Origin: Escherichia phage vB_EcoM_MM02
Length of the DNA: 64,000 nucleotides
Sequence record: MK373784.1
Strand: one strand, 5' to 3'
Shown: positions 1-64,000 of the stretch, in pieces
Layout: each line of letters starts with the position of its first letter
How positions within the stretch are numbered: the stretch's first letter is position 1
The notes under the pieces: generated by a model
Seen by the model: the letters and a program-made list of their open reading frames with translations, nothing else
What the model was told of the DNA's origin: nothing
Databases searched by the model: none
Program-made: the position numbers and the translations under genes

Positions 1-1170
1 AGGTTGAACCGGGTGAGAACGACCTTGTGGAATCACCTTGTTCTGCTCTTTAAGGCTATTAAAAATAATAGCATCCCATGTTTTAATTGGGCTAAACACA
101 GATTGAATCTGTATCTTAGCATAATAACCCATGTCCAAACTCAAGTTGATGAACTGACGCTTAGCATCAATTTGCAATACACGATACACATCGATAATGT
201 TATAAGAAATATATCGTTGGTGATTGCTTTCACGAAGTTTAGAAATAGGGCCGTCATATTTCAGTTTACCAACGTTCAATTCAAATTCTGAAATGTAATC
301 CAGAGAATACGACGGTTGATTGGTAAAAGAGAATTTTTTGTAAAGGTCAATGTAATCAAGAACAGAGATACCGAACAATGTAATGATTTCACGAGAACCA
401 TACATGTTTTCGATAACTTTAACACGAGTTTTACGATGCGGCGATAAACGTTTCGCAGTAGATTCGCCAAAAATATTCTTGATTCGGTTATACACATATG
501 GAATATCAAATGACTCAACGTTCCATCCAGTCAAAATGACAGGAGTTTTCTGTTGCCAGAAGTTGAGATATTCCATCAACAATTCTTTTTCGTTATCGAA
601 CGGCATATAAATGATTTTATCGATAATTTCAGATGGAACTTCATCACCGCCTTGTTCTTGAAGCTTAGCAGCGATTTCAATAGACCATTCTTCTACATTA
701 CCATATGGAGAATTCAATAGATCAAATACGTAGAACCTGTCGTCAATTGAGTCATAATGGGTGATAGCATCAATCGGATGTTTTGCTTGTGACGGCTCAG
801 GGAACCCGTCCGGAGATGTTACTTCGATGTCGAAGTTAGCCACACGAATTTTTGTATGGTCGTATTTGATTTCATAGTTATAAGTGTCAGACAAATACGC
901 CAATTTGAAATCGTCCATGCCAAGTGCTTCAAGTCCGATATCTTCCATGCGTTTAATCCATTGGGAGGCATCACGCATATTAGCGAACAACTTACGAGTA
1001 CACGGCTTACCGTAGATATCGAAATATTTCGTAGCCTGACTTTCCGGACAATGAGCAAACAGTGATGGTTTATATTCTACTTCACGAGTACGTTCACGGC
1101 CATTAGAATCGATGTAACGTTCAAAAATTGAATCACCAATCTGTTCAACCGTTAAGTAAAATTCTTTCAT
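1..1170 (-). CDS. 43: DNA polymerase gp43, N-terminal ~390 aa (gene continues beyond window start)
   Basis: Minus-strand frame from ATG at 1170-1168 is open to the window edge and reads MKEFY...RTREVEY...GMDDFKLAYLSDTY..., which I recognise as the T4 gp43 N-terminus. Confidence 0.9.
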   Translation of the reverse strand, partial: MKEFYLTVEQIGDSIFERYIDSNGRERTREVEYKPSLFAHCPESQATKYFDIYGKPCTRKLFANMRDASQWIKRMEDIGLEALGMDDFKLAYLSDTYNYEIKYDHTKIRVANFDIEVTSPDGFPEPSQAKHPIDAITHYDSIDDRFYVFDLLNSPYGNVEEWSIEIAAKLQEQGGDEVPSEIIDKIIYMPFDNEKELLMEYLNFWQQKTPVILTGWNVESFDIPYVYNRIKNIFGESTAKRLSPHRKTRVKVIENMYGSREIITLFGISVLDYIDLYKKFSFTNQPSYSLDYISEFELNVGKLKYDGPISKLRESNHQRYISYNIIDVYRVLQIDAKRQFINLSLDMGYYAKIQIQSVFSPIKTWDAIIFNSLKEQNKVIPQGRSHPVQP

Positions 1171-1228
1171 TTAATTTCCTTTAGACGAGTTATTGTCTTT
1201 TGTTTGTTGATGAACTTATTATACTCCA

Positions 1229-1248
1229 AATGGGACCGAAGTCCCATT
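1229..1248 (-). promoter_or_regulatory. Perfect hairpin (8-bp stem, 4-nt loop) in regA-43 intercistronic region, next to a TATAAT box
   Basis: aatgggac-cgaa-gtcccatt inverted repeat ~55 nt upstream of the gene 43 ATG. Confidence 0.4.
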
Positions 1249-1251
1249 GCT

Positions 1252-1629
1252 TTAATTACCAATTGTATATTTTGCTTTCAAAGTCCAGTCATCTTTCTGT
1301 TTAAAGGAGATAACACGGAAGTTATTAGTCAGGCCAAACAGATCTTCACGAGCAGAGTCTTCAATAACAATCAATCCCCAGTCTTCAAGCAACTGAGCAA
1401 TCGAATCACGTCGCTGATAGTCTTCACCATCAATATCAACCTGACGTCCGTCCATACGCAGCATTTCTTTAAAGTGGACGATGTAATATTTACCTTGCTT
1501 TTGGAGGATATGACAGGACTGATAAAGAACTTTATCCTTGTTATTAGCGATGCCCATACGGGTCAAAGTCTCTTTGACTTTCAGAAAATCTTCGGGGTTC
1601 TTCAATTTAATTTCAATCATTTTTACCAT
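1252..1629 (-). CDS. regA: Translational repressor RegA
   Basis: 125-aa ORF directly upstream of 43, as in T4; sequence recognised as RegA. Confidence 0.85.
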
Positions 1630-2186
1630 TCCAATGCTAATTTTTTAAATTGTTTTTGTTCTTTCACATTTTTTGTAACTTCTTTGAGAAACTCATCAGT
1701 GACCATGGCCTTCAGTTCTTTAAGGACTATTGGCAACTTGTTATTTTTTTCAAGGAGCCGCTTATACTCGGTAGCATCATTCATGTTGATTGTGTAACGT
1801 TTCATCAACAGTTTGATAACTAGTAACTCTGAAGTGTCTTCGACTAGTTTAGCCCATTTAGAGAATCGACGACCACGTGGAATTGCCGCCATCATATAGT
1901 TGAAGTGCGCTTCATCACTTAATTCAGAACCGACTAAGTTCATCATGTAAACAGCTGGCATACATTCTGGGAACTGGGATAATGAGTTCTCAACCATAAA
2001 TTTTGAGTAGTCGACCTGAGCAATTGACATAGATTTCTTTTCATTAATAGCATTAATGATTTTAAAGAATTCATTCTCAGGTTTTTCTTTAAACATGTCA
2101 GCACATTTTTGAATCGCATCAGCGTCGTTAGACTTCCATGCAATTTGGTGATCGTTAAGTTGGACGTCATCATCAAATAAGTTCAT
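1623..2186 (-). CDS. 62: Clamp-loader small subunit gp62
   Basis: 187 aa, between regA and 44, overlapping regA start as in T4. Confidence 0.8.
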
Positions 2187-2187
2187 A

Positions 2188-3150
2188 TTATTTCCAAGTC
2201 AGTTCGCAGGTCAGTTGAAGAAGCATATACATAACATGTAATTCAATATTACTTGCTAATCCATGAAACTTATTATTTTCGCCTGCAATTTCATAAAGCG
2301 AAATAATACTTTTACCTGGTGCAACTTTGTCATAACACTCAGAAACTAATTTATCGATGAACCATGAATAATCTGCGGCATATTTTGGAGCTAACGCACG
2401 AAGCTGTTTGATATCTTTATTTTTCATTGCTTCTATGACATCATCTACCGTGCCACGATCATTGGTTACAATCGACAAAATACCTGCATCAAGAACACCT
2501 TTAGACGAGTACTGGTCTAATTGACCAATTGTACGTCGAAAGTCCGGGAAGTTCTTTTTAACCAGAGCTGCAACAACTTTCATATCAGCGATTTCGATAT
2601 TTTCGTTCTTACAGATTTCAACCATGCGATGAATCATTTTCTTCATCATTGAGATTTTATCTTCTTCGGTTGGACGTCCGAATTCGATAACTCGACAACG
2701 ACTACGTAACGGTTCGATAATTCCATCGATGTTGTTGGCAGTAATAATAATAGAACAGTTACTAGAGAATTCTTCCATGAATGTACGAAGGTGACGTTGT
2801 GATTCAGCGAGGCCACTACGGTCAAATTCATCAATAACAATAACTTTAGGCTTGCCTTCCATTGAGACTGAACGAGCGAATGCAGTTAATGGACCACGCA
2901 CAAAATCAATCTTACAATCAGAACCGTTGACGAACATCATTTCGGCATTGATATCATTACATAATGCTTTTGCTACGGTTGTTTTACCGGTACCAGGAGA
3001 TGGAGAGTGTAAAATAATATGAGGAAGTTTTCCTTTAGATACTAAAGACTTGAATGTTTCATGGTCATACGCAGGCAGAATACATTCGTCAATGGAAGAA
3101 GGACGATATTTCTGTTCTAGAATGTGTTCTTTGGAATTGATAGTAATCAT
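2188..3150 (-). CDS. 44: Clamp-loader large subunit gp44 (AAA+ ATPase)
   Basis: 320 aa; Walker [11 protein letters not shown]; N-terminus [17 protein letters not shown] matches T4 gp44. Confidence 0.9.
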
Positions 3151-3176
3151 GTAATTTTCCTCATTATCATTAAACT

Positions 3177-3192
3177 GGAGGATTTCTCCTCC
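3177..3192 (-). promoter_or_regulatory. Intercistronic hairpin between 45 and 44 (ggagga-tttc-tcctcc)
   Basis: Perfect 6-bp inverted repeat ~25 nt upstream of the gene 44 ATG. Confidence 0.35.
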
Positions 3193-3225
3193 ATAATCGT
3201 ATCACAATAAACGTAAAGCTTTGAC

Positions 3226-3912
3226 TTAGAAGTCGTGAGTAGAATCGGCTTCCATCGCAATAACATAACTTACTTGAGAGCTTTCAAACTTGGCTGCAAC
3301 TTTATCACCAGCTCCCCACAACATTACTTTATAGTTACCTGGCTGGATTTTCATATTAGCCATATTGATTACGAAGTTAAAGTTATTAGAACCATCATAA
3401 TCAGTAAGAGTCAAAGAATACTTAGGACGAGTTAGTCCGGAATCTTCAACTTTATTATAGCCATTGATAACAATTTTACCATCTTTATTTGTAATAGCAA
3501 TTGTATCAATCTGAAGTCCACGTGAAACTCGAAGCAATTGTTGAAGGTCTTCAGCTTTAATTTCAGTAATCACAGAAGCCACTGGGAATTGAATTGGCTT
3601 ATTAGGAAAAACAATGGTGCTCTTGTCAGCGGCAGGCCAATAAACTGTGGAACGTGTATCTGCAATTTTAATATTGCCATCAGTATGCATTGAAATTTCG
3701 GCATCATCAGACACTAGACTCAAAATGCTTAAGAAGCTATTCAAATCATAAAGTGCTACGTCAAAATCAATTTCATCAGAGATATTTGCTTCCGCATAAG
3801 TGGTGCCATTAACTGCACGAGTCATAATAAATTTACCTTGACTCAGCAGAATGCCAGAGTTAATAGAGGCAAAGTTTTTCAGAATAGCGATAGTATCTTT
3901 AGACAGTTTCAT
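3226..3912 (-). CDS. 45: Sliding clamp gp45
   Basis: Starts MKLSKDTIAILKNF (fifth codon of the track ORF) and ends ...ADSTHDF, matching T4 gp45 (228 aa). Confidence 0.9.
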   Translation of the reverse strand: MKLSKDTIAILKNFASINSGILLSQGKFIMTRAVNGTTYAEANISDEIDFDVALYDLNSFLSILSLVSDDAEISMHTDGNIKIADTRSTVYWPAADKSTIVFPNKPIQFPVASVITEIKAEDLQQLLRVSRGLQIDTIAITNKDGKIVINGYNKVEDSGLTRPKYSLTLTDYDGSNNFNFVINMANMKIQPGNYKVMLWGAGDKVAAKFESSQVSYVIAMEADSTHDF

Positions 3913-3954
3913 TTTATTTCCTTTCAAGACAATTCAAAGTTTATAACAAATTTA

Positions 3955-4371
3955 TTATGCAACAACCATCTGCTTTTTAATAGCTTCAGGCAGTGATTCA
4001 ATATATTCTGGAATTTTAGAAGCAACAATTTCGCCAGCTGCAATTAGTTGTTCGTCGGCATCAACACAGTAAAAATCTTCAAGGCGTTCAGAACCGTCTT
4101 TATCAAGAACGATTTTAGCACCTGCTTCGATAGAATCTTTATAGTGCTTACGCATCAGATGAATCCACATATCAGATACATCGTTATCAATAAAACCATA
4201 AATCATAAAACGAGTTTCTTGTGGCAAAGATTGGAGTTTTTTAGCACTTGCGTCATCACAATGCAGGACCCATGCTTTACGAACACGATTATGGTTATGT
4301 GGGTTAGCGTCAGTACGGATAGAAGTAACTTTCAGATCAGCAGCAGTGAAACCTTTAGCAGTAGTAAACAT
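3955..4371 (-). CDS. rpbA: RNA polymerase-binding protein RpbA (by synteny)
   Basis: 138-aa ORF immediately upstream of 45, the T4 rpbA position; no motif check possible. Confidence 0.5.
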   Translation of the reverse strand: MFTTAKGFTAADLKVTSIRTDANPHNHNRVRKAWVLHCDDASAKKLQSLPQETRFMIYGFIDNDVSDMWIHLMRKHYKDSIEAGAKIVLDKDGSERLEDFYCVDADEQLIAAGEIVASKIPEYIESLPEAIKKQMVVA

Positions 4372-4383
4372 ATTATTTCTCTC

Positions 4384-4584
4384 TTATTCGTAGAAGTCGG
4401 TAACTGTCCATGCGGAATTGCGATTAGACATTATTTTATTATACTCATCTTTAAAAGCAGATTTGAGCATTTGTTCAGTAACAATATGTTCTTCACCTGA
4501 AAACGTATTGGTCAAAACATATTTTTTAATTTCAGGGACAACAAGAAGATGTTGACCGGTTGAATACTCCATGTTGTTCTCCAT
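4384..4584 (-). CDS. Hypothetical small protein (T4 45.2 position)
   Basis: 66-aa ORF tightly packed between 46 and rpbA. Confidence 0.4.
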   Translation of the reverse strand: MENNMEYSTGQHLLVVPEIKKYVLTNTFSGEEHIVTEQMLKSAFKDEYNKIMSNRNSAWTVTDFYE

Positions 4585-4591
4585 TTAATTT

Positions 4592-4614
4592 GATGTGGTC
4601 ATTATAACCACATC
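4592..4614 (-). promoter_or_regulatory. Inverted repeat enclosing a TTATAAT box (promoter/stem-loop cassette)
   Basis: gatgtgg ... ccacatc arms flank attataa, just upstream of the 4384..4584 ORF. Confidence 0.4.
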
Positions 4615-4626
4615 GTGTTAAAGCGT

Positions 4627-6315
4627 TTATGAAACAGTCATTACAGTAAATCGTCCAACTTTGCTCATTTGAAGATGTTGTCCATAAGCTTGTGGGTCAT
4701 GGTCTCTGTGACTAATTATAAACACGTTTGCATCGGTTAGAGAGTTAAGAATTGTTGAAATGGCTTTAATACCTTCGGAATCAGTCGCGGAATCCATGAC
4801 TTCGTCCATAATTAATGTATTGATTCTAACACCAGAGACCTTTTCAGCAATATCTCGCCACGTAAACAACAATGCGATATCGATACGCGCTTTTTCGCCT
4901 TGACTAAATGAAGCATAACTGAACTCTTCACGGCCACGTGATTTTATAGATTCATTGAATTCTTCATCAATAGAAAACACGTAATCGGCTTCCATGATTT
5001 TAAGATAATGGTTAATCTGCTTGTTGAACAGAGGCACATATTTTTTAATGATAGCACCTTTAATACCAGAATCTTTTAACATATCTGTGATAATACCACG
5101 ATGGTATTTTTCAAGAACGATATCTGATTTTGTTTTAATGATTTTATCAAGTTCTTTTTGAAGCAAAGCTATCTCATCGGCATGGTCGATAAATTCTGCT
5201 GAGGCTTGCTCTATTGCAGCTTTAACTTTCTTAGCTTTATCAATAGTGGCAATCATTGCTTGTTTCTTGGTACGAATATCAGATGCAAGGTCCTGTTTAG
5301 TCTTAACATTAGCTCTATATTCGTCCACTAGGACACTCAGGTTATCTCTGTGACATGTAAGTTGCTCGAATGAGTGATTACATTCGTGAAGCTTATCGGT
5401 AATCTTAGAGACAATAGGGTCACCCTGGTGCAACTGTGATGCGCAAGTAGGACATGTACCGCCATCGTGATACATCTTAATAACTTTGTTGTATGAGTCG
5501 ATTTTAGATTTAATCAAGAATGCTTCTTGTCCTATCTTGTTGAATGCCTCAGTAGGGTCTTCATCAAGAACGATATTAAGTAGTCGCTCATTAGCTTCTT
5601 CGATTTCTGCTTTTAATGAACGAGCTTCTTTGGCTAGGTCGTCATACATATTCTGTAGACGCGCTACATTATCACCAGATAATTTCTTTTGACGTTCGAT
5701 ATTCTCGTTATAAATCTTAATTTGTTGGATAACACCATCTTTCTTAGCATCGAGAACTTGTCCCTGGGAATTAAGTTCTCGAACTTGAGACTTATTGATT
5801 TTATCCATTTCAGCGAGTGTGCCGACTTCTAAAAGGTCTTCGACAAGTTTTCTACGAGCAGGGGTGCTAAGAGCCATGAAAGGGGTATACCCTGCCGTCC
5901 CAAGCACAACGATCTGTTTAAAAGACGCGTATGACATTCCGATGCTACGTTCAAATTCTTCTTGGAAGTCACGACTGCTGGCAGATTCATCGAGACGAAC
6001 ACCGTCAACGGAGATTTCGAAAATATTGGGCTTTTGGCCGCGTCTAATGAAGTATTTTTTATCATCGAATTCCATCCAAAGCTCAACTAAGAGCTCTTTC
6101 TTGTTCGTGCTATTAATGATTTGTCCTTTCTTAACATCACGAAATGGTTTACCGAAAAGTCCGAAAGTAATGGCTTCTAACATCGTAGATTTACCACCGC
6201 CATTTTTACCAGTGATTAATGTCTTTTGGACTTTATCTAATTGGATATCAATAGGATTCCCACCTACCGACATGATGTTTTGATAACGAACACGATTTAA
6301 TTTAAATGATTTCAT
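4627..6315 (-). CDS. 46: Recombination endonuclease subunit gp46 (Rad50/SbcC-like ATPase)
   Basis: 562 aa; N-terminal Walker A GKNGGGKST, long coiled-coil middle, C-terminal ABC signature region. Confidence 0.9.
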   Translation of the reverse strand: MKSFKLNRVRYQNIMSVGGNPIDIQLDKVQKTLITGKNGGGKSTMLEAITFGLFGKPFRDVKKGQIINSTNKKELLVELWMEFDDKKYFIRRGQKPNIFEISVDGVRLDESASSRDFQEEFERSIGMSYASFKQIVVLGTAGYTPFMALSTPARRKLVEDLLEVGTLAEMDKINKSQVRELNSQGQVLDAKKDGVIQQIKIYNENIERQKKLSGDNVARLQNMYDDLAKEARSLKAEIEEANERLLNIVLDEDPTEAFNKIGQEAFLIKSKIDSYNKVIKMYHDGGTCPTCASQLHQGDPIVSKITDKLHECNHSFEQLTCHRDNLSVLVDEYRANVKTKQDLASDIRTKKQAMIATIDKAKKVKAAIEQASAEFIDHADEIALLQKELDKIIKTKSDIVLEKYHRGIITDMLKDSGIKGAIIKKYVPLFNKQINHYLKIMEADYVFSIDEEFNESIKSRGREEFSYASFSQGEKARIDIALLFTWRDIAEKVSGVRINTLIMDEVMDSATDSEGIKAISTILNSLTDANVFIISHRDHDPQAYGQHLQMSKVGRFTVMTVS

Positions 6316-6566
6316 ATGTATTCTCTTCGAATGAAGTCCTCTACATATTTTAACATGTCATCTCTATCAGCAAAATATTCATCTAGTTCCGCATACATAA
6401 CAACACCTGGTGCATACTCGCAAGTAACATACATTGTTCCAAAGAAACGAGGAGTTGATTCCTCGTAATTCTCAGTCCATTCAACGATGCCAATATAACC
6501 GTCACCAATACTAGATTCATGACGATGGATTTCATAATCAGTCTTCGCCATTATACGCATCCTCAA
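6312..6566 (-). CDS. Hypothetical protein (T4 46.1 position)
   Basis: 84-aa ORF overlapping the gene 46 start by 4 nt. Confidence 0.45.
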   Translation of the reverse strand: MRMRIMAKTDYEIHRHESSIGDGYIGIVEWTENYEESTPRFFGTMYVTCEYAPGVVMYAELDEYFADRDDMLKYVEDFIRREYI

Positions 6567-6795
6567 TACACGCTTCAGCCATTTTAAGAATAGAGCCGGG
6601 AGTATCGTTGTCCATTATATTAAAGCTAAATTCAATAGCCCAGTCGGTGCAGACATGAACTGCTTTAACTTCATTGCCTTCAACGCGTAATGGCTCAATC
6701 CAATACTTGATAGTGTTCTTGAATCCATCATCGTCTTTAACGTCCATTTCAACTTCAAGTCCAAGCCCAGCATTATTAAATTCATCTAAAGTCAT
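6538..6795 (-). CDS. Hypothetical protein (T4 46.2 position)
   Basis: 85-aa ORF between 47 and 46. Confidence 0.45.
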   Translation of the reverse strand: MTLDEFNNAGLGLEVEMDVKDDDGFKNTIKYWIEPLRVEGNEVKAVHVCTDWAIEFSFNIMDNDTPGSILKMAEACIEDAYNGED

Positions 6796-7811
6796 TGTGT
6801 TGCCTCAATATAAAGTTCGTTGGAATATTTGACCAGCGCTTCTCTGTCTTCGTCTGAGATATCTGGAATCGCGTCAATATATTCTTTAATGATATCTTGA
6901 AGTGATTTAATCTCGATTTCCTGGTCGTCATCAGATTCAACACTGTTATCAACTTTAGAAACCATGCGAAGAGAGTGAACTACTTTTTCAAGTTCAGATT
7001 CAAACTTAGTCAACTCTGAATCAATTTCTGATACTATAACACGTACGGCTAGATTAGTATAATCAGAATAATTGATTTTGCCTTTAAACGGATAAGTGAT
7101 TCGTCGATGCCATGTTGTTTCATTAGGAATAAATTCCATACGTTCAACGTCAGTGTCAAATACCCAGAATCCGCGAGGGTCGTTCTCATCACCTGCAGTA
7201 AGGGTCCATGGTGTCCCAATATATTTGACGTTAGCAGCTTCAGAGATTGTGTGGAAGTGGCCAGACCAGACTTGTTTATAGGTCTTTAAGAAATCAGGTT
7301 CAAGCCCATGAGACTTCATTCCTTTATAGAAATAAAAGCCATTCAGTTCCCAGTGCCCAACACAATACGCTGCGGAAGAAGTCTTGATGTGCTCTAAGAT
7401 TTCACCTGTATTTTCTTCACACATCCATGGAACGATATCAATCAGACATCCGTCAAAATCTACAGTAGTTGGATGCTCGTAAATAGTAAAGTTTTCAAAT
7501 TGAGTCAACAATTCAGAAACAGTGTTAGGTGTTATTGTATTCTTAAACGCCATGTCATGGTTTCCTATCGTGACATGAACGTGAATGCCTGCTTTAGAAA
7601 TCATATCAACAATTTCACGATTGAATTCCATTGTACGATGTGTTATTGCTTTACGGACGTCAAACCAATCGCCGTACTGAATCCAAGTTTTAATCCCGTG
7701 TTTCTTAGAGTATTCAATTGCTTGACGAATACCATCACGTTGAATATCTTGAACCCATGGGTCGTCTTGTTTGACTCCGATATGGAAGTCGCCTAAGTGC
7801 AAAATTTTCAT
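6792..7811 (-). CDS. 47: Recombination endonuclease subunit gp47 (Mre11/SbcD-like)
   Basis: 339 aa; calcineurin-like phosphoesterase motifs (LGDFH, GNHD); same length as T4 gp47. Confidence 0.9.
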   Translation of the reverse strand: MKILHLGDFHIGVKQDDPWVQDIQRDGIRQAIEYSKKHGIKTWIQYGDWFDVRKAITHRTMEFNREIVDMISKAGIHVHVTIGNHDMAFKNTITPNTVSELLTQFENFTIYEHPTTVDFDGCLIDIVPWMCEENTGEILEHIKTSSAAYCVGHWELNGFYFYKGMKSHGLEPDFLKTYKQVWSGHFHTISEAANVKYIGTPWTLTAGDENDPRGFWVFDTDVERMEFIPNETTWHRRITYPFKGKINYSDYTNLAVRVIVSEIDSELTKFESELEKVVHSLRMVSKVDNSVESDDDQEIEIKSLQDIIKEYIDAIPDISDEDREALVKYSNELYIEATQ

Positions 7812-7856
7812 ATTATTTCCTCATTAGTTAATTCATTTTATCATCCGTTTATAAAG

Positions 7857-7882
7857 CAAAAAAGGAACTCCGAAGAGTTCCT
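7857..7882 (-). terminator. Rho-independent terminator (aggaactc-cgaa-gagttcct hairpin followed by T-run on minus strand)
   Basis: Perfect 8-bp stem with 4-nt loop followed by TTTTTT on the transcribed strand, overlapping the stop of the upstream small ORF. Confidence 0.6.
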
Positions 7883-8054
7883 ATCCACATAGTACACCGT
7901 ACAGAGGCTCATTTGAACTTTTAAATCGAATGGGCTTGTACGTAATAGTTCCTTCGGCTTTAGCTTTATCATAAGACTCTTTAAAATGTCTCATTCTTTC
8001 TGCTTTGCCTTTACGGATTTTATCGAAATTTTCAGAAGTCGGGATGTTCGTCAT
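7881..8054 (-). CDS. Hypothetical 57-aa protein (below the track's length cutoff)
   Basis: ATG with GAGG upstream; occupies the 47-55 gap where T4 carries a-gt. Confidence 0.3.
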   Translation of the reverse strand: MTNIPTSENFDKIRKGKAERMRHFKESYDKAKAEGTITYKPIRFKSSNEPLYGVLCG

Positions 8055-8093
8055 GCATAAGCACCTCTCAGAAAATGCCTAAATCAATTTCTC

Positions 8094-8315
8094 TCATCGT
8101 TTCCACCATTTCTTAACTTGAAATGAATCGACCCACACGAGTTGTTTTGGGTCTGCCTTTACAATAGGCGGACAAATTTCTGTAATAGAACCGTCGTGAT
8201 ATTCCTTTTCAGAAATTTTAACACAAAGAGGACCTCCCAATTTAAGGGTGAACCCTGCGTTCAGCTTCAGACGTTTAAACTTTGTTTGAACTAGCGCCAT
8301 TAATGATGTCCTCAA
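8094..8315 (-). CDS. Hypothetical small protein
   Basis: 73-aa ORF; true start probably an internal Met because it overlaps the next ORF. Confidence 0.3.
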   Translation of the reverse strand: MRTSLMALVQTKFKRLKLNAGFTLKLGGPLCVKISEKEYHDGSITEICPPIVKADPKQLVWVDSFQVKKWWKR

Positions 8316-8598
8316 TAGCCTGACGAGTAGTAACCCACTGGATTTTAATTAACTTGTCATTGTATGGTTGTCGTAGAATATCCCGAGATTTCTTAATAGC
8401 ATATTCGTAAGCTTCGAAGTTGTTTTGAATTGCTGCTTCTTGAGCATGAGCATAAAGACGGTTTAGTTCAAAACGATTCTTTTTAAGAATCTTTTCGGAT
8501 TTTTTACGTGCTTCAGCTTCATTTTTCTTTTGGATTTCTTGTAGCATTTTAGCTACTGCATCTTCTGCTTCTTTATTTTCAATAATCTCGGTAGTCAT
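8275..8598 (-). CDS. Hypothetical protein
   Basis: 107-aa ORF in the compact minus-strand array. Confidence 0.4.
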   Translation of the reverse strand: MTTEIIENKEAEDAVAKMLQEIQKKNEAEARKKSEKILKKNRFELNRLYAHAQEAAIQNNFEAYEYAIKKSRDILRQPYNDKLIKIQWVTTRQAIEDIINGASSNKV

Positions 8599-8599
8599 A

Positions 8600-8815
8600 T
8601 TATCTCATTAAATTAAAATAAAAACGTCCATCCTCTTCAATACAGAACTCATATTCAACTGGAGTCCCGTTTATCGAAAATGACACGTCATGTGGGTTCA
8701 AAGGGTCGATGTCAAAATTAATTTTAAATTCACGACCCAACAGTTTTACCAAATAAGGGATTGCTTCGTCAAAAGGTTCTTCTAAGTAGTTAGAGATGTC
8801 AATTGTCATCCTCAT
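8600..8815 (-). CDS. Hypothetical small protein
   Basis: Likely starts MRMTIDIS..., a few nt after the gene 55 stop; the track's longer ORF overlaps 55 in another frame. Confidence 0.35.
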
Positions 8816-9356
8816 ATAAAAAATCCAAACTAGGCGAATCGCTAACAACTTCCTTCTTTTCAGCCCCAGGAGCTTTATAAGCGGATTCTTCATAATGCGT
8901 CATTTTATCGTAGATGTCTTGAATAAATGTTTCATCTACCAACGCTACCATATCATCGTCATGACTGTCGTAGACATTATGAACGAAGTAACTATATTTC
9001 TTTGCAACTTCCTTACGTTCTTTTTTGATACGTTGGACAAAAGCATTAAAACAAGCTCGAGTTATGTATGCATGTGGGTTATTGTACTTAGTTTCGTCGA
9101 AATTATGAAGTCCCTTAATAGAGGCTTCAATCCCATCTGCAATCATCTCCTGCTTCCAAGACTGGGTATATCCTGAAAAGTTGAAACGTTTGGACAGGCC
9201 TTCGGCGATAAGCATAATTGCTAAACCGATGGTATCATTCTGACGAATAATTTTGTTTGGGTCTTTATTATTTAAGAGCTCCTTTTTCCACTCGATTATA
9301 GCGGCGAGAAGCTCTTTATTATTCACATAGTTATTTTTAGGTTTTTGTTCAGTCAT
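8799..9356 (-). CDS. 55: Late-transcription sigma factor gp55
   Basis: Sequence ...[16 protein letters not shown]...[28 protein letters not shown]... recognised as T4 gp55; ATG at 9356 with AGAGG SD gives 185 aa. Confidence 0.9.
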
Positions 9357-9377
9357 AAGTACCTCTTGGCTCAATTC

Positions 9378-9412
9378 ATAGGTCTATTATATCATAATAT
9401 TTAGAGACCTAT
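9378..9412 (-). promoter_or_regulatory. Promoter/stem-loop cassette upstream of 55
   Basis: 8-bp inverted repeat ataggtct/agacctat with a TATAAT in the loop; a TGCTTTA (MotA-box-like) lies just upstream on the minus strand. Confidence 0.4.
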
Positions 9413-9428
9413 CTTAAAGCACGAGATA

Positions 9429-9698
9429 CTATCGGAGCAAACAATAAGCCTGAAACACTTTTTCCATTAAACGTTTGAACTCATGGATATCGATATAAAG
9501 CTCAGTAAGACCGGCATTATAAAGAAAATCTAAAAAGTTCTCATGTGTTTCGTTATAGTCGCCTTCGTTTAATTGAGATACATGAGTTTCCCAAAAACCA
9601 ACACCTTTAACGAACGGAAAATACGTGACTTTCATGTATTCGTCAACATAAAATTCGCCCAGCTTTTCTTCAGTTATACTGATTCGAGTTAATTTCAT
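9429..9698 (-). CDS. Hypothetical protein
   Basis: 89-aa ORF. Confidence 0.4.
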   Translation of the reverse strand: MKLTRISITEEKLGEFYVDEYMKVTYFPFVKGVGFWETHVSQLNEGDYNETHENFLDFLYNAGLTELYIDIHEFKRLMEKVFQAYCLLR

Positions 9699-9922
9699 TC
9701 TAGTTCCTTTGCTGCTTCAAGAGCAGCATCCAGCGAATCAAATTGGTCAACGAAATCAATATTCAACGCATCGTCAACCGTAGCATATAACCACCATTGT
9801 TTGAATTCGTATTCTAGAATAAATCCAGGACCTTCAATCTGAGGAAGACCTAGACTATTTGTACCAACTTCGTAACCAGCTAGACGCAGGTCATTAATCA
9901 AAGTTTCTGTTAATACGCTCAT
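9695..9922 (-). CDS. Hypothetical acidic protein
   Basis: 75-aa ORF with 4-nt start/stop overlaps to neighbours. Confidence 0.4.
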   Translation of the reverse strand: MSVLTETLINDLRLAGYEVGTNSLGLPQIEGPGFILEYEFKQWWLYATVDDALNIDFVDQFDSLDAALEAAKELE

Positions 9923-10251
9923 TTTACCGCCTTAACAATTTTAAGGTCAACGAATTTTTTCTTACGTTGATTTTTCATACGACGGATAGTCTTTTCAGAG
10001 ATTTCATGTTTCTGATAAGCTTTAGATTCAACACCAAATGCAGCAACGTCAAATTCAGAAAGAATATATTGTACTAGAATTTCACGAATAGAATTACGTC
10101 CAATTTTCTGGTCGTGTTTTTGCATGATTTCATAAAGACGGAATTCCCACGCATCAAGAACTTGAGGAGTAACAACATTGCCAGATTCCAGAAGAGCAAC
10201 AACTTTATCGAAAGCGAAAGAATTAACTACGTTTTTGATTTTAGTAGACAT
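9919..10251 (-). CDS. Hypothetical protein
   Basis: Likely start MSTKIKN at 10251 with GAGGA SD; the upstream extension lies inside the promoter cassette. Confidence 0.4.
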   Translation of the reverse strand: MSTKIKNVVNSFAFDKVVALLESGNVVTPQVLDAWEFRLYEIMQKHDQKIGRNSIREILVQYILSEFDVAAFGVESKAYQKHEISEKTIRRMKNQRKKKFVDLKIVKAVK

Positions 10252-10269
10252 ATTATTTTCCTCGGTTAT

Positions 10270-10318
10270 TTTATTATCCAACGAGAGAATTATACTCATC
10301 TCTCAAGAGTTTGTATAC
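10270..10318 (-). promoter_or_regulatory. Promoter/stem-loop cassette (gagaga/tctctc arms flanking TATAAT)
   Basis: Near-identical to 41098..41147 apart from compensatory stem changes. Confidence 0.5.
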
Positions 10319-10557
10319 TATTTTTTAAGCATGAAAAGTAAGTAATTTGTATCACGTGGAGTAATATCAACACCCATATCAAAGATGCCTTTATAGATTG
10401 GGTATTTGTTTTCTGTTGTATCGAAGCTGAAACTATTTCCATCACAACTAACAGTAATAGCATCTGTTAAAATGTCATACTCAATCCTAACAATTGAATC
10501 ACCAATTTTAACGTCGAGGTGTTTTTTGAATTTGATAAAATCTAATTCTTGGGCCAT
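10318..10557 (-). CDS. Hypothetical protein
   Basis: 79-aa ORF. Confidence 0.4.
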   Translation of the reverse strand: MAQELDFIKFKKHLDVKIGDSIVRIEYDILTDAITVSCDGNSFSFDTTENKYPIYKGIFDMGVDITPRDTNYLLFMLKK

Positions 10558-10620
10558 GATATTTTCCTCATTTTAAGACGATAGGAAGATAATAACATGT
10601 CTTCCTATCGTTGTACATTA

Positions 10621-10821
10621 TTAACCGAACTTTTTAGCGCCTTTCCAGCCTTCGTACATAACTGCACAAGTCAGTAGTACAGCGTGCTGGCATTCTTTGT
10701 ATTTGTAAATCCAGAACCAGCGTAAGAAGTCTTCATCCTCAACGCCGTTGAGTTTCATATTGGCAAAGAATTCGGCACGTTCTTCACGAAGCTTTTGCGA
10801 TAACATAGATTCAGGATTCAT
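10621..10821 (-). CDS. Hypothetical protein
   Basis: 66-aa ORF. Confidence 0.35.
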   Translation of the reverse strand: MNPESMLSQKLREERAEFFANMKLNGVEDEDFLRWFWIYKYKECQHAVLLTCAVMYEGWKGAKKFG

Positions 10822-11045
10822 TTTGTGTTCCAGGCCCCATTTTCATCGATGAACTTAATCCAGTCATTTACAGACCATTTAGTTGTATCACCCTTTGGAT
10901 TAACATTTAAAGTATATAATCCCTGCTTAAAAAGCATTCGTTTGATATTCATAATTTCCTCAACTGTAACGATAACATTCGTTAGCTTTACGTTTGGCTT
11001 CAGTATGAGAAGTATTATAATCATACTCTTCTTTACTGTAAACAT
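10818..11045 (-). CDS. Hypothetical small protein (start uncertain)
   Basis: 75-aa ORF overlapping 10960..11280; real start probably an internal Met. Confidence 0.25.
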   Translation of the reverse strand: MFTVKKSMIIILLILKPNVKLTNVIVTVEEIMNIKRMLFKQGLYTLNVNPKGDTTKWSVNDWIKFIDENGAWNTK

Positions 11046-11280
11046 CTTTTTTCAACTTACGAACTTCTTTGCGGAGTTGTCGATTCATTTCATTCTTGAC
11101 TTCAGAATCAACGCCTTTCATACGTTTCCATTTATCTGAGCGGAAAATGTTTTCAACCATGTCTTTGTGGCTAACACCGTCAGGAGCTTTACGCTTACCA
11201 AAATAGTCATAATCGCGAACTTTCAAATCTTTACGACGATACGTTTTACCCATAAGTACCTCAGAGGTTGATTGATACAA
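10960..11280 (-). CDS. Hypothetical basic protein
   Basis: 106-aa Lys/Arg-rich ORF. Confidence 0.4.
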   Translation of the reverse strand: MYQSTSEVLMGKTYRRKDLKVRDYDYFGKRKAPDGVSHKDMVENIFRSDKWKRMKGVDSEVKNEMNRQLRKEVRKLKKDVYSKEEYDYNTSHTEAKRKANECYRYS

Positions 11281-11509
11281 CGCGTTTGATAAAATTCACT
11301 TCACTTACTGAAAGGTCTTTAAGACCGATTGATTCTAAACGCTGAGTAAGCGTCAACATCGGGATATAATCCCAATGAGTTTTATTTGCTTGATAAGTAC
11401 GAACGCCATTAGCAATTTCAACATGCAAATCGGAAATGGTAACGAATACCGGACGTTCGTCATTAACTTTAAGGGTTAGAACAACTTTCTTTGAATCTAA
11501 ACTAATCAT
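11261..11509 (-). CDS. Hypothetical protein
   Basis: 82-aa ORF. Confidence 0.4.
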   Translation of the reverse strand: MISLDSKKVVLTLKVNDERPVFVTISDLHVEIANGVRTYQANKTHWDYIPMLTLTQRLESIGLKDLSVSEVNFIKRVVSINL

Positions 11510-11688
11510 GACTTAATTTCCTTCGCAATTGAACAGAAGATACCACGGTCACAAAGCATTTCACCAATTTCTGGATATTTGATTGAACGGTACCAAACAT
11601 CCAGGCTTGAAACTCTGGTTATCTGTATGGCATTACCATTGACAGAATAGTACTGGTCAACCTTAATTTCTTTATCTTCAATTGTCAT
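11506..11688 (-). CDS. Hypothetical small protein
   Basis: Likely start MTIEDKEIK with GAGGA SD; the upstream extension overlaps a promoter cassette. Confidence 0.35.
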   Translation of the reverse strand: MTIEDKEIKVDQYYSVNGNAIQITRVSSLDVWYRSIKYPEIGEMLCDRGIFCSIAKEIKS

Positions 11689-11854
11689 TTTATTTTCCTC
11701 TATAGTAGATGGTTTAATCTTAACACATCTATTGAGGATGTAAACTGTTTTATGAAAATATTTTTTGATTTGAGAGGGGCACAAGGAGATAGTGAAGTGA
11801 AGATTCCAATGGATTATATTAGAAATGAGATAAAGAAGACCAGGCGGCACCTGG

Positions 11855-12178
11855 TCAATCTTCTATGATATCAGAGTCATATCCTAATGAAATCAAGGAC
11901 TTTTTAAACTCTGCAATATTCTTTTGTTTCTTATCATTTAAAAATATGACAGGATAACGAATATTAAGTGAAGTGAATCCTGCACGTTTAGCAAGAGATA
12001 CGATTAAAGGACGGTCATATTCAATCTTACCATTATTAGTGAGGACTTTATAAAATGTATAAGGAGCATTGAGATCCTTTAAAAGTTTTGTAACAGCATA
12101 ACATCCTGGACAACGTCCTACTTCTTCAGGGATGCCATAGATTTCAATCTTGTTCTTTAAGTTCGAGTTTTGTTCCAC
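11855..12178 (-). CDS. Glutaredoxin/NrdH-like redoxin (start uncertain, possibly GTG)
   Basis: CPGC active-site motif after KIEIYGIPEEVGR; the upstream part of the track ORF is the antisense shadow of 12144..12461. Confidence 0.5.
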   Translation of the reverse strand: MEQNSNLKNKIEIYGIPEEVGRCPGCYAVTKLLKDLNAPYTFYKVLTNNGKIEYDRPLIVSLAKRAGFTSLNIRYPVIFLNDKKQKNIAEFKKSLISLGYDSDIIED

Positions 12179-12461
12179 GAGAAATAATTCCTTGGTAAGC
12201 CCAATAAGGAGGATTAACAGAATCCTCGCCAGAGTTTTCTTCAGGAAAATAAACCTGGATAACAAATCCAGATTCATCAAAGGTAAAATAAACCGTAGGC
12301 AATTCACCTAACAATTCGGCACGAGCATTAATTTCTTCTAGATCTCGTTCACGTCCAGCCCAAAAACTAGGATTTAGATTACATTCGTAAAAATAATAGT
12401 CATTACCGAACATATCAAAACCCTTCCAACTCTCTACCACATACCGCTCAAAACTAATCAT
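12144..12461 (-). CDS. Hypothetical protein
   Basis: 105-aa ORF. Confidence 0.4.
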   Translation of the reverse strand: MISFERYVVESWKGFDMFGNDYYFYECNLNPSFWAGRERDLEEINARAELLGELPTVYFTFDESGFVIQVYFPEENSGEDSVNPPYWAYQGIISRGTKLELKEQD

Positions 12462-12463
12462 AA

Positions 12464-12679
12464 TTAAGCCTTTTTATCAAGAACAGAATTCAGTTTATTA
12501 GTAATTTTGTCCAAACGTTCATTGAATTCGCTGGAGGATAAACCCTTTTCTGGAGAAATTAAACTAATCACGAAAAATACACCAGTAAAAGGAATAAGAA
12601 AAATAGCTCCAACTGCCATAAACAAAAAGAACGTTACAGTTGTAAGAAAATCAGCTAAACCTTTACGAAATTTGTACAT
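12464..12679 (-). CDS. Hypothetical small membrane protein
   Basis: 71 aa with one strongly hydrophobic helix. Confidence 0.4.
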   Translation of the reverse strand: MYKFRKGLADFLTTVTFFLFMAVGAIFLIPFTGVFFVISLISPEKGLSSSEFNERLDKITNKLNSVLDKKA

Positions 12680-12789
12680 ATTTACCCTTAATTAACTAAG
12701 CATTGATAATCATTAAACTATATTGCGAATAAAATTCTGGACCAAAACGAAAAATCATATCATTTATAGTATCCATAATGTAATTCAAT

Positions 12790-13260
12790 TTAATCATGTT
12801 TCCACACCCCATCGCTATTTGACCAAAGTCGCTGATTATCTGATCCTCGCCAAAGCTTTTTAGTCGGAAGATTTTTCTCATACTTCCCATCAATAATAAC
12901 ATCAACATATTTAAGCATTTCTAGTTGTTTAATATCTTCAAACTTATATCCTGTCCACAACCAAATGCTTTTATTGGGATAAAGATTTTTTACTGTTTGA
13001 GCAATGCGATGAATAACATCTCGGTTATCAGGATAGAGAGGGTCTCCTCCGGTTATAGTTAATCCTTCTATATAATCATTATTCAAACATTCAATCAATT
13101 GTTCTAGTGTCTCTCCAGTGAATGGAGTACCATTTCTAGCATTCCATGTTGATTTATTATAACACCCTTCACATTTATGCAAACAACCTGTAACGAAAAG
13201 AACGACCCTGCATCCAGGGCCATTCACAAAATCGCAAGGATAAAATCTATCATAATTCAT
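12790..13260 (-). CDS. nrdG: Anaerobic ribonucleotide reductase activating protein NrdG (radical SAM)
   Basis: 156 aa; Cx3Cx2C motif CLHKCEGC; directly downstream of nrdD. Confidence 0.85.
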   Translation of the reverse strand: MNYDRFYPCDFVNGPGCRVVLFVTGCLHKCEGCYNKSTWNARNGTPFTGETLEQLIECLNNDYIEGLTITGGDPLYPDNRDVIHRIAQTVKNLYPNKSIWLWTGYKFEDIKQLEMLKYVDVIIDGKYEKNLPTKKLWRGSDNQRLWSNSDGVWKHD

Positions 13261-15074
13261 TGGTGTTTAACCCTATGCATGATTTCTTTATTTTTACCGA
13301 GATTAAATCCGCGCTCGTTCGGATTTCCCAAATAGCCGCATGTTCTTCTTATAGTGTTCATCTTTTTAGGATCAGTTTCTCCACAAACTGAACAAACAAA
13401 TCCGTTTTCAGTAGGAGTCATCTCATGGGTACTTCCACATGTAAAACATTTATCTACTGGCATATTAACACCAAAATAATCTAAATGTTGTGCAGCATAA
13501 TCCCAGACAGCCTCGAGTCCCTTTAAATTGTTTTTCATATCAGGAAGTTCAACATAAGAAATGTGACCACCTGTCGCAATGAAATGATATGGCGCTTCAC
13601 GAGAAATCTTTTCAAACGGAGTAATATTTTCTTCTACTGAAACATGGAAACTATTAGTGTACCAGCCTTTATCGGTAACATCCTTTACATTTCCATATTT
13701 TTCTGTATCGAGTTTACAGAAGCGATAACAAAGGTTTTCAGCAGGAGTAGAATACAAACTAAAAGCAAATCCAGTTCTTTCGGACCACTGTTTAAGATGA
13801 GCATTCATTTTAGTTAAAATTTCTTGCCCAATATCACGACCGACAAGAATATTCAATTCGTGAATACCAATGTATCCTAAAGACACTGAACTTCTACCGT
13901 TTTTAAATAACTCAATTATGTCGTCATCAGGTTTAAGACGAACCCCGAATGCACCTTCTTGGTAAAGAATAGGAGCAACAGTAGCTTTAACTCCTTTTAA
14001 GGAACTAATTCTACACATCAAAGCTTCAAAACATAAATCCATTCGTTCATTGAATAATTCAACAAATTTCTGTTCGTTAAATTGCGTTCCAATATAAGAA
14101 TCTAACGCGATGCGAGGAAGATTCAATGTTACAACACCAAGATTATTGCGACCATCAAGAATTTCATTACCGGTCGAATCTTTCCATACGCTCAAGAAAC
14201 TACGGCAGCCCATTGGAGAAACAGGAACTGAAGAACCGGTAATAGCTTTATTATTCTTAACCGAAATAATGTCAGGATACATTCTTTTGCTTGCACATTC
14301 TAACGCAAGTTGTTTAATATCATAGTTCGGATCATCTTTATAAAGATTAACACCTTCTTCAACAAACATAACAAGTTTAGGAAAAATAGGAGTTATTCCA
14401 TCACGACCAAGACCTTTAATGCGGTTTTTAAGAATTGCCTTCTGAATCATTCGTTCGGTCCAGTCAGTTCCCGTACCAAATGTAATTGTTACAAAAGGCG
14501 TTTGTCCGTTTGAACTAAAGAGAGTATTTACTTCATATTCATAAGCTTGGAATGCATCGTATACATCTTTTTCTGTTTTGGATTGAGCATAATTCAACGC
14601 ATCAGCGATTTGCCATTTTTCTGCATCCTCAATATGTTTAGCGTATGTGCGTTTAACATAAGGAGAAAGAACTTTATCTACATTCGCAAATGTAGTTCCG
14701 CCATACTGGTGTGAAGCAACTTGTGCGGTAATTTGTGCCATAATTGCAGTAGCAACGCCAATAGATTTAGGCGTTTCAATTTGAGCATTGCCTAATTTAA
14801 ATCCATTCTCAAGCATTCCTTTTAAATCTACTAAACAGCAATTAGTAAAAGGCAATGATATACTGTAATCTAAATCATGAAAATGAATTAATCCAACATT
14901 ATGGGCATTTACAATATGACTTGGAAGAATACGACAAGCGATATGTTTAGAAACAATACCGGCCATTAAATCTCTTTTTGTTGGAAAGACACGAGAATCT
15001 TTGTTGGCGTTTTCGGTATTTAATTCTTTATCTTTATTTGAAATAAAATTTAAAACATCTTTCTCTAAAGACAT
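13257..15074 (-). CDS. nrdD: Anaerobic ribonucleoside-triphosphate reductase NrdD
   Basis: 605 aa; C-terminal Zn-ribbon cysteines and glycyl-radical motif RRTCGYLG; uninterrupted. Confidence 0.9.
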   Translation of the reverse strand: MSLEKDVLNFISNKDKELNTENANKDSRVFPTKRDLMAGIVSKHIACRILPSHIVNAHNVGLIHFHDLDYSISLPFTNCCLVDLKGMLENGFKLGNAQIETPKSIGVATAIMAQITAQVASHQYGGTTFANVDKVLSPYVKRTYAKHIEDAEKWQIADALNYAQSKTEKDVYDAFQAYEYEVNTLFSSNGQTPFVTITFGTGTDWTERMIQKAILKNRIKGLGRDGITPIFPKLVMFVEEGVNLYKDDPNYDIKQLALECASKRMYPDIISVKNNKAITGSSVPVSPMGCRSFLSVWKDSTGNEILDGRNNLGVVTLNLPRIALDSYIGTQFNEQKFVELFNERMDLCFEALMCRISSLKGVKATVAPILYQEGAFGVRLKPDDDIIELFKNGRSSVSLGYIGIHELNILVGRDIGQEILTKMNAHLKQWSERTGFAFSLYSTPAENLCYRFCKLDTEKYGNVKDVTDKGWYTNSFHVSVEENITPFEKISREAPYHFIATGGHISYVELPDMKNNLKGLEAVWDYAAQHLDYFGVNMPVDKCFTCGSTHEMTPTENGFVCSVCGETDPKKMNTIRRTCGYLGNPNERGFNLGKNKEIMHRVKHQ

Positions 15075-15886
15075 AATTCTAATTTATCCTTTTGAAATTC
15101 TTCGTCTAAATATGGGTTCCAACCCATTTTAAACCTTTTGATGAAATTATCAATTCTAAATTTCGGTAAGTTTAAATCCGCAAAAATAGATGATTTACTT
15201 TTAAAATCTGGACCTAAATAATCATATAAAATTTCTGCGTATTTTAACCATAATATACAAGTACCGGATTTAATTGCGTTCGGAGTTTTCCAAGGTTTTA
15301 CACCATACATCGGATTTCCACTTCCTTTATGCCTGATAGAAGATGAAATTCCAATTTTAATTTTAGCTTCCTTTGTATGCGAAAATCCACGATGCGGATT
15401 TTCTTTCCAGTATTTTTTAGAAGCTTCTGATATTTTCTTTCTGGCTAAATTAGTATGATGCTTTCCATAAAATCCATTATTTTTGCCTTTATTACGATTT
15501 CTTTTAATCATGGTTATTGATTGCTTTTCTCTAGTTTCTTTAGAAGGAGAAATACCATATGTCGTAAATTTGCCATCAGCATATGCTAAATTAAAATACT
15601 CTTTATTCCATACATCTTTTTCTATATTCTTTTGAAATTCAGCTTCAATGCTAGTTATTTGTTCATCTCCGACTAATTGAAAATATAATATTTCAACTTT
15701 CGGCGTTTCTTTCAATAAGGCTTTTTGAAATTCGGAAGATGACGAAGACGAATAATAAAATTTACCATTTTTATCAATAATATTCGTTCCATCAAAAGTG
15801 CAATTGGTTTTACTTCCAATGTAATAATATGGTGGGGTTTTAGCATTAATTCTATTAATAAATGATAGTTTATATACTACATTCAT
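15065..15886 (-). CDS. Free-standing GIY-YIG homing endonuclease (Seg-like) with NUMOD3-type repeats
   Basis: N-terminal VVYKL...YYYIGSK pattern; two HTxxAKxKIS-like repeats; overlaps both the gene 49 stop and the nrdD start. Confidence 0.6.
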   Translation of the reverse strand: MNVVYKLSFINRINAKTPPYYYIGSKTNCTFDGTNIIDKNGKFYYSSSSSSEFQKALLKETPKVEILYFQLVGDEQITSIEAEFQKNIEKDVWNKEYFNLAYADGKFTTYGISPSKETREKQSITMIKRNRNKGKNNGFYGKHHTNLARKKISEASKKYWKENPHRGFSHTKEAKIKIGISSSIRHKGSGNPMYGVKPWKTPNAIKSGTCILWLKYAEILYDYLGPDFKSKSSIFADLNLPKFRIDNFIKRFKMGWNPYLDEEFQKDKLELCL

Positions 15887-16356
15887 TTTAAACTCTTTCT
15901 AAGCTGCTTTTTGAATGAAGCTATTAATTGTGTTTTAGTATCAGATTCATTATATTCAAATCCTCTTTGAAGCATCTCAGCCATCATTTCCTCTTTACCT
16001 AGTCTTGAGAACTCTTTAGTTTTGTCTGGAACAAAATTAGGATGGATATTATTATCAGAATAATCTTGTTTCAAATAAGCAAGAAGAGCTTCAAGCCATT
16101 CGAGGTAATCAACGTTTTTACCTTTAAGACCAGAACGGTTGAACTTATGCTTCATTTGGCCTTCTGCTGCGTTGCACAGAGAACAGAGTAACCCACGAAC
16201 TCTACCGGCTTTTGGCCCGTTTAATTCGTGGTCGTGGTCAAGATGGTTACCTTGAACATCAGGGTCTAATTCACGGTGGCAAATAGGACACTTACCATTC
16301 TGTGCATCATAAAATTTTTGTTTTTCTTCTTTATATTTTGCGCCTGATAATAACAT
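15883..16356 (-). CDS. 49: Endonuclease VII (Holliday-junction resolvase) gp49
   Basis: 157 aa; ...KFYDAQNGKCPICHRELDP...HLDHDHELNGPKAG... recognised as T4 gp49. Confidence 0.9.
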   Translation of the reverse strand: MLLSGAKYKEEKQKFYDAQNGKCPICHRELDPDVQGNHLDHDHELNGPKAGRVRGLLCSLCNAAEGQMKHKFNRSGLKGKNVDYLEWLEALLAYLKQDYSDNNIHPNFVPDKTKEFSRLGKEEMMAEMLQRGFEYNESDTKTQLIASFKKQLRKSLK

Positions 16357-16391
16357 GATAAACCCTTACCTTAAATAGATAAGGGTATTTA

Positions 16392-16817
16392 TTAACTTAA
16401 ACGTCTTTCTAAATATTCAATGTATTCTGCGGCTGCTTGCATCAGGTTACCTTCATAGCCGTCGTTATTTTCTTGTCCGGCTAATTTAGCTAATGCATAA
16501 GAAATTCGTTCACCTTCGAATTCACCAAGTTTACTACCTAGCACATCCGCAATATCAGCCGAATCAATTTCTTCGAGTTCATCTATTGAATGGGATTCCC
16601 AGAAGCACCAAAGAGAAGTATCACGGTCATAGATGCAAAGTTTCTCACCTGTGTTCAACATCACTTCAATAATGCCATGGTCGCCATAACCATCTTCGGT
16701 AGTAGTACCAATTACCTTGATGATCGTATCTTTCTTTAATTCAGGAAACTTGACTTGTAGTTCTTCATCTTCTTTAACAATCTTGAACCATTTACCGCGA
16801 GTTTCAGAAATATTCAT
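16392..16817 (-). CDS. Hypothetical acidic protein (T4 pin position)
   Basis: 141-aa ORF immediately upstream of 49. Confidence 0.4.
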   Translation of the reverse strand: MNISETRGKWFKIVKEDEELQVKFPELKKDTIIKVIGTTTEDGYGDHGIIEVMLNTGEKLCIYDRDTSLWCFWESHSIDELEEIDSADIADVLGSKLGEFEGERISYALAKLAGQENNDGYEGNLMQAAAEYIEYLERRLS

Positions 16818-16818
16818 A

Positions 16819-17016
16819 TCAATATTCTCTATAAAAGTTACGATGAGAACGTTTAGCTTTGCGAAGCTGGCGTTTAGTAGGACGAACCGTAAATGGTCGT
16901 CCGGAGAAAAAATTTGGTTCAGTTTTAATCAACACATACCAATCGTGTTCGCCACTTTTTAATAAACGGTATAACAATTTAACTTGCATAATAATCTCTT
17001 CCCATTTCCAAATCAA
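16819..17016 (-). CDS. Hypothetical small basic protein
   Basis: 65-aa ORF with Arg/Lys-rich C-terminus. Confidence 0.3.
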   Translation of the reverse strand: MIWKWEEIIMQVKLLYRLLKSGEHDWYVLIKTEPNFFSGRPFTVRPTKRQLRKAKRSHRNFYREY

Positions 17017-17206
17017 TCATATCGTTTACTGTAGGTTCATCATAACACGTTTCTTCGTCGTTGTAAACTGTTTCGACGTCTGGCTCGACAGTTTCCCATC
17101 GAGCGACATACCATGGCTTAACGGTCACACCAATAGCTCGATACTTCAAAATCGGGTTCATCATCATTCCAGGACCAGGGACCAATAGGAATCCATTTAC
17201 CGTCAT
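16979..17206 (-). CDS. Hypothetical protein (overlaps next ORF in another frame)
   Basis: 75-aa ORF; probable internal start. Confidence 0.3.
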   Translation of the reverse strand: MTVNGFLLVPGPGMMMNPILKYRAIGVTVKPWYVARWETVEPDVETVYNDEETCYDEPTVNDMIDLEMGRDYYAS

Positions 17207-17426
17207 CAGTGACGTTATATTCTTCAGGTTCTAGTCCAACGTATTGCCATTGGACTTCATAAGCAGTGCCACCAATTACGACGGTGTTTTCACCCCAGTG
17301 GTTAGCAACGGCAAAGTCAATACCTTCTTCCTTTGCCAGTGAAACCATGTATTCATAGAGTTTATATTCCAGGTCGTCTTCATTACCGTCACCCAGATAA
17401 ATTGTTTGTCCACTTAATTCTATCAT
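17118..17426 (-). CDS. Hypothetical acidic protein
   Basis: 102-aa ORF. Confidence 0.35.
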   Translation of the reverse strand: MIELSGQTIYLGDGNEDDLEYKLYEYMVSLAKEEGIDFAVANHWGENTVVIGGTAYEVQWQYVGLEPEEYNVTDDGKWIPIGPWSWNDDEPDFEVSSYWCDR

Positions 17427-17448
17427 AATTCCGCCATAAATTCGTCAA

Positions 17449-17616
17449 TCATTTAAAGTTCCAGAATGAAGCACCGACCAGAAATAAAGGCCAACAAATC
17501 ATAGACGTCAGCCACCAACAAAAATCACCTGCACCGAAATCATCTAATTTAGCTAGGGTCTTAGCATAGCCAATACCAATGATAAGATACAAAACACCTA
17601 ACATTAATTCAATCAT
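17449..17616 (-). CDS. Hypothetical 55-aa membrane protein (below the track cutoff)
   Basis: ATG overlaps the nrdC stop (ATGA); two hydrophobic segments. Confidence 0.3.
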   Translation of the reverse strand: MIELMLGVLYLIIGIGYAKTLAKLDDFGAGDFCWWLTSMICWPLFLVGASFWNFK

Positions 17617-17876
17617 TTGAAATATTCTCGCAACTCATTAAAACCGCCAATATGACTTCCGTCAGGAGCAAACACTTGAGGCATAGTCAATCCGACTTGT
17701 GATTCACGTCCAAGCTTAACCAGAAGCTCAGCAATTTTCTCATCATCAAAAACACCTTTTTCTGGCATAACGTTAATGAATTCGAATGGCTGTTTCTTAA
17801 TAGTCAGCAATCGTTTCGCATTATCACAATAAATGCATTTATGAATAGTAGAGTCATACCCGTACACTTTAAACAT
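17613..17876 (-). CDS. nrdC: Thioredoxin NrdC
   Basis: MFKVYGYDSTIHKCIYCDNAKRLL... with CxxC; recognised as T4 NrdC (87 aa). Confidence 0.9.
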   Translation of the reverse strand: MFKVYGYDSTIHKCIYCDNAKRLLTIKKQPFEFINVMPEKGVFDDEKIAELLVKLGRESQVGLTMPQVFAPDGSHIGGFNELREYFK

Positions 17877-18282
17877 TATTTTTCCTTTCATCGATTAAAT
17901 ATGCAACGCCAAATACAATACATGTAATAAAACCTGTGATACAGATAGAAACCAACAACACCGTACCAAAGAACCAAATCAAGTTATCTTTAGTAGTTTG
18001 TTTGATATCCATCTCACGAATTTCTATAGCTATAGTATCACCTTTATTCAGAAGCGTATAAAACGACGGTGATACATGCCTGTCAAAAACTCGTCCTTGC
18101 TCATCTTTATAGACGGCAATAAATTCTAATTTAGAATATTTTCCTGTAGATTGACCTGAAATTAATTCCACTACCTCCACAGGAATTACTTTAGTTTCCA
18201 TGTAAGTATTTTGGCTGTTCCAAATGAATGGAATAATAGCAAAAACTAAAGCTGCGATAAAACAACGAAGGCTATATCTCAT
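17869..18282 (-). CDS. Hypothetical membrane protein
   Basis: 137 aa; N- and C-terminal hydrophobic helices. Confidence 0.45.
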   Translation of the reverse strand: MRYSLRCFIAALVFAIIPFIWNSQNTYMETKVIPVEVVELISGQSTGKYSKLEFIAVYKDEQGRVFDRHVSPSFYTLLNKGDTIAIEIREMDIKQTTKDNLIWFFGTVLLVSICITGFITCIVFGVAYLIDERKNNV

Positions 18283-18587
18283 TATAATGTTCTCTCAAAT
18301 TTGTGGAAGCATTTACGGCATTTCAATTTCAAGTTATCACTGGTCCAGTTAACCAGTTGGACTTGGATAGTTCCACATTCCGGGCATGGATGTTTTGCTG
18401 CCGATTTGGCAGCATTTTCACGTCGTTCAACCATTTTCATTATTTCGTTCCATGCTGGAGGAACGAACTCTTCTTCACCATGAATTTTATCTCGCTGGAC
18501 AAATTCAATCTTTGAACTATCATCAATAAACTTAACTAAGCCATGATTAGTGCTCATATCAATATCCTCTAGAAGACGTAGGTTCAT
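18282..18587 (-). CDS. Hypothetical zinc-ribbon protein
   Basis: 101 aa; CPECG ... CRKC cysteine pairs. Confidence 0.45.
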   Translation of the reverse strand: MNLRLLEDIDMSTNHGLVKFIDDSSKIEFVQRDKIHGEEEFVPPAWNEIMKMVERRENAAKSAAKHPCPECGTIQVQLVNWTSDNLKLKCRKCFHKFERTL

Positions 18588-19537
18588 TATAACACCTCAA
18601 TGGCATTTCGTAAACCATCCGCTTTCGCGTTCAGAGCTTTTAACGATTTAGTTTGTTCTGCAATCTGGGCTTCGACTTCTTTCAGACGAGATTTGAGATA
18701 TTCGCGTTCTTCTCTTAAGTTATCAACTTTTTCTGCTTTAGGCTCTTTAATAGGCTTAGGCTTATACTCGTTAGGGTTCTTCAACTTAATTTGAATGCGA
18801 GAACTGTATAACATTGAACCATTATCTTCGGTTTCATCATACATTTCTACCACGTCCATGATTCTTAACATCATGCGAAGTTTATAAGACAGCGAACGAA
18901 TGGTTTTATTGTGCTTCTTAATTTCTTCAGCTTTCATGGTGCCGAGATTACGTGAGTAATAATAAGGAACCTGAATATCAATTGATAATGATGCGGTACC
19001 ATTACCGGTTGGTTTGAACACTGCAGTAACCCAATCTTTAGCATGAACTGTATTTGTACGATCATCGCCGCCTGTGAATAATTTACGAGAATGTTTAAAA
19101 AGCATATTCACTTGGTTATTGAATTCACAAGCAAATTTATCAGCAAATTTAGTTTCAGGAATGGTAGTTAACCAATCAGCCAAATGAGTCTTTTTAACAT
19201 CATTAACAATAGTGAATTCAACCAAATCGGTTTTAGATGTCACAGATTTAATAAAGCTCGGCTTCATAAAGTTTTTAATGTTATCGCGAGCTACAGTAGA
19301 AGATAATAAACGAGAACGTTTGAACCATTGAAGCAGTGTCCCTAATGAATGAGAATATGCATTTTGAGTATCTTTACAGATATGATTTTCTTGGCCTATG
19401 TATGTACCAAAATCGCGAAGAATACCACTTACTACATCTCGGTGTGGAACATCAAATCCTAGTACACCAGAAGCACGTTGGGCATGAACGTTAGCGATAA
19501 GACCTGCAAAGTATTCAATGTAATGTGAACGTGTCAT
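18587..19537 (-). CDS. Hypothetical 316-aa protein with C-terminal coiled coil
   Basis: First of three consecutive ~320-aa ORFs each preceded by a promoter cassette. Confidence 0.5.
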   Translation of the reverse strand: MTRSHYIEYFAGLIANVHAQRASGVLGFDVPHRDVVSGILRDFGTYIGQENHICKDTQNAYSHSLGTLLQWFKRSRLLSSTVARDNIKNFMKPSFIKSVTSKTDLVEFTIVNDVKKTHLADWLTTIPETKFADKFACEFNNQVNMLFKHSRKLFTGGDDRTNTVHAKDWVTAVFKPTGNGTASLSIDIQVPYYYSRNLGTMKAEEIKKHNKTIRSLSYKLRMMLRIMDVVEMYDETEDNGSMLYSSRIQIKLKNPNEYKPKPIKEPKAEKVDNLREEREYLKSRLKEVEAQIAEQTKSLKALNAKADGLRNAIEVL

Positions 19538-19565
19538 AATATTTTCCTCTCGTTAAGATAAATTC

Positions 19566-19595
19566 ATTATACTCCAACCATCCTTGGTTGTAAAC
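19566..19595 (-). promoter_or_regulatory. Early-type promoter cassette (GTTTAC, 18-nt spacer with caacca/tggttg IR, TATAAT)
   Basis: 27 of its 30 nt recur at 20586..20612. Confidence 0.5.
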
Positions 19596-19599
19596 TGAT

Positions 19600-20559
19600 T
19601 TATGATTTTAACGCATTCATTGCGTTAAAAAGTTTAGAGTACTGCAACTGGAGCTTGGTAACTACTTGTTGAGCATCACGAAGCTTAGCTTGTGCTTTGT
19701 CAAGTTCAACAGACAGTTGGTCCATAGTGGCCTTGATTTGATTATAATGGTAATCTTCGACCGGAAGAAGGTCATTAGAAACATTTAGTTTTACTGCAGA
19801 CAGTTTGCACACATTTGGCAAACCTTTAAACATTGATTTACCCGAAGTAGAATAAGCACTTAGGACTTCGGCCTGTTCAATTGGGGTTGCAGTAATTGAC
19901 GCTTCGAACGTTGCATTTTCCTTTTTAAGATTTTGATAGTATTCAGAGTCTTTGTGCCACCATGGCGCAGGAACCTTTTTACCAATAGATACACGAGCCT
20001 GGATAGCGATATGGCCCTTATTCTTGATAGTGTTGATAATATTAAGCTCACGAGAATAAATTGCTTTAATCTGGTGGATATTATCACCTAAAACTTCCAA
20101 CGCTTGGTGGAATACACGAGCAACGTTATCATTCTTAGGTTTATACGTAAGAGTGAACTCGTTCTCACTGATAACCATGATTTCTAACTTATCGTAAGTA
20201 TATTTCAAATGTTTCATGTTAATTGCTTGAGGACGAATACGAGAAGCAATGGCCATCAGATTGTTAAGGTTATTCCGGAACTGCTTAGCGAAATATTGTC
20301 CTTCACCGCCAATACAAAAATTACGAAGTTTCTGTTTGGCCAATAAACGGCTGAACTCGCCATTTTTAATGAACTCTTTAACGGGTGTGTTAGTAACGCA
20401 TTCAAATTGAGTAAACTTACGAGAAGTAATACCATAATATGAACAGACTTCCTCAATCTCTTCAGGAGTCTTTACAGGCATACGGATAGGATTAGGTCCT
20501 GGAGTATATGCGTTCGAGGTAAATTCTTTGATAAGTTCTCTACGTGTAATAAAAGCCAT
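19600..20559 (-). CDS. Hypothetical 319-aa protein with C-terminal coiled coil
   Basis: Second of the triplet. Confidence 0.5.
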   Translation of the reverse strand: MAFITRRELIKEFTSNAYTPGPNPIRMPVKTPEEIEEVCSYYGITSRKFTQFECVTNTPVKEFIKNGEFSRLLAKQKLRNFCIGGEGQYFAKQFRNNLNNLMAIASRIRPQAINMKHLKYTYDKLEIMVISENEFTLTYKPKNDNVARVFHQALEVLGDNIHQIKAIYSRELNIINTIKNKGHIAIQARVSIGKKVPAPWWHKDSEYYQNLKKENATFEASITATPIEQAEVLSAYSTSGKSMFKGLPNVCKLSAVKLNVSNDLLPVEDYHYNQIKATMDQLSVELDKAQAKLRDAQQVVTKLQLQYSKLFNAMNALKS

Positions 20560-20585
20560 TTTATATTCCTCATGTTGAAAAATTT

Positions 20586-20612
20586 ATTATACTCCAACCA
20601 TCCTTGGTTGTA
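20586..20612 (-). promoter_or_regulatory. Promoter cassette, duplicate of 19566..19592
   Basis: Identical 27-mer attatactccaaccatccttggttgta. Confidence 0.5.
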
Positions 20613-20614
20613 CA

Positions 20615-21610
20615 TCATTCCTTAAGAAGTTTTACTACTTGAATAAGATTAGCTCGTTCTGTTTTATTTTTACCGTTTAAGCCTGCTAATCGTGAGATTT
20701 CATCGTCAGTCTGTTGAATAGTTACATTAAGTTCGTTAATCAAAGCTTCAAAGTATTTGATTTGCTCGGCATGTTTTGATTCAAATTTCTGAACAGGAAT
20801 AACGTCTTGGTTCAGTTCATCAATAAGGTCTTTAAGAGCATCTTCTTGGTTGATATCATATTCAACTTCTTTTATTTCTTCAACGAGCTCGTCTTTATAT
20901 CTAACGTCTTTTAGTCCTGGTGCTGGTCCTGAAATCTCTTCTTTAAGAGTACAAACATATCCAATACGGTATCCAATGCCGTCTCGCTTGATATCAACTT
21001 CGTCGATAAATCCACAATGTTTAAGTCCAGAGCCGATTATGTCAAAATATCCTTGACGTCGTCCTTCAAACGTTACACGAACTACTAAGACAGTTTTGCC
21101 ACCGACCTTTTGAAGCTCACATTTATAAAAGTTTGTTGAACCTGAATAACATGGATGAGTTTTAAAGTTCATCTGACGATCTAGGCCCATTTGTAAACGT
21201 GCTGTTACGGCCATAAAACGTGTTTGGTTCTCGTTAAGATGAGCAACAATCCATTTCAAAGGCATTTTACCCTGTTCACGGCCGAACAAATCAGTACGTC
21301 CTAGATTACGCAGGATGTTGTTAGAGTTAATCATCGACAGAACGTTAAGTTTATTCAGCGCGCTGAAGATTCCATCAGCCATTGATTTTCCATAACCTTT
21401 ACACGCTTTAATAAGTGCTCGCGGCAGATTAGTATAGATTTCAGACGGCATATGAAAATCAAATTTACTAGTCAGTAATTGATGAACTTGGATAGCAATT
21501 TGCTCATAATTAAGTGCTCTGCGATCGTTATGGTCTTTAAACCATACTTTAATCTGTGAAGCACATAAACCGTTAATTTCATGTTTTACCGCATCAGATG
21601 TAATGCTCAT
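20615..21610 (-). CDS. Hypothetical 331-aa protein with C-terminal coiled coil
   Basis: Third of the triplet. Confidence 0.5.
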   Translation of the reverse strand: MSITSDAVKHEINGLCASQIKVWFKDHNDRRALNYEQIAIQVHQLLTSKFDFHMPSEIYTNLPRALIKACKGYGKSMADGIFSALNKLNVLSMINSNNILRNLGRTDLFGREQGKMPLKWIVAHLNENQTRFMAVTARLQMGLDRQMNFKTHPCYSGSTNFYKCELQKVGGKTVLVVRVTFEGRRQGYFDIIGSGLKHCGFIDEVDIKRDGIGYRIGYVCTLKEEISGPAPGLKDVRYKDELVEEIKEVEYDINQEDALKDLIDELNQDVIPVQKFESKHAEQIKYFEALINELNVTIQQTDDEISRLAGLNGKNKTERANLIQVVKLLKE

Positions 21611-21672
21611 AACTATTTCCTCAGATTGAATTGGAACTCAAAACCATTATAACCCGTCCTTGGGTAAAGCGT

Positions 21673-22200
21673 TTATGCGTGAACCGTCTTTAAACGTTCT
21701 TCAAATTTCCGAAGAGTACTAATACGTTCTGCTTTCTGTTTTGTATAGTTTGCAATACGTTCTGAAGTGAGAGCGTATCGTTCGTTTACTGATTCTTTCA
21801 TGAAGTCAGGGATTTCACGAGAAGCTTTAATTTCATCAAACTTATCGAGTACTGCCTGGTCTTCAGCGATTAAATTTTCGTACATCTCGATATCTTTCTT
21901 GATAAACTCGATATCTTCCTGGGTTACTTTGGATAAACGAGATGCTTTATCCTTTTTGTACTGCTCGTTAGTTTCACGAGACCAGAATAATGTACGTTTT
22001 TTGTTAGTGTTTTTGTAGACTTCCACAATTCCAACTGAATCGATGATAACAATCCAATTCCAGCGAGATTTGAAAATCTGGCCTCCGTCCACGGTAATCT
22101 CGTTACCATAAGCAATGTCATTAAAGAACTTACTTTGTGCTTCAGATTTAAATTTACCGTCGTTATAATTTACCAGGTTGAAAATATCTTTAGCGTTCAT
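21673..22200 (-). CDS. Hypothetical protein
   Basis: 175-aa ORF. Confidence 0.45.
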   Translation of the reverse strand: MNAKDIFNLVNYNDGKFKSEAQSKFFNDIAYGNEITVDGGQIFKSRWNWIVIIDSVGIVEVYKNTNKKRTLFWSRETNEQYKKDKASRLSKVTQEDIEFIKKDIEMYENLIAEDQAVLDKFDEIKASREIPDFMKESVNERYALTSERIANYTKQKAERISTLRKFEERLKTVHA

Positions 22201-22218
22201 GTTTTACCTCCAGTAGTT

Positions 22219-22256
22219 GATAGGTCTATAATAACATAACCATAGACCTTGTAAAC
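22219..22256 (-). promoter_or_regulatory. Promoter/stem-loop cassette (aggtctat/atagacct arms, GTTTAC -35)
   Basis: IR flanks an ATTAT-rich -10 region; gtaaac on the plus strand at its distal end. Confidence 0.45.
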
Positions 22257-22258
22257 AA

Positions 22259-22546
22259 CTAAAAGAAACTTTTTTCGGTATTTTTTCCACTGAACCAAAC
22301 AGACTTCGGGATTTTTTGTAATTTTTCAGATTTAAGTTTCTCTTCCTGTTCTTTCTTATATACACCCTTGTCGTACTGGAGCATCTCTATGGCATTCTTT
22401 TGCAAACGATCTAAGGTAATTAAGGCTTTAGTTTTTCCTTTCAAGGAAGAGTCCTGGCGAACCTCCTCGCTATATTGCATAGTAGAACTAACCATACGAT
22501 GAGCATAGAGTTCGACTGCGGCTTTAATTTTTTGCATAAAATCCAT
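22259..22546 (-). CDS. Hypothetical protein
   Basis: 95-aa ORF. Confidence 0.4.
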   Translation of the reverse strand: MDFMQKIKAAVELYAHRMVSSTMQYSEEVRQDSSLKGKTKALITLDRLQKNAIEMLQYDKGVYKKEQEEKLKSEKLQKIPKSVWFSGKNTEKSFF

Positions 22547-22683
22547 AACATATCCTCTTTGATTTGTACATCATTATTTTAAATATTTCTATGCCCTCAG
22601 TAGGTTCCTGGTGTCCTTCTTTGAGGTAAGCCATATGATTATTCATCTTTATGGCTTTTGTTACCTCAGAACTTCCTATAAGC

Positions 22684-23685
22684 TTATTTCAGTAAAGTAA
22701 CTTCCGAGATTTCCTCCCAACCATCTTTATCAGTTGAAATAAAATCTGCTACATAAAGAGCCGTACGTAATGATACATTGCGAAGACGAGATACGTTAGC
22801 CTTCATCCAGGACAATGCTTTATACGTTTCTGCATCAGTCAGACCACGTTTCTGCATCATGTCAGTAGATAATATTACATCTTCAACTCGAACCATAATC
22901 TCTTCATTAGAGTGTACTCCAAGGTCGAGATACACTGAACGAGATACTAAAGCTTGAAGGTGTGGAGCAAGTTTCGAACCCCGTTCTAACTCTTTATCGA
23001 TATCAACGTTTGTAATGAAAACGATAGTACCTTCAAACTCAAATTCTTTATCAATACCCTTATCCTCGAGATAAGATGACGCAGTGCTCCAACAAACTTT
23101 GCGTTTATCTCCGGTGTCTAATGCTGCTTTAAGAAGATTCAAGATGTCCATATCTGAGAATACGTCAACGTCGTCGATTAAGAGAACGCTGTCTGCATCA
23201 CGGTTGAGCCAAAGTTGTTCGTAAAGGCCAATACCAGAGATTTTACCATTAATGCTTTTGTATTTGATGAAACCGTTATCATTAGCATTATTAAGTGCTT
23301 TATCCAGAGAATACGTCTTACCAATACCGGCTGCACCTGAAATAATGAGTGAACGAATTTTGCCATCGATAATGCCATTCGTCATCATGTTCATTACTTT
23401 AAAGCGTTTGTTGATACGAGTTTTCATATCTTCAGTGCTTTCAACAACTGCAACTGGTGATGTCTCAACTCCTTCCATTACGATGTCTGATTTGAAGACC
23501 CATACTCCACGTTCAGAACCATCAATCATAACGAAAATTTTACCATCACCTAAGTGGGAACATTCAGGATTAAGCTTTGCCGGGAACCAGGTCTTTGTGG
23601 CAACATAAGAACCAGAGATTTCGTTATTACGATAGATACCTTTTTTGATTTGAATGTTGAACATTTTATTCTCCAATTTACTCAT
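22684..23685 (-). CDS. Predicted P-loop NTPase (AAA-like)
   Basis: 333 aa; Walker A GAAGIGKT and Walker B VLLIDDVD after a ~110-aa N-terminal domain. Confidence 0.6.
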   Translation of the reverse strand: MSKLENKMFNIQIKKGIYRNNEISGSYVATKTWFPAKLNPECSHLGDGKIFVMIDGSERGVWVFKSDIVMEGVETSPVAVVESTEDMKTRINKRFKVMNMMTNGIIDGKIRSLIISGAAGIGKTYSLDKALNNANDNGFIKYKSINGKISGIGLYEQLWLNRDADSVLLIDDVDVFSDMDILNLLKAALDTGDKRKVCWSTASSYLEDKGIDKEFEFEGTIVFITNVDIDKELERGSKLAPHLQALVSRSVYLDLGVHSNEEIMVRVEDVILSTDMMQKRGLTDAETYKALSWMKANVSRLRNVSLRTALYVADFISTDKDGWEEISEVTLLK

Positions 23686-23782
23686 TTCGTTTCGATAGGT
23701 CTATAGTATCATATCCTAAAAGCATGTACACTACTTTTTAAAAATATTTTAACCCCCTAAAGGGACCCGAAGGTCCCCACAT

Positions 23783-24049
23783 TTACTTATCGCACTTAGC
23801 AACATAATTAGGCATATCACAGAATACGGAGCGAGTAACTACTCGTCCCTTTGACCATGCTTCAGTTGCTTGTCCGGCCGTGCTATTAATATAGCTTGAT
23901 TTGATATTCTCAATACCCTGAGAATGTGATGCATTTACCGAACCGTTGGAAGGCCCAGAAGACTGGTTACCACCAGCTCCTGTACCTGTGGTAGCACCAA
24001 CAGAGAATGCCATCATTACTGCGAATAAACCAATTACTAATTTTTTCAT
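23783..24049 (-). CDS. Hypothetical secreted small protein
   Basis: 88 aa; N-terminal signal-peptide-like MKKLVIGLFAVMMAFSVGA; Gly/Ser-rich. Confidence 0.45.
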   Translation of the reverse strand: MKKLVIGLFAVMMAFSVGATTGTGAGGNQSSGPSNGSVNASHSQGIENIKSSYINSTAGQATEAWSKGRVVTRSVFCDMPNYVAKCDK

Positions 24050-24080
24050 ATTTACCTCAAGTTAAGAGTTATTTATCTAC

Positions 24081-25067
24081 TTATTTATAGTAAGAATTAT
24101 GATTTTCGAGATAGACTTGCTCAAGGAAATCATCCCAGAAACTCATATCTACTTTTTGTTGCATACCGTTCTTAGCGGCTTGTTCTGATGCTTGTTCTAC
24201 CTGGTCAACAATGTCTTCCAGGAATTCTTGTACAGTTTTAAACGTATGTTTACCAAGCTTAACATCGAGAATAAATGGAGCATCCTGAAGTGGGTAAACC
24301 AGGTCGCCGGTTTTGTAAATTTCCAATAATTGAAGTCCACCACGACATGCATGACTCAATGCTTTCCAGTCAATACCTTCGTTAGCTTCTGCCTTACGAG
24401 CACGTTCACCATAGTTCTCTTCCAGTTTAACCAGGATGGCATTGAACTCTTTATTGGTTAACGTATCTTGGAATTTACGGTCTAACAGATTATAGAATGT
24501 TTGCTTACCTGTTTTCTCGTTTTCGGTTTCAACCCACGAAGCAAATTCACCTACAGGCAGAACATTCTTCATATGTGATAAACGAATTACTGCACCATTA
24601 TCAAAGTATTGTCCCCATTCATTAGAACGTTTAAGGGCTTGACGAAGAACAGCCAGTCGAGAACCCTTGACGCCGTATTTAGAAGCTTGCTTACGGACAT
24701 ACCCTAAATAAGATTTCATGTTAGTGGTATAGAAACGAGACCTGTTATCTTGAATATATTTCCATACATCAGGCAAATCAGATTTAACTACTAGACTTTG
24801 TGGAGTGTGAAGCATATCTAATGCGACGGTTTCACCATCCGCAGCTAGTTTAAAGAAATATTTGAGACTATACAACTCATGGTCCACGTCGTCTTTTGTG
24901 TTCTTAGAAGATGTGTTATTCGTGTTCTTGCTCATGTGTTCTTTAACGTTACCAGTCAAGATATCACGAGCATGAGGGACATAAATTTCTTTAAAATCGA
25001 CGTCAGATTCGGGAGTAGACGTTCCGTAAAGGTGGCTACCAAAGTAAGCCTTAACAATCGTTTTCAT
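24081..25067 (-). CDS. Predicted Pol-beta-superfamily nucleotidyltransferase
   Basis: 328 aa; N-terminal FGSHLYGTSTPESDVDF fits the hG[GS]x9-13DhD NTase signature; start overlaps the stop of the upstream membrane-protein ORF. Confidence 0.55.
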   Translation of the reverse strand: MKTIVKAYFGSHLYGTSTPESDVDFKEIYVPHARDILTGNVKEHMSKNTNNTSSKNTKDDVDHELYSLKYFFKLAADGETVALDMLHTPQSLVVKSDLPDVWKYIQDNRSRFYTTNMKSYLGYVRKQASKYGVKGSRLAVLRQALKRSNEWGQYFDNGAVIRLSHMKNVLPVGEFASWVETENEKTGKQTFYNLLDRKFQDTLTNKEFNAILVKLEENYGERARKAEANEGIDWKALSHACRGGLQLLEIYKTGDLVYPLQDAPFILDVKLGKHTFKTVQEFLEDIVDQVEQASEQAAKNGMQQKVDMSFWDDFLEQVYLENHNSYYK

Positions 25068-25540
25068 TATTTAGCCTTATATTCAAGAGTAGGACAGACT
25101 TTTTCTTTACGAGCTTTAAGGTATTCACCTATTAATGATTTCTTACGTTCAATAGGCTCAAGTCCATTTTTAATTCGTTCTTGGTTTTGTGCAATGAGCT
25201 CAATTTCTTTATAATATTTTCTGTCGGTATATTTGTCTAACAACCAAGACGGACCAATTACCAACCCGGTAGCAATAAAAGCCATGACTGCTACCATTAA
25301 AATGCCTACACCAATTGAGGCTGGAACTAATGTCCATAGACTGCTAAAAACAAAGAATTTAGTTAAAATTTCCTGGCCAATGATTGTGACTGCTGCTAAA
25401 ATCGCAAATCCAATAATTGAAACAGCCAATACAGGGATTAACGTTTTCCAAAAATAAGCACACAACGTTTTCGGACGATTCCATGTACTATTGAACGCGG
25501 CATAAATTTTAAAGTGCCAAGAGTTTTCATTGATAATCAT
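25067..25540 (-). CDS. Hypothetical membrane protein (about 3 TM helices)
   Basis: 157 aa; translationally coupled to the NTase gene. Confidence 0.5.
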   Translation of the reverse strand: MIINENSWHFKIYAAFNSTWNRPKTLCAYFWKTLIPVLAVSIIGFAILAAVTIIGQEILTKFFVFSSLWTLVPASIGVGILMVAVMAFIATGLVIGPSWLLDKYTDRKYYKEIELIAQNQERIKNGLEPIERKKSLIGEYLKARKEKVCPTLEYKAK

Positions 25541-25550
25541 AATAATTTCC

Positions 25551-26084
25551 TTATTTCAAGGTTGGGATAATAGAATCAAGATAAGCTTTAAGAGCAACTG
25601 CTTCATCTTTGTCTAATGTAATGATATGTTGACGAAGGTCATCAATTTGGCGAATAACTACGACATCACCATCTTCATAAGAAGGATTAACGCCTAGGAC
25701 TGTTGTATAGTCAGGGCGGTCCTGATTTGTAATAAAAGCATTACGGCATTTAGCCCATTGAAGTTTGGCCTTTTTGGCTGTTTCAGATTCCATTAATTCT
25801 TTCACCTTAGTGACGAATGTTTTCCAATTATTAATAGAAAAACATTCGTCTTCAGTTTCGATATTGGCCGCGTTGTAAAGACCAGGATAAAAACGAACTT
25901 GGAGGTCTTCACCAATGTTAATTACCTCTCGACGACGTCCAGACGGATTGAGTTTCAAAATCTTATCCAGTTCCATAGGAAGAATAGTAGCAGCATCATC
26001 TTCTTGTGTCAGAACATACACATAACCACGTTTTTCGATACATAAATCACCGAACAACTCGGTTGTTTCAATTACAGTTTTCAT
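25551..26084 (-). CDS. Hypothetical protein
   Basis: Likely start MKTVIETTEL at 26084; the track start is a TTG four codons upstream. Confidence 0.45.
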   Translation of the reverse strand: MKTVIETTELFGDLCIEKRGYVYVLTQEDDAATILPMELDKILKLNPSGRRREVINIGEDLQVRFYPGLYNAANIETEDECFSINNWKTFVTKVKELMESETAKKAKLQWAKCRNAFITNQDRPDYTTVLGVNPSYEDGDVVVIRQIDDLRQHIITLDKDEAVALKAYLDSIIPTLK

Positions 26085-26085
26085 A

Positions 26086-26265
26086 TTATTCACCAATTAA
26101 AGTTTCAACAAAATTCACCAAAGCATTCTGGCAAGCGTCAACCTGATTTTCATAAAAATCTCCGTTATCATTTACCGCATGATAAGCTACGTCATTCAAA
26201 TCTGAATCAGCTTCACGTAAGTCACGGATAAGGTCCATCAATTTATTAGCTTGTTCACGGGTCAT
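26086..26265 (-). CDS. Hypothetical 59-aa protein (below the track cutoff)
   Basis: MTREQANKLMDLIRDL...; start overlaps the stop of the next small ORF. Confidence 0.3.
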   Translation of the reverse strand: MTREQANKLMDLIRDLREADSDLNDVAYHAVNDNGDFYENQVDACQNALVNFVETLIGE

Positions 26266-26372
26266 TTTACCATACTCGTTTCAATAAGATTCACTATGCC
26301 GTTTACCATGTTATAGGTAAACATCGGATAATTGTATTGTACTACAACATAAGCGATAAGCAAAAGTTTCAT
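26262..26372 (-). CDS. Hypothetical 36-aa hydrophobic peptide
   Basis: MKLLLIAYVVVQYNYP...; sits directly downstream of a promoter cassette. Confidence 0.25.
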   Translation of the reverse strand: MKLLLIAYVVVQYNYPMFTYNMVNGIVNLIETSMVK

Positions 26373-26383
26373 TTTGTTCTCCG

Positions 26384-26433
26384 TTTGTTTTGATAGGACT
26401 ACTATAACATAGTCCTACCAAGATGTAAACTAC
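26384..26433 (-). promoter_or_regulatory. Promoter/stem-loop cassette (GTTTAC, taggacta/tagtccta IR flanking TTATAGT)
   Basis: 50-mer identical to 45091..45140. Confidence 0.55.
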
Positions 26434-26663
26434 CGATTGTGTTTTAAATGTTGATAAAGTTCTTCAACTTGTTTTGGGTCCAAAACAATTAGGTCATTTT
26501 CTTGGCGAAGATAAATCCATCCATTATCCCCAGGACCATTTTTACAAAACATCACCACCATATCATCATCTTCAGCGCTTTCAGGTAAAAGTTCAAGTAC
26601 ACCGTCTTCAGATTTTCCAGTATAATCGTAAAGCATAATATCCTCACATAATCTCGTTAACAT
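26430..26663 (-). CDS. Hypothetical protein
   Basis: 77-aa ORF. Confidence 0.4.
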   Translation of the reverse strand: MLTRLCEDIMLYDYTGKSEDGVLELLPESAEDDDMVVMFCKNGPGDNGWIYLRQENDLIVLDPKQVEELYQHLKHNR

Positions 26664-26823
26664 ACATTTGCAATTCGGTGTGGGCTTCAGCCATCTTTTT
26701 CATAGCTCTGTTAATGTCGATGTCTCCATCTTCGCAACCATGAGCATTTTCCCAATCGGATACAGAATTAGCATACTCTTCAATCAAAAACATCAACTTA
26801 GAAATCTTTTCTTTACGTGTCAT
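26644..26823 (-). CDS. Hypothetical small protein
   Basis: Likely start MTRKEKISKL with GAGGAG SD; the upstream extension lies inside a promoter cassette. Confidence 0.35.
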   Translation of the reverse strand: MTRKEKISKLMFLIEEYANSVSDWENAHGCEDGDIDINRAMKKMAEAHTELQMYVNEIM

Positions 26824-26829
26824 AACGTT

Positions 26830-26879
26830 CTCCTCTAGTAAGTAAGGACTACTATAACACAACCTGAGGAGAAGTAAAC
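26830..26879 (-). promoter_or_regulatory. Promoter cassette with SD-containing inverted repeat (ctcctc/gaggag)
   Basis: GTTTAC at the distal end; the 3' arm of the IR carries the GAGGAG SD of the downstream ORF. Confidence 0.45.
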
Positions 26880-26894
26880 TGATAGATGCCAAAA

Positions 26895-26918
26895 AGCCCC
26901 AACCATAAGGAAGGGGCT
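26895..26918 (-). terminator. Structured terminator-like hairpin (agcccc..ggggct with internal loop) followed by T-run on minus strand
   Basis: Downstream of the rI stop; a near-identical element recurs at 42243..42264. Confidence 0.5.
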
Positions 26919-26924
26919 AGTAAA

Positions 26925-27227
26925 TTAGATAGATGTAGGCTCTAATTTTATTTTCATGAACTCGGCAAATTGTCTGGCAGTTTTTATGCCTTGTTCATGA
27001 CATTCAAATGCATCATCACAGGGACTATTTTTGTAATGCTTTGCCATATACTTATAGAATTTTTCAGAATTCTCGACATTTTGAATTTCAAACAAAGTAT
27101 ATACGTTTTTAATCCCTGATTCCATAAAGTTATCAAAATATGGGTCGATATGTGCAGTACCAACGATAGGAGTTGTTGCTGCAAAAAACCCCAGCATCGC
27201 TATGACAGCTATCGCTCTTAAGGCCAT
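26925..27227 (-). CDS. rI: Lysis-inhibition regulator RI
   Basis: 100 aa; N-terminal signal-anchor; ...DPYFDNFMESGIKNVYTLFE... recognised as T4 RI; adjacent to tk as in T4. Confidence 0.8.
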   Translation of the reverse strand: MALRAIAVIAMLGFFAATTPIVGTAHIDPYFDNFMESGIKNVYTLFEIQNVENSEKFYKYMAKHYKNSPCDDAFECHEQGIKTARQFAEFMKIKLEPTSI

Positions 27228-27239
27228 ATAGGCCTCCTG

Positions 27240-27452
27240 TTAATTTTGGCCAGTATTTATTTTTCGCCTTTGGACGGCCTTAACATCTGCGAGGTATTTT
27301 TCCAGCTTGCGCTTGCGTGTATAATCAGCTTTAGAACCAGTTTGACGGATATCCTCGTTTAAATGAGAAATAGAATGTCCTAATTCTCTTCGGATTTCAT
27401 CTAATTGGGTTACAGTAAGATTACGAAGTTGTCTTTCGTTTAATTGCTGCAT
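27240..27452 (-). CDS. Hypothetical protein
   Basis: 70-aa ORF between rI and tk. Confidence 0.4.
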
Positions 27453-27479
27453 ATATACCTCTTGGTTAGATATTAGTAT

Positions 27480-28061
27480 TTATAACAACCCTGTCAAATC
27501 GTTCCAATGCTTCCGGCATAATGACACATATCTATCGGTATCACCAATTTCAATTTGACTGCCATCTGTAATTGGAAGTCCGTCTTCCGTGACTCTAGCT
27601 ACCATTGTGGCCTTTTTACCACAATGACAGACACCTTTAAGTTCAACAAGCTTATCGGCAATAGCCATTAATGCTTGAGAACCTTCAAATAGATTACCTT
27701 TAAAATCTGTTCGTAGTCCATATGCCATTACCGGCACATTGTATACGTCAACAATACGACTAAGTTGATACACCTTTTCAGTAGTTAAGAACTGAGCTTC
27801 GTCAACAAATACGCAGTGAATATCCTTTTGTGCTGCAGCCCATTTATAGAATTCAAAGATATCCATGTCTTTTGTAATTATATTGGCGTCCTGACGAATA
27901 CCAATACGAGAGACTATTTCACCTTTTGAATCGCGAGTATCAATAGCCGGTTTAAGAACTAATACACCCATGCCACGTTCTTTATAGTTATGTGCGGCAG
28001 TAAGTAATGAAGCAGACTTACCAGCGTTCATAGCGGCATAGGTAAAAATTAAACTAGCCAT
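27480..28061 (-). CDS. tk: Thymidine kinase
   Basis: 193 aa; P-loop MNAGKS; C-terminal CxxC...CRKHW zinc motif typical of type II TK. Confidence 0.9.
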   Translation of the reverse strand: MASLIFTYAAMNAGKSASLLTAAHNYKERGMGVLVLKPAIDTRDSKGEIVSRIGIRQDANIITKDMDIFEFYKWAAAQKDIHCVFVDEAQFLTTEKVYQLSRIVDVYNVPVMAYGLRTDFKGNLFEGSQALMAIADKLVELKGVCHCGKKATMVARVTEDGLPITDGSQIEIGDTDRYVSLCRKHWNDLTGLL

Positions 28062-28070
28062 AAGAGTCCC

Positions 28071-28253
28071 TTATAGTGAATTCACGTAGTCAATGAGTTC
28101 TTGTTCTTTCCTGTCAAATGATTCCATCAATGCTTGATATTCTTCGTCCGTCAAAGGAGCATATTCATCGTACGCATTGGTGGCTGCTTGCTCATCCAAT
28201 AGGTCATGGATAAGTTCGAACAGTTTAGTTTTCTCTTCTTTAGTCAATTTCAT
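28071..28253 (-). CDS. Hypothetical small acidic protein
   Basis: 60-aa ORF. Confidence 0.35.
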   Translation of the reverse strand: MKLTKEEKTKLFELIHDLLDEQAATNAYDEYAPLTDEEYQALMESFDRKEQELIDYVNSL

Positions 28254-28477
28254 TTAGGTTCACCTTCTTTAACGAAATCTGGGTAAGGGTAAAATCCTGA
28301 GTAAAACCCTTCACCTTTATGATTGCTACAACCTTTGTTCGAACAGTAACACCAATAATCAAAATCACAAGCCATTTCGTCATTGCATAAAGCAAAAACT
28401 ACAGGCCATTCGCATTTTTCGCATTTAGCACCTGTAAGAATTTTTGTTTGACTCATAGCCATGTCACCTTTAAGCAA
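28250..28477 (-). CDS. Hypothetical Cys-rich small protein
   Basis: 75 aa with about 10 cysteines (CEKCEWP...CYCSNKGC). Confidence 0.35.
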   Translation of the reverse strand: MLKGDMAMSQTKILTGAKCEKCEWPVVFALCNDEMACDFDYWCYCSNKGCSNHKGEGFYSGFYPYPDFVKEGEPK

Positions 28478-28680
28478 TATTCTTCTACATGTTGTTTACG
28501 GCCTTTCTTATCAATAAAGGTATATTCAACGAATGTTCCGATGTAGTCTTTATCTACATCATGTGGACTATTAATTGGACATTTGGTACGACAAATGCGT
28601 TCCCATTGACGAATAATTACTGCCTTATTCTTTGGGTCATATGGATGTGGATAATGTATATTCATAATAACGGTTCCCAA
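28453..28680 (-). CDS. Hypothetical protein
   Basis: 75-aa ORF. Confidence 0.35.
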   Translation of the reverse strand: MGTVIMNIHYPHPYDPKNKAVIIRQWERICRTKCPINSPHDVDKDYIGTFVEYTFIDKKGRKQHVEEYCLKVTWL

Positions 28681-29159
28681 TCAACAATCACAATTTCTAG
28701 TTTAGTAGAATACGTATCTAAAATCTCTTCGATGACATCCCAGTTTCCACCACCAATACCTGCACCAATTCTTGGCATATAAATTACAGGCTTTATTATC
28801 TTATTCTTTCCGAATTCATTTAATTCTATTATACAATTCATTAAAGCAGAGTACTCAAAATTAGGTCCCGGCTCAAACTGTGTATAAAGATTAAAGCAAT
28901 AAGCTTTATGGGTCTTAAAATATTTTTCATAAACCGAATAAGTCCCTAGTTTAGACTCGTCTCCGAATTCGGTTTGAAGTTTATCGGCTTCCAGAATTTT
29001 TGGATAAGCCTTTGCTAATTGTCCTGCCACACCCGCGCCCATTGTATGAAAACAATTACACCCATGAGCAATATTATTACCTTTAGAAAACAGGGCGACA
29101 ATATCGCCCTTGATATAGTTTTTAATCACTTGCTGCAAGTCCTCTATTATAAGAGTCAA
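28662..29159 (-). CDS. Macrodomain protein (TARG1/DarG-like ADP-ribose hydrolase fold)
   Basis: 165 aa; GDIVALF...IAHGCNCFHTMGAGVAGQ resembles the GD(I/L)F...AHC...MGAGIA signature as I recall it for TARG1-type macrodomains. Confidence 0.6.
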   Translation of the reverse strand: MTLIIEDLQQVIKNYIKGDIVALFSKGNNIAHGCNCFHTMGAGVAGQLAKAYPKILEADKLQTEFGDESKLGTYSVYEKYFKTHKAYCFNLYTQFEPGPNFEYSALMNCIIELNEFGKNKIIKPVIYMPRIGAGIGGGNWDVIEEILDTYSTKLEIVIVDWEPLL

Positions 29160-29469
29160 CTAGACGGTCCACCATAGAATTGCATGCTGCCTTATCTTTA
29201 GGTTCCGCCACCGAGCATTCTAATATTTGCCATTTTTTATAGTATCTTTTAATTAAGGTAGACGCCTTGAACCTACTAGACGCCCCATCTTTTTCTCCGT
29301 CTTTATACGCGTATAACAATTTTTGTGAAAAATCTACTTTACACTCTTGACTTTTACCACAGTAATCAGACGCCGTTCTGTTTGTATACTCCGTTACATC
29401 AGTATATGTAGTATTAGCAAAAGCGTTAAATGAAACCAAGCCAACTATTAAAGCCAACATTTTGGTCAT
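29122..29469 (-). CDS. Hypothetical secreted protein
   Basis: 115 aa; signal-peptide-like N-terminus MTKMLALIVGLVSFNAFA; four cysteines. Confidence 0.45.
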   Translation of the reverse strand: MTKMLALIVGLVSFNAFANTTYTDVTEYTNRTASDYCGKSQECKVDFSQKLLYAYKDGEKDGASSRFKASTLIKRYYKKWQILECSVAEPKDKAACNSMVDRLVDSYNRGLAASD

Positions 29470-30008
29470 TCTTTTATTTCCAGTAGTTTATTTGATTTAA
29501 GGTAATTAGCCTTTTCTAGGACTTCAGAAGCATATTTACTTCCAGCACTTGTCTTCCATCCCGCATTATATGAGGATATAGCTTTTCTTATATCCCCGTT
29601 ATGTATATTTAACCAATAAGAAAATTCGATATAAGCCCATCTGGCTGAATTAGACCGCTTAGATAGCATTTTCTTAATTTGGGCATCAGTCATATTATAA
29701 CCAAGTTGGTTAATTCTTGCCCTCATCGTTGGTAGATAATTTTGGAACATTCCATACGCATGGTGACCTTTCTTATCTTTAAGATTAATACCGGCTGATG
29801 ATTCCTGCCATAGTATTGCGGCCATTATGTATCCAAGTCCTTTCTTATGCATATTTTCATGCGTTTTAAATTTTCCATCCTTAGAAAACTGTTCCCCAAA
29901 CTGATAAGCATAATTCAAGTTATCGAGTTGGACATTACTAAAAGTATGCTCGGAGCTATGTGCTGATAATGAAAGAGCAAATAGACCAGCGAGTAGTGCT
30001 TTTCTCAT
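29466..30008 (-). CDS. Secreted lytic-transglycosylase-like (SLT domain) protein
   Basis: 180 aa; signal peptide; SLT motifs QESS, AYGMFQ, SYNAG. Confidence 0.6.
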   Translation of the reverse strand: MRKALLAGLFALSLSAHSSEHTFSNVQLDNLNYAYQFGEQFSKDGKFKTHENMHKKGLGYIMAAILWQESSAGINLKDKKGHHAYGMFQNYLPTMRARINQLGYNMTDAQIKKMLSKRSNSARWAYIEFSYWLNIHNGDIRKAISSYNAGWKTSAGSKYASEVLEKANYLKSNKLLEIKE

Positions 30009-30016
30009 GTTTACCT

Positions 30017-30475
30017 CTAGATTTTAATCACTGCTTTAGAAGCTTTTCCTGGTAGTCGTTTATTGTTAATAATAGCCATTCTGCATTGAAGAGTCTTCAT
30101 TTTGAATGCCGGATTTTCGCGACAAACTGTAAGTCCTAACCAAAGATTTCCGTCAGTTATTTCTAAACGGCCTGGACGATACTCGACACCTTCGACAAAA
30201 TCTTCATCAACATCTGGACGTGCCGGCATTGATAAAAATTCTGCAACTTCTTTAACGTGATTTTTTACTTTATGAAATAATTCAAAAACGTAATTCTCAT
30301 CTATTTCTCTCTGGATGGCACGATCTAAGAGATGTTGAGAATACTTGATATGAAAGCCTGGTAGTCCAAGAGACTTTGCAGCATCTTTTATACCGACATT
30401 TATTTTGCGGAACTCCGTTTCAAAGATTCGACGGAGTTTATTACGGCGGATAAAAACTTCCGAATTGATAGTCAT
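30017..30475 (-). CDS. regB: Endoribonuclease RegB
   Basis: MTINSEVFIRRNKLRR... recognised as T4 RegB; ATG at 30475 with GAGGAG SD. Confidence 0.85.
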   Translation of the reverse strand: MTINSEVFIRRNKLRRIFETEFRKINVGIKDAAKSLGLPGFHIKYSQHLLDRAIQREIDENYVFELFHKVKNHVKEVAEFLSMPARPDVDEDFVEGVEYRPGRLEITDGNLWLGLTVCRENPAFKMKTLQCRMAIINNKRLPGKASKAVIKI

Positions 30476-30483
30476 TTTGATTT

Positions 30484-30532
30484 CTCCTCTAGTTGACAAG
30501 TCTATAGTAACACAACTAGAGGAGAAGTAAAC
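30484..30532 (-). promoter_or_regulatory. Promoter cassette with 12-bp inverted repeat sequestering the regB SD
   Basis: GTTTAC, 17-nt spacer, TACTAT; IR arms ctcctctagttg/caactagaggag; the 3' arm is the regB Shine-Dalgarno. Confidence 0.5.
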
Positions 30533-30831
30533 TACTCTTTGAAAGGAATTAACTTTTTAACTGCTTTAGATACTTCGTCACGAACCTGATGGAAGTTCTT
30601 GAGCTGTTCAAGGCGTTGTTCGTAATACGCAATCTCATCTTCTTCAAGACAATCGTCAGCGTCTTCTTTCAGATATGCCTTGTACTCATTAAAGAGGGCC
30701 CATAGGCGGTTCTCAAAGTCATCAAGGCTTTGAATTTTCTTGTGCTTCAGAACAAGGCCAAAAGGATTGCTTTCAGTTATGCGTCTAGATGCTTCATAAT
30801 GAGTTCCAAAGCCTGATAGGATTTGAGCCAT
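30532..30831 (-). CDS. Hypothetical protein
   Basis: 99-aa ORF. Confidence 0.4.
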
Positions 30832-31265
30832 TAGTATTTTTCCTCAGGTCGAAATACTGCACGACATGCCCACATGCTGGCTTCTTTTAGATGTTGCTTA
30901 GCATACTTAAGAGCCTGCACTGCATCCATATCTTCTTTGGTTTGTTGCTCTGTTTCATTTTCTTTCAAGATATATGCTTCTTCAATCAGAGCATCAAACA
31001 ACAATCCAAGACGGACTTCTGCATCTTTAATAGCGTTCACTTTACCGATTTTATCATCGGTATGCGGCTTGTAGCCTTTGATGTCTTCAATCGACATAAG
31101 GAATTTCCTCATCTGTGGCAAGGTCATATTCGACCAATTGGATAGGCTCATTAATACCATATCCACGTACAGTGATATCAGTTGTCGGATAGTTTCCAGT
31201 AATATCACCCATTCTAAATGATTCAATGAATGATTGCTCGCCTGAGCAACTAAACCAGGCGGCAA
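30831..31265 (-). CDS. Hypothetical protein (start uncertain)
   Basis: 144-aa ORF partly overlapping 31087..31311; real start may be the internal MSIEDIKGY. Confidence 0.3.
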
Positions 31266-31311
31266 AACATTTTAAAACATCTTCAGACCCTTCTATAAAC
31301 AATTTAGCCAT
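31087..31311 (-). CDS. Hypothetical protein
   Basis: 74-aa ORF. Confidence 0.3.
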   Translation of the reverse strand: MAKLFIEGSEDVLKCFAAWFSCSGEQSFIESFRMGDITGNYPTTDITVRGYGINEPIQLVEYDLATDEEIPYVD

Positions 31312-31673
31312 TATAGACTCTCAGTAAAGGTGCGAGCGATAACGTCACGCTGCTGTTCCGGAGTTAGAGAGTTAAAGCGAACTGCATAACCGGATACACG
31401 GATGGTCAGCTGCGGATATTTTTCCGGATGCTTAACTGCATCTTCTAGAGTTTCACGACGCAGAACGTTAACGTTCAGATGTTGTCCACCTTCAATTTTA
31501 ACTTTAGGTTGATGTTCAATTTCAATTTCACGGGCATTCAAACCGTAGAAAATTTCTGGGTCTACAATAGCGTCTTCTTTAAAAGTCTTAGAGACAATAA
31601 TCCGGGCTTGAGTACCGTCTTCAAAATAAATAGTGCCTTTGTGTGTGCCTTCAAGAATTTGATATGCTTTCAT
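31311..31673 (-). CDS. GrcA/YfiD-like autonomous glycyl-radical cofactor
   Basis: 120 aa; C-terminal half ...[60 protein letters not shown] matches the glycyl-radical domain as I recall it for E. coli GrcA. Confidence 0.8.
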
Positions 31674-31679
31674 ATAACC

Positions 31680-31988
31680 TCAATTAGAAAATAAATTTAT
31701 CCAAGTTTTTTCTTTAATCAAAAATGGGTCGGAATTAAACGCCATTAAACTTTGAGTGATTAATCCCTTAAATGGCCCATCAATAAATTCCATTTTGAAA
31801 TGCGGAATACTAGTCATCAACCGTGCATTAGGAGCAGTACAAAGAACCTGCTGCCCTGCGAACGGACCTTTAGTCAAACGATATCGTTTAGGTTTAAAAT
31901 GGTAAATCTCGTAATTTTCTACAAGGGCCCTTTTATTGCATACTGGGCTGTTATAACAATATTCAAAAACTTCAATAGTGGTCATCAT
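31680..31988 (-). CDS. Hypothetical protein
   Basis: 102-aa ORF. Confidence 0.4.
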   Translation of the reverse strand: MMTTIEVFEYCYNSPVCNKRALVENYEIYHFKPKRYRLTKGPFAGQQVLCTAPNARLMTSIPHFKMEFIDGPFKGLITQSLMAFNSDPFLIKEKTWINLFSN

Positions 31989-32560
31989 TGCATTCCAATC
32001 ACAAAAAATTGAGGACGAGCATTACCGCCGATGCAATATTTGCTTTTGCAACAATGTTGGACTGTTTTAATATGTACATTGTAAATCTTATCCATATCAG
32101 GAGCTTTAATAGGCTCGTCAATTATATACAGAATACGAGAAAGCGTTAATCCACGGAATTTAGAACCTTCATTGCCAATAAAACTACGAACAGAATCGGT
32201 AAATAAACGGAATCGAATATCGTCGCTAGAATATCGAGAAAATTCTTTTTCAATGTTGCCAGCAGAAATTTTAGCATAAGCTGAAGTATTAGAAAGAACA
32301 ATAACTGTTCCGCCATCATACAGCCAATTAGCAGCAAAGTTAGTCACAGCAATTGATTTACCTGATTGTCGGCCGCCGTCTAAACGAAGTGTACAGTACT
32401 GCTTGAGTACGTCTTCAAATGGTGGGACATAACCGTTCTTACAAATTTCTTCTACTCTAGCATCAGAATGGTGTGTAAAAGCATTCATCAGGGATAGATA
32501 AGGTCCAGTTAAAAATGTTCTCATATTATTTCTCTTAAGGTTGGGGCCATTCCGTGGCAC
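31985..32560 (-). CDS. Hypothetical protein with P-loop-like motif
   Basis: 191 aa; GGRQSGKS. Confidence 0.4.
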   Translation of the reverse strand: MPRNGPNLKRNNMRTFLTGPYLSLMNAFTHHSDARVEEICKNGYVPPFEDVLKQYCTLRLDGGRQSGKSIAVTNFAANWLYDGGTVIVLSNTSAYAKISAGNIEKEFSRYSSDDIRFRLFTDSVRSFIGNEGSKFRGLTLSRILYIIDEPIKAPDMDKIYNVHIKTVQHCCKSKYCIGGNARPQFFVIGMQ

Positions 32561-32637
32561 ATGAATTGTCCATTTCTGTATTTACCCCTCCAAGTAATTA
32601 TGAATATACTATCACAATTCTAGGAGAAAGTAAACTG

Positions 32638-32940
32638 TTATTTACCTTTAATTACTTTAGCTGCTTCGATAGCCGCTTGCTGAAGGTCATCCATAGACAT
32701 ACCGAATTTAGAAGCAAAGTTATCAATTTTCTTTTCGACAGCATTCAAAGGCTTGGCCTGTTTACCTTCATTAGCGCCAGGAAGAGCGAGAATACGCTCT
32801 TTGTCAATATAAAGGCTTACAAGTTTCTTACGGTCTTTATCGGACAAATCATGAAATGAATGAGCCTTTTTATTTATAGCGGCTTCTAATTTACCTGCAC
32901 TCACTCGCGCTTCAGTAATAAATTCTTTATATGTTTTCAT
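32638..32940 (-). CDS. Internal (capsid-packaged) protein, IPII/IPIII-like
   Basis: N-terminal MKTYKEFITEA capsid-targeting sequence; T4 ipII/ipIII position next to denV. Confidence 0.65.
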   Translation of the reverse strand: MKTYKEFITEARVSAGKLEAAINKKAHSFHDLSDKDRKKLVSLYIDKERILALPGANEGKQAKPLNAVEKKIDNFASKFGMSMDDLQQAAIEAAKVIKGK

Positions 32941-33004
32941 TTTTTGTTTCCTTGTTTGTTTTGATAGAGTAATTATACCATATTAATACTTAAGCGTAAA
33001 CAAT

Positions 33005-33265
33005 TTAAGCTTTACCGCCAGAAATAATTCCGAAGTTGTTAAAATCGTATCCAATATCGTCAACATCTACTTTAGGATTTACTACAACATAAGCAATTTC
33101 ACTACGTTTTGCATAGGTGTTGATTTCTTTACCATCGCCACCTAAGAAAGAATACCCATTACGTTTTAATGAGCCAAAGTCTTCGGCATCACCAATGAAA
33201 GCTTTAACTTTAAATTTAGGACCTTTGGCATCTGCTTCAACGATAAATTCTTGATACATTTTCAT
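33005..33265 (-). CDS. Internal protein-like (CTS-bearing)
   Basis: N-terminal MKMYQEFIVEA. Confidence 0.55.
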   Translation of the reverse strand: MKMYQEFIVEADAKGPKFKVKAFIGDAEDFGSLKRNGYSFLGGDGKEINTYAKRSEIAYVVVNPKVDVDDIGYDFNNFGIISGGKA

Positions 33266-33271
33266 TTTTCC

Positions 33272-33685
33272 TTAGTAAATTGATTTACCATAGTATTTGT
33301 ACCAAGTCGGACGTTGAGCAATTTTTTCATCTAAGCGTGCTTGACTTATCGCAATGGACGCTTCGGACGGGACGTAATTATTACGAAATTCTACAGGAAT
33401 GTCGGAAATATCCTGGACAGTCGTGTCCTTGATTTTGAAACCACGTTTCAAGCATTCAGCGATTAGCTCGATTTGACGTAAACGTAAAAATTCGAGTTTG
33501 TCGTAAAAGAATGTTACGTGACCTGTGCCTAAGATAAATGTTGGAGAGATTTTAAAATCCTTTACACGTTTACCGTTTTGAACATGTTTACGGACTGCAC
33601 CAAATACGCGTGGTAATTCACGATACTCAGCCATAAGATGTTGGTCGGACAGTTCAGAAACAAGTGTTAAATTGATACGAGTCAT
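33272..33685 (-). CDS. denV: Endonuclease V (pyrimidine-dimer glycosylase) DenV
   Basis: [31 protein letters not shown]... recognised as T4 DenV; 138 aa from ATG at 33685. Confidence 0.9.
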
Positions 33686-33690
33686 AATTT

Positions 33691-33742
33691 CCTCCAAGTA
33701 GTTGATGAATGTATAGTATCAAAACCCTTGGAGGAAGTAAAC
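33691..33742 (-). promoter_or_regulatory. Promoter cassette with inverted repeat sequestering the denV SD
   Basis: GTTTAC, TACTAT-like -10; arms cctccaag/cttggagg, the 3' arm being the denV Shine-Dalgarno. Confidence 0.45.
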
Positions 33743-33743
33743 A

Positions 33744-34025
33744 CTATTTTTCTGAAGCGCCTGAAATATATTTTTCAAGACGTTGTTTCATCAGCGAGCC
33801 GTTCTTAGCGATTTCTTCTGGTTTATCGCACATACGCAACAAGGCTTCAAGCTTAGCGATATCGCTGGTACGTTCAAATTTGCGAGTATCTATCTTACTA
33901 GCAAGTTCAGAAATACGTGCTAATAGACTTTCAGCTTCAACCAAAGCTGCACCTAGCTTAGTTGCAAATGTGTCAGTAGCTTCGTTAAGAATAGATTCTG
34001 ATAAAAATTCACTATATGTTTTCAT
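33744..34025 (-). CDS. Internal protein-like (CTS-bearing)
   Basis: Starts [11 protein letters not shown]; its ATG overlaps the e stop (ATGA). Confidence 0.5.
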
Positions 34026-34510
34026 ATATACGCTTTCCAAGTTCCTGTTTTAAATGTTGAGATTACGCGTTTCGCGCGATTAGGTGTCTGACGATACCAT
34101 TTAGATTGGGCTAGATTTACTGCCGCTTCATCCCAACGTTTCTGTTGAAGCATACGAAGAGAATTAGTAAAACCGGCGACGCCTGATACACCCATTTGGA
34201 AGACCATATTGACCAATGCACACCGACGAACCGCATCTAAAGAATCATATACCGGTTTAAGTTTAGCATTACCCAAGATTCCGCGAACGGCTTTATCAAC
34301 GTCTTCATTAAATAGCTTTTCAGCCTCATCAAGGGTAATTGTACCGTTGCATTTACGTCCGATCATTCTGTCAAGTTCAGCTTTAGCTACGGCTAAAGAC
34401 GGGGTCTTTGTTACTAAATGGCCTATGCCAATAGTCCAAAAGCCTTCGGTGTCTTTGTATAAAGTCAGTCTAAGACCTTCGTCATTACGAAGCATTTCAA
34501 ATATATTCAT
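34022..34510 (-). CDS. e: Lysozyme (endolysin) e
   Basis: [31 protein letters not shown]... recognised as T4 lysozyme; 162 aa from ATG at 34510. Confidence 0.9.
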
Positions 34511-34512
34511 AA

Positions 34513-34536
34513 TACCTCCCACGTTTATAGGAGGTA
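34513..34536 (-). promoter_or_regulatory. Hairpin sequestering the lysozyme SD with late-promoter-like TATAAAC in the loop
   Basis: Minus-strand TACCTCC-TATAAACGT-GGGAGGTA immediately before the ATG; matches the transcript-specific translational control described for T4 gene e. Confidence 0.55.
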
Positions 34537-34544
34537 TTTATTAC

Positions 34545-35003
34545 TTATAGGAGTGTAGTGAGCACCTTATATAATGATTTGCCCATTACATATTCCCATT
34601 GAGAAGGTTTAATTAAAGCGAATGCATCAAATTCAGGAATCTGTCGTCCGTCCGGGAATGCATGATAGGAATTACAAACACTGTTTCTGAATTGCTCGTG
34701 CTCTACAGGGATGGTATATAGGAACAGATGAATATTCTTATTGTCTGAGTAATGATGTTCACCTAGGTCTTTCAGGAAGGCAGGGTCATATTGTGTAAAC
34801 CCAGTTTCTTCTTCGCATTCACGAATAGCGGCTTCAATAGGAGATTCGCCAGGTTCGACACGGCCTTTAGGAATATCCCACCGATGAGCTAATGCACCTT
34901 TAGGACGAGAACCAGTTACACGGCCCATGAATAACTCTTTATCTTTTGACATGAAGATAATACCGGCTGATAGCTCTTTCACTTTATTTTTCTTACTCAT
35001 CAT
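34545..35003 (-). CDS. nudE: Nudix hydrolase NudE
   Basis: 152 aa; Nudix box GRVEPGESPIEAAIRECEEETG; downstream of e as in T4. Confidence 0.8.
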   Translation of the reverse strand: MMSKKNKVKELSAGIIFMSKDKELFMGRVTGSRPKGALAHRWDIPKGRVEPGESPIEAAIRECEEETGFTQYDPAFLKDLGEHHYSDNKNIHLFLYTIPVEHEQFRNSVCNSYHAFPDGRQIPEFDAFALIKPSQWEYVMGKSLYKVLTTLL

Positions 35004-35229
35004 CTCGGTCCCATGATTTGGCCATTAATTCGGACATAAATTCTTCAATACGCGTTTCTTTAGATGGACTTTCACTATTAGAGACCGCAAGTTTGTAATC
35101 TGCAATAGGACAGAACATATCAAGGTCCATATTAAAATCGTCTTTGATTTTTTCTTCTGACACATCTTTATCGTATGTGTACAGATAACTATCACATGAT
35201 TCTGATTTAATGTAAATTGCTATACTCAT
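34993..35229 (-). CDS. Hypothetical small protein
   Basis: Likely start MSIAIYIK with AGGAA SD. Confidence 0.3.
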   Translation of the reverse strand: MSIAIYIKSESCDSYLYTYDKDVSEEKIKDDFNMDLDMFCPIADYKLAVSNSESPSKETRIEEFMSELMAKSWDRDDE

Positions 35230-35717
35230 CTCAAATTCCTGCATTCGGTAATAAAACGTTCAACTTCATTATTCTTGGCCTTTATCTTGTCTTTACGTTC
35301 CTGTAAACTACTTTTAACAAGATTAATAATGATGCCTACAGTACCGCCGCCAATGATGCCACCAACAACACTTATGATAATAGATGCTAATAAGATAGCA
35401 ATAATATCAACAAAACCGAAAGAACTCACCTTAGTACTAAAAAACCATACCGACGGTACAAATATAATCCATCCTGTTATCCATTGGCACTTATTGAAAA
35501 ACTTTTCAAGCTCAGCTTGAGTTGTTCGTATTACTTCATCGATAGGTTGATATCCATTAATGTATCTGTTCACGATAATACCTGCTGGCTGGTCGATTTT
35601 AAATTCTTGGCAAATATGTTTCACTAAGTAGGATGGACATCCTGTCCAATCTACTGAATAGTATGAAATACCTTCGTTGCCATCGTCTATATTAGACCAA
35701 TATGTTTTGTTAATCAT
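35226..35717 (-). CDS. Hypothetical membrane protein, C-terminal FITECR motif
   Basis: 163 aa; one or two TM helices; ends ...ERFITECRNLR. Confidence 0.45.
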   Translation of the reverse strand: MINKTYWSNIDDGNEGISYYSVDWTGCPSYLVKHICQEFKIDQPAGIIVNRYINGYQPIDEVIRTTQAELEKFFNKCQWITGWIIFVPSVWFFSTKVSSFGFVDIIAILLASIIISVVGGIIGGGTVGIIINLVKSSLQERKDKIKAKNNEVERFITECRNLR

Positions 35718-36403
35718 TACCAGCCTTCCATAGGGAATTCCAGATAAACTTGAGCATTGACACGAATTTCATTGGTAATCTTTTTAACTCGGTCTGTATT
35801 ACGAGATACACGTCCGAACCAACGCCATCCGTTACTAATTGCACGAGAACCAGTGTGCCATGTTTGCCAATCAAACTGAAGAAGAGTACGATCTGGAGCT
35901 TCCCATTTCTCTAGTTCACCTTTTTCAATTTTTTCGAGGACTTCTTTGTGCCACTGGCGATAGATAAGTTCGCCATCAGGAATCTGACTGAACTCTGCAG
36001 TTCCTGTTGCAAAATGAGTAGGACACACGTCAGCGTTAACAAGACCAAGAATATGTTCAGAATGGTAACGAGGGTTGTCATAGTCAGGTTGTCCTGCAGT
36101 AATAAAGTGTTGACCAACTGGAATATCAGGGCGAGGAACATCGTCATGGTGGTATCCAGGAATAGCAGGATACCAACCAGGCATCAGCATATGAACCCGA
36201 GAATCAAATACAACATGTTGATTAGTCCAATCAATTGGGAGATTGGCAATAAAGCTACGAGTGATTGAGCCACCATTATCCCAAGCAAAACCCAAATCAC
36301 AATTAAAGAACATTGGTTCATTTTTGATTCGGTCATTTTGTACGTTATGTGCAAAACTACCAACTGCACGAGCTTGACTATTAAAAGTTTTAGAACTATT
36401 CAT
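35717..36403 (-). CDS. Hypothetical 228-aa protein
   Basis: His/Asp-rich segments (GYHHDDVP); no confident family assignment. Confidence 0.45.
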   Translation of the reverse strand: MNSSKTFNSQARAVGSFAHNVQNDRIKNEPMFFNCDLGFAWDNGGSITRSFIANLPIDWTNQHVVFDSRVHMLMPGWYPAIPGYHHDDVPRPDIPVGQHFITAGQPDYDNPRYHSEHILGLVNADVCPTHFATGTAEFSQIPDGELIYRQWHKEVLEKIEKGELEKWEAPDRTLLQFDWQTWHTGSRAISNGWRWFGRVSRNTDRVKKITNEIRVNAQVYLEFPMEGW

Positions 36404-36404
36404 A

Positions 36405-36710
36405 TTATTTTCCTCGACATTCTTTAATGAAATTTTCTAGATTGGTAGATTCAATAGCTTTTTTACGAGCTTCTGCATGTTCTTCTTCAGACAATTTACA
36501 TTTATAATTAACCCAGACATTATGGTCGAAACTAGTCGTGGCATATAATAACAATGCTCCAACGAATAGCAAAAACGGCGATAAGAATACAAAACCAGGA
36601 ACACCATCCATACTGTAAGCCTTTTGTAATACTGCAACAGAAAGAGCTGCGTAAAAAAGTGATACAAATATTGTTAAAAGACCAATTCGGTTGGTTTCGC
36701 CTAATTTCAT
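36405..36710 (-). CDS. Hypothetical membrane protein, C-terminal FIKECR motif
   Basis: 101 aa; two TM helices; ends ...ENFIKECRGK. Confidence 0.45.
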   Translation of the reverse strand: MKLGETNRIGLLTIFVSLFYAALSVAVLQKAYSMDGVPGFVFLSPFLLFVGALLLYATTSFDHNVWVNYKCKLSEEEHAEARKKAIESTNLENFIKECRGK

Positions 36711-36768
36711 AATATTCTCCTCATGTTTTAATAGGACTACTATAACATAGTCCTATCAGTTTGTACAC

Positions 36769-36987
36769 TTATTTTGACATTTCTTCGATGTCACGACGAT
36801 ACCCATCACGAACTTCACGAAGAGCTTCAAGGCCACACATAGGCTCGATACCAGTAATGTGAACTTGATTAATCTGATACTCTACATCTTCTAACTGAGC
36901 GAAAACATAACGACGTTCTGCTGCACAACCAGGTTTAGCTTTACCGAAACGTTTATTCAAAGTAGTCATTTTTATATCTCCATTCAC
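36769..36987 (-). CDS. Hypothetical protein
   Basis: 72-aa ORF. Confidence 0.4.
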   Translation of the reverse strand: MNGDIKMTTLNKRFGKAKPGCAAERRYVFAQLEDVEYQINQVHITGIEPMCGLEALREVRDGYRRDIEEMSK

Positions 36988-37049
36988 TCATTTGTTTTGA
37001 TAGGTCTATAGTATCAACAACTACAGACCTTGTAAACTGTTTTGCGAAA

Positions 37050-38006
37050 TTATTTGAAAGGTTTTACCATATGGAAATTTTGTTTGAAACGTTTGACGTA
37101 ATCGTCGTGTCCTAAGCTTTGGTACATACTTACTACTTTGCTATAATTTTCCCAAGCGAACTCACGGAACCATCCTGATGTGATTGATGTACAGACCTTT
37201 TCAAGGGCCATCATAAAACTATCACGTGGATGGATTTTAAAGTCGTTAGGAATCTGTGAACGTTCAAGAGCTAATACACAAGCTTCTTCATATACACCGG
37301 CTAATTTAACCATTTCTGGGAATGATTCGAACTTCTCGCGCGATGTCATAACTTCTGAGCCTTCTTTCATATAAAACTTATAAGCAGGCTGGTCAGTTAG
37401 TGCAATGGCTTCATGGATAGTATCATGGTCATACGTATAGATGTCATCTTTAAAGAACGCACTTTTAGAAGTGTCAAGAACTGGGTGAGCATAATTCAAG
37501 GTTTCTTTCTGGCGTTTCAGCATAATTTCAGTAAGTTCATCGTTCAGTGTAACACCTTTACCACGAAGATACTGAATATGGTTCATAGTCTTTAAAAAGA
37601 ATGGATTATTTTTCTTGAAACGATGAGACATCTTAATTGCAAGACATATCTCAGGAGTTGCCCAGTAAAACCCGTTCAAACGGTCTTTAGTCAAATTTTT
37701 CTTGGCGTATTTTAAAAGGTCATAAGAAGACGTGAAATCTTCAGGAGTGAGTTCACCGACTAGTTCGCGAACGTTAGTGATAGCCGGAACGATGTATGCT
37801 TCAAAATGAGTTTCGCGTCCATTATGGAAGCATTTGAAAACTTGGACATCAGGGTTATCTTGGTGAACATATACACCCATCATTTGATTTTTGAATGCAT
37901 TCCAAGAACCTTGGTCCGCAATAAAGTCCCAATCACTATTTTTAATAGCGCTAGAATCAATAAGACCGTGATAGTGAAGTGCACGAGAACCAATAACTAA
38001 CATCAT
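37050..38006 (-). CDS. Hypothetical 318-aa protein
   Basis: Largest ORF in the e-tRNA island; N-terminal VIGSRALHYHG...SDWDF is weakly NTase-like. Confidence 0.45.
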   Translation of the reverse strand: MMLVIGSRALHYHGLIDSSAIKNSDWDFIADQGSWNAFKNQMMGVYVHQDNPDVQVFKCFHNGRETHFEAYIVPAITNVRELVGELTPEDFTSSYDLLKYAKKNLTKDRLNGFYWATPEICLAIKMSHRFKKNNPFFLKTMNHIQYLRGKGVTLNDELTEIMLKRQKETLNYAHPVLDTSKSAFFKDDIYTYDHDTIHEAIALTDQPAYKFYMKEGSEVMTSREKFESFPEMVKLAGVYEEACVLALERSQIPNDFKIHPRDSFMMALEKVCTSITSGWFREFAWENYSKVVSMYQSLGHDDYVKRFKQNFHMVKPFK

Positions 38007-38034
38007 AATATTTTCCTCGGATTAATTCATTAAC

Positions 38035-38286
38035 TTAAATTTCACGACATGCGATATTATATTCATCCCAGAGGTCATCATGTGAAGCCTCTACCAATGG
38101 AACGATTGTACCGTTTATGTCTTCATTATAAGGGCAAATTGTACAGTGCGCATCTTCGAATCGGATGCCTTTGTGTTCAGATTTTTTATAACGCATATCG
38201 AATATCTTTGCAAACTTTTCACGAGTAATGGTTTTACCAACCACTTTGGTTCCTATACTTTCGTAATAAATCATTGTGGACTCCAT
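38035..38286 (-). CDS. Hypothetical protein
   Basis: 83-aa ORF. Confidence 0.4.
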   Translation of the reverse strand: MESTMIYYESIGTKVVGKTITREKFAKIFDMRYKKSEHKGIRFEDAHCTICPYNEDINGTIVPLVEASHDDLWDEYNIACREI

Positions 38287-38336
38287 TTGTTTTGATAGGA
38301 CTACTATAACATAGCCCTATCTTGTTGTAAACTGTT

Positions 38337-38534
38337 TTAGCAAGAATAACTAGATGATACCCAGCCTTGAACAGTGATACTATTGTGGGATAATGAGATC
38401 GCGTCCTGGAGATTCAGACCTGCGTTATCTTCAATCCATAATGTAACTTCTTCGCGTTCTTCTGTTGCAATTTGGAACAGGTTTTCCAGAGCAGCTACTG
38501 CCGTACGTACAGCACAATCTAATTCACGAGACAT
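38337..38534 (-). CDS. Small protein of the C-terminal GWVSSSxxC family
   Basis: 65 aa; ends ...VQGWVSSSYSC. Confidence 0.4.
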   Translation of the reverse strand: MSRELDCAVRTAVAALENLFQIATEEREEVTLWIEDNAGLNLQDAISLSHNSITVQGWVSSSYSC

Positions 38535-38543
38535 ATTGTTTCC

Positions 38544-38816
38544 TTAGCAAGTGTGAGAAGATGCGACCCAACCACCGGTTTCGAGGCTCAGGTTGTAGTC
38601 GTATTGGTAAACGTCAGCCCATTCAGCATAGCCGTTTTTTGTACAACGTTCAAGATCGGCTTTAAGATGTCCGGGTGAATGATAGGTTCCACCCATACCA
38701 TAAGCTGGGTACAAGTTGAACGTTGTGTTTTGTTTATCAGCAATTTCTTTGGCAGCCTCAATAGCTGCATAGATTTTTGCTACAGCTTCAGCCAGTTCGG
38801 TTTGTTCTTTAGACAT
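38544..38816 (-). CDS. Small protein of the C-terminal GWVSSSxxC family
   Basis: 90 aa; ends ...ETGGWVASSHTC. Confidence 0.4.
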   Translation of the reverse strand: MSKEQTELAEAVAKIYAAIEAAKEIADKQNTTFNLYPAYGMGGTYHSPGHLKADLERCTKNGYAEWADVYQYDYNLSLETGGWVASSHTC

Positions 38817-38825
38817 AATGATTCC

Positions 38826-39131
38826 TTAGCACAACGCAGAAGACGAAACCCAAGCACCTTCAGTAATAACGTAACCATTACCTTCACGCTTAACATCGCC
38901 ACCATTATTTTCAATTTCATCTTTCATCCACTGGGATACGATTTCACCCTTAGGATAATAAGTACGACCGCTACCATAATCACCTACAGAAAATGATACG
39001 GCATATTGGTCTGCGATCTTTGTTGCTTCTTCTTCGATACGTTCAGCTTGATTCAGAAGTTTATAAATTGCATCTGAAGCGGATTTGGCATCATTAAACT
39101 CTGGTACTTTAATTTCAATAATCTTACTCAT
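38826..39131 (-). CDS. Small protein of the C-terminal GWVSSSxxC family
   Basis: 101 aa; ends ...TEGAWVSSSALC. Confidence 0.4.
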   Translation of the reverse strand: MSKIIEIKVPEFNDAKSASDAIYKLLNQAERIEEEATKIADQYAVSFSVGDYGSGRTYYPKGEIVSQWMKDEIENNGGDVKREGNGYVITEGAWVSSSALC

Positions 39132-39487
39132 TTTCTACATTCCTTAATAAAGTTTTCGATTGTTTCATTTTCACGTCTAGCTAGGAGTTCATTATAACTA
39201 ATCATTTGAGAAGCGTAAACCTTTTTATTTTTCTTGTTGTGGTTTATAAAATCGTAGTAAAAATAGACTATAGTACAAAATGATGCGATGGATGCAAAGG
39301 CTTGGGTATACCGTAAGTCCTGCCATTGGTCTGTGAATCCACCAGTGTTCCCTATAAATCCTAACACAACGCCGTCAATAAGAAATCCAACTAATCCAAA
39401 GGCAAATCCCATGCCAATACTCATAATAAAAATTAGAATGTTCTCACCAAGAGAAGGCCATACGGTTAAGAGTTGAGGCTTTTGCAT
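39128..39487 (-). CDS. Hypothetical membrane protein, C-terminal FIKECR motif
   Basis: 119 aa; about 3 TM helices; ends ...ENFIKECRK. Confidence 0.45.
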   Translation of the reverse strand: MQKPQLLTVWPSLGENILIFIMSIGMGFAFGLVGFLIDGVVLGFIGNTGGFTDQWQDLRYTQAFASIASFCTIVYFYYDFINHNKKNKKVYASQMISYNELLARRENETIENFIKECRK

Positions 39488-39861
39488 CTTATTTCCTTAA
39501 CGAATTCCATAGCTTCTTCATATTCATACTTTTTAACAGCTTCATCATACTGAGCTTGGGCTTTTGCGCACTGAACTCTCCATTCTCTTAATCGGGCTCT
39601 GTGATGACGGCCTTGGTGCCAATATCCTACCCAATTAATAGGCATTAATAAAAACGGTACAATAAGTGGTGCGACGAACATTAATGAAAATGCTGCATCA
39701 GACGATATAACTTCACTAGAATCTAAAACAGCTCCTATAATCATAAAGATTAAAAATGCTAAAGCTAAAATAGGGCCAAATAGTACTTCATTTGGGATTA
39801 ATTTACGCTTGTATTCATACGCCCAGGGCTTACTTGGCATGTATAGGGTTGGCTTTGACAT
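39466..39861 (-). CDS. Hypothetical membrane protein
   Basis: Likely start MSKPTLYMPSK; two TM helices; C-terminus ...EFVKEIRCK. Confidence 0.4.
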   Translation of the reverse strand: MSKPTLYMPSKPWAYEYKRKLIPNEVLFGPILALAFLIFMIIGAVLDSSEVISSDAAFSLMFVAPLIVPFLLMPINWVGYWHQGRHHRARLREWRVQCAKAQAQYDEAVKKYEYEEAMEFVKEIRCKSLNS

Positions 39862-40453
39862 ATTCTCTACATTCCATAATAAATTGCTCAAGGATTAAAT
39901 TGTTAGTGAAATTAGGACTAACAACCATAGTTTCATAAAGCGCATCAATAGCACTTAAAGCATCAACTCTTTTAAGCAAAGGCTTGCCTTCATACATAGT
40001 TTCAGAATCGATGATTAACGTAAAGTAATATTTTTTATTATCGACTAGAACTTCTGTATCGATATAAAACATATTAGACCTCAGAAGCTTATCTCTAAAA
40101 CCATAATAATCTTCAGAGCGTTCGCTGATATATTCCCATTCAGTGTTTAAACAACAAACAGACCATGTAGGAGCAACGAAATCAGTGAATCTAATATCAT
40201 GGTCTGCAACTAGTTTAGCAATAGCTCCGATATCATGAATCATAATACCTGGGGCTAATAAAGATTTTCTGCTATGGCTAGCCGTTTTCTCGGTGGTCTC
40301 ATAAGAAGACGACCAGTACCATTTACGTCCGGTTGCAACATATCGTAATGAATCAACTAAAGACGTAGGTGGATTTACCTTATCTCGGAACTCTTCGAAC
40401 ATTGAGTCAATATCATTATTTTGGTTTCGCATGTTAACTCCTTTATTATCCAA
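39830..40453 (-). CDS. Hypothetical protein with FIMECR motif near C-terminus
   Basis: 207-aa ORF. Confidence 0.4.
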   Translation of the reverse strand: MDNKGVNMRNQNNDIDSMFEEFRDKVNPPTSLVDSLRYVATGRKWYWSSSYETTEKTASHSRKSLLAPGIMIHDIGAIAKLVADHDIRFTDFVAPTWSVCCLNTEWEYISERSEDYYGFRDKLLRSNMFYIDTEVLVDNKKYYFTLIIDSETMYEGKPLLKRVDALSAIDALYETMVVSPNFTNNLILEQFIMECREYVKANPIHAK

Positions 40454-40481
40454 AAGGAGGACCGGAGTCCTCCGTATTATT

Positions 40482-41075
40482 TTATTTCAAAGAGTTAATA
40501 TATTCTTGTACATCAGCAGAAGTGGTTTCGACGCCGGCTGGAGTGCCATTGAACGTTTCAACACGAGTCAGAGTGTCTTCGATATCAACCTTAGTCAGTG
40601 CAGCTATTTCAATTACATCATCGGCCGTAGAGATACCAAGGGCATTGGCTGCTCGAGTTTCACGAATGTATTCGAGTTTGATTGCCAGGTTCTGACGAGC
40701 ATCGTCAAGTTCAACCACCTTACGAGCAATTTCAATTCGCATAGCGGCGTACCCGTCAGCTTTTGTATTAAGTTGTTCGGCAGTTCGACGATACAGAAGA
40801 CCAAGCTTAGCATGCATAGTAACATCTTGTCCTTCAGCCAGGAGCTTACGAATTTCACGTTCCTTAGAAGCGGCTTGCTTGTTCTTTTCATTAACAAGTT
40901 CGCGAATACGTTTTTCTTCATTAATAGATTTAACAGAAGCCGTTTTTAGTTCTTTGATTTGGGTAATCAACTTATCTGCAGCTGCGTTATACTGTTCTTC
41001 GACAGTCAGATTTTTAGCCATAGCAGTATCCAGTTTAGTGCGAATGAATTCAACAAGTTTCTTCAGTGTGTTCAT
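40482..41075 (-). CDS. Hypothetical coiled-coil protein
   Basis: Likely start [10 protein letters not shown] with AAAGG SD; predicted all-helical. Confidence 0.45.
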
Positions 41076-41097
41076 ATTATTACCTTTCAATTGGTGG

Positions 41098-41147
41098 TTT
41101 ATTATCCAACGAGAGCATTATACTCTGCTCTCAAGAGTTTGTAAATT
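41098..41147 (-). promoter_or_regulatory. Promoter/stem-loop cassette (gagagc/gctctc arms flanking TATAAT)
   Basis: Near-copy of 10270..10318 with compensatory stem substitutions. Confidence 0.5.
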
Positions 41148-41373
41148 ATTTTTTAATCAAATTGACATAAAACTTGGCGTCTTCGGGGTGCATGCCTTCG
41201 CAGTATTCTTCAACCATGAACTTCTTAACAGCTTCATAAGGACCACTCAGATTAAGCTCAGTTGTCCAGAACTTGGAATCTTGGACTGAATCGATACGAA
41301 CTTCAGGGTGGCGGTTGCGAATAACTTCTTCTGTGTATTCATAATCAACGACATCAATACTAACTTTAGCCAT
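41146..41373 (-). CDS. Hypothetical protein
   Basis: 75-aa ORF. Confidence 0.4.
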   Translation of the reverse strand: MAKVSIDVVDYEYTEEVIRNRHPEVRIDSVQDSKFWTTELNLSGPYEAVKKFMVEEYCEGMHPEDAKFYVNLIKK

Positions 41374-41419
41374 TTTGTTTTCCTCTTGATTTGATAGGAC
41401 TACTATAACATAAACTTAC

Positions 41420-41584
41420 TTAGATGTAAATTATTTCAACGTCACCTTTAGCTGCTTTATAACCTTCAGCCCAAGATACAACAGAGTTTTTATCCGAGGA
41501 TTCAAATTCAGGCATTGGACTTTCACCAATATTCACACAGTATGTTTCTTCATTTTCATCGAACCAAATAATTAAAGTAGTCAT
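41420..41584 (-). CDS. Hypothetical small protein
   Basis: Likely start MTTLIIWFDE with GAGGAG SD. Confidence 0.3.
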   Translation of the reverse strand: MTTLIIWFDENEETYCVNIGESPMPEFESSDKNSVVSWAEGYKAAKGDVEIIYI

Positions 41585-41643
41585 TTTGTTTACTCCTCTG
41601 TAGTTGATAAGTCTATAGTACCACCATCCTTGGCGTTTGTACA

Positions 41644-42147
41644 TCATTTATTTTTAATTTTGCAAATTTTTTCTGCTTCAGCAATTGCAGCGTCAATGAT
41701 GCTTTGTGCAATTTTATTACTAGTTGACCTGGCAATCACACTAAGAACAATTTCTTTTTCTTCACCACCCCAACCCCAAGTCCTTTGTTCGTGGGTACCT
41801 TTAACTACAGCTGAAACTTCAACAGAACGTCCACCATCAGAAGTTTTAACATCTACAACCCAATCACCATCTTTCTCTTCTACCCTTGATTTATCCCAAG
41901 AAATACTAATATATGATTCGCCGTCAATAGAAGTCGCCGGGTTTTTCTCTACCGTAAGACCTTCACTTTCCAGCCATTCAATAGTATTTGCGCATAAATC
42001 AGAAGAACACCTCATCGGAAACCGGCAAGATTTTTCACCTTTAGATGCTGCATCGTACATCTTTTCCAAAATACGCTTTTGCACGTTTTTAAAAATAGTT
42101 TCAGCAGATTCTTCAGATTTTTTATTCAGTTCAGTGTAAAGACTCAT
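41644..42147 (-). CDS. Hypothetical protein
   Basis: 167-aa ORF. Confidence 0.45.
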   Translation of the reverse strand: MSLYTELNKKSEESAETIFKNVQKRILEKMYDAASKGEKSCRFPMRCSSDLCANTIEWLESEGLTVEKNPATSIDGESYISISWDKSRVEEKDGDWVVDVKTSDGGRSVEVSAVVKGTHEQRTWGWGGEEKEIVLSVIARSTSNKIAQSIIDAAIAEAEKICKIKNK

Positions 42148-42242
42148 AACATTTTCCTCTATGGTTGATAAGTCTATAGTATCATGTCCTTAGAAGAAGT
42201 AAACATCTTTATGAAATATTTTTATGCCCTAGATACCAAAAG

Positions 42243-42264
42243 GCCCCAACCATAAGGAAGGGGC
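42243..42264 (-). terminator. Structured terminator-like hairpin (gcccc..ggggc with internal loop)
   Basis: Downstream of the 42271..42735 stop; same element as 26895..26918. Confidence 0.45.
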
Positions 42265-42270
42265 ATTCTA

Positions 42271-42735
42271 TTATTTAATTTGTTTAGCAGACCAGATACG
42301 GTCTTTAATAAGTTTTTGGATATCTTCAACATACTCAAGGCTATGAGCGTGAGGATTATCTTTGAAGCTATGTGCTCGTGCCAGTTTCTGGCCTTCTGTT
42401 TTGATTACTAAAAGCTCTTTAAGAATTGCTTCATACTTAGAAATAATTCCTTTGGCGATATTTTTTTCTTGAGCTGCTTTAGGGTCTGTTTTTGGCGCAG
42501 GTGCTTTACCTGTAGCTTTCTGGAACAATTCACCTGATGCAGCTAGGCTTTTAAAAACTCGGCTAACAGTATTAGCATTAGTAAAACCTTCGGCTTTAAA
42601 ATCTCTAATAAAACGGAAACGTTCTTCATCAGAGGCGTCTTTGTAAGAATATTTACCTGCTTGAATTGCTGCAATCGCAGCGGCTTTTACATCTGAACTA
42701 GATTGTTCAGTCAAAAATTCAGCGTATGATTTCAT
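42271..42735 (-). CDS. Internal protein-like (CTS-bearing) 154-aa protein
   Basis: N-terminal MKSYAEFLTEQ resembles the capsid-targeting sequence. Confidence 0.5.
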   Translation of the reverse strand: MKSYAEFLTEQSSSDVKAAAIAAIQAGKYSYKDASDEERFRFIRDFKAEGFTNANTVSRVFKSLAASGELFQKATGKAPAPKTDPKAAQEKNIAKGIISKYEAILKELLVIKTEGQKLARAHSFKDNPHAHSLEYVEDIQKLIKDRIWSAKQIK

Positions 42736-42781
42736 GTTGCTTTTCCTAAGTTAATTAACTTATCTATTTATTATGCCAAAA

Positions 42782-42805
42782 AGCCCCGACCTTTCGGAAG
42801 GGGCT
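42782..42805 (-). terminator. Structured terminator-like hairpin (agcccc..ggggct) followed by T-run on minus strand
   Basis: Third copy of the architecture; lies between the tRNA region and the downstream ORF. Confidence 0.45.
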
Positions 42806-43116
42806 AAGCCTTGCGGCAACCTTGTCGGGGTTCCACCTGCTAAGGCAAGTGTTTGTACGAAACGCCGGGATTCGAACCCGGTTATTAAGCAGTTGACGCT
42901 ACTCAATATTTTTAAAAGGCCATATCTCGACCATATCCGAACGTTCCGTCAAAAACGCTACTCGGCTTACGGCAAAGATATTTCCTCGAATCGATAATTC
43001 GGTGCGCCGTTTCTGCTGTGATGTAAGGGGATATTAACAAATCGTAAAGATTTATTAAGACCAGTCCTTACTCAGGGAACATCAGTCCGACGACTTGCCG
43101 GTAGCGACCCGGCTTC

Positions 43117-43463
43117 TTATTTTGGCATATCATCAATTTGCTCTCGACGCCGACGCCATAGATTAATCGCTTCATTAACACATTCAGCATTTGGTATATG
43201 ACGACAATAGTATAGTGATTCGCGTTTCTGGAACCGATGTTGTAATGGAATTTCGTTTAAAAGGTCTTTACGGTCAAAGTATTCAAAACTAGTTAACCCT
43301 GAACGGTTTTTAAGAAACTTCCAATGGCCAAATTCATTTTGGAAATAAACGTAATCAGCGTGTTGATATAACGAATTAATCAACCGGTCGGAAATAACTG
43401 TTTCACGTTCGTTAAAATAAAACGTTAAGTCATGAACTACCAGATAAATATTGCCTTTCATAT
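43117..43463 (-). CDS. Hypothetical protein adjacent to tRNA genes
   Basis: Likely start MKGNIYLVVHDL with GAGGA SD 17 nt after tRNA-Arg; the track ORF's upstream extension runs into the tRNA. Confidence 0.4.
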
Positions 43464-43479
43464 TTTCCTCACTTAAAGT

Positions 43480-43556
<77 letters not shown>

Positions 43557-43559
43557 GAT

Positions 43560-43634
43560 TGGTGACCCTGGCTGGTTTCGATCCAGCTACCTATCAGTTA
43601 TGAGCTGACAGCTCTCCCATTGAGCTACAGGGCC
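43560..43634 (-). tRNA. tRNA with CAT anticodon (Ile2 or Met type), CCA encoded
   Basis: Hand-folded cloverleaf: acceptor GGCCCTG/CAGGGTC, D stem GCTC/GAGC, anticodon loop CTCATAA, T stem GCTGG/CCAGC, 3' ACCA. Confidence 0.7.
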
Positions 43635-43713
43635 TAAATAACTTTCTATTATGAAAGGCACTTTAGAGCACCTTTGGTAATAGAGGGTATGAATTAATAA
43701 TAACACATAATTC

Positions 43714-44229
43714 TTAAAGCAAATCAATCATTTTAACAGTCGGCAAAACGATTTCTTCTTCAATATAAGCAAATTCAACACATTCAACTACACGCAAGAA
43801 ATCATAATCATAATATTCAGAAGCATGGCCAAGAATATCAATGAGACCTTCTGATACTAAATATCCATTCTCATGGAACAGGTCGAATACACGCGATTCG
43901 TCTTCTTCAGATTTATTACCGAGGTCGACTTCAATATCAAAGACCTTTTTAATGAATTCTGGATAAAGCTGGTCTGAGAACAGTCCTTCAACCAAGTATT
44001 CATAGATTAAAAGCGAACAATCACTGAATAGTGTATTACCACAGTAACGTTCAGCTTTAGTGCTGGAATGACGGCTCTTAAATTTCTTTAAGAGATATTT
44101 AAACTGTTGGAGCTCATGCTCTTCTACACCAAATAATGTTTTGGTTTTATAGTTGTCGCCGTCATTTTCCCAAGTAGTGACATCAATTACGTAACCCTTA
44201 GGAATTGTACTGCCTAAACAAATATTCAT
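43714..44229 (-). CDS. Hypothetical acidic protein
   Basis: 171-aa ORF. Confidence 0.45.
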   Translation of the reverse strand: MNICLGSTIPKGYVIDVTTWENDGDNYKTKTLFGVEEHELQQFKYLLKKFKSRHSSTKAERYCGNTLFSDCSLLIYEYLVEGLFSDQLYPEFIKKVFDIEVDLGNKSEEDESRVFDLFHENGYLVSEGLIDILGHASEYYDYDFLRVVECVEFAYIEEEIVLPTVKMIDLL

Positions 44230-44233
44230 TTAC

Positions 44234-44524
44234 TCACCGTACCATATTAATGTAATTATATTCAATGCAACGTAATTTCAAAGGATTCTTGAAAATATCA
44301 TATTCAAGAGGGCCTTTTTCTGTTTCAATAAAGAAATCAAAGTTAACTGTGTTAAATTTATCGTCTTCACAGAGTAATTTAACTTGCGAAGATGAACGGT
44401 CGATATAAACCTTTTCAACCTCAAAGTTAGTCAGAATACCGTAGTCATCAACTAGTGCTTTAGCTGCACGTTGATCGCTTTCATATCCATTCTCAATGGA
44501 CGATACTTTAGCATAAAGAATCAT
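44234..44524 (-). CDS. Hypothetical protein
   Basis: 96-aa ORF. Confidence 0.4.
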   Translation of the reverse strand: MILYAKVSSIENGYESDQRAAKALVDDYGILTNFEVEKVYIDRSSSQVKLLCEDDKFNTVNFDFFIETEKGPLEYDIFKNPLKLRCIEYNYINMVR

Positions 44525-44883
44525 GAATGTTCCACCATTTCAAAGGTATGAGCATCAACAATATGATACCAGTCAAAATTTTCTTCTGCGTTTTTATAAA
44601 TTTCGCGAAGAGCCTCAACAGTTTTTCCTGTAGCAACAAGGTCGTCAATACCACCAAGAGGATAACAGTCATAACCAGCAAACAGAAGGAAATTAATAGT
44701 TTCTGTAGGTTCTGGATGCAGTGTACCGTTGTCATCGACTACTTCAAAGAACATATAACCAGGCGATTTAGATTTAATCCAAGCCCATGCTTGAGCTGCT
44801 GAATCAAATGGTCTGCGTATCAAACGACAATCATGGTCTTTAGAAGGATTTGCTTCAAAATCCGCATATACGTGATATTTCAT
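44521..44883 (-). CDS. Hypothetical protein
   Basis: Likely start MKYHVYADFE with AAGGTGAG SD right after the upstream stop. Confidence 0.4.
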   Translation of the reverse strand: MKYHVYADFEANPSKDHDCRLIRRPFDSAAQAWAWIKSKSPGYMFFEVVDDNGTLHPEPTETINFLLFAGYDCYPLGGIDDLVATGKTVEALREIYKNAEENFDWYHIVDAHTFEMVEHS

Positions 44884-44884
44884 T

Positions 44885-45091
44885 TTACTCACCTTTTGCA
44901 ATTTTATCCATAACAATAGCGATTAAACCGATTAGAAATGCTACTACCAATGAGATAGAATTTTCAGTTGTTGTCAGTAGTCCGCAAATGAATCCTACAA
45001 ACATCGAAAAACTAAAAGCCATTGAAGCAATTACTACAGCAACATTACGAATCAGTTCAGCGCGTTTCATTTTATTTCTCCATTTACTCAT
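44885..45091 (-). CDS. Hypothetical small membrane protein
   Basis: 68 aa; two hydrophobic helices. Confidence 0.35.
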   Translation of the reverse strand: MSKWRNKMKRAELIRNVAVVIASMAFSFSMFVGFICGLLTTTENSISLVVAFLIGLIAIVMDKIAKGE

Positions 45092-45140
45092 TTGTTTTGA
45101 TAGGACTACTATAACATAGTCCTACCAAGATGTAAACTAC
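45091..45140 (-). promoter_or_regulatory. Promoter/stem-loop cassette, identical 50-mer to 26384..26433
   Basis: tttgttttgataggactactataacatagtcctaccaagatgtaaactac. Confidence 0.55.
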
Positions 45141-45428
45141 TTACAGAAGAGTTTTTGCAATAATTTTAAGCTGAGCTACAGAAATATGCTTAGCTTTAAA
45201 CAGTGCAGTCTCTTCGGCCGGAGAGATAACAATAGTAGCGCCGTCTTTCTTAGCAGACCATCCATCCCCTAAGTAAACAGTACCTTTTACTTCTTCGCCG
45301 TCAACCAGACTAATCATTGGTTTACCCTCACGTCCTTTATTTGCTTTAATAACTTCGGAAGTAAGGGTTGCTTCGGTCAGAGTAGAAACGTTAGCAACAG
45401 GTGATATAAATTCTTTATAGGTTTTCAT
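45141..45428 (-). CDS. Internal protein-like (CTS-bearing), T4 ipI position
   Basis: N-terminal MKTYKEFISP; upstream of 57B as ipI is in T4. Confidence 0.5.
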   Translation of the reverse strand: MKTYKEFISPVANVSTLTEATLTSEVIKANKGREGKPMISLVDGEEVKGTVYLGDGWSAKKDGATIVISPAEETALFKAKHISVAQLKIIAKTLL

Positions 45429-45505
45429 TTTATTTCCTTGAGGTTGTTTATTTGATAGGATGATAGTAACACACCATCATCCTTATGTAAACTGTTTTGT
45501 GAAAA

Positions 45506-46191
<686 letters not shown>

Positions 46192-46195
46192 TTTA

Positions 46196-46930
46196 TTACC
46201 TTAAGATTGTTTCAATTTTAGAATAAAGCTCTTCTAAAGAGCCGTCGTTTGTAATAACTAAATCGCCTTCTTCAATAGGCAACCCAGCTTCTGTAATATG
46301 TTTATCGGTGGATTCCGTACCAGAGCGAACCACATGAATAACTGTAGCACCCATCGCTCTAGCGGTTTCCATTTCATGGACTTGGCGTGTATCGGTTACA
46401 ACATAGTAATCGAAATCACTTCCAATATAATCCATATAGTTTAATGCAAAAAGTTTAACCCAATACATACGGTCAAATAAATTAACGACAACATCCGTAC
46501 CGAGGGCTTGCATAAGACGGCGGACTGACCATGTGTCGTTGATATTATTTATAGCTTCACGCAGGGCTTCATATGGTTTAATATCTAGATACGAATATCC
46601 ACCTTCTAACGATGATAATACTTTAACATTATTAATCGGTAAATAATGACTTTGCAAATAAATTAGCGCTTCTTCCAATAATTCAATAACATCCAACTTA
46701 TTGAGATTTAATGGTGTTTCACGGTCGTATCCAATGCCTTCAAAGTATTCGTATTTCAACTCGGTGAATACATCAGGGTTTTCAGCATGTTTACGACCCC
46801 ATGCGATTGCCAATGCATCTTTAATTGGATATGCTAATTGATATTTTACAGATTTAAAGTTTGAATTGATATAATCAGCAGTAGTATCTTTGCCACTACG
46901 TTTGATGCCACTTAAAAAGATTAGCTCCAT
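46196..46930 (-). CDS. 1: dNMP kinase gp1
   Basis: 244 aa; P-loop GIKRSGKDT; ...RQVHEMETARAMGATVIHVVR... recognised as T4 gp1. Confidence 0.9.
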   Translation of the reverse strand: MELIFLSGIKRSGKDTTADYINSNFKSVKYQLAYPIKDALAIAWGRKHAENPDVFTELKYEYFEGIGYDRETPLNLNKLDVIELLEEALIYLQSHYLPINNVKVLSSLEGGYSYLDIKPYEALREAINNINDTWSVRRLMQALGTDVVVNLFDRMYWVKLFALNYMDYIGSDFDYYVVTDTRQVHEMETARAMGATVIHVVRSGTESTDKHITEAGLPIEEGDLVITNDGSLEELYSKIETILR

Positions 46931-46983
46931 AGGTTTTCCTCATATAATTTATGAGTGATTATAACATACGGAGCTAGAAGCGA

Positions 46984-47568
46984 TTAACGCAAGGAAGGGT
47001 GTCTAGAAATGGATTTAGATTCGACTGCTTGACGTGGTTGTTGAGATACAATGACTTCACCATCCTTTTCTATCGTCATATACGCATAGTGAATAGTTGC
47101 TACGCATGTAACGGCAGGGTCAGAGTCTTCAGTGTAACTAAATTCAATTTCACTCAAATCAGAAATCCATGGTTTATAGAAATTCGCCGTCAAAACTACT
47201 TCAGTCTTATTGTTGTTTAAAATGTGCAAAGTAACAAACTCAGGACCATCGGAGTGGGCTGTATTATGACCGGTTATATAGTTATTAGTGCTGAGCATCC
47301 ATTTATACATGTTCATCCAGGACGTCATGTCTTCATCAACTATAAATCGTACAACAAAAGGGTCATATTCAAATGTGGTGCCTGCACGCATTGCACGTCC
47401 TAGCCCCATCGTGCCTGTCACAGTTTCAACAACAGGAATTCTCACACCTGGCAATGGAGCCGTTTGGGCATTGAGCACAAAACCTGAAGTTCGTGTACTA
47501 TCTGGGATATCCACAACAAAGTTTGTTATATTTGTTTGGTTAAAAATCTGTCTCGCTGGACGAGTCAT
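46984..47568 (-). CDS. 3: Tail completion / sheath stabiliser gp3 (by synteny)
   Basis: ATG at 47568 with GAGG SD; between genes 1 and 2 as in T4. Confidence 0.6.
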   Translation of the reverse strand: MTRPARQIFNQTNITNFVVDIPDSTRTSGFVLNAQTAPLPGVRIPVVETVTGTMGLGRAMRAGTTFEYDPFVVRFIVDEDMTSWMNMYKWMLSTNNYITGHNTAHSDGPEFVTLHILNNNKTEVVLTANFYKPWISDLSEIEFSYTEDSDPAVTCVATIHYAYMTIEKDGEVIVSQQPRQAVESKSISRHPSLR

Positions 47569-47670
47569 AAGCACCTCAAAAACGCTTTAATAAAAATGCA
47601 GTATAATGGTTTTAGGTCTCTTCCATTAATCCGGTTCAACAGAATATCAGAAGAACGGAAGAGAATAGAA

Positions 47671-48492
47671 TTAAGATTTCCAAACAGTATTCGCAGAGAA
47701 ACGTTTTCCTTTTGACATAAACTGCTGAGTAGGTAACATGATTATGTTAGCCCAGTCTTTAGGAGCTATTTCTGTTATTGTTCCTCTAATGTGGCCTGGC
47801 AGGTATGCTTTAATCATTTTGTCAGCACCTTGAAATCCTTTCACCTTGCTCCAGTCTATCTTCAACTTTGTGTTATTAGTAATAGTAGTTGTGCTAGCAT
47901 ATTGCTTCAGCAATTCTTCAAGAAACTGTTGTCGTGCTTTAGGTGGGATATAGTGCAAGTTTAACCCGTACATCAAATTATGTTTACCTAATCCTAAATA
48001 AATAATCAAAGGATATCTGTCCCAATACGGCAGAGTATCTTTATGTTTAGCATCATACACGTAAGTATAAATTTTGCCTGGCGTAGGCTTGACTACTTTA
48101 TGACCTTTTACACTTTTCTTAATTGTTTCAACAAACCACTTAGATGATTTATTGTTTACTGCTGCGCCTTCATTTCTAATCTTTTCTCGTATTGAACTGC
48201 GAAACGAGTTTATCATCAGAAGTTGACGTTCTTGCTTATTGAGTTTATTTTTAGGTTTAGATTCAAGCGTTTCAATTTTCTGTGCAGTCTTAATAGATGA
48301 TGCATATCTAGACATTGCAGATGTAAACGACGAGTATTTTATTCCTTTTGATTCTGCAAATGCTTTTGCAGTGATTCCTTTCTCTTTAGCTTTCTTGTAT
48401 TCTAATCCTATCTCAATCCATTTTCTTTCATTCATAGACTGAGCAATCTTAGGGGCTTGTACGCCTTCAGATATAATTTGGAATATGCTCAT
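47671..48492 (-). CDS. 2: DNA end-protector gp2
   Basis: 273 aa; basic protein in the T4 gene 2 position and of the T4 gp2 length. Confidence 0.8.
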
Positions 48493-48494
48493 AA

Positions 48495-48944
48495 TTACCC
48501 CTTGTATCCGAGTTTCCTAAGTCCATCTTCGGTTAGAACTCGAAATTTTATATTTCTCTTTTCAGCAACAGCTGAGGCAGCTTTCCATTTGTCGCAGTTT
48601 ACAGACCAGGTATATATTTCATTCATATAACGTTTCTTTGCTGCGGTAGTAAGATTTGCAGGCTTAATAGGTGGTTGAGTTTCTTTCTTTGGTTTTATTT
48701 CTACAAAGAACTCTTGACCTGATGCATCTTTCATCCATATGTCCATATAGTATCGACGTTTCTTACCTTCTGCGTTACAGAAATATGGAATTACTGCTGT
48801 TTCACTACCCCATGCAATAATTTCTGGATTTTTATCCAACCATTCGAAAAAGAATTTTTCCCAGTTTGAACGATACGTTATTTTGGTATGGTCTCCACGG
48901 TATTTTTTTAAATTTTTTGGGACCCATTTACCAGAGTAGGCCAT
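48495..48944 (-). CDS. 4: Head completion protein gp4
   Basis: [54 protein letters not shown]... recognised as T4 gp4; ATG at 48944 with AAGGAGGA SD. Confidence 0.9.
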
Positions 48945-48955
48945 GTTGTCCTCCT

Positions 48956-48963
48956 TATAAATA
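48956..48963 (+). promoter_or_regulatory. Late promoter TATAAATA for gene 53
   Basis: Exact T4 late consensus ~43 nt upstream of the gene 53 start. Confidence 0.6.
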
Positions 48964-48970
48964 GTATTAT

Positions 48971-48978
48971 TATTTATA
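48971..48978 (-). promoter_or_regulatory. Late promoter TATAAATA (minus strand) for gene 4
   Basis: Plus-strand tatttata is TATAAATA on the minus strand, ~27 nt upstream of the gene 4 ATG. Confidence 0.5.
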
Positions 48979-49005
48979 CCAATTTCATATTGGAAGGAGA
49001 CTATC

Positions 49006-49581
49006 TTGTTATTTACATTCTTCGACCCAATAGGATATAGTGCTAAAACAGTTGATAAGAATGCACCTACTATTCCTATGACAGACATATTTCGTAACTA
49101 TAAAGAGTACTTTAAGCGTGTTGCTGCCAATTATAGATTACGTTCTTATTATATTAAAGGCTCTCCGCGTCCTGAAGAACTAGCAAACATAATTTATGGC
49201 AACCCTCAATTATACTGGGTCCTTTTGATGTGTAATGACAACTACGACCCGTATTATGGTTGGATTACATCTCAGGAAGCAGCGTATCAAGCTTCTATTC
49301 AGAAATATGCTAATGCAGGCGGCGACCAAATTCTTTATCATATTAACGAGAACCGTGAGAAATTTTACAATTTAGTTTCATATCCAGACGAGCCTTTAGT
49401 GTGGTACGATAAAGGTGATGAAGCTCGTAAGTATCCGCAATATAAAGGACCTTTAGCTGCAGTAGATATTTATGAAGCGGCAGTATTAGATAATGAAAAA
49501 CTTCGTAAAATAAAAATTGTTGCAAAAGAAGATATAAACTCGTTTATTACTGATTTGATTCGTGAGATGGAGATTGCATAA
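49006..49581 (+). CDS. 53: Baseplate wedge protein gp53 (TTG start)
   Basis: MLFTFFDPIGYSAKTVDKNAPTIPMTDIFRNYKEYFKR... recognised as T4 gp53; GGAAGGAGA SD. Confidence 0.9.
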   Translation: MLFTFFDPIGYSAKTVDKNAPTIPMTDIFRNYKEYFKRVAANYRLRSYYIKGSPRPEELANIIYGNPQLYWVLLMCNDNYDPYYGWITSQEAAYQASIQKYANAGGDQILYHINENREKFYNLVSYPDEPLVWYDKGDEARKYPQYKGPLAAVDIYEAAVLDNEKLRKIKIVAKEDINSFITDLIREMEIA

Positions 49582-51314
49582 TGGAAATGATTAGCAGTAG
49601 CCTTAATTGGTTCGTGGGTGTTGTCGAGGACAGAATGGACCCATTAAAACAAGGGCGAGTTCGAGTTCGAGTCGTTGGTCTTCATCCAGCACAGAGAGCA
49701 CAAGGTGATGTACAAGGTATTCCTACAGAAAAACTTCCATGGATGACTGTTATTCAACCTATTACGTCTGCATCAATGTCAGGTATTGGTGGTTCTGTTA
49801 CAGGTCCTGTTGAAGGAACTCGAGTATATGGTCATTTCTTAGACAAATGGAAAACAAACGGGATCGTACTTGGTACATACGGCGGAATCGTACGTGAAAA
49901 GCCTAATAGACTTGAAGGTTTTTCAGACCCGACAGGCCAGTATCCGCGACGTTTAGGTAATGATACGAACGTATTAAACCAAGGTGGTGAAGCCGGTTAT
50001 TATTCAAACTCTAACGTAATTCAAGATAACAACTTGGATTATGGTATAAACCCAGACGATACAGATTTAGCAAATATTCCAGAAGATGATGACCCTAATT
50101 TTACAATAACAGAAATGTTACGTCGTGACGAAGGTCTTCGTGATAAAGTGTATTGGGACCATCTCGGGTATCCTACAGTAGGTATTGGACACCTTATCGT
50201 AATGGAAAAGACCCGAGATATGTCTCGAATTAATAAATTGTTATCTGATCAAGTAGGGCGTGAAGTAACAGGAAATCCAGGAACTATTACATTAGAAGAA
50301 GCAACAGCGTTATTTGAGAAAGACCTTGCTAAGATGCAGAAAGACATTCGTTCTAATTCTAAAGTAGGTCCTGTTTATGCTAAAATGAACAGGTCTCGTC
50401 AAATGGCATTAGAAAACATGTGCTTCCAAATGGGCGTTGGTGGTGTAGCAAAATTCAATACTATGCTTAAAGCAATGGCCACAGGCGATTGGAAAACTGC
50501 ATACAAATCTGGACGCGATTCATTATGGTTCCAACAGACTAAAGGACGCGCTTCGCGTGTAACAACAATTATTTTAACCGGTAACATGGAATCATACGGT
50601 GTTCCTGTTAAAACACCGCCTTCACCAGGAGTTGGTGCCGATTTAGTTACTAGAAATACCGATCCAGAAGACCCGGCCGGTCCTCCTGTTCCATTAGATT
50701 CACGCATCCTTTTTAAAGAACCGGAATCAAGTTATCGTGGTGAGTATCCATACGTTCATGCTATGGAAACAGAAAGTGGTCATATCCAAGAATTTGACGA
50801 TACTCCAGGTAATGAACGTTATCGCTTAGTTCATCCAACAGGGTCATATGAGGAAGTTTCTCCGTCTGGGCGTCGTACTCGTAAAACTGTAGAAGACCTT
50901 TTTGACATCACTAATGGCGATGGGAACTTTTTGATTTCTGGCGATAAGCTTGTTAACGTTGGTGCTAATGAAATATATTATAACATGGCAGACCGCCTCC
51001 ATCAAATAGACGGCAATGACACAATCTTTATTCGTGGTAACCAATCTAAAACTGTTGAAGGCGATGGAACTCTTTACGTTAAGGGTAATATCAAAATAGT
51101 TGTTGACGGAAATGCAGATATTCTTGTTAAAGGTGATGCTAAAACTCAGGTCGAAGGGAATCATGATTACACCGTCAACGGAAACGTTAAATGGACTGTT
51201 AATGGTAATGTTGATATGACTGTTGCCGGGGATTGGGCAGAAACAATGTCTACAATGAGCTCAGTAGCTTCAGGACAATACACTGTTGACGGATCTCGTA
51301 TTGATATTGGGTAA
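49581..51314 (+). CDS. 5: Baseplate hub / tail-associated lysozyme gp5
   Basis: 577 aa; N-terminal OB domain, central lysozyme domain, C-terminal beta-helix VxGxxxxx repeats; matches T4 gp5. Confidence 0.95.
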   Translation: MEMISSSLNWFVGVVEDRMDPLKQGRVRVRVVGLHPAQRAQGDVQGIPTEKLPWMTVIQPITSASMSGIGGSVTGPVEGTRVYGHFLDKWKTNGIVLGTYGGIVREKPNRLEGFSDPTGQYPRRLGNDTNVLNQGGEAGYYSNSNVIQDNNLDYGINPDDTDLANIPEDDDPNFTITEMLRRDEGLRDKVYWDHLGYPTVGIGHLIVMEKTRDMSRINKLLSDQVGREVTGNPGTITLEEATALFEKDLAKMQKDIRSNSKVGPVYAKMNRSRQMALENMCFQMGVGGVAKFNTMLKAMATGDWKTAYKSGRDSLWFQQTKGRASRVTTIILTGNMESYGVPVKTPPSPGVGADLVTRNTDPEDPAGPPVPLDSRILFKEPESSYRGEYPYVHAMETESGHIQEFDDTPGNERYRLVHPTGSYEEVSPSGRRTRKTVEDLFDITNGDGNFLISGDKLVNVGANEIYYNMADRLHQIDGNDTIFIRGNQSKTVEGDGTLYVKGNIKIVVDGNADILVKGDAKTQVEGNHDYTVNGNVKWTVNGNVDMTVAGDWAETMSTMSSVASGQYTVDGSRIDIG

Positions 51315-51317
51315 TAT

Positions 51318-51833
51318 ATGGCACAAATACTTCCTTTAAATACCGACTTAGGAGAAGACATGGAAGGGGCGTCTATTGACGTCCTTTTTACTCCACAGTT
51401 AGAAACAACCGAAACTTTAGTGTCAATAAATATAACAGATTATGAACCGACACAAGGCATTACGGTAGATGGTAATCGTTTATATGGAACATATGAAAGT
51501 GTGTTTAGCTTTTCTTCGGACGCATTGAAATACCGATTAAATGATGATTTTGAAACCGCATCTTCATGGGATGATTTACCAAAAGATGAGTCCACACAGT
51601 TATATTTGTGGAGAGCTCCTCAGAATCTTCGTAAAGTGTTTAGTTATACGGTTGAAATGATTTATAACTACCAAGAAGAAAGTTCATCAGGCGGTTCTAG
51701 AAGTGACTCTGGTGTAGAACCTCCACCAGCTCCAGTACAAAAAACTCTTACTAAGGTTTATACAAAAACTATAGTAGGAAATTGGAGCAAATGGGCTCAT
51801 CAATTACGAAACTATGTTTATGTGAGGCCGTGA
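51318..51833 (+). CDS. Hypothetical protein gp5.1 (by synteny)
   Basis: 171-aa ORF between 5 and 5.4. Confidence 0.55.
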
Positions 51834-51835
51834 AA

Positions 51836-52129
51836 ATGTCTGGCTTAAGTTACGACAAGTGCGTTACAACAGGTCATGAAGCATGGCCTCCTACTGTAAT
51901 AAATGCTTCCCAATCTAAAGTGTTCACCGGCGGTATTCCTGTTCTTGTGGCAGGAGACCAAATAACACCTCATACAGAAATTAAAAAACCATACGAGACT
52001 CATGGAGGTGTTACTGAACCTCGTACATCTAAAGTATACGTCACCGGTAAAAAGGCCGTTCAAATGGCTGACCCAATTTCATGCGGGGATACTGTTTCTC
52101 AGGCCTCGTCAAAAGTCTTTATAAAATAG
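51836..52129 (+). CDS. Spike-tip PAAR-like protein gp5.4
   Basis: 97 aa from the ATG at 51836; position and size as for T4 gp5.4. Confidence 0.65.
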
Positions 52130-52137
52130 GAATTAAA

Positions 52138-54111
52138 ATGGCAAACACTCCTGTAAATTATCAATTAACCCGAACAGCGAATGCTATTCCCGAGATTTTT
52201 ATCGGGGGCACATTTGCCGAAATCAAACAGAACATTATTGAATGGCTCAATGGGCAGAATGAATTTCTTGATTATGATTTTGAAGGTTCACGCTTAAACG
52301 TATTGTGCGACCTTTTAGCATATAACACTCTTTACATCCAACAGTTCAGTAATAGTGCAGTGTATGAAAGTTTTATGCGTACTGCAAACTTGCGTAGTTC
52401 TGTTGTACAAGCGGCTCAAGATAACGGATATCTGCCTTCATCTAAATCAGCAGCACAAACAGAAATTATGCTCACATGTACAGATGCATTAAATAGAAAC
52501 TATATCACCATTCCACGTGGCACTCGTTTCTTAGCATACGCTAAAGATACTTCTGTTAACCCGTATAACTTTGTTTCTACTGAAGATGTCATTGTAGTTA
52601 AAGACAAAAATAACCAATATTTTCCACGTCTTCGATTAGCTCAAGGACGTATTGTTCGCACTGAATTAACATTTGATAGATTAAAACCTATCATTATTCG
52701 TGATAAGAATATTGACCGTAATTTGGTTAAGTTGTATGTTGACGGAGCAGAATGGATTAACTGGACTCGTAAGTCGATGGTTCACGCTGGTTCTACGTCA
52801 ACAATCTATTATATGCGTGAAACAGTTGATGGGAACACCGAATTTTATTTTGGTGAAGGCGAAATCTCTATTAACACGTCAGAAGGTGCGTTAACATCTA
52901 ACTATATTGGTGGCCTTAAACCTGTTCAGGGTTCTAAAATCGTAATTGAGTATATTTCTACTAATGGCGCAGATGCTAACGGTGCTGTAGGATTTTCTTA
53001 TGCTGATACATTAGCTAATATCACGGTAATCGATATTAATGAGAACCCTAGCAATAACCCAGACTTTGTTGGGGCCGACGGCGGTGGTGACCCTGAAGAT
53101 ATTGAACGTATCCGCGAATTAGGCACAATTAAACGCGAAACTCAACAACGTTGTGTAACCGCTTCCGACTATGACACATTCGTTTCTGAGCGGTTTGGTT
53201 CTATTATTCAAGCGGTTCAAACATTTACAGATTCATCTAAACCAGGGTACGCCTATATTGCTGCTAAGCCTAAATCTGGATTGTATTTGACTTCTGTCCA
53301 ACGTGATGATATCAAAAACTATTTGAATGATTATAACTTAGGGACTATTACACCTGTTGTTATTTCGCCTGATTATTTGTTTATCAAAATGAATATCAAA
53401 GTTACATACGCGTTGAATAAACTCCAAGAATCAGAACAATATCTTGAAGGGCAGATTATTAATAAAATTGACCGTTATTATATTGAAGATGTAGAAATTT
53501 TTAACTCATCGTTTGCAAAATCTAAAATGCTAACTTATGTCGATGATGCAGATATTTCTATTATTGGTTCTTCAGCTACTATTCAAATGGTTCGCGAAGT
53601 ACAAAACTTCTATAAAACGCCTGAGGCCGGTATTAAATACAATAATCAGATTAAAGATAGATCGATGGAATCTAATATATTCTCGTTTGATTCGCACAGA
53701 CCTAATCCAGAAAATGCAAACGAAACTATTAAATATGGTGTTCGCATAGTATCTTCTGACCGTAATGACCGTGGCATAGGTCAAGTTATTATTGGTCCAT
53801 TTGCAGATGGCGATGTTGTTGAAAACGAAAATATACAACCTTATACAGGTAATGATTTTAATAAACTTACTGTTACTGACGGACGAAACAAATACTATTC
53901 AATTGGTGAAGTGAATTATCCTGCCGATTCGATTTATTGGAACATTGCTAAAATTGACCTCACTTCAGACCGTTTTGAAGTTCAAACAATTGAACTTTAT
54001 TCCGACCCTGCAGATGATATTATTTTTACAAAGGATGGTTCTTTAATCGTATTCGAAAATGACTTACGTCCTCAGTACTTAACTATAGATTTGGAGCCTA
54101 TTTCACAATGA
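52138..54111 (+). CDS. 6: Baseplate wedge protein gp6
   Basis: ATG at 52138 with AGGAA SD; about 657 aa as for T4 gp6. Confidence 0.85.
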   Translation: MANTPVNYQLTRTANAIPEIFIGGTFAEIKQNIIEWLNGQNEFLDYDFEGSRLNVLCDLLAYNTLYIQQFSNSAVYESFMRTANLRSSVVQAAQDNGYLPSSKSAAQTEIMLTCTDALNRNYITIPRGTRFLAYAKDTSVNPYNFVSTEDVIVVKDKNNQYFPRLRLAQGRIVRTELTFDRLKPIIIRDKNIDRNLVKLYVDGAEWINWTRKSMVHAGSTSTIYYMRETVDGNTEFYFGEGEISINTSEGALTSNYIGGLKPVQGSKIVIEYISTNGADANGAVGFSYADTLANITVIDINENPSNNPDFVGADGGGDPEDIERIRELGTIKRETQQRCVTASDYDTFVSERFGSIIQAVQTFTDSSKPGYAYIAAKPKSGLYLTSVQRDDIKNYLNDYNLGTITPVVISPDYLFIKMNIKVTYALNKLQESEQYLEGQIINKIDRYYIEDVEIFNSSFAKSKMLTYVDDADISIIGSSATIQMVREVQNFYKTPEAGIKYNNQIKDRSMESNIFSFDSHRPNPENANETIKYGVRIVSSDRNDRGIGQVIIGPFADGDVVENENIQPYTGNDFNKLTVTDGRNKYYSIGEVNYPADSIYWNIAKIDLTSDRFEVQTIELYSDPADDIIFTKDGSLIVFENDLRPQYLTIDLEPISQ

Positions 54112-57100
54112 CAGTAAAAGCGCCAGCAGTCACAAGTCTCAGAATATCCAAGTTGTCCGCTAACCAAGTTCAAATACGCTGGGATGACGTTGGTGCTAAT
54201 TTCTACTATTTCGTAGAAATCGCTGAGACTAAAACGGCAGACGGTGAAATAATTCCCCCTGCCAGCTACAGATGGATAAATTTAGGATATACTCCTAATA
54301 GCAACTGGTTCGAAAGTAGCTTAGACCCATTAACTTCTTATATTATTCGTGTATCAACTGCCGCCGAAGGCTTCGAGAGATCTGATTGGGTATATACCGA
54401 AATATTTGAATCATTTCAGACTAACGCGTATACATTTCAACATATGATTGAAATGCAATTGGCTAACACTTTTATTAGAGAAAAATTTACAAATAACAAC
54501 ATGGCTTATGTCGATTTTAATAACGACACTATAATGGCAGCTCTAATGAATGAATCGTTCCAATTTAGCCCTGCTTATGCGGATATTTCATCTATTAAAA
54601 ATTTCATTATTGGCGAAAATGAGTATCATGAAATTCAAGGTTCGATTCAACAGGTGTGTCATGATATAAACCGTGTTTATTTGATGGAATCCGAAGGAAT
54701 TCTTTATTTGTTTGAACGGTATCAGCCTGTGGTTAAAGTCTCTAATGATAAGGGACAAACCTGGAAATCGGTTAAATTGTTTAATGACCGTGTAGGGTAC
54801 CCTGTATCAAGAACAGTGTATTACCAGACAGGTTATACCACGTATGTTCTTGGGTATGATAAATTATTTTACGGCCGTAAATCAACTGACGTTCGTTGGT
54901 CTGCTGATGATGTGAGATTTAGTTCTCAAGATATAACATTTGCTAAAATTGGTGACCAGTTAAATTTAGGATTTGATGTAGAAATATTTGGTAACTACGC
55001 ATCATTACCTGCTAACGTATCACGTATTGCAGAAGCTATCGTTTGCAACGACGATTATGTATACGTTGCTGCTCGAGATAAAGTTCGTTTTATTAAAACT
55101 AGTAATGCCCCTATTGATTCAGACCCGTTATCTCCGACATATTCCGAACGTTTGTTTGAACAAGAAACATTTAACATCACAGGTAACCCTAAGGCAGTTT
55201 GCTATAAAATGGATTCTGTTGGCGGTAAAATATTTGCACTGATTATCGGCGAAGTTGTTAATCTTAATGACGACCCGAGGACCACTCCTATTGTTGATTC
55301 TGCTGATAAGGGCGTTTACGTTCTAGACCATGATGCTGGCACATTTAAACGTGTGTTTGGTAATACTGAAGAAGAACGCCGTCGTATTGAACCTGGGTAC
55401 ACCAGTATGTCTACTGATGGTGTTGAGTTATCTATTTCATCTAGTAATTTTAAATTTCTAGAATCGGATATTGTTGATGACCCAAAAACACAAATCAAGT
55501 ACGGTTTAATCGGTGCTGTTAAATATGAGTATCCTCGCGAATGGTTGGCTGATAAACATTATCATATGATGGCATTTATTTCAACTGAAGACTCTCAATG
55601 GGAATCGTTCACTCCTCAACCGATGGAATACTATGCTGAGCCATTCTTTAGTTATTCTAGAAAGTCCGGTACTCGATGTTGGATTAATAACTCAGACAAG
55701 GCTGTTGTAATTTATTCTGATTTACTTTACACTAAGGTTATTGAGAATCATCCACTTAGTTCTTCAGACCGTGAAGTTCATGAATATTGGAAGGACGGTG
55801 ACTGTACAATAGTGATGCCTAACGTAGATTTCACCGGATTTAAAAAATATGCATCCGGCATGATTTTCTATAAATCATCAGGTGAGATTATTTCTTATTA
55901 TGATTTTAGTTATCGTGTTAGAGATAATGTTTCTATAATTTGGAAGCCTACTAATATATTCTTAACAGCATCGTTACAAAACCAAGAAAAAGATACCACA
56001 TGGACTCCTGTAGAAGAGAATGGTATTGCAGACCCAGATTTACGACCATTGCTCACTACAATGATGCCGGAGTCTTATCTTTTAGATAATACAAACTTCG
56101 AAGCATTCTGCGAGGCTTATATTCAGTATCTTTCTGACGGTTATGGGACCCATTATAACAACCTTTTGAATCTTATTAAAAATCAATATCCGCGCGAAGA
56201 ACATGCGTGGGAATATTTATGGTCTGAGATTTATAAACGAAACATTTACTTAAACGCCGAAAAACGCGATTTAGTGTCTCGTTTCTTTGAATCAAGAAGT
56301 TATGACTTCTATTCAACTAAAGGAACTGAAGCGTCATATAAATTCTTGTTTAAAGTGCTTTATAACGAAGATGTTGAAATTGAAATTGAATCTAGTTCCG
56401 GGACCGAATATGATATCATCATTGAATCTGATTCGTTGACAGAAGATTTGGTCGGACAAACCATATACACCGCTACAGGACGTTGTAATGTGACGTATAT
56501 CGAGAGAAGTTACTCTAAAGGTAAATTACAATGGACTGTAACAATTCACAACCTCTTAGGTCGTTTAATCCAAGGGCAGGAAGTTAAAGCTGAAAGACTC
56601 CCTGGTTTTGAAGGTGAAATTGTTCGTGGTATTAAAGGTAAAGAGCTTTCTCAGAACAACATCGATTACATAAATCGTGGTAGAGCATACTACGTAATGA
56701 AGATTAAATCTAAACTTCCATCATCTCGTTGGAAATCAGACGTATTACGTTTTGTTCATCCGGTTGGATTTGGATTTATCGCAATTACCCTTCTCACAAT
56801 GTTTATTAACACCGGATTAACACTTAAACATGTTGAAACCATTATTAATAAATACAAAAACTATAAGTGGGATTCTGGATTACCGACTAAATATGCAGAC
56901 CGAGTGGCTAAATTAGACCCACAAGGAAATGTTGAGTTTGACCCTATTACAGGTAAAGCGATATATGAAATAGGCCCTATGGCTGGTCAAGATTATCCAT
57001 TGCCTGAAGATTATAACGCTGAAAACAATAACTCCATATTTCAAGGTCAACTTCCATCGGAACGACGTAAACTGATGAGCCCATTATTTGATGCGTCCGG

Positions 57101-57206
57101 AACAACATTCTCTAGATTTAGAGATTTGGTTGAACAACGGTTAATCGATAATGTAGGAAATCCAAGAGACCCCGTGAATCCACCACAGGTTAAATTAGAT
57201 GAATGA
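54108..57206 (+). CDS. 7: Baseplate wedge protein gp7
   Basis: 1032 aa, same length as T4 gp7; overlaps the gene 6 stop. Confidence 0.9.
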   Translation: MTVKAPAVTSLRISKLSANQVQIRWDDVGANFYYFVEIAETKTADGEIIPPASYRWINLGYTPNSNWFESSLDPLTSYIIRVSTAAEGFERSDWVYTEIFESFQTNAYTFQHMIEMQLANTFIREKFTNNNMAYVDFNNDTIMAALMNESFQFSPAYADISSIKNFIIGENEYHEIQGSIQQVCHDINRVYLMESEGILYLFERYQPVVKVSNDKGQTWKSVKLFNDRVGYPVSRTVYYQTGYTTYVLGYDKLFYGRKSTDVRWSADDVRFSSQDITFAKIGDQLNLGFDVEIFGNYASLPANVSRIAEAIVCNDDYVYVAARDKVRFIKTSNAPIDSDPLSPTYSERLFEQETFNITGNPKAVCYKMDSVGGKIFALIIGEVVNLNDDPRTTPIVDSADKGVYVLDHDAGTFKRVFGNTEEERRRIEPGYTSMSTDGVELSISSSNFKFLESDIVDDPKTQIKYGLIGAVKYEYPREWLADKHYHMMAFISTEDSQWESFTPQPMEYYAEPFFSYSRKSGTRCWINNSDKAVVIYSDLLYTKVIENHPLSSSDREVHEYWKDGDCTIVMPNVDFTGFKKYASGMIFYKSSGEIISYYDFSYRVRDNVSIIWKPTNIFLTASLQNQEKDTTWTPVEENGIADPDLRPLLTTMMPESYLLDNTNFEAFCEAYIQYLSDGYGTHYNNLLNLIKNQYPREEHAWEYLWSEIYKRNIYLNAEKRDLVSRFFESRSYDFYSTKGTEASYKFLFKVLYNEDVEIEIESSSGTEYDIIIESDSLTEDLVGQTIYTATGRCNVTYIERSYSKGKLQWTVTIHNLLGRLIQGQEVKAERLPGFEGEIVRGIKGKELSQNNIDYINRGRAYYVMKIKSKLPSSRWKSDVLRFVHPVGFGFIAITLLTMFINTGLTLKHVETIINKYKNYKWDSGLPTKYADRVAKLDPQGNVEFDPITGKAIYEIGPMAGQDYPLPEDYNAENNNSIFQGQLPSERRKLMSPLFDASGTTFSRFRDLVEQRLIDNVGNPRDPVNPPQVKLDE

Positions 57207-58203
57207 TTCAAGTGTTATCTATCGTGCAATAGTTACATCAAAATTTAGAACAGAGAAAATGCTGAATTTTTATAATTCAGTTGGGGATGGAGATGATAAG
57301 AACTCCATTTATATTACGTTTGGACGTTCAGAGCCTTGGGCGTCAAATGAAAATGAGGTGGGCTTCGCCCCACCTTATCCTACAGATTCTGTTCTTGGTG
57401 TTACTGATATGTGGACCCATATGATGGGTACCGTTAAAGTTTTACCTTCAATGTTAGATTCTGTTATTCCTAGACGTGATTGGGGAGATGTGCGATATCC
57501 AGACCCTTACACGTTTAGAATTAACGATATAGTCGCATGTAATACTGCTCCGTACAACGCGACAGAAGTTGGAGCTGGTTGGTTAATTTACCGTTGTTTA
57601 GATGTCCCTGACGTAGGGCTCTGTTCAATAGAATCTTTAGATAATAAAGATGAATGTCTTAAATTGGGTGGTAAATGGACTCCGTCTGTTCGTTCTATGT
57701 CTCCTCCTGAAGGCAGAGGCGATGCTAATGGGGTTATCGAAACCGGTGATGGATATATTTGGGAATATCTTTATGAGATTCCTGCTGATGTGTCAATTAA
57801 CCGTTGCACTAACGAATATCTTGTAGTTCCATGGCCGGAAGAAATTAAAGAAGACCCCACCCGTTGGGGATATGAAAATAACTTAACTTGGCAACAAGAT
57901 GACTACGGTTTGATTTACCGTGTTAAAGCTAATACGATGCGGTTTAAAGCATATTTTGATTCTGTTTATTTCCCTGAGGCAGCTTTGCCTGGTAACAAGG
58001 GTTTTAGACAGATATCAATTATCGCAAACCCGTTAGAAGCTAAGAAAAATCCAAATGACCCTAATATTAAAGCAGAAAAGGATTATTACGACCCTAGAGA
58101 CCTGCAACGTCATTCCGGTGAAATGATTTATATGGAAAACCGACCACCTGTTATTATGGCAATGGACCAAACAGAAGAAATTAACATTTTGTTTATGTTT
58201 TAA
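57199..58203 (+). CDS. 8: Baseplate wedge protein gp8
   Basis: 334 aa, same length as T4 gp8. Confidence 0.9.
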   Translation: MNDSSVIYRAIVTSKFRTEKMLNFYNSVGDGDDKNSIYITFGRSEPWASNENEVGFAPPYPTDSVLGVTDMWTHMMGTVKVLPSMLDSVIPRRDWGDVRYPDPYTFRINDIVACNTAPYNATEVGAGWLIYRCLDVPDVGLCSIESLDNKDECLKLGGKWTPSVRSMSPPEGRGDANGVIETGDGYIWEYLYEIPADVSINRCTNEYLVVPWPEEIKEDPTRWGYENNLTWQQDDYGLIYRVKANTMRFKAYFDSVYFPEAALPGNKGFRQISIIANPLEAKKNPNDPNIKAEKDYYDPRDLQRHSGEMIYMENRPPVIMAMDQTEEINILFMF

Positions 58204-58206
58204 TTA

Positions 58207-58230
58207 GGGAGCCTTCGGGCTCCCATTTTT
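58207..58230 (+). terminator. Rho-independent terminator after gene 8
   Basis: gggagcc-ttcg-ggctccc hairpin followed by a T-run. Confidence 0.65.
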
Positions 58231-58235
58231 GTATC

Positions 58236-58243
58236 TATAAATA
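58236..58243 (+). promoter_or_regulatory. Late promoter TATAAATA for gene 9
   Basis: Exact late consensus ~33 nt upstream of the gene 9 ATG. Confidence 0.6.
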
Positions 58244-58275
58244 GAATATAATATCGGACAACAAAAGGCAGAATT

Positions 58276-59148
58276 ATGGCATTTTTTAAGCAAACTCCTA
58301 AACAATTAATCGATACCGGCGAAATTGGTAATGCCTCAACAGGTGATATCTTATTCGACGGTGGTAATAAAATAAATGACGATATCAACGCTATTTACAA
58401 TGCATTTGGCGATCAACGTAAAATGGCCGTAGCAGATGGAACCGGACCTACAGGTCAAACTATTCATGCCACAGGTTATTATCAAAAAGGAAAGGCGGTC
58501 GATTATCAAACTCCTATTAAACCAGGCACCATGCATGATATTGATGCTTCTGATGGTGGTGTGATTGTTATTATCGACCGTCCTGAATTAGGTGACTCTG
58601 TAGAATTCATAAACTCTAATGGGTCTATTTCTGTTAACAATCCTTTAAGTATCCAAGTAACCGATGGTTCGATTAAAGGTGTTCTTAATAATCTTGTTAT
58701 TTCAACCCCTTATACCCATGTTGTTCTTCGTTGTGTTGAACTTAACGGGCCAACTTCAGTATGGAATTATTCTACTGATAGCATGTTTGGGCAGAAAGAA
58801 TCTCCTGTCGATGGGACTTGGAGTCTTACAGGAAACTCAGTTTCTATTCCTCTGTTTTATCGCACAGATTATAACATGGCTAAATTGCTTGTTACATGCC
58901 AATCCGCAGACGGTAGAAAAATAAAAACATGCGAAATAAATATTCTAATAGATACAATTAACTCGGAAGTTCTTTCTACCGAATTTGCAGTAATGCGAGT
59001 TGGTAATGTAGATGAAACCGACGAGATTGCTAATATTAGCTTTAGTATTATTAACAACTTTGCTACTATGACGATTACATCCGATATTATTGGATTACGT
59101 TCGGCAGTTAAAATTATCTCAACTCAGAAAATTGGGGTCGCTCAATAA
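58276..59148 (+). CDS. 9: Baseplate protein gp9 (long-tail-fibre socket)
   Basis: 290 aa in the T4 gene 9 position. Confidence 0.85.
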   Translation: MAFFKQTPKQLIDTGEIGNASTGDILFDGGNKINDDINAIYNAFGDQRKMAVADGTGPTGQTIHATGYYQKGKAVDYQTPIKPGTMHDIDASDGGVIVIIDRPELGDSVEFINSNGSISVNNPLSIQVTDGSIKGVLNNLVISTPYTHVVLRCVELNGPTSVWNYSTDSMFGQKESPVDGTWSLTGNSVSIPLFYRTDYNMAKLLVTCQSADGRKIKTCEINILIDTINSEVLSTEFAVMRVGNVDETDEIANISFSIINNFATMTITSDIIGLRSAVKIISTQKIGVAQ

Positions 59149-60953
59149 TGAAACAAAATATTAAAATTGGTAACGTCGTTGATGACGGACAAGGCGATTA
59201 CCTTCGTCGAGGTGGTGAAAAAATAAATGAGAACTTTGACGAAATCTATTATGAATTAGGTGATGGTGAAGTTCCTTATGCCGCTGGCGCATGGAAGACT
59301 TATGATGCGGCTGATGGTCTTAATCTTAAGGCTGCTTGGGGTAAATCTTATGCAATTAATACTACTTCTGGGCGAGTTTCGGTAAATCTTCCTAAAGGGA
59401 CAATTGCAGACTATAATAAAGTTATTCGTGCTCGTGACGTATTTGCAACTTGGAACATTAACCCTGTTACTTTAATTCCGGCAAACGGAGACACGATTAA
59501 AGGTTCTTCATCTCCGGTAGAAATTAACGTTCAGTTCTCTGATTTAGAATTAGTTTATTGTGCTCCTGGACGTTGGGAATACATCAAGAACAAACAAATT
59601 GATAAAATAGTTAGCTCTGACATTAGTAATGTTGCTCGTAGAGAATATCTGGTTGAAACCCAAGGTCAGACCGATTTCATGGATGTTTTTAACGGTACCT
59701 CTTATAACGTTAACAACATTCGCGTAAAACATCGTGGCAACGAATTGTATTATGGTGATGTATTCAGTGATAATAGTGATTTTGGTTCTCCAGGCGCTAA
59801 TCCTGGTGAACTGGTTGCACTTGATGGATTTAATATTAGATTACGCCAACCATGTAATGTTGGAGACACTGTACAAATTGAGACATTCCTAGATGGTGTT
59901 TCTCAGTGGCGTAGTTCATATACTCGTCGCCAAGTTCGCATTTTAGATAGTAAATTGACTGCTAAAAAGTCTATTGACGGAAGTATTTACGTCACTGATT
60001 TGAGTACATTCAGGTCTATTCCATTTACAGCATTTGGTATTAATCCTACAGAACCACCTAACCCGAATTCATTAGAAGTTCGCTTCAATGGTATTCTCCA
60101 AGAATTAGCGGGTACTGTTGGAACTCCTATTTTCCGTTGTGAAGGTGTGGATGCTGATTCTGAAGAGTCATGCGCTAATCTCGGTGGGACATGGACTCAA
60201 TCGTATACAGATTATGCGATTGAATATACTGATAATATCCCTAGCGCAATTCTGTTTGACCGTCAATTTGAAGACCAAGACATTATTACCATCACATGGT
60301 TTAATAACGATTTAGGAACTCTTCTTGAAATGGAAGAAATTCTTGATGTCGCTGATGAGAAATATGTTTCTCAAGGGTCTAACATTGAAATTACTGGTGA
60401 CGTTGCATTAACCGATTTCGATAAAATTGGATGGCCTAATGTAGAACCTGTTCCTAAGTATGAACGTGAATTCTCGACTATCTCAGCAATATTTGATACA
60501 ATTTATCCTGTCGGGACTATTTACGAAAATGCGGTTAACCCTAATAATCCGGCCACTTATTTAGGTTTTGGTTCATGGAAAATTTGGGGACAAGGCAAAG
60601 TATTAGCAGGTTGGAATGACGACGCGTCGGATCCTAATTTTGCATTAAATAATAATGACCTTGACGTCAATGGTAACCCTACTCATACCGCAGGTGGTAC
60701 CGTTGGTGTAACAACCATCACATTAGAAAATGCTGATTTACCGGCTACACAAACCGATGAAAAGGTTCTTATTTCTGATGATAATGGTACAGTAATTATA
60801 GGCGGTTGCCAATACGACCCGGATGAAGAAGGTCCTATTTACACTAAATATCGTGAAGACCATGCAAAGACTAATGGATCTCATGTTCCAGCGCGTTCTA
60901 TAACTAATATTCAGCCATCTATAACTGTATACCGTTGGGTAAGGATTGCATAA
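59148..60953 (+). CDS. 10: Baseplate protein gp10
   Basis: 601 aa in the T4 gene 10 position. Confidence 0.9.
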
Positions 60954-61612
60954 TGACTGTACTTAATACAAAGGCGGGAGTTATTTCCCGTCATGCTGAT
61001 TTTTTGAATTACAGAAAAAATCCAGATCAAATTGATGTTTTAAACAACCAAGCTGTAGGTTCCGTGACTATTTCTCAGTTAGCTCGCGGTTTTTATGATG
61101 CTAACGTAGAATCTGCAATAAATGATGTCCATAATATGGCACGAGCTGATATTGGTACTGTTGTCACAAACACTTCAGGCGTATCGCCTGAAGGTACAGC
61201 ACAAGTTGATTATTGGACTTTTTCTGGTGATGTTCTCGACGATACTTTGGCCCCTGGAACGCCGGTCGTTATTAACGTATTTGGACTTGCTGTTAAAGCA
61301 ACAATCGGTATGACTGATAACGAATTAACGGCACAAGTTCGTATAGCTTTACAAGAAGCCATTGCTAATCAAATCGCTATTTCTTCTTATAAAGACCATC
61401 CGTCCGAAGGTAATAAACTTCAGGTGACATATTTAGATAACCAACGTCATGTGTTGCCAACATATGCTTCGTTTGGTGTAACAATTTCGCAAGAAATTTT
61501 GTCTGAAGCAAAATCCGGATACGGAACATGGAATTTATTGGGTGCCCAAACGGTTACTCTTGATAACCATGATACTCCTACCGTTTTCTACCACTTTGTG
61601 AGAGCCTCATGA
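60953..61612 (+). CDS. 11: Baseplate protein gp11
   Basis: ATG overlaps the gene 10 stop (TAATG); ...[15 protein letters not shown]... recognised as T4 gp11. Confidence 0.9.
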
Positions 61613-63192
61613 GTAATAACAATACATACCAACACGTTTCAAATGAATCTATTTACGTTGAATTCGACCCTACGGGGTCGAATTTTCCAGACACGGTCAC
61701 TAATGTCCAAGCCGCATTAGCTGCTATTTCTCCTTCAGGTGTTAATGGCGTACCGGAAGCAACAACTACTACACCTGGAATTATTCAAATAGCTACTCCA
61801 CAAGAAGTTATTGATGGATTAGATAATAGTAAAGCTGTTACTCCGGCAACACTGAATGCTCGACTACAATATCCTAATGCAACCGAAACTCAATATGGCT
61901 TAACTCGTTATGCTACTGAAGATGAAGCAGTAACAGGAACTATTGACGATGCATCAATTACTCCGCTTAAATTGAATCAAAAAATAGACAATGTATTTCA
62001 GACAAAAGTGTCAACAGAAGCAACAAATGGTGTAATTAAAATTTCAACTTCTGCTGCGGCATTAGCCGGTTCTGACGATACGACGGCAATGACTCCGTTA
62101 AAAACGCAACAATTAGCAATTAAACTTATTTCGCAAATTGCTCCAAATAATGGTGACGCAACCGAATCTATTACTGGTGTTGTTCGTTTGGCTACAGTTG
62201 CTCAAGCGCAACAAGGCACCCTTCGTGAAGGCTATGCAATTTCACCTTATACCTTTATGAATTCAGTAGCATCAGAAACTAATAAAGGTGTCGTTAAACT
62301 AGGGACACAGACCGAAGTAAATAGTAACAACTCTTCAGTTGTAGTGACCGGCGCAACATTAAACGGGCGTGGGGCTACAACTTCTTTACGTGGAGTTGTT
62401 CGTTTAACTACACAAGCGGGTAGCCAATCAGGTGGTGATGGTTCTTCTGCCCTTGCTTGGAATGCTGATGTTATCCACCAACGAGGCGGACAAACTATTA
62501 ATGGCACGCTTCGCATTAATAATACGTTGACGGTTGGTTCTGGTGGCGCTAATATAACGGGTAATGTCAATATGACCGGTGGTTATATTCAAGGCAATCG
62601 TATTGTGACTCAAAATGAATTGGACCGAATTCTTCCAGTTGGCGCTATTACAATGTGGGCTGCAGATAGTTTACCGAGTTCTGACTGGCGCTTCTGTCAT
62701 GGTGGGACCGTTTCTGCTTCAGAATGTCCTGTATATGCTTCCAGAATTGGGACACGATATGGTGGTAGTTCTTCTAACCCAGGCTTGCCTGATATGCGTG
62801 GATTATTTGTTCGCGGCTCAGGTCGTGGTAACCATTTAACTAACCCTAATGTTAATGGTAATGACCAATTCGGTAAGCCTCGTCTGGCGGTAGGTTGTAC
62901 CGGTGGATATGTCGGTGAAGTGCAAAAACAACAGATGTCGTATCATAAGCATGCTGGTGGTTTTGGCGAACATGACGATTCCGGTGCATTTGGTAATACT
63001 CGTCGTTCAAACTTTGTTGGTACTCGTAAAGGACTTGACTGGGATAACCGTTCATATTTTACTAACGAAGGATATGAAATTGATCCAGCGTCTCAGCGTA
63101 ACTCTAAATATACCATGAATCGCCCAGAATTAATTGGAAATGAAACTCGTCCATGGAATATTTCTTTAAACTATATCATTAAGGTAAAATAA
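61609..63192 (+). CDS. 12: Short tail fibre gp12
   Basis: 527 aa, same length as T4 gp12. Confidence 0.9.
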
Positions 63193-64000
63193 TGGCTGAT
63201 ATAACTCTGGTAGATTTACCATATGTTGACGGCCCGCCAGACGCGGGTCAGAGTCGTATTGAATGGATTAAAAACGATGAAGAAATAACAGGTGCTGACA
63301 CAAAATACGGTTCTGAAGGTGTAATGAACCGTCCTATTGTTGAAGTTCAACGTAACGTAGAAGCGTTAGATGTTAATATTAAAACTATAGCATCTTCTTT
63401 GAATACGGCCAATGAAGATATCAAAGTTATTCAAGGTATTTTAGATGTTTCTGGGGATGTTGATGCTCTTGCACAGATAGGCCAGAACACCCAAGATATT
63501 GATGTCATTAAAGTCACAGTTCAAACCCATGCTAGTGAATTGAATGATTTGAATGAACATATTGATGCGAATACTGATGATATTGGTGTTTATAATCAGG
63601 AAACAGATTCAGTTTATAGAACGGTTCGTAACGACCTGCTTTGGATTAAAAATGAATTAGGACAATATACTGGTCAAGATATTAATGGGGTTCCTACTCC
63701 AGGAAATGATAGCACTGGTATGAAACGCCGTATTATGACTAATAGCTCCGTAATTGTTGACCACGGTGTTCGATTAACTGATCTAGAAACTAAATTTGCT
63801 GATTCTGACGTCGGCTCTTTAACTATTGAAGTTGAACACTTGCGCGAAGAAATGGGACCTCGCACTTCTTTCACTACTCCGGTGTTTAGTCGTCTTTCCA
63901 GTATTGATTTAACTTTGTCGCGTCAAAATGCTGACTTGGACGGCATTAAACAGTCTATTGGGTATCCTAATACGACTTCTATTATTACTACCACTAATGC
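63192..64000 (+). CDS. wac: Fibritin (whisker) Wac, N-terminal part (runs off window end)
   Basis: ATG at 63192 overlaps the gene 12 stop; [27 protein letters not shown]... recognised as T4 fibritin. Confidence 0.9.
   Translation, partial: MADITLVDLPYVDGPPDAGQSRIEWIKNDEEITGADTKYGSEGVMNRPIVEVQRNVEALDVNIKTIASSLNTANEDIKVIQGILDVSGDVDALAQIGQNTQDIDVIKVTVQTHASELNDLNEHIDANTDDIGVYNQETDSVYRTVRNDLLWIKNELGQYTGQDINGVPTPGNDSTGMKRRIMTNSSVIVDHGVRLTDLETKFADSDVGSLTIEVEHLREEMGPRTSFTTPVFSRLSSIDLTLSRQNADLDGIKQSIGYPNTTSIITTTN

Follow-up and report, generated by a model that had tools for sequence, protein, structure and literature searches.

The leader of the lysozyme gene e in bacteriophage T4 is a hairpin that sequesters the ribosome-binding site (RBS) and holds a promoter inside it (McPheeters et al. 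1986, cited via PMC3014915 and PMC2988022). Translation of long T4 e transcripts is ∼100-fold lower, and conservation of the e hairpin among T4-type phages has been published (PMC3014915). Cases of RBS sequestration given in reviews comprise e, soc, 49, I-TevI/II/III, segB, Aeh1 mobE, 39, 25 and 26, and all genes known to use this device are late genes (PMC2988022). A second described system, reported for T4-type phages by Arbiol et al. in 2010 (PMC2839356) and by Comeau et al. in 2014 (PMC4122927), is the promoter-early stem-loop (PeSL) cassette. According to the available text of these two papers, the stem-loops lie between the -35 and -10 elements or over the -10 element and are interpreted as terminators or attenuators and as recombination sites. 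For the T4/PST pair, the available text has the stem-loop drawn just upstream of the promoter.

The window, which is the whole 64,000-nucleotide stretch of Escherichia phage vB_EcoM_MM02 analysed in this study (MK373784.1), derives from a Tequatrovirus (T4-like phage). The region around the leaders described below shares 99.6% identity with Shigella phage JK36 and is matched by hundreds of Tequatrovirus records. The genes concerned reside on the minus strand in the same order as in T4 (tk - vs - regB - ... - denV - e). The leaders of regB and denV are best explained as T4-type early PeSL cassettes in which an anti-Shine-Dalgarno (anti-SD) arm directly follows the -35 element, so that the gene e mechanism would operate on sigma-70 promoters. 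We assign this reading a probability of roughly 0.6. The regB gene and its leader contain the following features.

30017..30475, minus strand: regB coding sequence (152 aa, 77% identity to T4 RegB), with its ATG at 30475
30527..30532, minus strand: cassette -35 element GTTTAC, read from the sequence
30513..30526, minus strand: 5' arm (anti-SD) TTCTCCTCTAGTTG, between the -35 and -10 elements
30504..30509, minus strand: -10 element TACTAT, in the hairpin loop
∼30496-30498, minus strand: predicted transcription start, placed by the position of the -10 element
30482..30495, minus strand: 3' arm CAACTAGAGGAGAA, containing the SD sequence GAGGAG (30484-30489)

The minus-strand sequence of the regB leader is GTTTAC-TTCTCCTCTAGTTG-tgt-TACTAT-agacttgt-CAACTAGAGGAGAA-atcaaa-ATG, with the SD sequence GAGGAG located 8 nt upstream of the ATG. 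The 14 nucleotides directly 3' of the -35 element are fully complementary to the 14-nt SD stretch and form 14 perfect pairs with it. The TAG stop codon of the upstream vs.3-like ORF (30532-30534) overlaps the first base of the -35 element. The leader folds with an energy of -21.6 kcal/mol (z -4.5), and none of 200 dinucleotide-preserving shuffles, the number used for each leader in this test, was equally stable (0/200). Because the 5' arm is positioned between the -35 and -10 elements, it lies upstream of any start made by the regB cassette promoter and, given the predicted start, is present only in RNA begun upstream of that promoter. The initial annotation had described inverted repeats before regB, denV, a 59-aa ORF and e, all of which are present on the minus strand. 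The regB repeat is longer than the 12 pairs proposed there. The -10 element, which had been assigned to the loop in general, occupies this position at regB, denV and the 59-aa ORF but not at e, where a late-like element (TATAAACG) is found.

An early promoter of T4 regB has been reported, as has RegB autoregulation, in which RegB cuts the GGAG of regB's own SD sequence (PMC3014915). The available portion of the regB section in that review covers the early promoter and RegB self-cleavage only and does not mention a hairpin. A T4 omics paper states of RegB that the protein appears early and nothing further. The T4 GenBank record AF158101 has no promoter or stem-loop features annotated for the corresponding region, and an Rfam search of the whole window at the gathering score retrieved two tRNAs only. 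None of the leader hairpins was matched, which rules out a known Rfam family for them.

The denV gene is preceded by a cassette of the same layout (TTCCTCCAAG ... TACTAT ... CTTGGAGGAA).

33272..33685, minus strand: denV coding sequence (137 aa, 91% identity to T4 DenV), with its ATG at 33685
33737..33742, minus strand: cassette -35 element GTTTAC, read from the sequence
33727..33736, minus strand: 5' arm (anti-SD) TTCCTCCAAG, in the promoter spacer
33713..33718, minus strand: -10 element TACTAT, in the loop
∼33705-33707, minus strand: predicted transcription start, placed by the position of the -10 element
33689..33698, minus strand: 3' arm CTTGGAGGAA, containing the SD sequence GGAGG

The upstream ORF ends with a TAG stop codon at 33744-33746. 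The denV leader folds with -19.1 kcal/mol (z -4.5), and equally stable structures were again obtained for 0/200 shuffles. Potential stem-loops upstream of denV and of a few nearby genes were reportedly described by Valerie et al. in 1986 (NAR 14:8637). In T4, the 5' end at the denV promoter has been seen by primer extension, the surroundings of the GGAG were unstructured when denV RNA was probed in vitro, and this GGAG is resistant to RegB owing to the sequence on its 3' side (PMC1702504). A long-transcript hairpin is not mentioned in that work, which deals with denV RNA as a RegB substrate.

The e leader of the window provides a reference point for both cassettes.

34511..34538, minus strand: e leader hairpin, orthologous to the T4 e hairpin that has been studied by experiment
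34527..34538, minus strand: 5' arm AATACCTCCTAT, which pairs with GTGGGAGGTATT
34511..34522, minus strand: 3' arm GTGGGAGGTATT, containing the SD sequence; the e ATG is at 34510
34522..34529, minus strand: late-promoter-like element TATAAACG, inside the hairpin

This leader folds with -16.3 kcal/mol (z -5.0; equally stable shuffles, 0/200). Its internal element resembles a late promoter rather than a sigma-70 -10 element. The nudE stop codon of T4 is located 7 nt before the 5' arm of the e hairpin. The comparison of the early leaders with the T4 gene e mechanism made at the outset is apt, as they share its geometry, down to an upstream stop codon a few nucleotides before the 5' arm.

On the window's minus strand, a scan for GTTTAC-N16-18-TAnnnT followed by an SD sequence and an ATG identified 19 cassettes, to which one at 32635 is added. 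Thirteen to 14 of the 19-20 cassettes have a hairpin with its 5' arm in the spacer. The spacer pairs with the SD sequence in five to six of them (-35 elements at 42204, 33742, 30532, 26879, 11745 and 32635). In eight others, it pairs with bases from the -10 element to the start site and leaves the SD sequence untouched. Six cassettes are without a clear hairpin. The cassettes at 42204, 11745 and 32635 represent two or three more of the SD-pairing type, beyond those listed in the initial annotation. The weaker SD-pairing cassettes and a neighbouring terminator-like element are arranged as follows.

26828..26879, minus strand: cassette before the 59-aa ORF (26644-26823; ATG 26823), weak hairpin, z -1.1
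26874-26879, minus strand: -35 element GTTTAC of the 59-aa ORF cassette
26866-26873, minus strand: 5' arm TTCTCCTC of the 59-aa ORF cassette
26851-26856, minus strand: -10 element TATAGT of the 59-aa ORF cassette, in the loop
26828-26835, minus strand: 3' arm and SD sequence GAGGAGAA of the 59-aa ORF cassette
26891..26918, minus strand: intrinsic-terminator-like hairpin AGCCCC...GGGGCT with TTTTT, just upstream of the 26879 cassette
42154..42204, minus strand: cassette before the 167-aa ORF (ATG 42147), weak, z -1.45
42199-42204 and 42191-42198, minus strand: GTTTAC and 5' arm TTCTTCTA of the 167-aa ORF cassette
42176-42181 and 42154-42161, minus strand: -10 element TACTAT and 3' arm TAGAGGAA of the 167-aa ORF cassette
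11697..11745, minus strand: cassette before the 55.6-like ORF (ATG 11688), z -2.5
11740-11745, minus strand: GTTTAC of the 55.6-like ORF cassette
11734-11737 and 11697-11700, minus strand: outer pairs CCTC and GAGG of the 55.6-like ORF cassette
11726-11731 and 11706-11711, minus strand: inner helix TAGATG and CATCTA of the 55.6-like ORF cassette
32585..32635, minus strand: cassette followed by a 12-codon ORF in the window, z -2.7
32630-32635, minus strand: GTTTAC of the 32635 cassette
32620-32629 and 32585-32594, minus strand: 5' arm TTTCTCCTAG and 3' arm CTTGGAGGGG of the 32635 cassette

Three of the weaker window hairpins are individually non-significant against shuffles. The 59-aa ORF leader folds with -15.0 kcal/mol (z -1.1), and 30/200 shuffles were equally stable, so that on its own this hairpin is no better than chance. 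SD hiding had also been claimed for this ORF. The hairpin is there, but it is weak and is preceded by the terminator-like hairpin, because of which little read-through is expected at this site. Only three close relatives each were found for the 59-aa and 167-aa ORFs, too few for a covariation analysis, and one of those found for the 167-aa ORF is preceded by another cassette that lacks the anti-SD arm.

A test for SD sequences that are hidden only in the long RNA was positive for 5/19 window cassettes and for roughly 30% of those in T4. For T4 and the window together, the SD sequence is hidden in this manner in 14/50 cassettes (∼28%) versus 9.9% with shuffled spacers (p = 2.6e-4). The genes flagged in 118 kb of T4 early regions are motB.2, modB, 55.4, nrdC.8, regB, denV, 30.8, alc, rnh and an ORF in the ndd region. 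At nrdC.8, the pattern is present in T4 and absent in the window. The 3' arm falls on the SD sequence in ∼84% of the distinct regB/denV leaders of related phages compared with ∼28% of cassettes generally, and the pattern therefore tracks the gene rather than just the type of cassette.

The regB and denV loci of related phages were drawn from IMG/VR and supplemented with T4 itself. A MAFFT alignment of the leaders lost the register of the 3' arm, and the arms were therefore anchored on the CTCC/GGAG core instead. The arms covary, and more than 12 different stems keep their pairing via compensatory changes. The T4 regB stem, TTTTCCTCTTGACTG/CAGTTAAGAGGAGAA, contains two G-U pairs. Other regB leaders use TTTCTCCTCTTTATG/CATAAAGAGGAGAAA, TCTCCTGTAAG/CTTACAGGAGA, ATCTCCTTTTAGT/ACTAAAAGGAGAT, ATCCTCATTTG/CAAATGAGGAT or CTCCTCTTG/CAAGAGGAG. 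In denV leaders, the arm variants CTCCAAG, CTCCTGTAG, CTCCGTTTG and CTCCTGTG are each accompanied by their complement. Many denV leaders adopt a second geometry, in which the 5' arm consists of the end of the -10 element and the next 6-7 nt, as exemplified by GATGTCTTCC/GGAGGACATC and ATGTCCTCC/GGAGGACAT. In both geometries, the 5' arm is located upstream of the predicted start.

Pairing is specific to the cognate leader. The helix score of the promoter region against the SD region, computed for 36 unique leaders, is 18.9 for cognate and 12.0 for non-cognate combinations (permutation p < 1e-4), and the empirical p value from 1000 promoter-region shuffles is <= 0.02 in 27/36. Inward of the CTCC/GGAG core, the stem continues for a mean of 4.4 pairs in cognate and 1.3 pairs in non-cognate combinations. 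The inner stem positions display three to four Watson-Crick pair types, with CG in 8, GC in 9 and TA in 8 cases at position 2. In 12 clusters of close relatives, variable columns account for 2/265 in the arms, 1/164 in the promoter hexamers and ATG, and 42/293 in the rest (arms versus rest, Fisher p = 1.3e-10). The arms are thus kept as strictly as the promoter elements, which indicates purifying selection. Cassettes move as units between genes, and part of the covariation therefore represents inheritance of whole palindromes and not stepwise compensation in place. The evidence for purifying selection stands despite such inheritance.

Spacers rich in pyrimidines could be complementary to purine-rich SD sequences by chance. 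In favour of this, the cassettes at 26879 and 42204 fold no better than shuffles, and the shuffled-spacer null alone reaches ∼10%. Chance is nevertheless a highly improbable explanation overall, as 0/200 shuffles attain the energies of the regB, denV and e leaders, regB has 14 perfect pairs, cognate pairing exceeds non-cognate pairing, and the arms are conserved like promoter hexamers. For regB, denV and e, chance pairing is refuted by the shuffles, the cognate test, the covariation and the column conservation. An RNase III site was also rejected as an identity for the stems, which are too short for one.

The window cassettes share with PeSLs the organization of an intergenic repeated module with an A/T-rich stretch, TTTACW-N17-TAYWAT, a stem-loop, an SD sequence and an ATG. 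The 19-20 window cassettes are strong sigma-70-like early promoters repeated in intergenic gaps with an SD sequence and an ATG, and cassettes are exchanged between genomes and loci. A near-identical cassette is found before denV in T4 and before regB at six other loci (L107-111 and L121), and the window's 32635 cassette is found before denV in another phage (L035). The inverted repeat could accordingly be a DNA- or transcription-level feature of a mobile PeSL, namely a terminator or attenuator, a recombination site or a template-switch product, with the overlap of the SD sequence being incidental. This interpretation agrees with the published view of PeSL stem-loops, with the exchange of cassettes between genes and with the eight other window cassettes whose hairpin surrounds the -10 element and leaves the SD sequence untouched. 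The mismatches in the stems are without a clear RNA preference, with 9 G-U versus 5 A-C in the regB/denV stems and 16 versus 6 in 46 unique cassette stems (p = 0.052). The asymmetry is no more than suggestive of RNA-level over DNA-level selection.

Nonetheless, such a DNA- or transcription-level role is improbable in light of several features of the stems. No U run follows the 3' arm (AAATCAAAATG at regB and ATTATG at denV), and the terminator scan was negative. An intrinsic terminator, consisting of a GC-rich stem and a U run, is ruled out as the identity of the regB and denV stems by the lack of a U tract, and a terminator role is unlikely for the same reason. With 17-28 nt, the loops do not favour cruciforms. 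The 3' arm coincides with the SD sequence far more often at regB and denV than in cassettes generally, and the second geometry, with its different 5' arm position, still targets the SD sequence or the AUG. A purely DNA-level role thus fits poorly with the large loops and the consistent SD targeting.

The distribution of terminators also bears on this question. In the window, the scan placed no terminator-like site between the regB or denV cassette and its upstream ORF. A clear terminator hairpin adjoining or overlapping the promoter was found only in regB/denV leaders without the anti-SD arm, and the arm is thus missing exactly where a real terminator is present. The leaders without the arm are those of RB49-like regB (L017 and L122-124) and of denV in jumbo phages, 350-kb T4-like phages (L040, L047 and L048). 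One arm-bearing regB leader (L010) has a weak terminator-like match ∼130 nt upstream. From this complementary distribution, the anti-SD arm and the terminator look like alternatives for insulating a gene from upstream transcription.

The main reading, in which the SD sequence is exposed or hidden according to the origin of the transcript, was analysed by comparing a long RNA starting 10 nt before the -35 element with a short RNA starting 7 nt after the -10 element. The predicted start at regB and denV lies 6-8 nt after the -10 element, i.e. 0-2 nt before the 3' arm. In 63 unique regB/denV leaders, the predicted median unpaired probability of the SD sequence is 0.00 for the long RNA versus 0.53 for the short one, and it is below 0.2 in the long RNA for 53/63 leaders. 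The initial proposal that the long RNA hides the SD sequence and the short RNA frees it is therefore supported for regB and denV, where the pairing is conserved and predicted accessibility changes from ∼0 to ∼0.5.

According to the main reading, RNA from further upstream would carry both arms and form a 10-15 bp hairpin that buries the SD sequence of the next gene and blocks the ribosome start. RNA from the gene's own promoter would have its 5' end ∼7 nt downstream of the -10 element, right at the base of the 3' arm, and would consequently have no 5' arm and a free SD sequence. Translation of regB, denV and approximately one-fourth of the early-cassette genes would be tied to their own promoters and insulated from read-through. 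For MM02, the start sites, the presence and quantity of read-through RNA and the consequences for translation are inferred. Literature searches turned up neither start-site nor ribosome-profiling data for T4. The early promoters fall silent 2-3 min into infection (PMC3014915), and RegB and DenV synthesis would therefore be confined to the first minutes. As a likely side effect, the untranslated cistron in the long RNA may become a Rho target, with the resulting polarity providing an indirect attenuator function.

The spacing between the upstream gene and the hairpin allows for another outcome. In leaders of the first geometry (type I), the upstream stop codon is located 0-13 nt, mostly 3-9 nt, before the 5' arm, and a terminating ribosome so close to the arm might melt the foot of the stem, so that some coupled translation takes place. 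Hairpin-mediated translational coupling is established in other phages and operons. If coupling were the function of the hairpin, a ribosome ending the upstream ORF would melt the base of the SD/anti-SD stem, and translation of the downstream gene from the long RNA would depend on that of the upstream ORF. This possibility appears improbable. T4 e has the same spacing, yet its long transcripts are poorly translated, which argues against simple coupling. The 5' arm of denV leaders of the second geometry (type II) lies 24-28 nt after the stop codon, beyond the reach of a terminating ribosome, and stems of 10-15 bp far exceed what such a ribosome would open.

Folding of the long RNA should likewise put the GGAG out of reach of the RegB nuclease, which cuts GGAG in single-stranded RNA only and is easily inhibited by structure. 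Shielding could therefore be the main function, with the SD sequence's GGAG hidden from RegB or other RNases in long polycistronic RNA and the translation block arising as a by-product. Read-through (middle-mode) transcripts would then survive, and short early ones would be cut, an outcome that is compatible with the main explanation. A GGAG is present in the 3' arm of the regB, denV, 26823 and 32635 cassettes, and RegB is encoded by all phages carrying these stems. As the main function, shielding is nevertheless rather unlikely. SD sequences without GGAG are hidden as well, namely GAGGAA (42154-42161 and ∼11697) and TGAGGAT (in one related regB leader, L112). The GGAG of T4 denV is RegB-resistant anyway, and its hairpin is still kept; moreover, RB49-like phages have regB but no such stems. 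The hidden SD sequences without GGAG and the resistant T4 denV site show that protection from RegB cannot be the sole role.

If translational insulation by the early-promoter hairpins is confirmed, it would add a cis-acting temporal layer to gene control, in which the promoter of origin of an mRNA decides whether a cistron is translatable. It would explain in a simple manner why RegB and DenV synthesis ends sharply after early-promoter shut-off, and the stem-loops in approximately one-fourth of PeSL cassettes would be translational insulators rather than terminators. RNA abundance is predicted to be decoupled from protein synthesis, which bears on T4 transcriptome and proteome data (PMC9697503), and the flagged T4 genes make the pattern testable in the model phage. 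As a principle for design, an anti-RBS can be written into a promoter spacer such that a gene would be expressed only from its own promoter. A broader proposal, that anti-SD arms in early-promoter spacers are a general T-even insulation code tying early-gene translation to the gene's own promoter, is tentative and at present doubtful. If true, the T4 set would consist of regB, denV, modB, motB.2, alc, nrdC.8, 30.8, rnh and others, and the arms would travel with mobile PeSL cassettes. By masking GGAG in read-through RNA, the code would also help explain the abrupt halt in making many early proteins and the finding that RegB destroys early transcripts and spares middle ones over the same genes.

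The regB and denV leaders can be compared with four known systems. RegB autoregulation and the regB hairpin both act on the SD sequence of regB, and both would restrict RegB synthesis to a short early burst. They differ in their targets, as RegB cleavage acts on the accessible short RNA whereas the hairpin would leave the long RNA untranslatable and uncuttable. The terminators that precede or overlap the early promoter in RB49-like and jumbo T4-like phages occupy the same place before regB or denV and have the same apparent insulating purpose, but they act on transcription via a GC-rich stem and a U tract and do not involve the SD sequence. PeSL stem-loops have been read as terminators, and in this respect the SD-type stems of the window, which are without a U tract, depart from the published interpretation. 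Pairing of the stem with the SD sequence is not mentioned in the available text of PMC2839356 and PMC4122927, and the words 'translation' and 'ribosome' are absent from the main text of the 2010 paper (PMC2839356).

The closest relative is the e leader. In both e and the regB/denV leaders, the SD sequence resides in the 3' arm, the promoter is placed such that the gene's own transcripts lack the 5' arm (as predicted for regB and denV), long upstream transcripts carry, or at regB and denV would carry, the full hairpin, and the upstream stop codon is a few nucleotides before the 5' arm. SD sequestration tied to an early promoter was not found in the T4 reviews PMC3014915, PMC2988022 and PMC2988021. 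The novelty suggested in the initial annotation needs qualifying and concerns the early-promoter version but not its components, as the cassettes and stem-loops have been published as PeSLs and e is a textbook case. This version of the e mechanism is well supported by comparative sequence evidence, and its function is predicted. In the known e-type cases, the internal promoter is late (gp55, TATAAATA), the genes are late, and the hairpin delays translation until late in infection. In contrast, the SD-pairing cassettes of the window, those of regB and denV included, have an early sigma-70 promoter whose -35/-10 spacer holds the 5' arm. Because the late-type element occurs only at e and sigma-70 elements are found at regB, denV and the others, these cassettes represent a variant of the e-type leader rather than a plain member of the group. 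The expected timing in the early cassettes is also opposite to that of e, with translation limited to the first minutes and to transcripts from the gene's own promoter.

A promoter-embedded anti-Shine–Dalgarno (anti-SD) pattern, in which the promoter spacer or 5′ arm of the cassette is complementary to the SD of the next gene, is also predicted in T4 (AF158101; loci L132, L125 and L133). In addition to regB and denV, the predicted T4 cases comprise motB.2, modB, 55.4, nrdC.8, 30.8, alc, rnh and an ORF of the ndd region.

AF158101 8161, 13130, 41170, 53885, 130253, 136278, 150704 and 166749: ATGs of the eight T4 anti-SD cases besides regB and denV

A second class of cassette hairpin is found in the window. 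The spacer of the promoter is paired with the stretch that extends from the -10 element as far as the start site, and the SD is left free (example arms, TTGGTAGGACTAT/GTAGTCCTATCAA).

45492, 45137, 41146, 38332, 37037, 26430, 22256 and 11043, minus strand: -35 elements of the second-class hairpin cassettes

The second-class stems differ in sequence from the stems at the T4 orthologs (ipI, trna.4 and mobD.2), yet the pairing is kept; therefore, these stems also look to be under selection, like the anti-SD stems. The second-class hairpins may act as terminators or RNA stabilizers or may have a role at the DNA level. Only two tRNA genes were detected in the window (43483-43634, minus strand), compared with eight in the corresponding region of T4.

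The leader hairpin of the lysozyme gene e is perfect, with 12 pairs. The late-promoter motifs upstream of e (34522-34549, minus strand) do not conform to TATAAATA, the consensus in T4: the proximal motif is TATAAACG, and the distal motifs are AATAAATA and TATAAGTA.

In RB49-like and 350-kb T4-like phages, a GC-rich terminator hairpin is located upstream of regB (L017 and L122-L124) and denV (L040, L043, L047 and L048). The jumbo-phage terminator stem includes the -35 element TTGAC (GGGTTGACTTCGGTCAGCCC, followed by TTTTT) and is a compact overlap of terminator and promoter.

A further anti-SD cassette of the window is followed by an ATG that opens an ORF of only 12 codons. The encoded peptide corresponds to part of the interior of T4 vs.8. 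The remaining vs.8-like ORF encodes 191 residues, with GTG listed as the start.

32555-32635, minus strand: cassette at 32635 and short ORF
31985-32560, minus strand: rest of the vs.8-like ORF

This arrangement may reflect a frameshift, insertion of the cassette in vs.8 or a wrongly chosen start.

Near-identical cassettes (ATCTCCTGTAG ... CTACAGGAGAT) precede both regB and denV in one phage group (denV loci L020, L021, L024 and L053 and regB loci L107-L111 and L121 from the same genomes), where ∼2-3 kb separate the two copies within a genome. The copies form direct repeats and could give rise to deletions or mini-circles, a role that has been proposed for PeSLs. The gene order at 32638-34040 (minus strand) of the window is unlike that of T4: an ipII-like ORF (ATG 32940, minus strand) lies downstream of denV rather than upstream, and the e-denV interval contains an unrelated ORF (33744-34040, minus strand) in place of ipIII. 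This order fits a shuffling of internal-protein genes via cassettes.

Follow-up and report, generated by a model that had tools for sequence, protein, structure and literature searches.

The window, by which we mean the whole stretch of 64,000 nucleotides of Escherichia phage vB_EcoM_MM02 that was analysed, carries on its minus strand a complete gene for a small protein with a predicted C-terminal glycyl-radical domain (Table 1). The gene is closely packed with its neighbours. Its Shine–Dalgarno-like GAGG shares nucleotides with the stop codon (TGA) of the vs.7-like open reading frame (ORF) upstream, and at the other end its TAA runs into the start codon of the vs.5-like ORF (TAATG). This tight packing suggests that the gene is translationally coupled within an early/middle gene block. 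A promoter and terminator scan around the gene returned sites no commoner than in shuffled sequence. The sequence-only reading, an earlier description of this DNA made from its letters, had also placed NrdD and NrdG in the window, and Pfam matches locate both genes there. We also observed a 273-aa ORF (15065..15886, minus strand) that is flanked by nrdD and the gene for endonuclease VII (15883..16356); its NUMOD3 motif is homing-endonuclease-like.

Table 1. Positions in the window of the GrcA-type gene, its parts and two context genes.
Feature	Position	Strand	Details
Complete GrcA-type coding sequence	31311..31673	minus	ATG start, TAA stop; 120 aa + stop (363 nt)
Codons 1–60, phage-type AT-rich N-terminal region	31494..31673	minus	GC 0.35, GC3 0.25
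Codons 61–120 + stop, glycyl-radical domain, Escherichia-like DNA	31311..31493	minus	GC 0.47–0.48
Codon GGT, Gly95, predicted radical site in RVSGYAV	31389..31391	minus	alignment to YfiD G102 and PFL G734
Shine–Dalgarno-like GAGG, 4 nt upstream of ATG	31678..31681	minus	read from sequence
NrdD, phage class III ribonucleotide reductase (context)	13257..15074	minus	Pfam NRDD 3.6e-171
NrdG, radical-SAM activase of NrdD (context)	12790..13260	minus	Pfam Fer4_12 6e-49, Radical_SAM 3.5e-8

The gene order in T4 is regB, vs.3, vs.4, vs.5, vs.6, vs.7, vs.8, denV. The window order agrees, the ORFs adjoining the GrcA ORF match the corresponding PHROGs, and comparison with T4 and with Shigella phage SHSML-52-1 places the gene between vs.5 and vs.7 in the regB–denV interval. 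The DNA of the region is 97% identical to that of Mosigvirus genomes such as SHSML-52-1, in which the same 363-nt gene bears the RefSeq name 'autonomous glycyl radical cofactor GrcA'. The phage protein shares 113 of 120 residues with T4 Vs.6 (NP_049730, annotated under the same name), which is also 120 aa long and has the same neighbours (vs.5, vs.7, vs.8 and denV). Six of the seven substitutions lie in the N-terminal half, and the one in the domain is R73H of T4. We take Y06I to be the old database name of T4 ORF vs.6; the size and the status of vs.6 as the GrcA-annotated gene of the examined T4 stretch fit this identity. We identify the ORF as the ortholog of T4 vs.6 (Y06I) in Mosigvirus, and the gene itself is already known. 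As a gene it brings nothing new, being a close ortholog of T4 Y06I with GrcA already as its RefSeq name.

Regarding the spread of the family, 50,697 phage records were searched with tblastn, and 1,588 of them contain a homolog. Among the carriers are T4-like phages of Escherichia, Shigella, Klebsiella, Citrobacter, Enterobacter, Yersinia and Aeromonas, and also T5-like phages and jumbo Erwinia phages. The homologs of T5-like, RB49-like, Slopekvirus and jumbo Erwinia phages share with the window protein its small stand-alone architecture and a sequence motif. The homolog of the T5-like Salmonella phage Th1 has 138 aa with an extended N-terminus and lies among small hypothetical early genes. In an earlier comparison, vs.6 was listed among the conserved T4 ORFs of unknown function, with a Gly_radical match in six of six genomes, T4 and five T4-like phages (Nolan et al. 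2006, PMC1524935). Elsewhere in the same gene block, the ORF at the T4 vs.4 position (30831..31097, minus strand) matches the Pfam Acb2/Tad1 hairpin domain PF24729 at 1.4e-17, a family of anti-CBASS/Thoeris sponges. A 144-aa ORF call with a TTG start (to 31265) at this position is probably over-extended; the annotated SHSML-52-1 homolog has 267 nt.

We compared the phage protein with the known glycyl-radical families. It is a small (~14 kDa) stand-alone protein of 120 aa made up mainly of the C-terminal glycyl-radical domain. Residues 61–120 (EGGQHLNV...TFTESL) are identical to those of E. coli GrcA/YfiD at 60 of 60 positions, both in PDB entry 6owr_A and in the translation of K-12 grcA, and phmmer matches 6owr_A at an E value of 2e-42. 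The Pfam Gly_radical model (PF01228) is matched at 2e-18 by residues 59–101, which reach the C-terminal end of the model. By far the best NCBIfam model is TIGR04365 (spare_glycyl/GrcA), with 159.1 bits and an E value of 6e-47 over residues 18–120 of the protein and positions 23–126 of the model. The score stays below the curated equivalog cutoff of 170 bits because the N-terminus has diverged. PHROG 1209 is matched end to end (6.1e-63; residues 1–120 against positions 1–121 of a profile of 121).

The C-terminus of pyruvate formate-lyase (PFL; 1h16, 1cm5) also aligns with the phage protein, residues 57–120 corresponding to PFL 696–759 (phmmer E 3e-26). In this alignment, G95 in the motif RVSGY falls on the PFL radical glycine G734, and its counterpart in YfiD, at a constant offset of 7 counted from the C-terminus, is G102. 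The PflB C-terminal glycyl-radical domain (1h16 etc.) is equal to the piece that a spare part replaces. The phage protein differs from PflB in being a stand-alone domain that lacks the catalytic barrel and Cys418/Cys419, and its sequence follows GrcA rather than PflB. These matches support the assignment of the ORF as a predicted autonomous glycyl-radical cofactor of the GrcA/YfiD family (TIGR04365, IPR011140), its radical domain being identical to that of the host. The sequence-only reading had recognized a GrcA-like cofactor with a host-like C-terminal domain, and alignment with E. coli GrcA and the PFL C-terminus, which it had proposed as a check, bears this out. The peptide it quoted is present exactly, as is the RVSGY context of the radical glycine; the near-identity holds over 60 residues (61–120) rather than the ~65 it gave.

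Compared with E. coli GrcA/YfiD (P68066; NMR structure 6owr), the phage protein has the same 60 C-terminal residues and a homologous N-terminal region, but it is 7 residues shorter and its N-terminal part is only about 27–33% identical. The genomic settings also differ: the E. coli gene lies at the ung–grcA locus, whereas the phage gene lies in an early/middle block of a lytic phage. The sequence-only reading had called the N-terminal half unrelated, and here the comparison leads to another conclusion. Residues 1–60 alone find E. coli GrcA 1–67 by BLASTP with an E value of 8e-6 (13 of 40 residues identical). When a profile of 13 phage N-terminal halves was aligned to a profile of 67 distinct bacterial ones, hhalign gave a probability of 96.6% and an E value of 6e-10 over 59 of 60 columns. 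The N-terminal region is thus of the GrcA type, and fusion of the radical domain to an unrelated N-terminus is ruled out by these two results. They indicate that the protein is a full-length, diverged GrcA rather than a radical domain joined to foreign sequence. Between the window and T4, the N-terminal half has a dN of 0.047 and a dS of 0.35 (dN/dS ~0.13), values which indicate that it is under purifying selection within phages. In the profile alignment, conserved positions occur around Q-I, A-R, K, E-D, R-E and P-x-V. The N-terminus of YfiD is disordered and its role is unclear, although its removal lowers radical installation by the PFL activating enzyme, PFL-AE (PMC13450708). Diverged yet selected phage N-termini reveal the conserved positions of this little-understood region.

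The two halves of the gene have distinct relationships to E. coli at the DNA level. Nucleotide comparison with host grcA, likewise proposed in the sequence-only reading, gave 170 of 180 identical nucleotides (94.4%) for codons 61–120 against K-12, with a dS of 0.26 and a dN of 0. All ten differences are synonymous; seven run from GC to AT, one from T to A and two from AT to GC. The 39 alignable codons upstream have a dS of ~1.9, which is saturated, and a dN of 0.69 to E. coli. Of the positions at which phage and host share the residue, 50 of 60 in the C-terminal half also share the codon, versus 5 of 13 in the N-terminal half (Fisher p = 0.002). The change is abrupt: at gene nt 178–181 (window ~31493–31496), identity to E. 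coli jumps from ~14–17 to 28–30 matches per 30 nt, and the GC content climbs across the same nucleotides from 0.35 to 0.47, compared with 0.373 for the whole window.

The synonymous sites of this segment are free to change, since E. coli is separated there from Salmonella by a dS of 1.11 and from Citrobacter amalonaticus by one of 0.40. The 3′ half of the window gene has a dS of 0.26 to E. coli and 0.77–0.78 to the next genera; thus, Escherichia is the nearest genus among the 80 bacterial species sampled, with E. coli, rather than E. albertii or E. fergusonii, standing for Escherichia. The phage copy is also closer to Escherichia than is the grcA of every other genus in the sample. When the 64 kb were searched with megablast against 5,426 complete E. 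coli genomes, a single matching stretch (31303–31495) was found in every genome. The closest grcA allele in these genomes is 95.6% identical to the 3′ half of the window, and none of the 5,426 carries an identical donor allele. With the best allele at just 95.6%, the 3′ half is therefore not a fresh copy. The megablast match runs 8 nt beyond the stop codon (31303..31310), where the phage has TAATGGCTAAA and E. coli has TAAGGCTTAAG; these nucleotides may be a last trace of the 3′ flank of grcA and now form the start of the vs.5-like ORF. In the bacterial search, we also noted a full-length grcA on a large plasmid (Klebsiella sp. WOUb02 plasmid unnamed4, 275,668 bp), and an enterobacterial-type grcA with a product 91% identical to E. 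coli GrcA in a record labelled Vagococcus sp. WN89Y, which is probably contamination or mislabelling.

These comparisons indicate that the gene is a mosaic, with a host-derived 3′ half inside an older phage gene, and that the host-derived half was probably acquired by gene conversion. In the history that the sequences show, a full-length GrcA homolog entered T4-like phages long ago, and its 5′ half then diverged to saturation. The 3′ half, from gene nt ~181 to ~350, is Escherichia grcA DNA that came in afterwards through recombination or gene conversion; its drift since then has touched synonymous sites only, mostly from GC to AT.

A competing explanation is that purifying selection on an anciently acquired gene accounts for the near-identity, with no later exchange of host DNA. 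At the protein level this has force. The 60-residue domain is 56–60/60 identical in all 80 species of Enterobacterales and Pasteurellaceae retrieved, and therefore protein identity alone is not diagnostic of recent acquisition. Moreover, the Slopekvirus and Margaery genes are saturated in their DNA against every sampled bacterium (dS at least 1.1), yet their radical domains are 60/60 identical to host-type GrcA. However, constraint on the protein does not reach the synonymous sites, at which the 3′ half is far closer to E. coli (dS 0.26) than E. coli is to Salmonella (1.11). Nor does it account for the sharp cliff at nt 178–181, the jump in GC and GC3 at that point and the standing of this segment as the only host-like DNA in 64 kb. 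We therefore regard selection without exchange as very unlikely. The sequence-only reading had offered recent acquisition or strong constraint; both contribute. Constraint acts at the protein level, and acquisition applies to the 3′ half, which is Escherichia-derived (dS 0.26, against ~1.9 in the 5′ half), although its distance from the best E. coli allele speaks against a very recent event.

Regarding function, the protein was compared with its two characterized relatives. Two reviews (PMC8683613, PMC13450708, citing Wagner et al. 2001) describe E. coli YfiD and T4 Y06I as 'spare part' proteins of ~14 kDa. Either protein receives a glycyl radical from the PFL activating enzyme, and the activated form binds oxygen-cleaved PFL and restores its activity. 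According to these reviews, YfiD and Y06I are the only validated spare-part proteins (PMC8683613, PMC13450708). The function of the phage protein was transferred by orthology from T4 Y06I, to which it is 94% identical, and from E. coli YfiD. Our preferred reading, to which we assign a probability of about 0.88, is that the phage protein would be a 14-kDa autonomous cofactor that repairs oxygen-cleaved host PFL, and that the 3′ half of its gene would be Escherichia grcA DNA gained later. Repair of host PFL was one of the two roles suggested in the sequence-only reading, and for the T4 ortholog Y06I it has been demonstrated, according to a review (PMC8683613, citing Wagner et al. 2001).

In the proposed mechanism, an infected and fermenting E. 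coli or Shigella cell would meet oxygen, and the glycyl radical of PFL would react with O2. The PFL chain would be cut at G734 with loss of the C-terminal radical domain. G95 of the phage protein would receive a radical from PflA (PFL-AE), the radical-SAM activase of the host, and the phage C-terminal domain, which is residue-for-residue that of host GrcA, would dock into the gap that cleavage leaves in PFL. The conversion of pyruvate and CoA to acetyl-CoA and formate would thus be restored. The phage may benefit in two ways. First, repair of PFL would keep fermentative ATP production running. Second, it would uphold the supply of formate, which would serve as the reductant of the phage class III NrdD. 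Class III ribonucleotide reductases use formate as their reductant (PMC4493059), and formate is a product of PFL; therefore, PFL repair would allow the phage to keep making dNTPs anaerobically. Such an indirect link between PFL repair and NrdD via formate is plausible. As a check on co-occurrence for the formate link, the 9 kb around the GrcA homolog of Salmonella phage Th1 were searched for NrdD, and none was found. The searchable literature returned no phage-infection phenotype for GrcA or vs.6.

A direct link to NrdD was the other role suggested in the sequence-only reading, i.e. that the protein provides a spare glycyl-radical domain for the NrdD of the phage itself, possibly activated by NrdG. 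The nrdD and nrdG genes lie 16–19 kb away in the same window, the same oxygen cleavage hits all glycyl-radical enzymes, and other spare parts are regarded as conceivable though unknown (reviews PMC8683613, PMC13450708). With the Pfam hit as their sole ground, Nolan et al. (2006, PMC1524935) also guessed that vs.6 plays a part in nucleotide metabolism. A spare part for a class III ribonucleotide reductase, a hypothetical class with no known members, would be expected to match the C-terminal glycyl-radical region of NrdD, and no such match was found. The GrcA ORF and the NrdD of the window have no similarity by BLASTP (E = 9). The C-terminus of NrdD (...CFTCGS...CSVCGE...RRTCGYLGNPNERGF...) carries RRTCGYLG after a Cys4 motif (CxxC...CxxC), and only R..GY is in common with the GrcA ORF. 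The BLASTP result and the unlike C-terminus argue against NrdD as the structural target of the phage GrcA. The radical domain is instead identical to that of host GrcA and aligns to the PFL C-terminus as described above, and the T4 ortholog works on PFL with PFL-AE, as stated in a review (PMC8683613). The domain thus appears tailored to PFL rather than to NrdD, and we give the rescue of NrdD even less credence than selection without exchange.

Least credible is a recent wholesale, moron-like capture of host grcA whose N-terminus was swapped for unrelated phage sequence by fusion: the 3′ half is Escherichia-like in its DNA, and weak alignment with the 3′ flank of grcA continues for a few bases beyond the stop, but the homology of the N-terminal half to the GrcA N-terminus extends from end to end, the position and the N-terminal sequence are conserved in Tequatrovirus, Mosigvirus, Jiaodavirus, Slopekvirus and others, and the vs.6 ortholog with its Gly_radical match was present in all six T4-like genomes of the earlier comparison (Nolan et al. 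2006, PMC1524935). Since the gene is conserved across phage genera, the phage gene is old and the 3′ patch alone is young.

To follow the young patch within the old gene, as our preferred reading has it, we compared the two halves among phages. T4 Vs.6 is encoded by a mosaic gene too, with the identity cliff at nt 178–181, and its 3′ half is closer to E. coli grcA (176/180, dS 0.07) than that of the window (dS 0.26). Two alleles from IMG/VR are informative. L092, with a Mosigvirus-type 5′ half, and L094, with a T4-type 5′ half, have 13 synonymous differences in the 5′ half (dS 0.47) and a single one in the 3′ half (dS 0.02). The window differs from L092 by 1 nt in the 5′ half and by 6 nt in the 3′ half. 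These comparisons show that the 3′ half coalesces much more recently than the 5′ half. The proteins of L091 and L092 (IMG/VR; Escherichia phages Av-05 and phiE142, ~121-kb records) are identical to that of the window at 120 of 120 residues; their 3′ halves are nearer to E. coli grcA (175–176/180) than that of the window (170/180), and their 5′ halves match the window at 177–179 of 180 positions.

With the E. coli 3′ half as query, roughly 750 phage alleles match at the DNA level; 637 phage records are 95–98.9% identical to the K-12 grcA 3′ half and none is at 99%; the window lies at the low end. All phages with an E. coli-like 3′ half that were compared have the 5′ cliff in common, and almost all phages compared differ from E. 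coli at nt 354 and/or 357, the extreme 3′ end. In Tequatroviruses isolated on Yersinia and Hafnia, the 3′ half of vs.6 is 96–98% identical to K-12 grcA. Thus, the E. coli-like patch tracks the phage clade and not the isolation host. The records concerned are H102/H104 (Yersinia phage fPS-90), H107 (Hafnia phage IsaacDaniel), H117 and H128.

Across the nine sequences compared, the pattern would fit either repeated conversion from E. coli grcA or the swapping of one converted patch between co-infecting phages. The radical half may accordingly be kept matched to the host by repeated copying of grcA or by rapid spread of a converted patch between genera, besides selection. Besides L092 and L094 and the 637 records, the Jiaodavirus cliff and the residues at which Slopekvirus and Margaery differ, both described below, are consistent with it. 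We consider the odds of such mimicry by recombination to be even. A search for papers on recombination-maintained GrcA mimicry found none in the searchable literature, the key older papers being outside its reach, and nothing was found there on phage GrcA as an auxiliary metabolic gene, on gene conversion or on whether T4-like phages gained YfiD horizontally. What is mildly new is only the mosaic structure, now quantified, together with a hint that conversion from host to phage recurs. A clean, quantifiable patch of host DNA in an old phage gene is a possible test case for host-to-phage gene conversion, and the mosaic could also be used to test how auxiliary metabolic genes stay compatible with their host partners, here PFL and PflA.

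Other phage genera were compared in the same way. Klebsiella Jiaodaviruses have the same identity cliff, and their 3′ half is GC-rich (GC3 0.62 vs 0.22) and of the Klebsiella type (LLDAVEH...TEAL). Its nearest sampled donor is Pseudocitrobacter, with a dS of 0.45, among the 80 loci compared, to which K. pneumoniae grcA does not belong. The homologs of Slopekvirus, Margaery, RB49-like, T5-like and jumbo phages are at most 84% identical in their DNA to any sampled bacterial grcA. Unlike the window gene, those of the T5-like, RB49-like, Slopekvirus and jumbo Erwinia phages have saturated 3′ halves (dS at least 1.1 where computed, i.e. for Slopekvirus and Margaery) with no GC jump; thus, these phages carry no recent host patch. 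Lastly, the radical domains of two related phages, Klebsiella phage phiKp_5 (Slopekvirus) and Citrobacter phage Margaery, differ at exactly two residues, and these are the two by which GrcA of the Klebsiella type (L77, E81) is told from that of the E. coli type (E77, K81). The difference lies in a dense patch of 9 nucleotide changes at gene nt 228–243, with a full codon swap (CTG vs GAA), and this patch could be the result of micro-conversion or of selection for a match to the host.

Follow-up and report, generated by a model that had tools for sequence, protein, structure and literature searches.

Tagged internal-protein genes around denV of an RB69-like phage and their probable part in counter-defence

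Three short genes flank denV, the gene for endonuclease V, in the genome of Escherichia phage vB_EcoM_MM02 (MK373784.1), and their products begin almost alike. What are these proteins, do they travel in the virion, and what would they do in the next host? The window analysed here, a stretch of 64,000 nucleotides of this record, comes from a T-even phage genome that belongs to the RB69-like genus Mosigvirus. A first-pass annotation of the window had taken the shared N-terminus for the capsid-targeting sequence of T4 internal proteins and the three genes for candidate effectors of early counter-defence. In the following, these genes are termed ORFs A, B and C, and two further tagged genes of the window ORFs D and E. 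The features of the locus and the additional tagged genes are listed in Table 1.

Table 1. Features of the denV region and further tagged genes of the window (a slash marks the predicted cleavage site; numbers between promoter boxes are spacer lengths)
Feature	Position	Strand	Evidence or remark
vs.8-like gene	from 32524	minus	last in transcription order, after ORF A
PeSL-like early promoter directly past the ipII stop, TTTACT-17-TAGTAT	32606..32634	minus	one consensus mismatch; weak fold, z=-1.8
ORF A, ipII ortholog, 100 aa	32638..32940	minus	phrog_7857, E=1.2e-54
Early-type promoter before ipII, TTTACG-17-TGnTATAAT	32972..33000	minus	promoter scan, 10/12 matches, extended -10
ORF B, RB69 ORF125c family, 86 aa	33005..33265	minus	phrog_2667, E=8e-21
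denV (endonuclease V)	33272..33685	minus	Pfam PF03013 Pyr_excise, E=4.8e-14; phrog_1183, E=5e-62
PeSL-like element between ORF C and denV	33689..33741	minus	promoter TTTACT-17-TACTAT at 33741..33713
ORF C, Ip5-family internal protein, 93 aa	33744..34025	minus	phrog_3499, E=2e-46
e (T4 lysozyme ortholog)	34022..34510	minus	Pfam Phage_lysozyme, E=5.9e-14; 83% identity to T4 e
ORF D, tagged, 154 aa, MKSYAEFLTE/QSS...	42271..42735	minus	motif scan; phrog_2280 "unknown function", E=1.4e-53
ORF E, ipI ortholog, 95 aa	45141..45428	minus	Pfam IPI_T4 PF11634, E=1.3e-50

By synteny with T4 and RB69, ORFs A, B and C are housed in the known variable Ip locus (e/denV), the polymorphism of which is said in later literature to have been described by Repoila et al. 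1994. The gene order is e - C - denV - B - ipII - vs.8 in the window, e - ipIII - ipII - denV - vs.8 in T4, and e - 127c - denV - 125c - 124c - 123c - vs.8 in RB69, where 124c and 123c encode two other tagged proteins. The conserved genes e, denV (its product 91% identical to T4 DenV) and vs.8 frame slots, and the tagged cassettes in these slots differ between phages. Over the 2.2 kb at the locus, the window shares 98% identity with many sequenced phages, among them Shigella phage SHSML-52-1 and Escherichia phage AlbertHofmann; nucleotide matches to this stretch comprise 752 phage records, 165 of which cover at least 80% of it. As annotated, the three tagged ORFs flank denV, which sits between ORF C and the pair A and B. 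The positions 32638, 33005 and 33744 originally assigned to them do point to these ORFs, but they are the low (3') ends, and the reading frames start at 32940, 33265 and 34025, respectively.

All of the N-termini quoted for the three ORFs (MKTYKEFITEA, MKMYQEFIVEA and that of the third) are present on the minus strand. The six-frame translation of the window contains the motif MK.Y.EF[ILV].E four times, in every instance at the start of an ORF, whereas 8.6e-5 occurrences are expected from the amino-acid frequencies and 0/200 shuffles yielded a match; the tag cannot be chance. Positions M1, K2, Y4, E6 and F7 of the tag are invariant, and positions 3, 5 and 9 vary. The capsid targeting sequence (CTS) of the T4 internal protein IPIII has been mapped experimentally: targeting depends on Y4 and F7, and processing by gp21 on an aliphatic residue at position 8 and on E10 (Mullaney & Black 1996, via PMC9026906). 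ORFs A, B and C all have the targeting residues (an aromatic residue at position 4, Phe at 7), with the tag placed directly at the start codon, and all possess [L/I]-x-E sites for gp21, namely ITE10 in A, IVE10 in B, and LSE10 as well as LNE15 in C. The mapped CTS residues are thus found in each of the three proteins, in agreement with the initial identification of the tag as the capsid-targeting sequence of T4. Past roughly residue 11, no similarity among the three is detectable, and pairwise blastp of the tagless proteins gave no significant match; their description as otherwise unrelated proteins holds at the sequence level. Neither Pfam nor NCBIfam nor the PDB sequences gave a significant match to any of the three.

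An alignment with the T4 internal proteins, which had been proposed as a check, pairs ORF A with T4 IpII over the full length (92/100 residues identical), and judged by this alignment ORF A is the IpII ortholog. It matches the family phrog_7857 ("internal virion protein") from end to end, and its relatives in tblastn searches are T4 ipII and 197 phage records. With respect to T4 IpII, ORF A carries the substitutions Q5K, A9T, G14S, V22I, P33S, R47K, A96V and D99G, and at the level of codons the two genes differ by 8 nonsynonymous and 4 synonymous changes. Like ORF A, T4 IpII is a basic protein of 100 aa with the same type of tag and cleavage after E10, and it is encoded in the e/denV hyperplastic locus with the same type of early promoter downstream. 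The sole [LI]xE site of ORF A is at residue 10 (MKTYKEFITE/ARV...), which predicts a mature protein of 90 aa with a pI of 9.7. The two systems differ in gene position, since ORF A lies downstream of denV and before vs.8, whereas T4 ipII is located between ipIII and denV, and also in the DNA of the phage, which is arabinosylated in the phage of ORF A and contains glucosyl-hmC in T4. In 2025, T4 IpII (Ip2) was demonstrated to inhibit the BrxU-type GmrSD type IV restriction enzyme of ECOR21 (PMC12373910). By analogy, ORF A most likely inhibits a modification-dependent (type IV) restriction enzyme of the BrxU/GmrSD(ECOR21) type.

ORF C occupies the slot of T4 ipIII between e and denV. Its reading frame is also open to a TTG at 34040; however, the ATG at 34025 overlaps the stop codon of e as ATGA, homologs begin with MKTY and RefSeq lists 93 aa, and therefore this ATG is taken as the real start. 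ORF C matches phrog_3499 ("internal head protein") and is 48% identical to Ip5 of T2, PP01 and Bas37 over 84 of 93 aa (E=2e-24), which by homology makes it a member of the Ip5 family. Like ORF C, Ip5 (bas37_0261 in Bas37) is of similar size and contains an [IL]-x-E site at residue 15. In contrast to ORF C, Ip5 is encoded in the 57B/ipI locus, and its tag is of the IPI-like form MKTFKEF, while ORF C has a canonical IPIII-like tag plus the extra E10 site. Across the family, this residue-15 site is kept (LNE15/A in ORF C and RB69 ORF127c, ITE15/S in T2 Ip5), whereas the LSE10 of ORF C is without counterpart in RB69 127c (MKTYMNFYQNLSLNE/A) and Ip5. The propeptide of ORF C therefore probably comprises 15 residues rather than 10, with a predicted cleavage after SILNE, i.e., after E15 (/ATD...). 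A tag of about 10 residues, as first annotated, consequently fits A and B (E10), but probably not C, which would lose 15 residues. Mature ORF C is near neutral. An AF2 model of the protein is all-helical and of moderate quality (pLDDT 72.6), and a Foldseek comparison of this model with the PDB and BFVD gave no match. Regarding the role of the family, a HIDEN-SEQ supplementary table (10.1101/2025.11.20.689424) shows bas37_0261 (Ip5) to be depleted of insertions on UPEC CFT073 compared to K-12 (log2FC -2.09, q=0), but not on CFE299. Part of the effect on CFT073 may be due to polarity, as the adjacent 57B is also depleted.

ORF B starts 6 nt past the denV stop; RB69 has ORF125c in this same place directly after denV, and the two are 96% identical. 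Homologs occur in 217 phage records, and the matching family, phrog_2667, is named "internal head protein"; this name of the phrog_2667/ORF125c family is owed solely to the tag. The predicted mature protein (MKMYQEFIVE/ADA...) has 76 aa and is not basic, but neutral or slightly acidic, with a pI of 6.4. A profile search of 1.8 billion representatives added four full-length relatives and fragments of close homologs. The four stem from Gaprivervirus phages (SP18, VR7, CJ20), Morganella phage MP1 and two contigs; all have a CTS-like N-terminus and are termed "internal head protein" wherever they are named. The motifs GDAEDF..L+KNGY.F and DF..FG..GGK recur in these distant family members. Down to E=2e-5, all real relatives of ORF B in this search bear a CTS-like tag, and an untagged cellular relative was not found among the 1.8 billion representatives. 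Two non-phage matches of the profile are repeat proteins and spurious, and a weak similarity to T2 Ip5 (42% across 24 aa, E=0.002 against a database of 17 sequences) is regarded as noise. AlphaFold2 modelling of ORF B from a 7-sequence alignment reached a pLDDT of 48.7.

The CTS proteins of T4 are packaged, processed by gp21 and injected together with the DNA (PMC9026906), and several of them have defined targets in the host. Apart from the IpII enzyme described above, Ip1 acts on GmrSD of E. coli CT596 and Ip3 on the GmrS1/GmrSD2 pair of ECOR17; the three pairs show no cross-protection, and each involves a distinct GmrSD type IV enzyme (PMC12373910). When ten ip genes were assayed against five more GmrSD systems, no new inhibitor pair emerged (PMC12373910), and hence the statement that all Ips inhibit GmrSD enzymes is unproven. 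IPIII functions in the cytoplasm without its CTS. A further tagged protein, Bas37_0260, is small, starts with MKTYQEFIAE, is encoded in an Ip locus and inhibits McrBC (HIDEN-SEQ preprint, 10.1101/2025.11.20.689424). The notion that some injected internal proteins are anti-restriction factors is accordingly established for Ip1, Ip2 and Ip3 as well as for Bas37_0260. A kinship of ORFs B and C with this McrBC inhibitor was considered and rejected, since Bas37_0260 lacks similarity to A, B and C past the tag. As to the substrate, arabinosylated Mosigvirus DNA is open to cleavage by BrxU, and GmrSD enzymes restrict RB69, for which a protective effect of IPI has been reported. Since arabinosylated Mosigvirus DNA is attacked by both BrxU and GmrSD enzymes, the possession of IpII and IPI is sensible in this phage.

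Taken together, ORFs A, B and C are very probably T4-type internal proteins, which would be packaged, processed, injected and employed to counter restriction. The tags, family memberships, synteny and cassette boundaries are direct observations, and from the T4 precedent we infer packaging and processing of the three proteins in the phage of the window. The N-terminal CTS would attach each protein to the scaffolding core while the prohead assembles. The gp21 prohead protease would then cut off the tag past [L/I]-x-E, for A and B at E10 and for C most likely at E15, and the free mature proteins (about 8-10 kDa) would remain among the packaged DNA. Upon infection, they would be ejected with the DNA into the next host and thus act before any phage gene is expressed. 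The DNA under attack in this Mosigvirus would be the arabinosylated-cytosine form. ORF A would most likely target the BrxU/GmrSD(ECOR21)-type enzyme, and B and C are probable inhibitors of other modification-dependent nucleases, most likely a different one for each. The genes for gp21 and for the scaffold proteins gp22, gp67 and gp68 lie outside the 64-kb window; in the closest relative (98% identity at the locus), genes for the head maturation protease and for scaffold proteins are present. Among the papers searched, virion proteomics of RB69-like phages or Mosigvirus yielded nothing usable on A, B or C.

The shared N-terminus might alternatively be an element for translation initiation or of the mRNA, common to small early genes, with protein products that stay in the cytoplasm and are not packaged. 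We consider this very improbable. The first ~30 nt of the tagged genes are indeed A/T-rich and alike at the DNA level, and a conserved initiation region at another place in the window gives rise to a protein-level "motif" in the upstream gene. Yet the tag is conserved as amino acids: residue 8 is I or L and is specified by five different codons, which, along with the invariant residues, indicates a constraint on the protein rather than the nucleotide level, and the variable positions 3, 5 and 9 are the dispensable ones. Furthermore, distant relatives of ORF B retain the tag at the protein level despite diverged DNA. The early-type promoters of A and of denV-B, in the absence of a canonical late promoter, would also suit cytoplasmic products, but ORF A is an ortholog of IpII, a classical virion protein, and the 10-residue tag by itself packages GFP, beta-galactosidase and other proteins (PMC9026906).

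If the proteins are packaged, B and/or C might still serve another end than anti-restriction, such as neutralisation of DNA charge, help in condensation or ejection, or action on another host process or on a non-nuclease defence after injection, which appears unlikely. Internal proteins number ~1000 per head, and lysines in them touch DNA phosphates; however, mature B and the near-neutral C would make poor polycations. Although the ten ip genes showed no new GmrSD inhibition, and B and C show no connection to a nuclease inhibitor by structure or family, all four tagged proteins of known function inhibit type IV restriction enzymes. The cassette-like presence or absence among close relatives suits accessory genes of an arms race better than structural ones, and Ip5 of Bas37 has a host-specific fitness effect. 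We retain the reading of B and C as probable injected inhibitors of modification-dependent nucleases.

The three genes initially annotated are all real, but the window in fact contains five tagged genes. ORF E is the ortholog of ipI and adjoins 57B, as ipI does in T4. Its tag, MKTYKEFISP..LTE/A, is normal for IPI, given that T4 IPI begins MKTFKEFTST...ITE/A; the IPI propeptide has 19 residues, and residues 20-95 of ORF E correspond to mature IPI* (PDB 2JUB, E=5.8e-42). T4 IPI* is an inhibitor of GmrS/GmrD of E. coli CT596; it has the delivery route predicted for A, B and C and presumably the same kind of task, and is without sequence similarity to them past the tag. Consistently, the profile IPI_T4 finds no match in A, B or C, and within the window matches ORF E only.

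ORF D lies downstream of the tRNA genes. It has homologs in 511 phage records and is listed as "hypothetical protein" in all sampled rows. RB69 harbours ORF149c, likewise tagged, in the same slot, and T4 has no gene there. Going by its tag, ORF D is a probable, unannotated internal protein. A more tentative and on balance doubtful proposal is that B, C and/or ORF D inhibit modification-dependent nucleases specific for ara-C-DNA or a non-GmrSD first-response defence, and that the tRNA-proximal slot represents a third Ip locus. If true, B, C and ORF D would form new inhibitor-target pairs, and the tRNA-proximal slot would be one previously unrecognised in T-even phages.

ORFs A, B and C are already known: copies of 95-100% identity recur across hundreds of genome records, and in RefSeq the proteins already go by the names internal virion or internal head protein. 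The first-pass interpretation was right, and it is textbook biology; nothing in this locus alters current understanding. Internal proteins constitute a first line of counter-defence that is active before phage genes are transcribed, and knowledge of the cassettes of a therapeutic or model T-even phage helps to predict which type IV enzymes it overcomes, and hence its host range. In this respect, the window contributes a set of five genes with the tag (IPI, IpII, Ip5-like, ORF125c-like and a 154-aa orphan), and for only two of them is the target of the family known. The other three are candidates to be paired with the many GmrSD/BrxU/McrBC-type enzymes, in a phage with arabinose rather than glucose on its DNA.

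How such cassettes may be exchanged is suggested by their boundaries. The promoter consensus of PeSL (promoter-early stem-loop) elements, derived from the phage pair T4/PST, is TTTACW-N17-TAYWAT (PMC4122927), and this PeSL promoter consensus is matched exactly by the element between ORF C and denV. The promoter therein lies inside a 10-bp inverted repeat, the 3' arm of which includes the Shine-Dalgarno sequence of denV (GGAGG), and the DNA of the element folds with -10.2 kcal/mol (z=-4.2), with 0/200 shuffles folding as well. The promoter before ipII corresponds to the PeSL consensus save one base and does not form a stable stem-loop. The ipII cassette is ~95% identical to T4 at the nucleotide level from the ATG to the -35 box GTTTAC of the downstream promoter past the stop, while the intergenic DNA upstream of ipII is unrelated to T4. 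T4 homology ends within the element past ipII, which therefore forms the 3' boundary of the ipII cassette. On account of these boundaries, the genes appear to be cassettes of a hyperplastic locus, which would pass from phage to phage through recombination at the sequence that encodes the conserved tag and at PeSL elements.

The canonical late promoter TATAAATA was not found upstream of A, B or C, and a single nearby TATAAATA is located inside ipII. Late synthesis of the three proteins would therefore proceed via read-through, coupling, or continued early/middle transcription. Coupling would concern two of the genes: ORF C is translationally coupled to e, and ORF B could be coupled to denV.

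A complete capsid-targeting tag, the N-terminus of roughly ten residues typical of T4-type internal proteins, is carried by a 154-aa ORF (ORF D) that has genes for tRNA-Arg and tRNA-Met immediately upstream. ORF D matches phrog_2280 (“unknown function”), and its homologs occur in 511 phage records, where all sampled entries read “hypothetical protein”. In RB69 the same slot is filled by a different tagged ORF (149c), and in T4 it is empty. The slot has the appearance of an additional locus for internal proteins, the third, that annotations have missed. The two adjacent tRNA genes are also two in RB69, compared with eight in the corresponding T4 cluster.

Coordinates of the features discussed (a slash marks the predicted gp21 cut)
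Feature	Sequence	Position	Strand	Remarks
Late-promoter consensus TATAAATA	window	32871..32878	-	within ipII coding sequence, ~codons 21-24
Stem-loop with embedded promoter	window	33689..33741	-	gap between ORF C and denV
Five neighbouring small ORFs	window	35226..40453	-	mostly membrane-protein-like; ends near 35255, 36431, 39151, 39504, 39883
Three tandem paralogous ORFs	window	38337..39131	-	65, 90, 101 aa; 31-34% identity
ORF D	window	42271..42735	-	154 aa; complete tag MKSYAEFLTE/QSS
tRNA genes Arg-TCT and Met-CAT	window	43480..43634	-	only two at this site
IPI ortholog	window	45141..45428	-	Pfam IPI_T4 E=1.3e-50; PDB 2JUB
Tagged genes ORF124c, ORF123c, 127c	RB69	5450..6120 and 6923..7204		
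ORF B homolog, SHSML-52-1 (RefSeq)	NC_031090	2106..2360		84 aa

RB69 holds two further tagged genes, ORF124c (MKTYKEFIAES...) and ORF123c (MKTYQEFIAAV...), in the slot occupied by ipII in the window, and its homolog of ORF C (the Ip5-family gene), 127c, bears a degenerate tag, MKTYMNFYQNLSLNE/A, that has lost everything except Y4, F7 and the protease site at residue 15. The propeptide of the IPI ortholog in the window comprises 19 residues (MKTYKEFISPVANVSTLTE/A) and has no protease site at residue 10; the T4 IPI propeptide (MKTFKEFTSTTTPVSTITE/A) likewise lacks a residue-10 site. In Shigella phage SHSML-52-1 the homolog of ORF B (RB69 ORF125c family) is annotated from the second methionine (MYQEF...), which removes tag residues 1-2. 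Several database entries, e.g., P0001, use the same start for ORF B homologs. The start at the second methionine is probably a start-codon mis-call.

Insertion data for bas37_0261, which encodes Ip5 in phage Bas37, may point to what the Ip5 family targets: insertions in this gene were significantly depleted on UPEC CFT073 compared with K-12 (log2FC -2.09, q=0), whereas on CFE299 they were not (Supplementary Table 7 (Data S3), bioRxiv 10.1101/2025.11.20.689424). The main text of that preprint does not name the gene.

Between ORF C and denV, a stem-loop pairs the denV Shine-Dalgarno sequence (GGAGG) with sequence upstream of the -10 box of an embedded promoter. Because the pairing partner lies upstream of this box, the denV ribosome site would be hidden only in e/C read-through transcripts, and transcripts begun at the embedded promoter would leave it unmasked. 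The T4 genes e and soc are known for the same masking logic. The only T4 late-promoter consensus near the e/denV locus, TATAAATA, lies inside ipII. Late transcripts started there might cover vs.8 and the 3' part of ipII, but not the intact ipII gene. The motif occurs 7 times in the whole window compared with 7.8 expected by chance, i.e., without excess.

Five neighbouring small ORFs have F-[IV]-x-E-[CI]-R in common at their C-termini. The DNA shows the motif to be the shadow of another element: a conserved translation-initiation region, TTATTAAGGAATGTAG..ATG, serves the following gene and overlaps the 3' end of the preceding one. All three tandem paralogs start with MS[KR] and end with G-x-W-V-[SA]-S-S-x-x-C, and their counterparts lie in the RB69 ORF136c-139c region.

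Follow-up and report, generated by a model that had tools for sequence, protein, structure and literature searches.

A cassette-rich accessory region of early genes, from nudE to the stable-RNA genes, in an RB69-like (Mosigvirus) phage

Hyperplastic regions and the shuffling of PeSL cassettes are already published concepts (PMC2839356, PMC4122927). PeSL cassettes are described as carrying the Shine–Dalgarno (SD) sequence and start codon at their 3′ end (PMC2839356), and the PST/T4 early-promoter consensus is TTTACW-N17-TAYWAT (PMC4122927). The present study concerns a stretch of 64 kb (the window) from a Mosigvirus genome with 98.5% identity to phage mobillu, and within it the early-gene accessory region that runs from nudE to the stable-RNA and tRNA genes of this RB69-like T-even phage. 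Our analyses make it highly probable that this region is the Mosigvirus (RB69-type) form of a three-layered, early-transcribed T-even accessory region, lying between nudE/e and the stable-RNA/tRNA cluster and containing cassette-bounded modules. The first layer consists of the T-even-wide genes e.2, e.3, e.4, e.5, and e.6. The second, an insertion between e.2 and e.3, encodes a predicted PhyH-like dioxygenase, a predicted MenT/ANT-like nucleotidyltransferase, and tandem Cys-ended acidic proteins; it is common to several other Straboviridae genera and missing from T4. The third is a variable 1.3-kb end by rnaC, where alternative modules are exchanged, among them alternative genes with the capsid-targeting sequence (CTS) of T4 internal proteins.

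Extent and gene content of the region

Comparison of the gene maps of APCEc01, mobillu, RB69, and T4 revises the sequence-only reading of the interval 34993-42735 in several respects. Its ORFs are mostly small and without assigned function, as proposed, but they number 19 rather than about 25, all on the minus strand; this count is the annotation in three near-identical genomes, and further genes are unlikely because the gaps are too short to hold them. The two ORFs singled out as the only large ones (g03 and g06, Table 1) were correctly placed, but “only” is relative, the other sizeable products being e.5 (200 aa), e.6 (197 aa), and ORFs of 167, 163, and 154 aa. The T4 interval is indeed shorter, with 3.4 kb and 7 genes from nudE to rnaC vs 7.85 kb here. 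Contrary to that reading, the interval does not directly abut the tRNA genes: homologues of rnaC (42856-42994, 137/139 identical to T4 rnaC) and rnaD (43001-43117, 87% to T4 rnaD) intervene, neither of which gave a match with Rfam or ARAGORN, together with one further ORF. From nudE to tRNA-Arg the distance is 8.5 kb in this genome. The true upstream edge of the region is the hairpin at 42773..42804, and at the downstream flank NudE shares 63% aa identity with T4 NudE.

Table 1. Features of the region and its flanks, in order of window position (strand as noted; TM, transmembrane)
Feature	Position	Strand	Remarks
nudE (Nudix hydrolase)	34545..35003	-	conserved downstream flank; annotated nudE in APCEc01, mobillu, RB69
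g01, 78-aa acidic protein	34993..35229	-	RB69ORF130c type; phrog_2900
g02, e.2 homologue, two-TM membrane protein	35226..35717	-	ends ERFITECR; RB69 annotation e.2; phrog_2203
g03, 228 aa, predicted PhyH-like Fe(II)/2-oxoglutarate dioxygenase	35717..36403	-	exceptionally conserved
g04, 101-aa two-TM protein	36405..36710	-	ends ENFIKECRGK; phrog_9798
PeSL-type cassette upstream of g04	36708..36773	-	GTGTACA, hairpin TAGGACTA/TAGTCCTA over TATAGT, SD, ATG; family D1; z = -4.7
g05, 66-aa ORF	36769..36969	-	phrog_6200; mobile single-gene module between two cassettes
PeSL-type cassette upstream of g05	36988..37049	-	-35 at 37036; hairpin z = -4.2
g06, 318 aa	37050..38006	-	DUF7277+DUF7275
g07, 79-aa ORF	38035..38274	-	phrog_3723
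PeSL-type cassette upstream of g07	38275..38336	-	-35 at 38331; hairpin z = -4.5
g08, g09, g10 (65, 90, 101 aa), tandem paralogous small acidic proteins	38337..39131	-	end G-W-V-[SA]-S-S-x-x-C-COOH
g11, e.3 homologue, membrane protein	39128..39487	-	ends ENFIKECRK
g12, e.4 homologue, two-TM protein	39466..39861	-	tail EFVKEIRCK
g13, e.5 homologue, soluble	39830..40432	-	QFIMECR 13 residues before end, just upstream of e.4 start codon
Intrinsic-terminator-like hairpin after e.6	40456..40473	-	GGAGGACTCCGGTCCTCC + TTTT; annotated terminator in G53
g14, e.6 homologue	40482..41075	-	region's most widely conserved gene; 88% to T4
Early-promoter cassette upstream of e.6	41091..41145	-	TTTACA-N17-TATAAT; hairpin GAGAGC/GCTCTC over -10
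g15, Phage_FRD3-family protein (frd.3-like)	41146..41373	-	Pfam PF05798, E = 1.3e-38
Early-promoter cassette upstream of g15	41374..41436	-	family D1; hairpin degenerate
g16, 54-aa ORF	41420..41584	-	phrog_5461; absent from G53
Cassette upstream of g16	41585-41643	-	TGTACA-N17-TACTAT
g17, 167 aa, mosaic gene	41644..42147	-	N-terminal part common to RB69ORF146c; C-terminal part (41670-41886) different
Composite cassette	42148..42270	-	terminator hairpin GCCCC...GGGGC+TTTT (42233-42264), AT-rich stretch, TTTACT-N16-TACTAT, SD; families D13, D2, D3
g18, 154 aa, basic (+7)	42271..42735	-	N-terminus MKSYAEFLTE = internal-protein CTS
Hairpin after rnaC	42773..42804	-	GCCCCTTCCGAAAGGTCGGGGC+TTTTT; upstream breakpoint of g18 module; family D13
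rnaC and rnaD homologues (T4 stable RNAs)	42856..43117	-	outside the interval of the sequence-only reading
Extra ORF between rnaD and tRNAs	43117-43461		
tRNA-Arg(UCU) and tRNA-Met(CAU)	43480..43634	-	

Promoter cassettes and exchanged modules

The repeated cassettes are real; where “many” of the ORFs had been proposed to have one, a promoter-like cassette lies upstream of 8 of the 19 genes. They share a common anatomy, in which an AT-rich stretch is followed by a TTTACA -35 box, a 17-nt spacer with a hairpin overlapping a TATAGT/TACTAT -10 box, a CCTATCAAA box, the SD, and the ATG. The hairpin overlaps the -10 box in most of the eight (z -4 to -5), and its stems differ in sequence from site to site. 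A strict pattern, TTTACD-N17-TAHWRT, has 14 matches in the window, every one of them on the minus strand (expected 1.04 +/- 1.01), and repeat families D1-D3 coincide with such promoter-pattern sites; an internal promoter-like site also lies inside g11 (e.3) at 39191-39219. Cassettes are enriched in the region as claimed, but only about 2-fold over the rest of the early region, with 8 of 23 relaxed promoter matches falling in 16% of the sequence (binomial P = 0.024). Judged from their sequence, the cassettes would delimit transcription units, firing as σ70 early promoters and attenuating read-through; e.6, which has a promoter and a terminator to itself, seems to form a monocistronic unit. The 40-60 bp of sequence that cassettes have in common may, in addition, be a substrate for homologous recombination, by which single-gene modules would be inserted, deleted, and swapped.

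When related genomes are compared, breakpoints of indels and replacements map to cassettes, and the proposal of cassette shuffling is borne out by the g05 module and the g18 slot. The g05 module (262 bp, 36769-37030) is inserted exactly at the -35 box of its flanking cassettes, the cassette upstream of g04 forming the indel junction, and is present or absent among Mosigvirus genomes (missing in RB69, LF82-33, and phi25-307). Tequatrovirus phages carry it, together with both flanking cassettes, at 95-97% nt identity; in phiD1, the one Tequatrovirus in which its position was checked, it lies at another locus, between two ORFs of 969 and 1011 nt in the nrdC.x region that are probably nrdC.10 and nrdC.11. 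Across phages, the g18 slot beside rnaC is occupied by at least three alternative genes, all beginning with CTS-like peptides (for the CTS of internal proteins, see bioRxiv 10.1101/2021.01.19.427310). About 75 records contain the g18 version at ≥90% identity, and its module ends downstream in the composite cassette and upstream in the hairpin after rnaC. The neighboring g17 is mosaic, as indicated by PHROG matches that split at residue 92, by blastn breakpoints, and by coverage of 54-62% in three Mosigvirus genomes. Some indels involve no cassette: in phi25-307, g01 was lost between 7-bp micro-repeats (GAGATGA) and g03 is gone by an imprecise deletion that truncates e.2.

Predicted products and the anti-defense reading

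The products probably act in host modification or host range without being essential, and would include two enzymes and four or five small membrane proteins with a C-terminal FIKECR peptide. The first predicted enzyme, g03, has 1290 homologues, the best 120 of which share at least 69% identity, with invariant residues H85/H86-D87/D88, H183, and R194/R198. It matched no Pfam family; Foldseek matches of its structure model (pLDDT 87) are all 2OG oxygenases (GriE, EvdO2, HygX; probability 0.97-0.99), at weak scores (TM 0.3-0.43, E ≥ 3e-3). The second, g06, is predicted to be a minimal nucleotidyltransferase (NTase) of the MenT/ANT(2″)/LnuA fold class.

It had also been suggested that the region is an anti-defense or host-takeover island, most of whose products would act by blocking host immunity or shutting down host processes. 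Phage accessory regions in general are described as rich in counter-defense genes, and the T-even proteins IPI and IpII have been reported to inhibit type IV restriction (bioRxiv 10.1101/2023.04.06.535777); consistent with the suggestion are the likely early expression from σ70-type promoters, the CTS of injected internal proteins on g18 and its slot-mates, and the fold that g06 is predicted to share with MenT toxins. We nevertheless consider it doubtful. No ORF matches a characterized anti-defense or host-shutoff protein in Pfam, PHROGs, NCBIfam, or PDB, we found no literature on these genes, and the only known anti-defense-type hallmark is the CTS of g18. Moreover, the most conserved genes, encoding the dioxygenase, e.6, and the NTase, change slowly and keep their synteny from genus to genus, unlike fast arms-race genes. 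PADLOC, which covers defense rather than anti-defense proteins, gave no matches in the region. As a reading, an anti-defense island is compatible with an accessory region.

Conserved backbone, shared tails, and comparison with T4

Conservation and synteny of the same gene set across T4-like phages would speak against the sequence-only reading; we find this to be half the case, the core being kept in order well beyond the genus and another part being swapped between phages. An alternative is a conserved, functional Tevenvirinae early-gene cluster of which T4 is a deletion derivative, the cassettes being ordinary look-alike promoters for the same polymerase. Intact copies of 12 of the 19 genes occur in each of the six Mosigvirus genomes compared, and about 122 GenBank phage records cover at least 80% of the tested 10-kb query. 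Maps of VR7, LC53, dhaeg, and Pet-CM3-4, with a presence/absence matrix, show the order nudE-g01-e.2-dioxygenase-NTase-GWV genes-e.3-e.4 in Gaprivervirus, the same order plus e.6 in Dhakavirus, and a partial version in Winkler- and Karamvirus; g01 is found in all four genera and in five of the six Mosigvirus genomes (absent from phi25-307) and is absent from T4. The cluster GWV protein (small, Cys-terminated)-NTase-dioxygenase-e.6 recurs in an Aeromonas T4-like phage contig, and the dioxygenase is 82-89% identical across genera (82% in the Aeromonas phage). Against this stand the seven genes that vary among only six congeners (g01, e.2, g03, g05, e.3, g16, and g18; e.2 is detectable in all six and split or truncated in three), the mosaic C-terminal part of g17, the g05 module, whose identity between genera far exceeds that of neighboring genes and whose junctions at the phiD1 locus lie inside cassettes, and the alternative genes in the g18 slot. 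A purely conserved cluster thus seems unlikely, and we favor the layered accessory region. The sequence-only picture of a locally built island holds in that the region is accessory, cassette-rich, and early, but not for the extra length relative to T4, which is mostly a widely conserved block missing in T4, since the cluster and its synteny recur across genera.

The paralogous tails that had been noticed fall into two genuine families: F-I-x-E-C-R is the closing motif of five genes, and G-W-V-S-S-S-x-x-C that of three genes in tandem. No other minus-strand ORF in the window carries either of them; the sole other FI.ECR match there, in a 61-aa plus-strand ORF (33247-33432), is probably spurious. 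g04 is a paralogue of the C-terminal half of e.2 (weak phrog_2203 match). The GWV family has 173 cluster representatives, nearly all of 70-120 aa, and its terminal Cys is kept in 22/22 members examined. The FIKECR codons double as the ribosome-binding site of the next gene. That these tails are solely nucleic-acid junction elements (ribosome-binding site plus recombination micro-homology) translated by chance is improbable. In favor of this reading, they all overlap the next gene's SD, ending 0-13 codons before, or overlapping, its ATG; the e.5 motif lies 13 codons before the stop, yet its spacing to the e.4 start codon is the usual one; and the e.3 and e.5 tails have 20/22 nt in common (family D6). 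Against it, the SD codons differ by gene (K-E in e.3 and e.4, R-G-K in g04, R-N in e.2), and the peptide is kept despite variation among synonymous codons (Arg CGA/AGA/AGG, Cys TGT/TGC, Lys AAA/AAG) and across genera in which identity over the rest of the protein is only 27-36%. In addition, four of the five carriers are built alike, with two TM helices followed by a charged helix and the tail, and no indel breakpoint was found at a tail.

Relative to known systems, the hairpin over the -10 box in these early-promoter cassettes is the published PeSL anatomy of T4-type phages. T4 itself looks like a reduced form of the region, with loss of the block as the direction favored by parsimony over 13 loci and one contig; its arrangement, e.3 directly followed by e.2, is not derivable by a simple cassette-to-cassette or tail-to-tail crossover. 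In Mosigvirus, the dioxygenase/NTase/acidic-protein block lies between these two genes.

Extent, flanks and conservation of the region

The present analysis indicates that interval 34993-42735 of the window is a real feature and, for the most part, one already explained. It corresponds to the form taken in Mosigvirus by a known T-even accessory region, bearing cassettes of the PeSL (promoter-early stem-loop) type, with plastic ends and a conserved core. Specifically, 917 phage records match the 10-kb query 34000-44000, with 122 covering at least 80% of it, and the best matches are from Mosigvirus (mobillu, 98.5%; JK45, 97.8%; APCEc01, 97.5%). These matches, combined with collinearity with APCEc01 and mobillu across 33500-45000, identify the window as DNA of an RB69-like T-even phage. 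Many GenBank records already contain the region, with its products almost all labelled "hypothetical protein." What the sequence-only reading described as an island is the RB69-type form of a region found in more than 120 GenBank phage records, and most of what makes it longer than in T4 is a block absent from T4 rather than a local invention.

Every gene in the interval lies on the minus strand, so that transcription runs from high to low coordinates. The ORF list, the translations and three independent annotations give 19 genes with products of 54-318 aa, not the approximately 25 ORFs first claimed, and because the intergenic gaps are only 28-123 bp, further hidden genes are ruled out. The claim that only two ORFs are large held for the 228-aa and 318-aa products, which were found where they had been placed (g03 and g06; genes are numbered from low to high coordinate), but it passed over e.5 (200 aa), e.6 (197 aa), and ORFs of 167, 163, and 154 aa. 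Both flanks proposed for the island, nudE and the tRNA genes, were found, but the interval does not abut the tRNAs: a terminator-like hairpin, rnaC, rnaD and one ORF intervene (42735-43480). The statement that the T4 interval is much shorter proved correct, as nudE to rnaC spans 3.4 kb and seven genes (e.2-e.8) in T4 versus 7.85 kb in the window; RB69 has 21 genes up to tRNA-Arg. The order of the conserved flanks, e/nudE and tRNA.2-4, 57B, 57A, and gene 1, is kept in 12 of the 13 loci compared.

Features of the nudE-rnaC region and its surroundings in the window
Feature	Position	Strand	Remark
ipII-like gene	32638-32940	minus	CTS-bearing
Internal-protein gene	33744-34025	minus	CTS-bearing
nudE	34545-35003
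g03	35717-36403	minus	228 aa, candidate dioxygenase
g05 module	36769-37030	minus	g05 and one cassette
g06	37050-38006	minus	318 aa, candidate nucleotidyltransferase
g08-g10	38337-39131	minus	GWV genes
Terminator-like hairpin after e.6	40456-40473		hairpin and T-run
g17	41644-42147	minus	mosaic
g18 slot	42160-42777
Terminator-like hairpin after g18	42233-42264		hairpin and T-run
Terminator-like hairpin after rnaC	42773-42804		hairpin and T-run
rnaC homologue	42856-42994	minus	137/139 identical to T4
rnaD homologue	43001-43117	minus	87% identical to T4
Further ORF	43117-43461		114 aa, between tRNA-Arg and rnaD
tRNA-Arg and tRNA-Met	43480-43634

The order tRNA-Arg, rnaD, rnaC is kept relative to T4, with the further ORF inserted after tRNA-Arg, and rnaC is far better conserved with respect to T4 than any neighbouring protein gene. 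An Rfam search of 33000-46000 returned the two tRNAs only, and ARAGORN likewise did not report rnaC or rnaD, which seem to have no Rfam family.

Conservation was assessed with a tblastn matrix of the window proteins against 13 loci, six Mosigvirus genomes being among the comparisons. Twelve of the 19 genes are intact in all six, while seven (g01, e.2, g03, g05, e.3, g16, and g18) are variable, as is the mosaic C terminus of g17. The e.2 gene is split in mobillu and truncated in LF82-33 and phi25-307, and e.3 is lost in LF82-33, damage which implies that the small membrane-protein genes decay repeatedly within the genus. At 2727-3219 of the mobillu locus, e.2 appears as two CDSs; at 1194-1541 and 4739-4838 of the LF82-33 locus, e.2 is shortened and most of e.3 is gone. 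Outside the genus, the order nudE, g01, e.2, g03, g06, small GWV genes, e.3, e.4 is kept in the Gaprivervirus VR7, and with e.6 too in the Dhakavirus dhaeg. The Winklervirus LC53 and the Karamvirus Pet-CM3-4 retain g01, g06, one GWV gene, and e.6, and a short form in which most of the region's genes are missing occurs in Jiaodavirus and T4, an absence that gives an indirect hint that these genes may be non-essential. A contig of an approximately 230-kb Aeromonas T4-like phage carries, within 4 kb, homologues of a GWV protein (44%), the candidate nucleotidyltransferase (45%), four small ORFs, the candidate dioxygenase (82%), and e.6 (51%). Given this synteny across genera and the variable ends, the same gene set is shared in order among T4-like phages for the core of the region, whose backbone is syntenic across three to five genera, but not for its ends.

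By parsimony, the e.2-e.3 block would be old and would have been lost by T4. The view that the block is specific to Mosigvirus was rejected, since it is seen in VR7, dhaeg, LC53, Pet-CM3-4, and the Aeromonas contig, and origin of the T4 short form by a cassette-to-cassette or tail-to-tail crossover was rejected because the junctions do not fit. The Aeromonas cluster (ENA ERZ27313663 k141_36940, 3499-7375) lies downstream of an Rnl1-type RNA ligase gene, and its dioxygenase homologue is far better conserved than the neighbours (45-51%).

Promoter-like cassettes and module exchange

The strict pattern TTTACD-N17-TAHWRT has 14 matches in the window, all on the minus strand, versus 1.04 ± 1.01 in shuffles, and five of these fall inside the interval. 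Slight relaxation of the -35 box and spacer raises the count to 23 matches on the minus strand and 2 on the plus strand; eight of the 23 lie in the interval, which makes up 16% of the early region (binomial P = 0.024). The sequence-only reading had described a dense set of genes, many with their own cassette; the eight relaxed matches bear this out in part, but the enrichment, although real, is only about twofold. Predicted cassettes lie upstream of g17, g16, g15, e.6, g07, g05, and g04, and the eighth lies inside e.3, ahead of g10. A repeat search recovers the cassettes as families D1 (66 nt, three copies), D2 (31 nt, five copies), and D3. Their anatomy comprises an AT-rich stretch, (G)TTTACA, a 17-nt spacer, T(G)nTATAGT or TACTAT, CCTATCAAA(A)C, an SD, and ATG, and direct reading of the sequence shows the cassettes closing, at their 3′ end, with the SD and ATG of the gene that follows.

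The 3′ arm of the cassette hairpin overlaps the -10 box, and at strong sites the stem has 8-13 bp and a z score of -4 to -5 relative to shuffles. Strong hairpins occur within the interval at 36767, 37036, and 38331 (z -4.2 to -4.7) and outside it at 26429, 33741, 45136, and 45491 (z -4.4 to -5.3); those at 41145 and 42201 are weaker (z about -3), and folding against shuffles gave no cassette hairpin at 41430, 41641, or 39219. The stems (TAGGACTA/TAGTCCTA, GGTCTGTAG/CTATAGACC, GGATGAT/ATCATCC, and GAGAGC/GCTCTC) differ among sites, which argues that the structure is conserved rather than any single sequence.

The proposal that the region was built by cassette shuffling fits its ends, where cassette-bounded exchange is seen at g05 and in the g18 slot, but not its core, which is conserved. 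The window is collinear with RB69 except at three places. The g05 module is missing from RB69, LF82-33, and phi25-307, in which only one cassette separates the 318-aa gene from g04. The order in the window is GTTTACA / spacer-hairpin-SD-g05-stop-GTGTACA / spacer-hairpin-SD-g04, and thus the inserted unit starts directly after one -35 box and ends with another. The same 262-bp module is 95-97% identical in the Tequatrovirus phages phiD1, teqdroes, slur08, A6-6, and Shigella A2. In phiD1, the only genome in which its position was checked, it lies in the nrdC.x region between 969-nt and 1011-nt ORFs, probably nrdC.10 and nrdC.11, and the homology spans both flanking cassettes and ends at the neighbouring genes. 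Because the genes around g05 are far more diverged between the two genera (NudE, for example, 63% aa), the identity of the module indicates a recent inter-genus transfer of a cassette-bounded single gene and, in phiD1, a transfer between loci. The g05 module is a clean inter-genus example that supports the PeSL shuffling model in a genus not covered by earlier descriptions of that model.

Compared with RB69, g17 has had its C-terminal part (41670-41886) replaced. The gene is a mosaic, with residues 1-92 of the phrog_18312/RB69ORF146c type and residues 92-167 of phrog_8232, and the intragenic recombination point lies near 41886. The adjoining g18 slot has at least three alternative genes: it holds e.8, ORF148c, and ORF149c in RB69 and a 208-aa gene in G53 and LF82-33. 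Its breakpoints, 42159/42160 and 42777/42778, fall within the g17 cassette and the hairpin after rnaC, and g18 itself is found at 90% identity or more in some 75 records, which amounts to approximately half of the Mosigvirus genomes; in many Tequatroviruses it occurs at approximately 75%. Two changes in phi25-307 made no use of cassettes: the deletion of g01, between GAGATGA micro-repeats, and the loss of g03, in which 703 bp were removed imprecisely and e.2 was truncated. In VR7, the dioxygenase and nucleotidyltransferase genes are separated by a gene for a 216-aa product with a restriction endonuclease annotation (11813-12463); this is a further module insertion into the same backbone.

Internal proteins are injected together with the phage DNA, and a polymorphic internal-protein locus is a known kind of T-even polymorphism. 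The N terminus of g18, MKSYAEFLTE, is identical at 6 of 10 positions to the CTS (capsid-targeting sequence) of T4 internal proteins, MKTYQEFIAE (bioRxiv 10.1101/2021.01.19.427310), with conservative T3S and I8L changes and Glu at position 10. The protein is basic (+7), and its first 43 residues resemble the ipII-like gene product. CTS-like starts are also borne by other genes of the slot: RB69ORF149c (MKTYAEFLTE), the gene of G53 and LF82-33 (MYTFNEFLAE), and a dhaeg gene (MKTYNEFLNE). The predicted g18 product thus resembles IPI, IPII, and IPIII of T-even phages in its N-terminal CTS, basic charge, and place in a slot of CTS-bearing genes, although it has no similarity to them beyond the N terminus and the slot beside rnaC in T4 is not an IP locus. 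Collectively, the CTS-like starts on g18 and its alternatives mark the variable end of the region, the slot adjoining rnaC, as a putative polymorphic internal-protein locus. It is the most sensible site within the region to seek anti-restriction functions; for IPI and IpII, inhibition of type IV restriction enzymes has been reported (bioRxiv 10.1101/2023.04.06.535777). The window has two more CTS-bearing internal-protein genes, which flank denV and e. The product of the first, the ipII-like gene, starts MKTYKEFITE and is similar to T4 ipII, and the CTS-coding DNA of the second forms a direct repeat (D15) with that of g18.

Candidate enzymes and small-protein families

Searches of Pfam, PHROGs, NCBIfam, and PADLOC with 20 ORFs matched only DUF7277/DUF7275 (g06) and Phage_FRD3 (g15). 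No ORF matched a characterised anti-defence or host-shutoff protein in Pfam, PHROGs, or NCBIfam; PADLOC, which covers defence rather than anti-defence proteins, gave no match; and the PHROG labels are all "unknown function" except for e.2, "membrane protein." For the enrichment in host-takeover or anti-defence genes that the sequence-only reading held likely, g18 is the sole lead. PDB sequence searches with g03, g06, e.5, e.6, g17, and g18 gave nothing significant. Literature searches on DUF7275, DUF7277, the RB69ORF names, and T4 e.3, e.5, and e.6 found no relevant paper, and neither domain databases nor the literature yielded a described function for the GWV, nucleotidyltransferase, or dioxygenase families. 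The region's genes are unmentioned in a SegB amplification paper (PMC13096335) and an accessory-gene screen (bioRxiv 10.1101/2023.04.06.535777).

The g03 protein has 1290 homologues, the best 120 of which are all at least 69% identical, and in VR7 and dhaeg its identity is 88-89%, against 27-29% for the adjoining e.2. Residues H85/H86, D87/D88, H183, R194, and R198 are invariant in 34 sequences, in the order HxD...H...R and with the expected spacing. In the predicted structure (pLDDT 87, with residues 90-110 beside the HxD motif at low confidence), H183 and R194, 11 residues apart, lie on adjacent strands. Foldseek returned only Fe(II)/2OG oxygenases of the PhyH type, with probabilities of 0.97-0.99 but E values of 3e-3 to 2e-2 and TM scores of 0.3-0.43. 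The metal-triad residues resemble those of PhyH-family enzymes (GriE, 5ncj; EvdO2, 4xac; HygX, 4zpi), and the predicted jelly-roll fold matches 2OG oxygenases only, with weak scores. By sequence, g03 matches nothing in Pfam, NCBIfam, or the PDB, and the UniRef cluster of one homologue bears the name "Phytanoyl-CoA dioxygenase family protein." Because the invariant residues coincide with a model whose structural matches are exclusively 2OG oxygenases, a 2OG dioxygenase is the best reading of g03, and we hold it with moderate confidence. The Serratia phage LC53 encodes a single homologue of the protein (23244-23930, 31% identity), located approximately 10 kb away on the mobD/nrdC side beside a DksA/TraR-like zinc-finger gene, while its nucleotidyltransferase gene remains in the e.2-e.3 position.

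The model of g06 has a core α/β nucleotidyltransferase fold in which G-S follows strand 1, D-x-D lies on strand 2, and E69, the third carboxylate, lies on a later strand; G6, S7, D25, D27, and E69 do not vary among 35 sequences that range down to 47% identity. This predicted Pol β-type signature is shared with MenT/AbiEii- and ANT/Lnu-type enzymes (8an4, 6j7n, 6y56, 4xje, and 4wh5), but g06 lacks detectable sequence similarity to the MenT and ANT enzymes and bears an extra helical DUF7275 domain of approximately 190 residues. Its neighbourhood contains unrelated small phage ORFs, with no MenA- or AbiEi-like gene and no PADLOC match. Membership in a MenT toxin-antitoxin system was rejected, since g06 has neither an antitoxin partner nor sequence similarity, and the likeness is in fold only. 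Thus, two widespread Straboviridae proteins, g03 and the DUF7277/DUF7275 protein, now have testable enzyme predictions.

The paralogous tails noted in the sequence-only reading are real, a FIKECR tail being found in five genes and GWVSSSxxC in three tandem genes. The motif [F]-[IV]-x-E-[CI]-R closes e.2, g04, e.3, and e.4 and lies 13 residues before the stop in e.5; in four of these genes' products, two TM-like helices and then a charged helix precede the tail, and similarity among them is confined to the tail. No other minus-strand ORF in the 64-kb window has the motif, which recurs once on the plus strand in a 61-aa ORF (33247-33432) that is probably spurious. The tail is also present in T4 (e.3, EFVIDCRKIK; e.4, KFVKESRCK; e.5, KFVKECREY) and in VR7, dhaeg, LC53, Pet-CM3-4, and Jiaodavirus, persisting even where identity across the remaining protein is approximately 30%. 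Its codons double as the SD of the next gene, but the codons supplying the SD differ by gene and synonymous codons vary, so that both a peptide and a translation-initiation constraint seem to act on these sequences. A role for the FIKECR tails as recombination junctions was rejected, as no breakpoint falls at a tail and synonymous codons vary.

The GWV genes g08-g10 are tandem paralogues (g09 versus g10, E = 1e-5) ending in G-W-V-[SA]-S-S-x-x-C. A word-indexed homologue search with g10 returned seven proteins only, and an exhaustive profile search 173 clusters at 50% identity. The family, which has no Pfam entry, thus comprises at least 173 clusters of small acidic proteins that are nearly all 70-120 aa, with motifs IAD..F, (D/E)YGxGxTYYP, and G-x-W-x-S-S-x-x-Cys; Cys is the last residue in all 22 members fetched. 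VR7 and dhaeg each have three GWV-motif copies inside longer runs of small ORFs. By analogy with the N-terminal CTS of internal proteins, both the FIKECR and the GWVSSSxxC tail might serve as address tags or as interaction tags. The linkage and order of the GWV, nucleotidyltransferase, and dioxygenase genes persist from coliphages to the Aeromonas phage, and this conserved linkage raises the idea that the three, possibly with e.6, form one functional system, which we consider unlikely. Were it so, the two enzymes might modify the Cys-terminated small proteins or, alternatively, might act jointly on a host RNA or nucleotide target.

Comparison with T4 and with described hyperplastic regions

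The region has the same position and orientation as the e.1(nudE)-e.8 cluster of T4 (NC_000866), with orthologues of e.2, e.3, e.4, e.5, and e.6 at 36-88% aa identity, and in both genomes tRNA.2, tRNA.3, tRNA.4, ipI, 57B, 57A, and gene 1 follow upstream. In contrast, T4 lacks g01, g03-g10, g15-g18, and g19 and has e.7 and e.8 in their stead; it also has segB and eight tRNAs, versus two tRNAs in the window. In addition, two stop codons break the frame of T4 e.2 (3473-3961 of the T4 locus, minus strand). As annotated (102 aa), the gene ends at an in-frame TAG, and after the second in-frame stop the frame continues through a hydrophobic stretch to ...NNFITECRKLK*, abutting nudE. Because the frame continues to the family tail, T4 e.2 looks like a nonsense-interrupted version of the 163-aa RB69-type e.2.

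Hyperplastic regions (HPRs) and PeSLs of T4-type phages were described by Arbiol et al. 2010 (PMC2839356) and Comeau et al. 2014 (PMC4122927) for the phage pairs RB49/phi1, PST/T4, and nt-1/KVP40; RB69 and Mosigvirus do not appear in the text of either paper. As in HPRs, small and mostly unknown early genes are clustered here between conserved core blocks, but much of the present region shows conservation instead of plasticity. The consensus of the PST/T4 pair, TTTACW-N17-TAYWAT (PMC4122927), describes the -35/-10 sequences except for the frequent TATAGT. The dominant stem, TAGGACTA/TAGTCCTA, differs from the G-tract-loop-C-tract (polyG/polyC stem) of the RB49 PeSL, and the presence of a conserved CCTATCAAA box after the -10 is a further difference. 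Like PeSLs, however, the predicted cassettes combine an AT-rich stretch, σ70-like -35/-10 boxes spaced by 17 nt, a stem-loop that lies in the spacer or covers the -10, an SD, and ATG, and indel and replacement boundaries among related phages coincide with them. Judged by these features, the cassettes of the window would be PeSLs as described for other T4-type phages.
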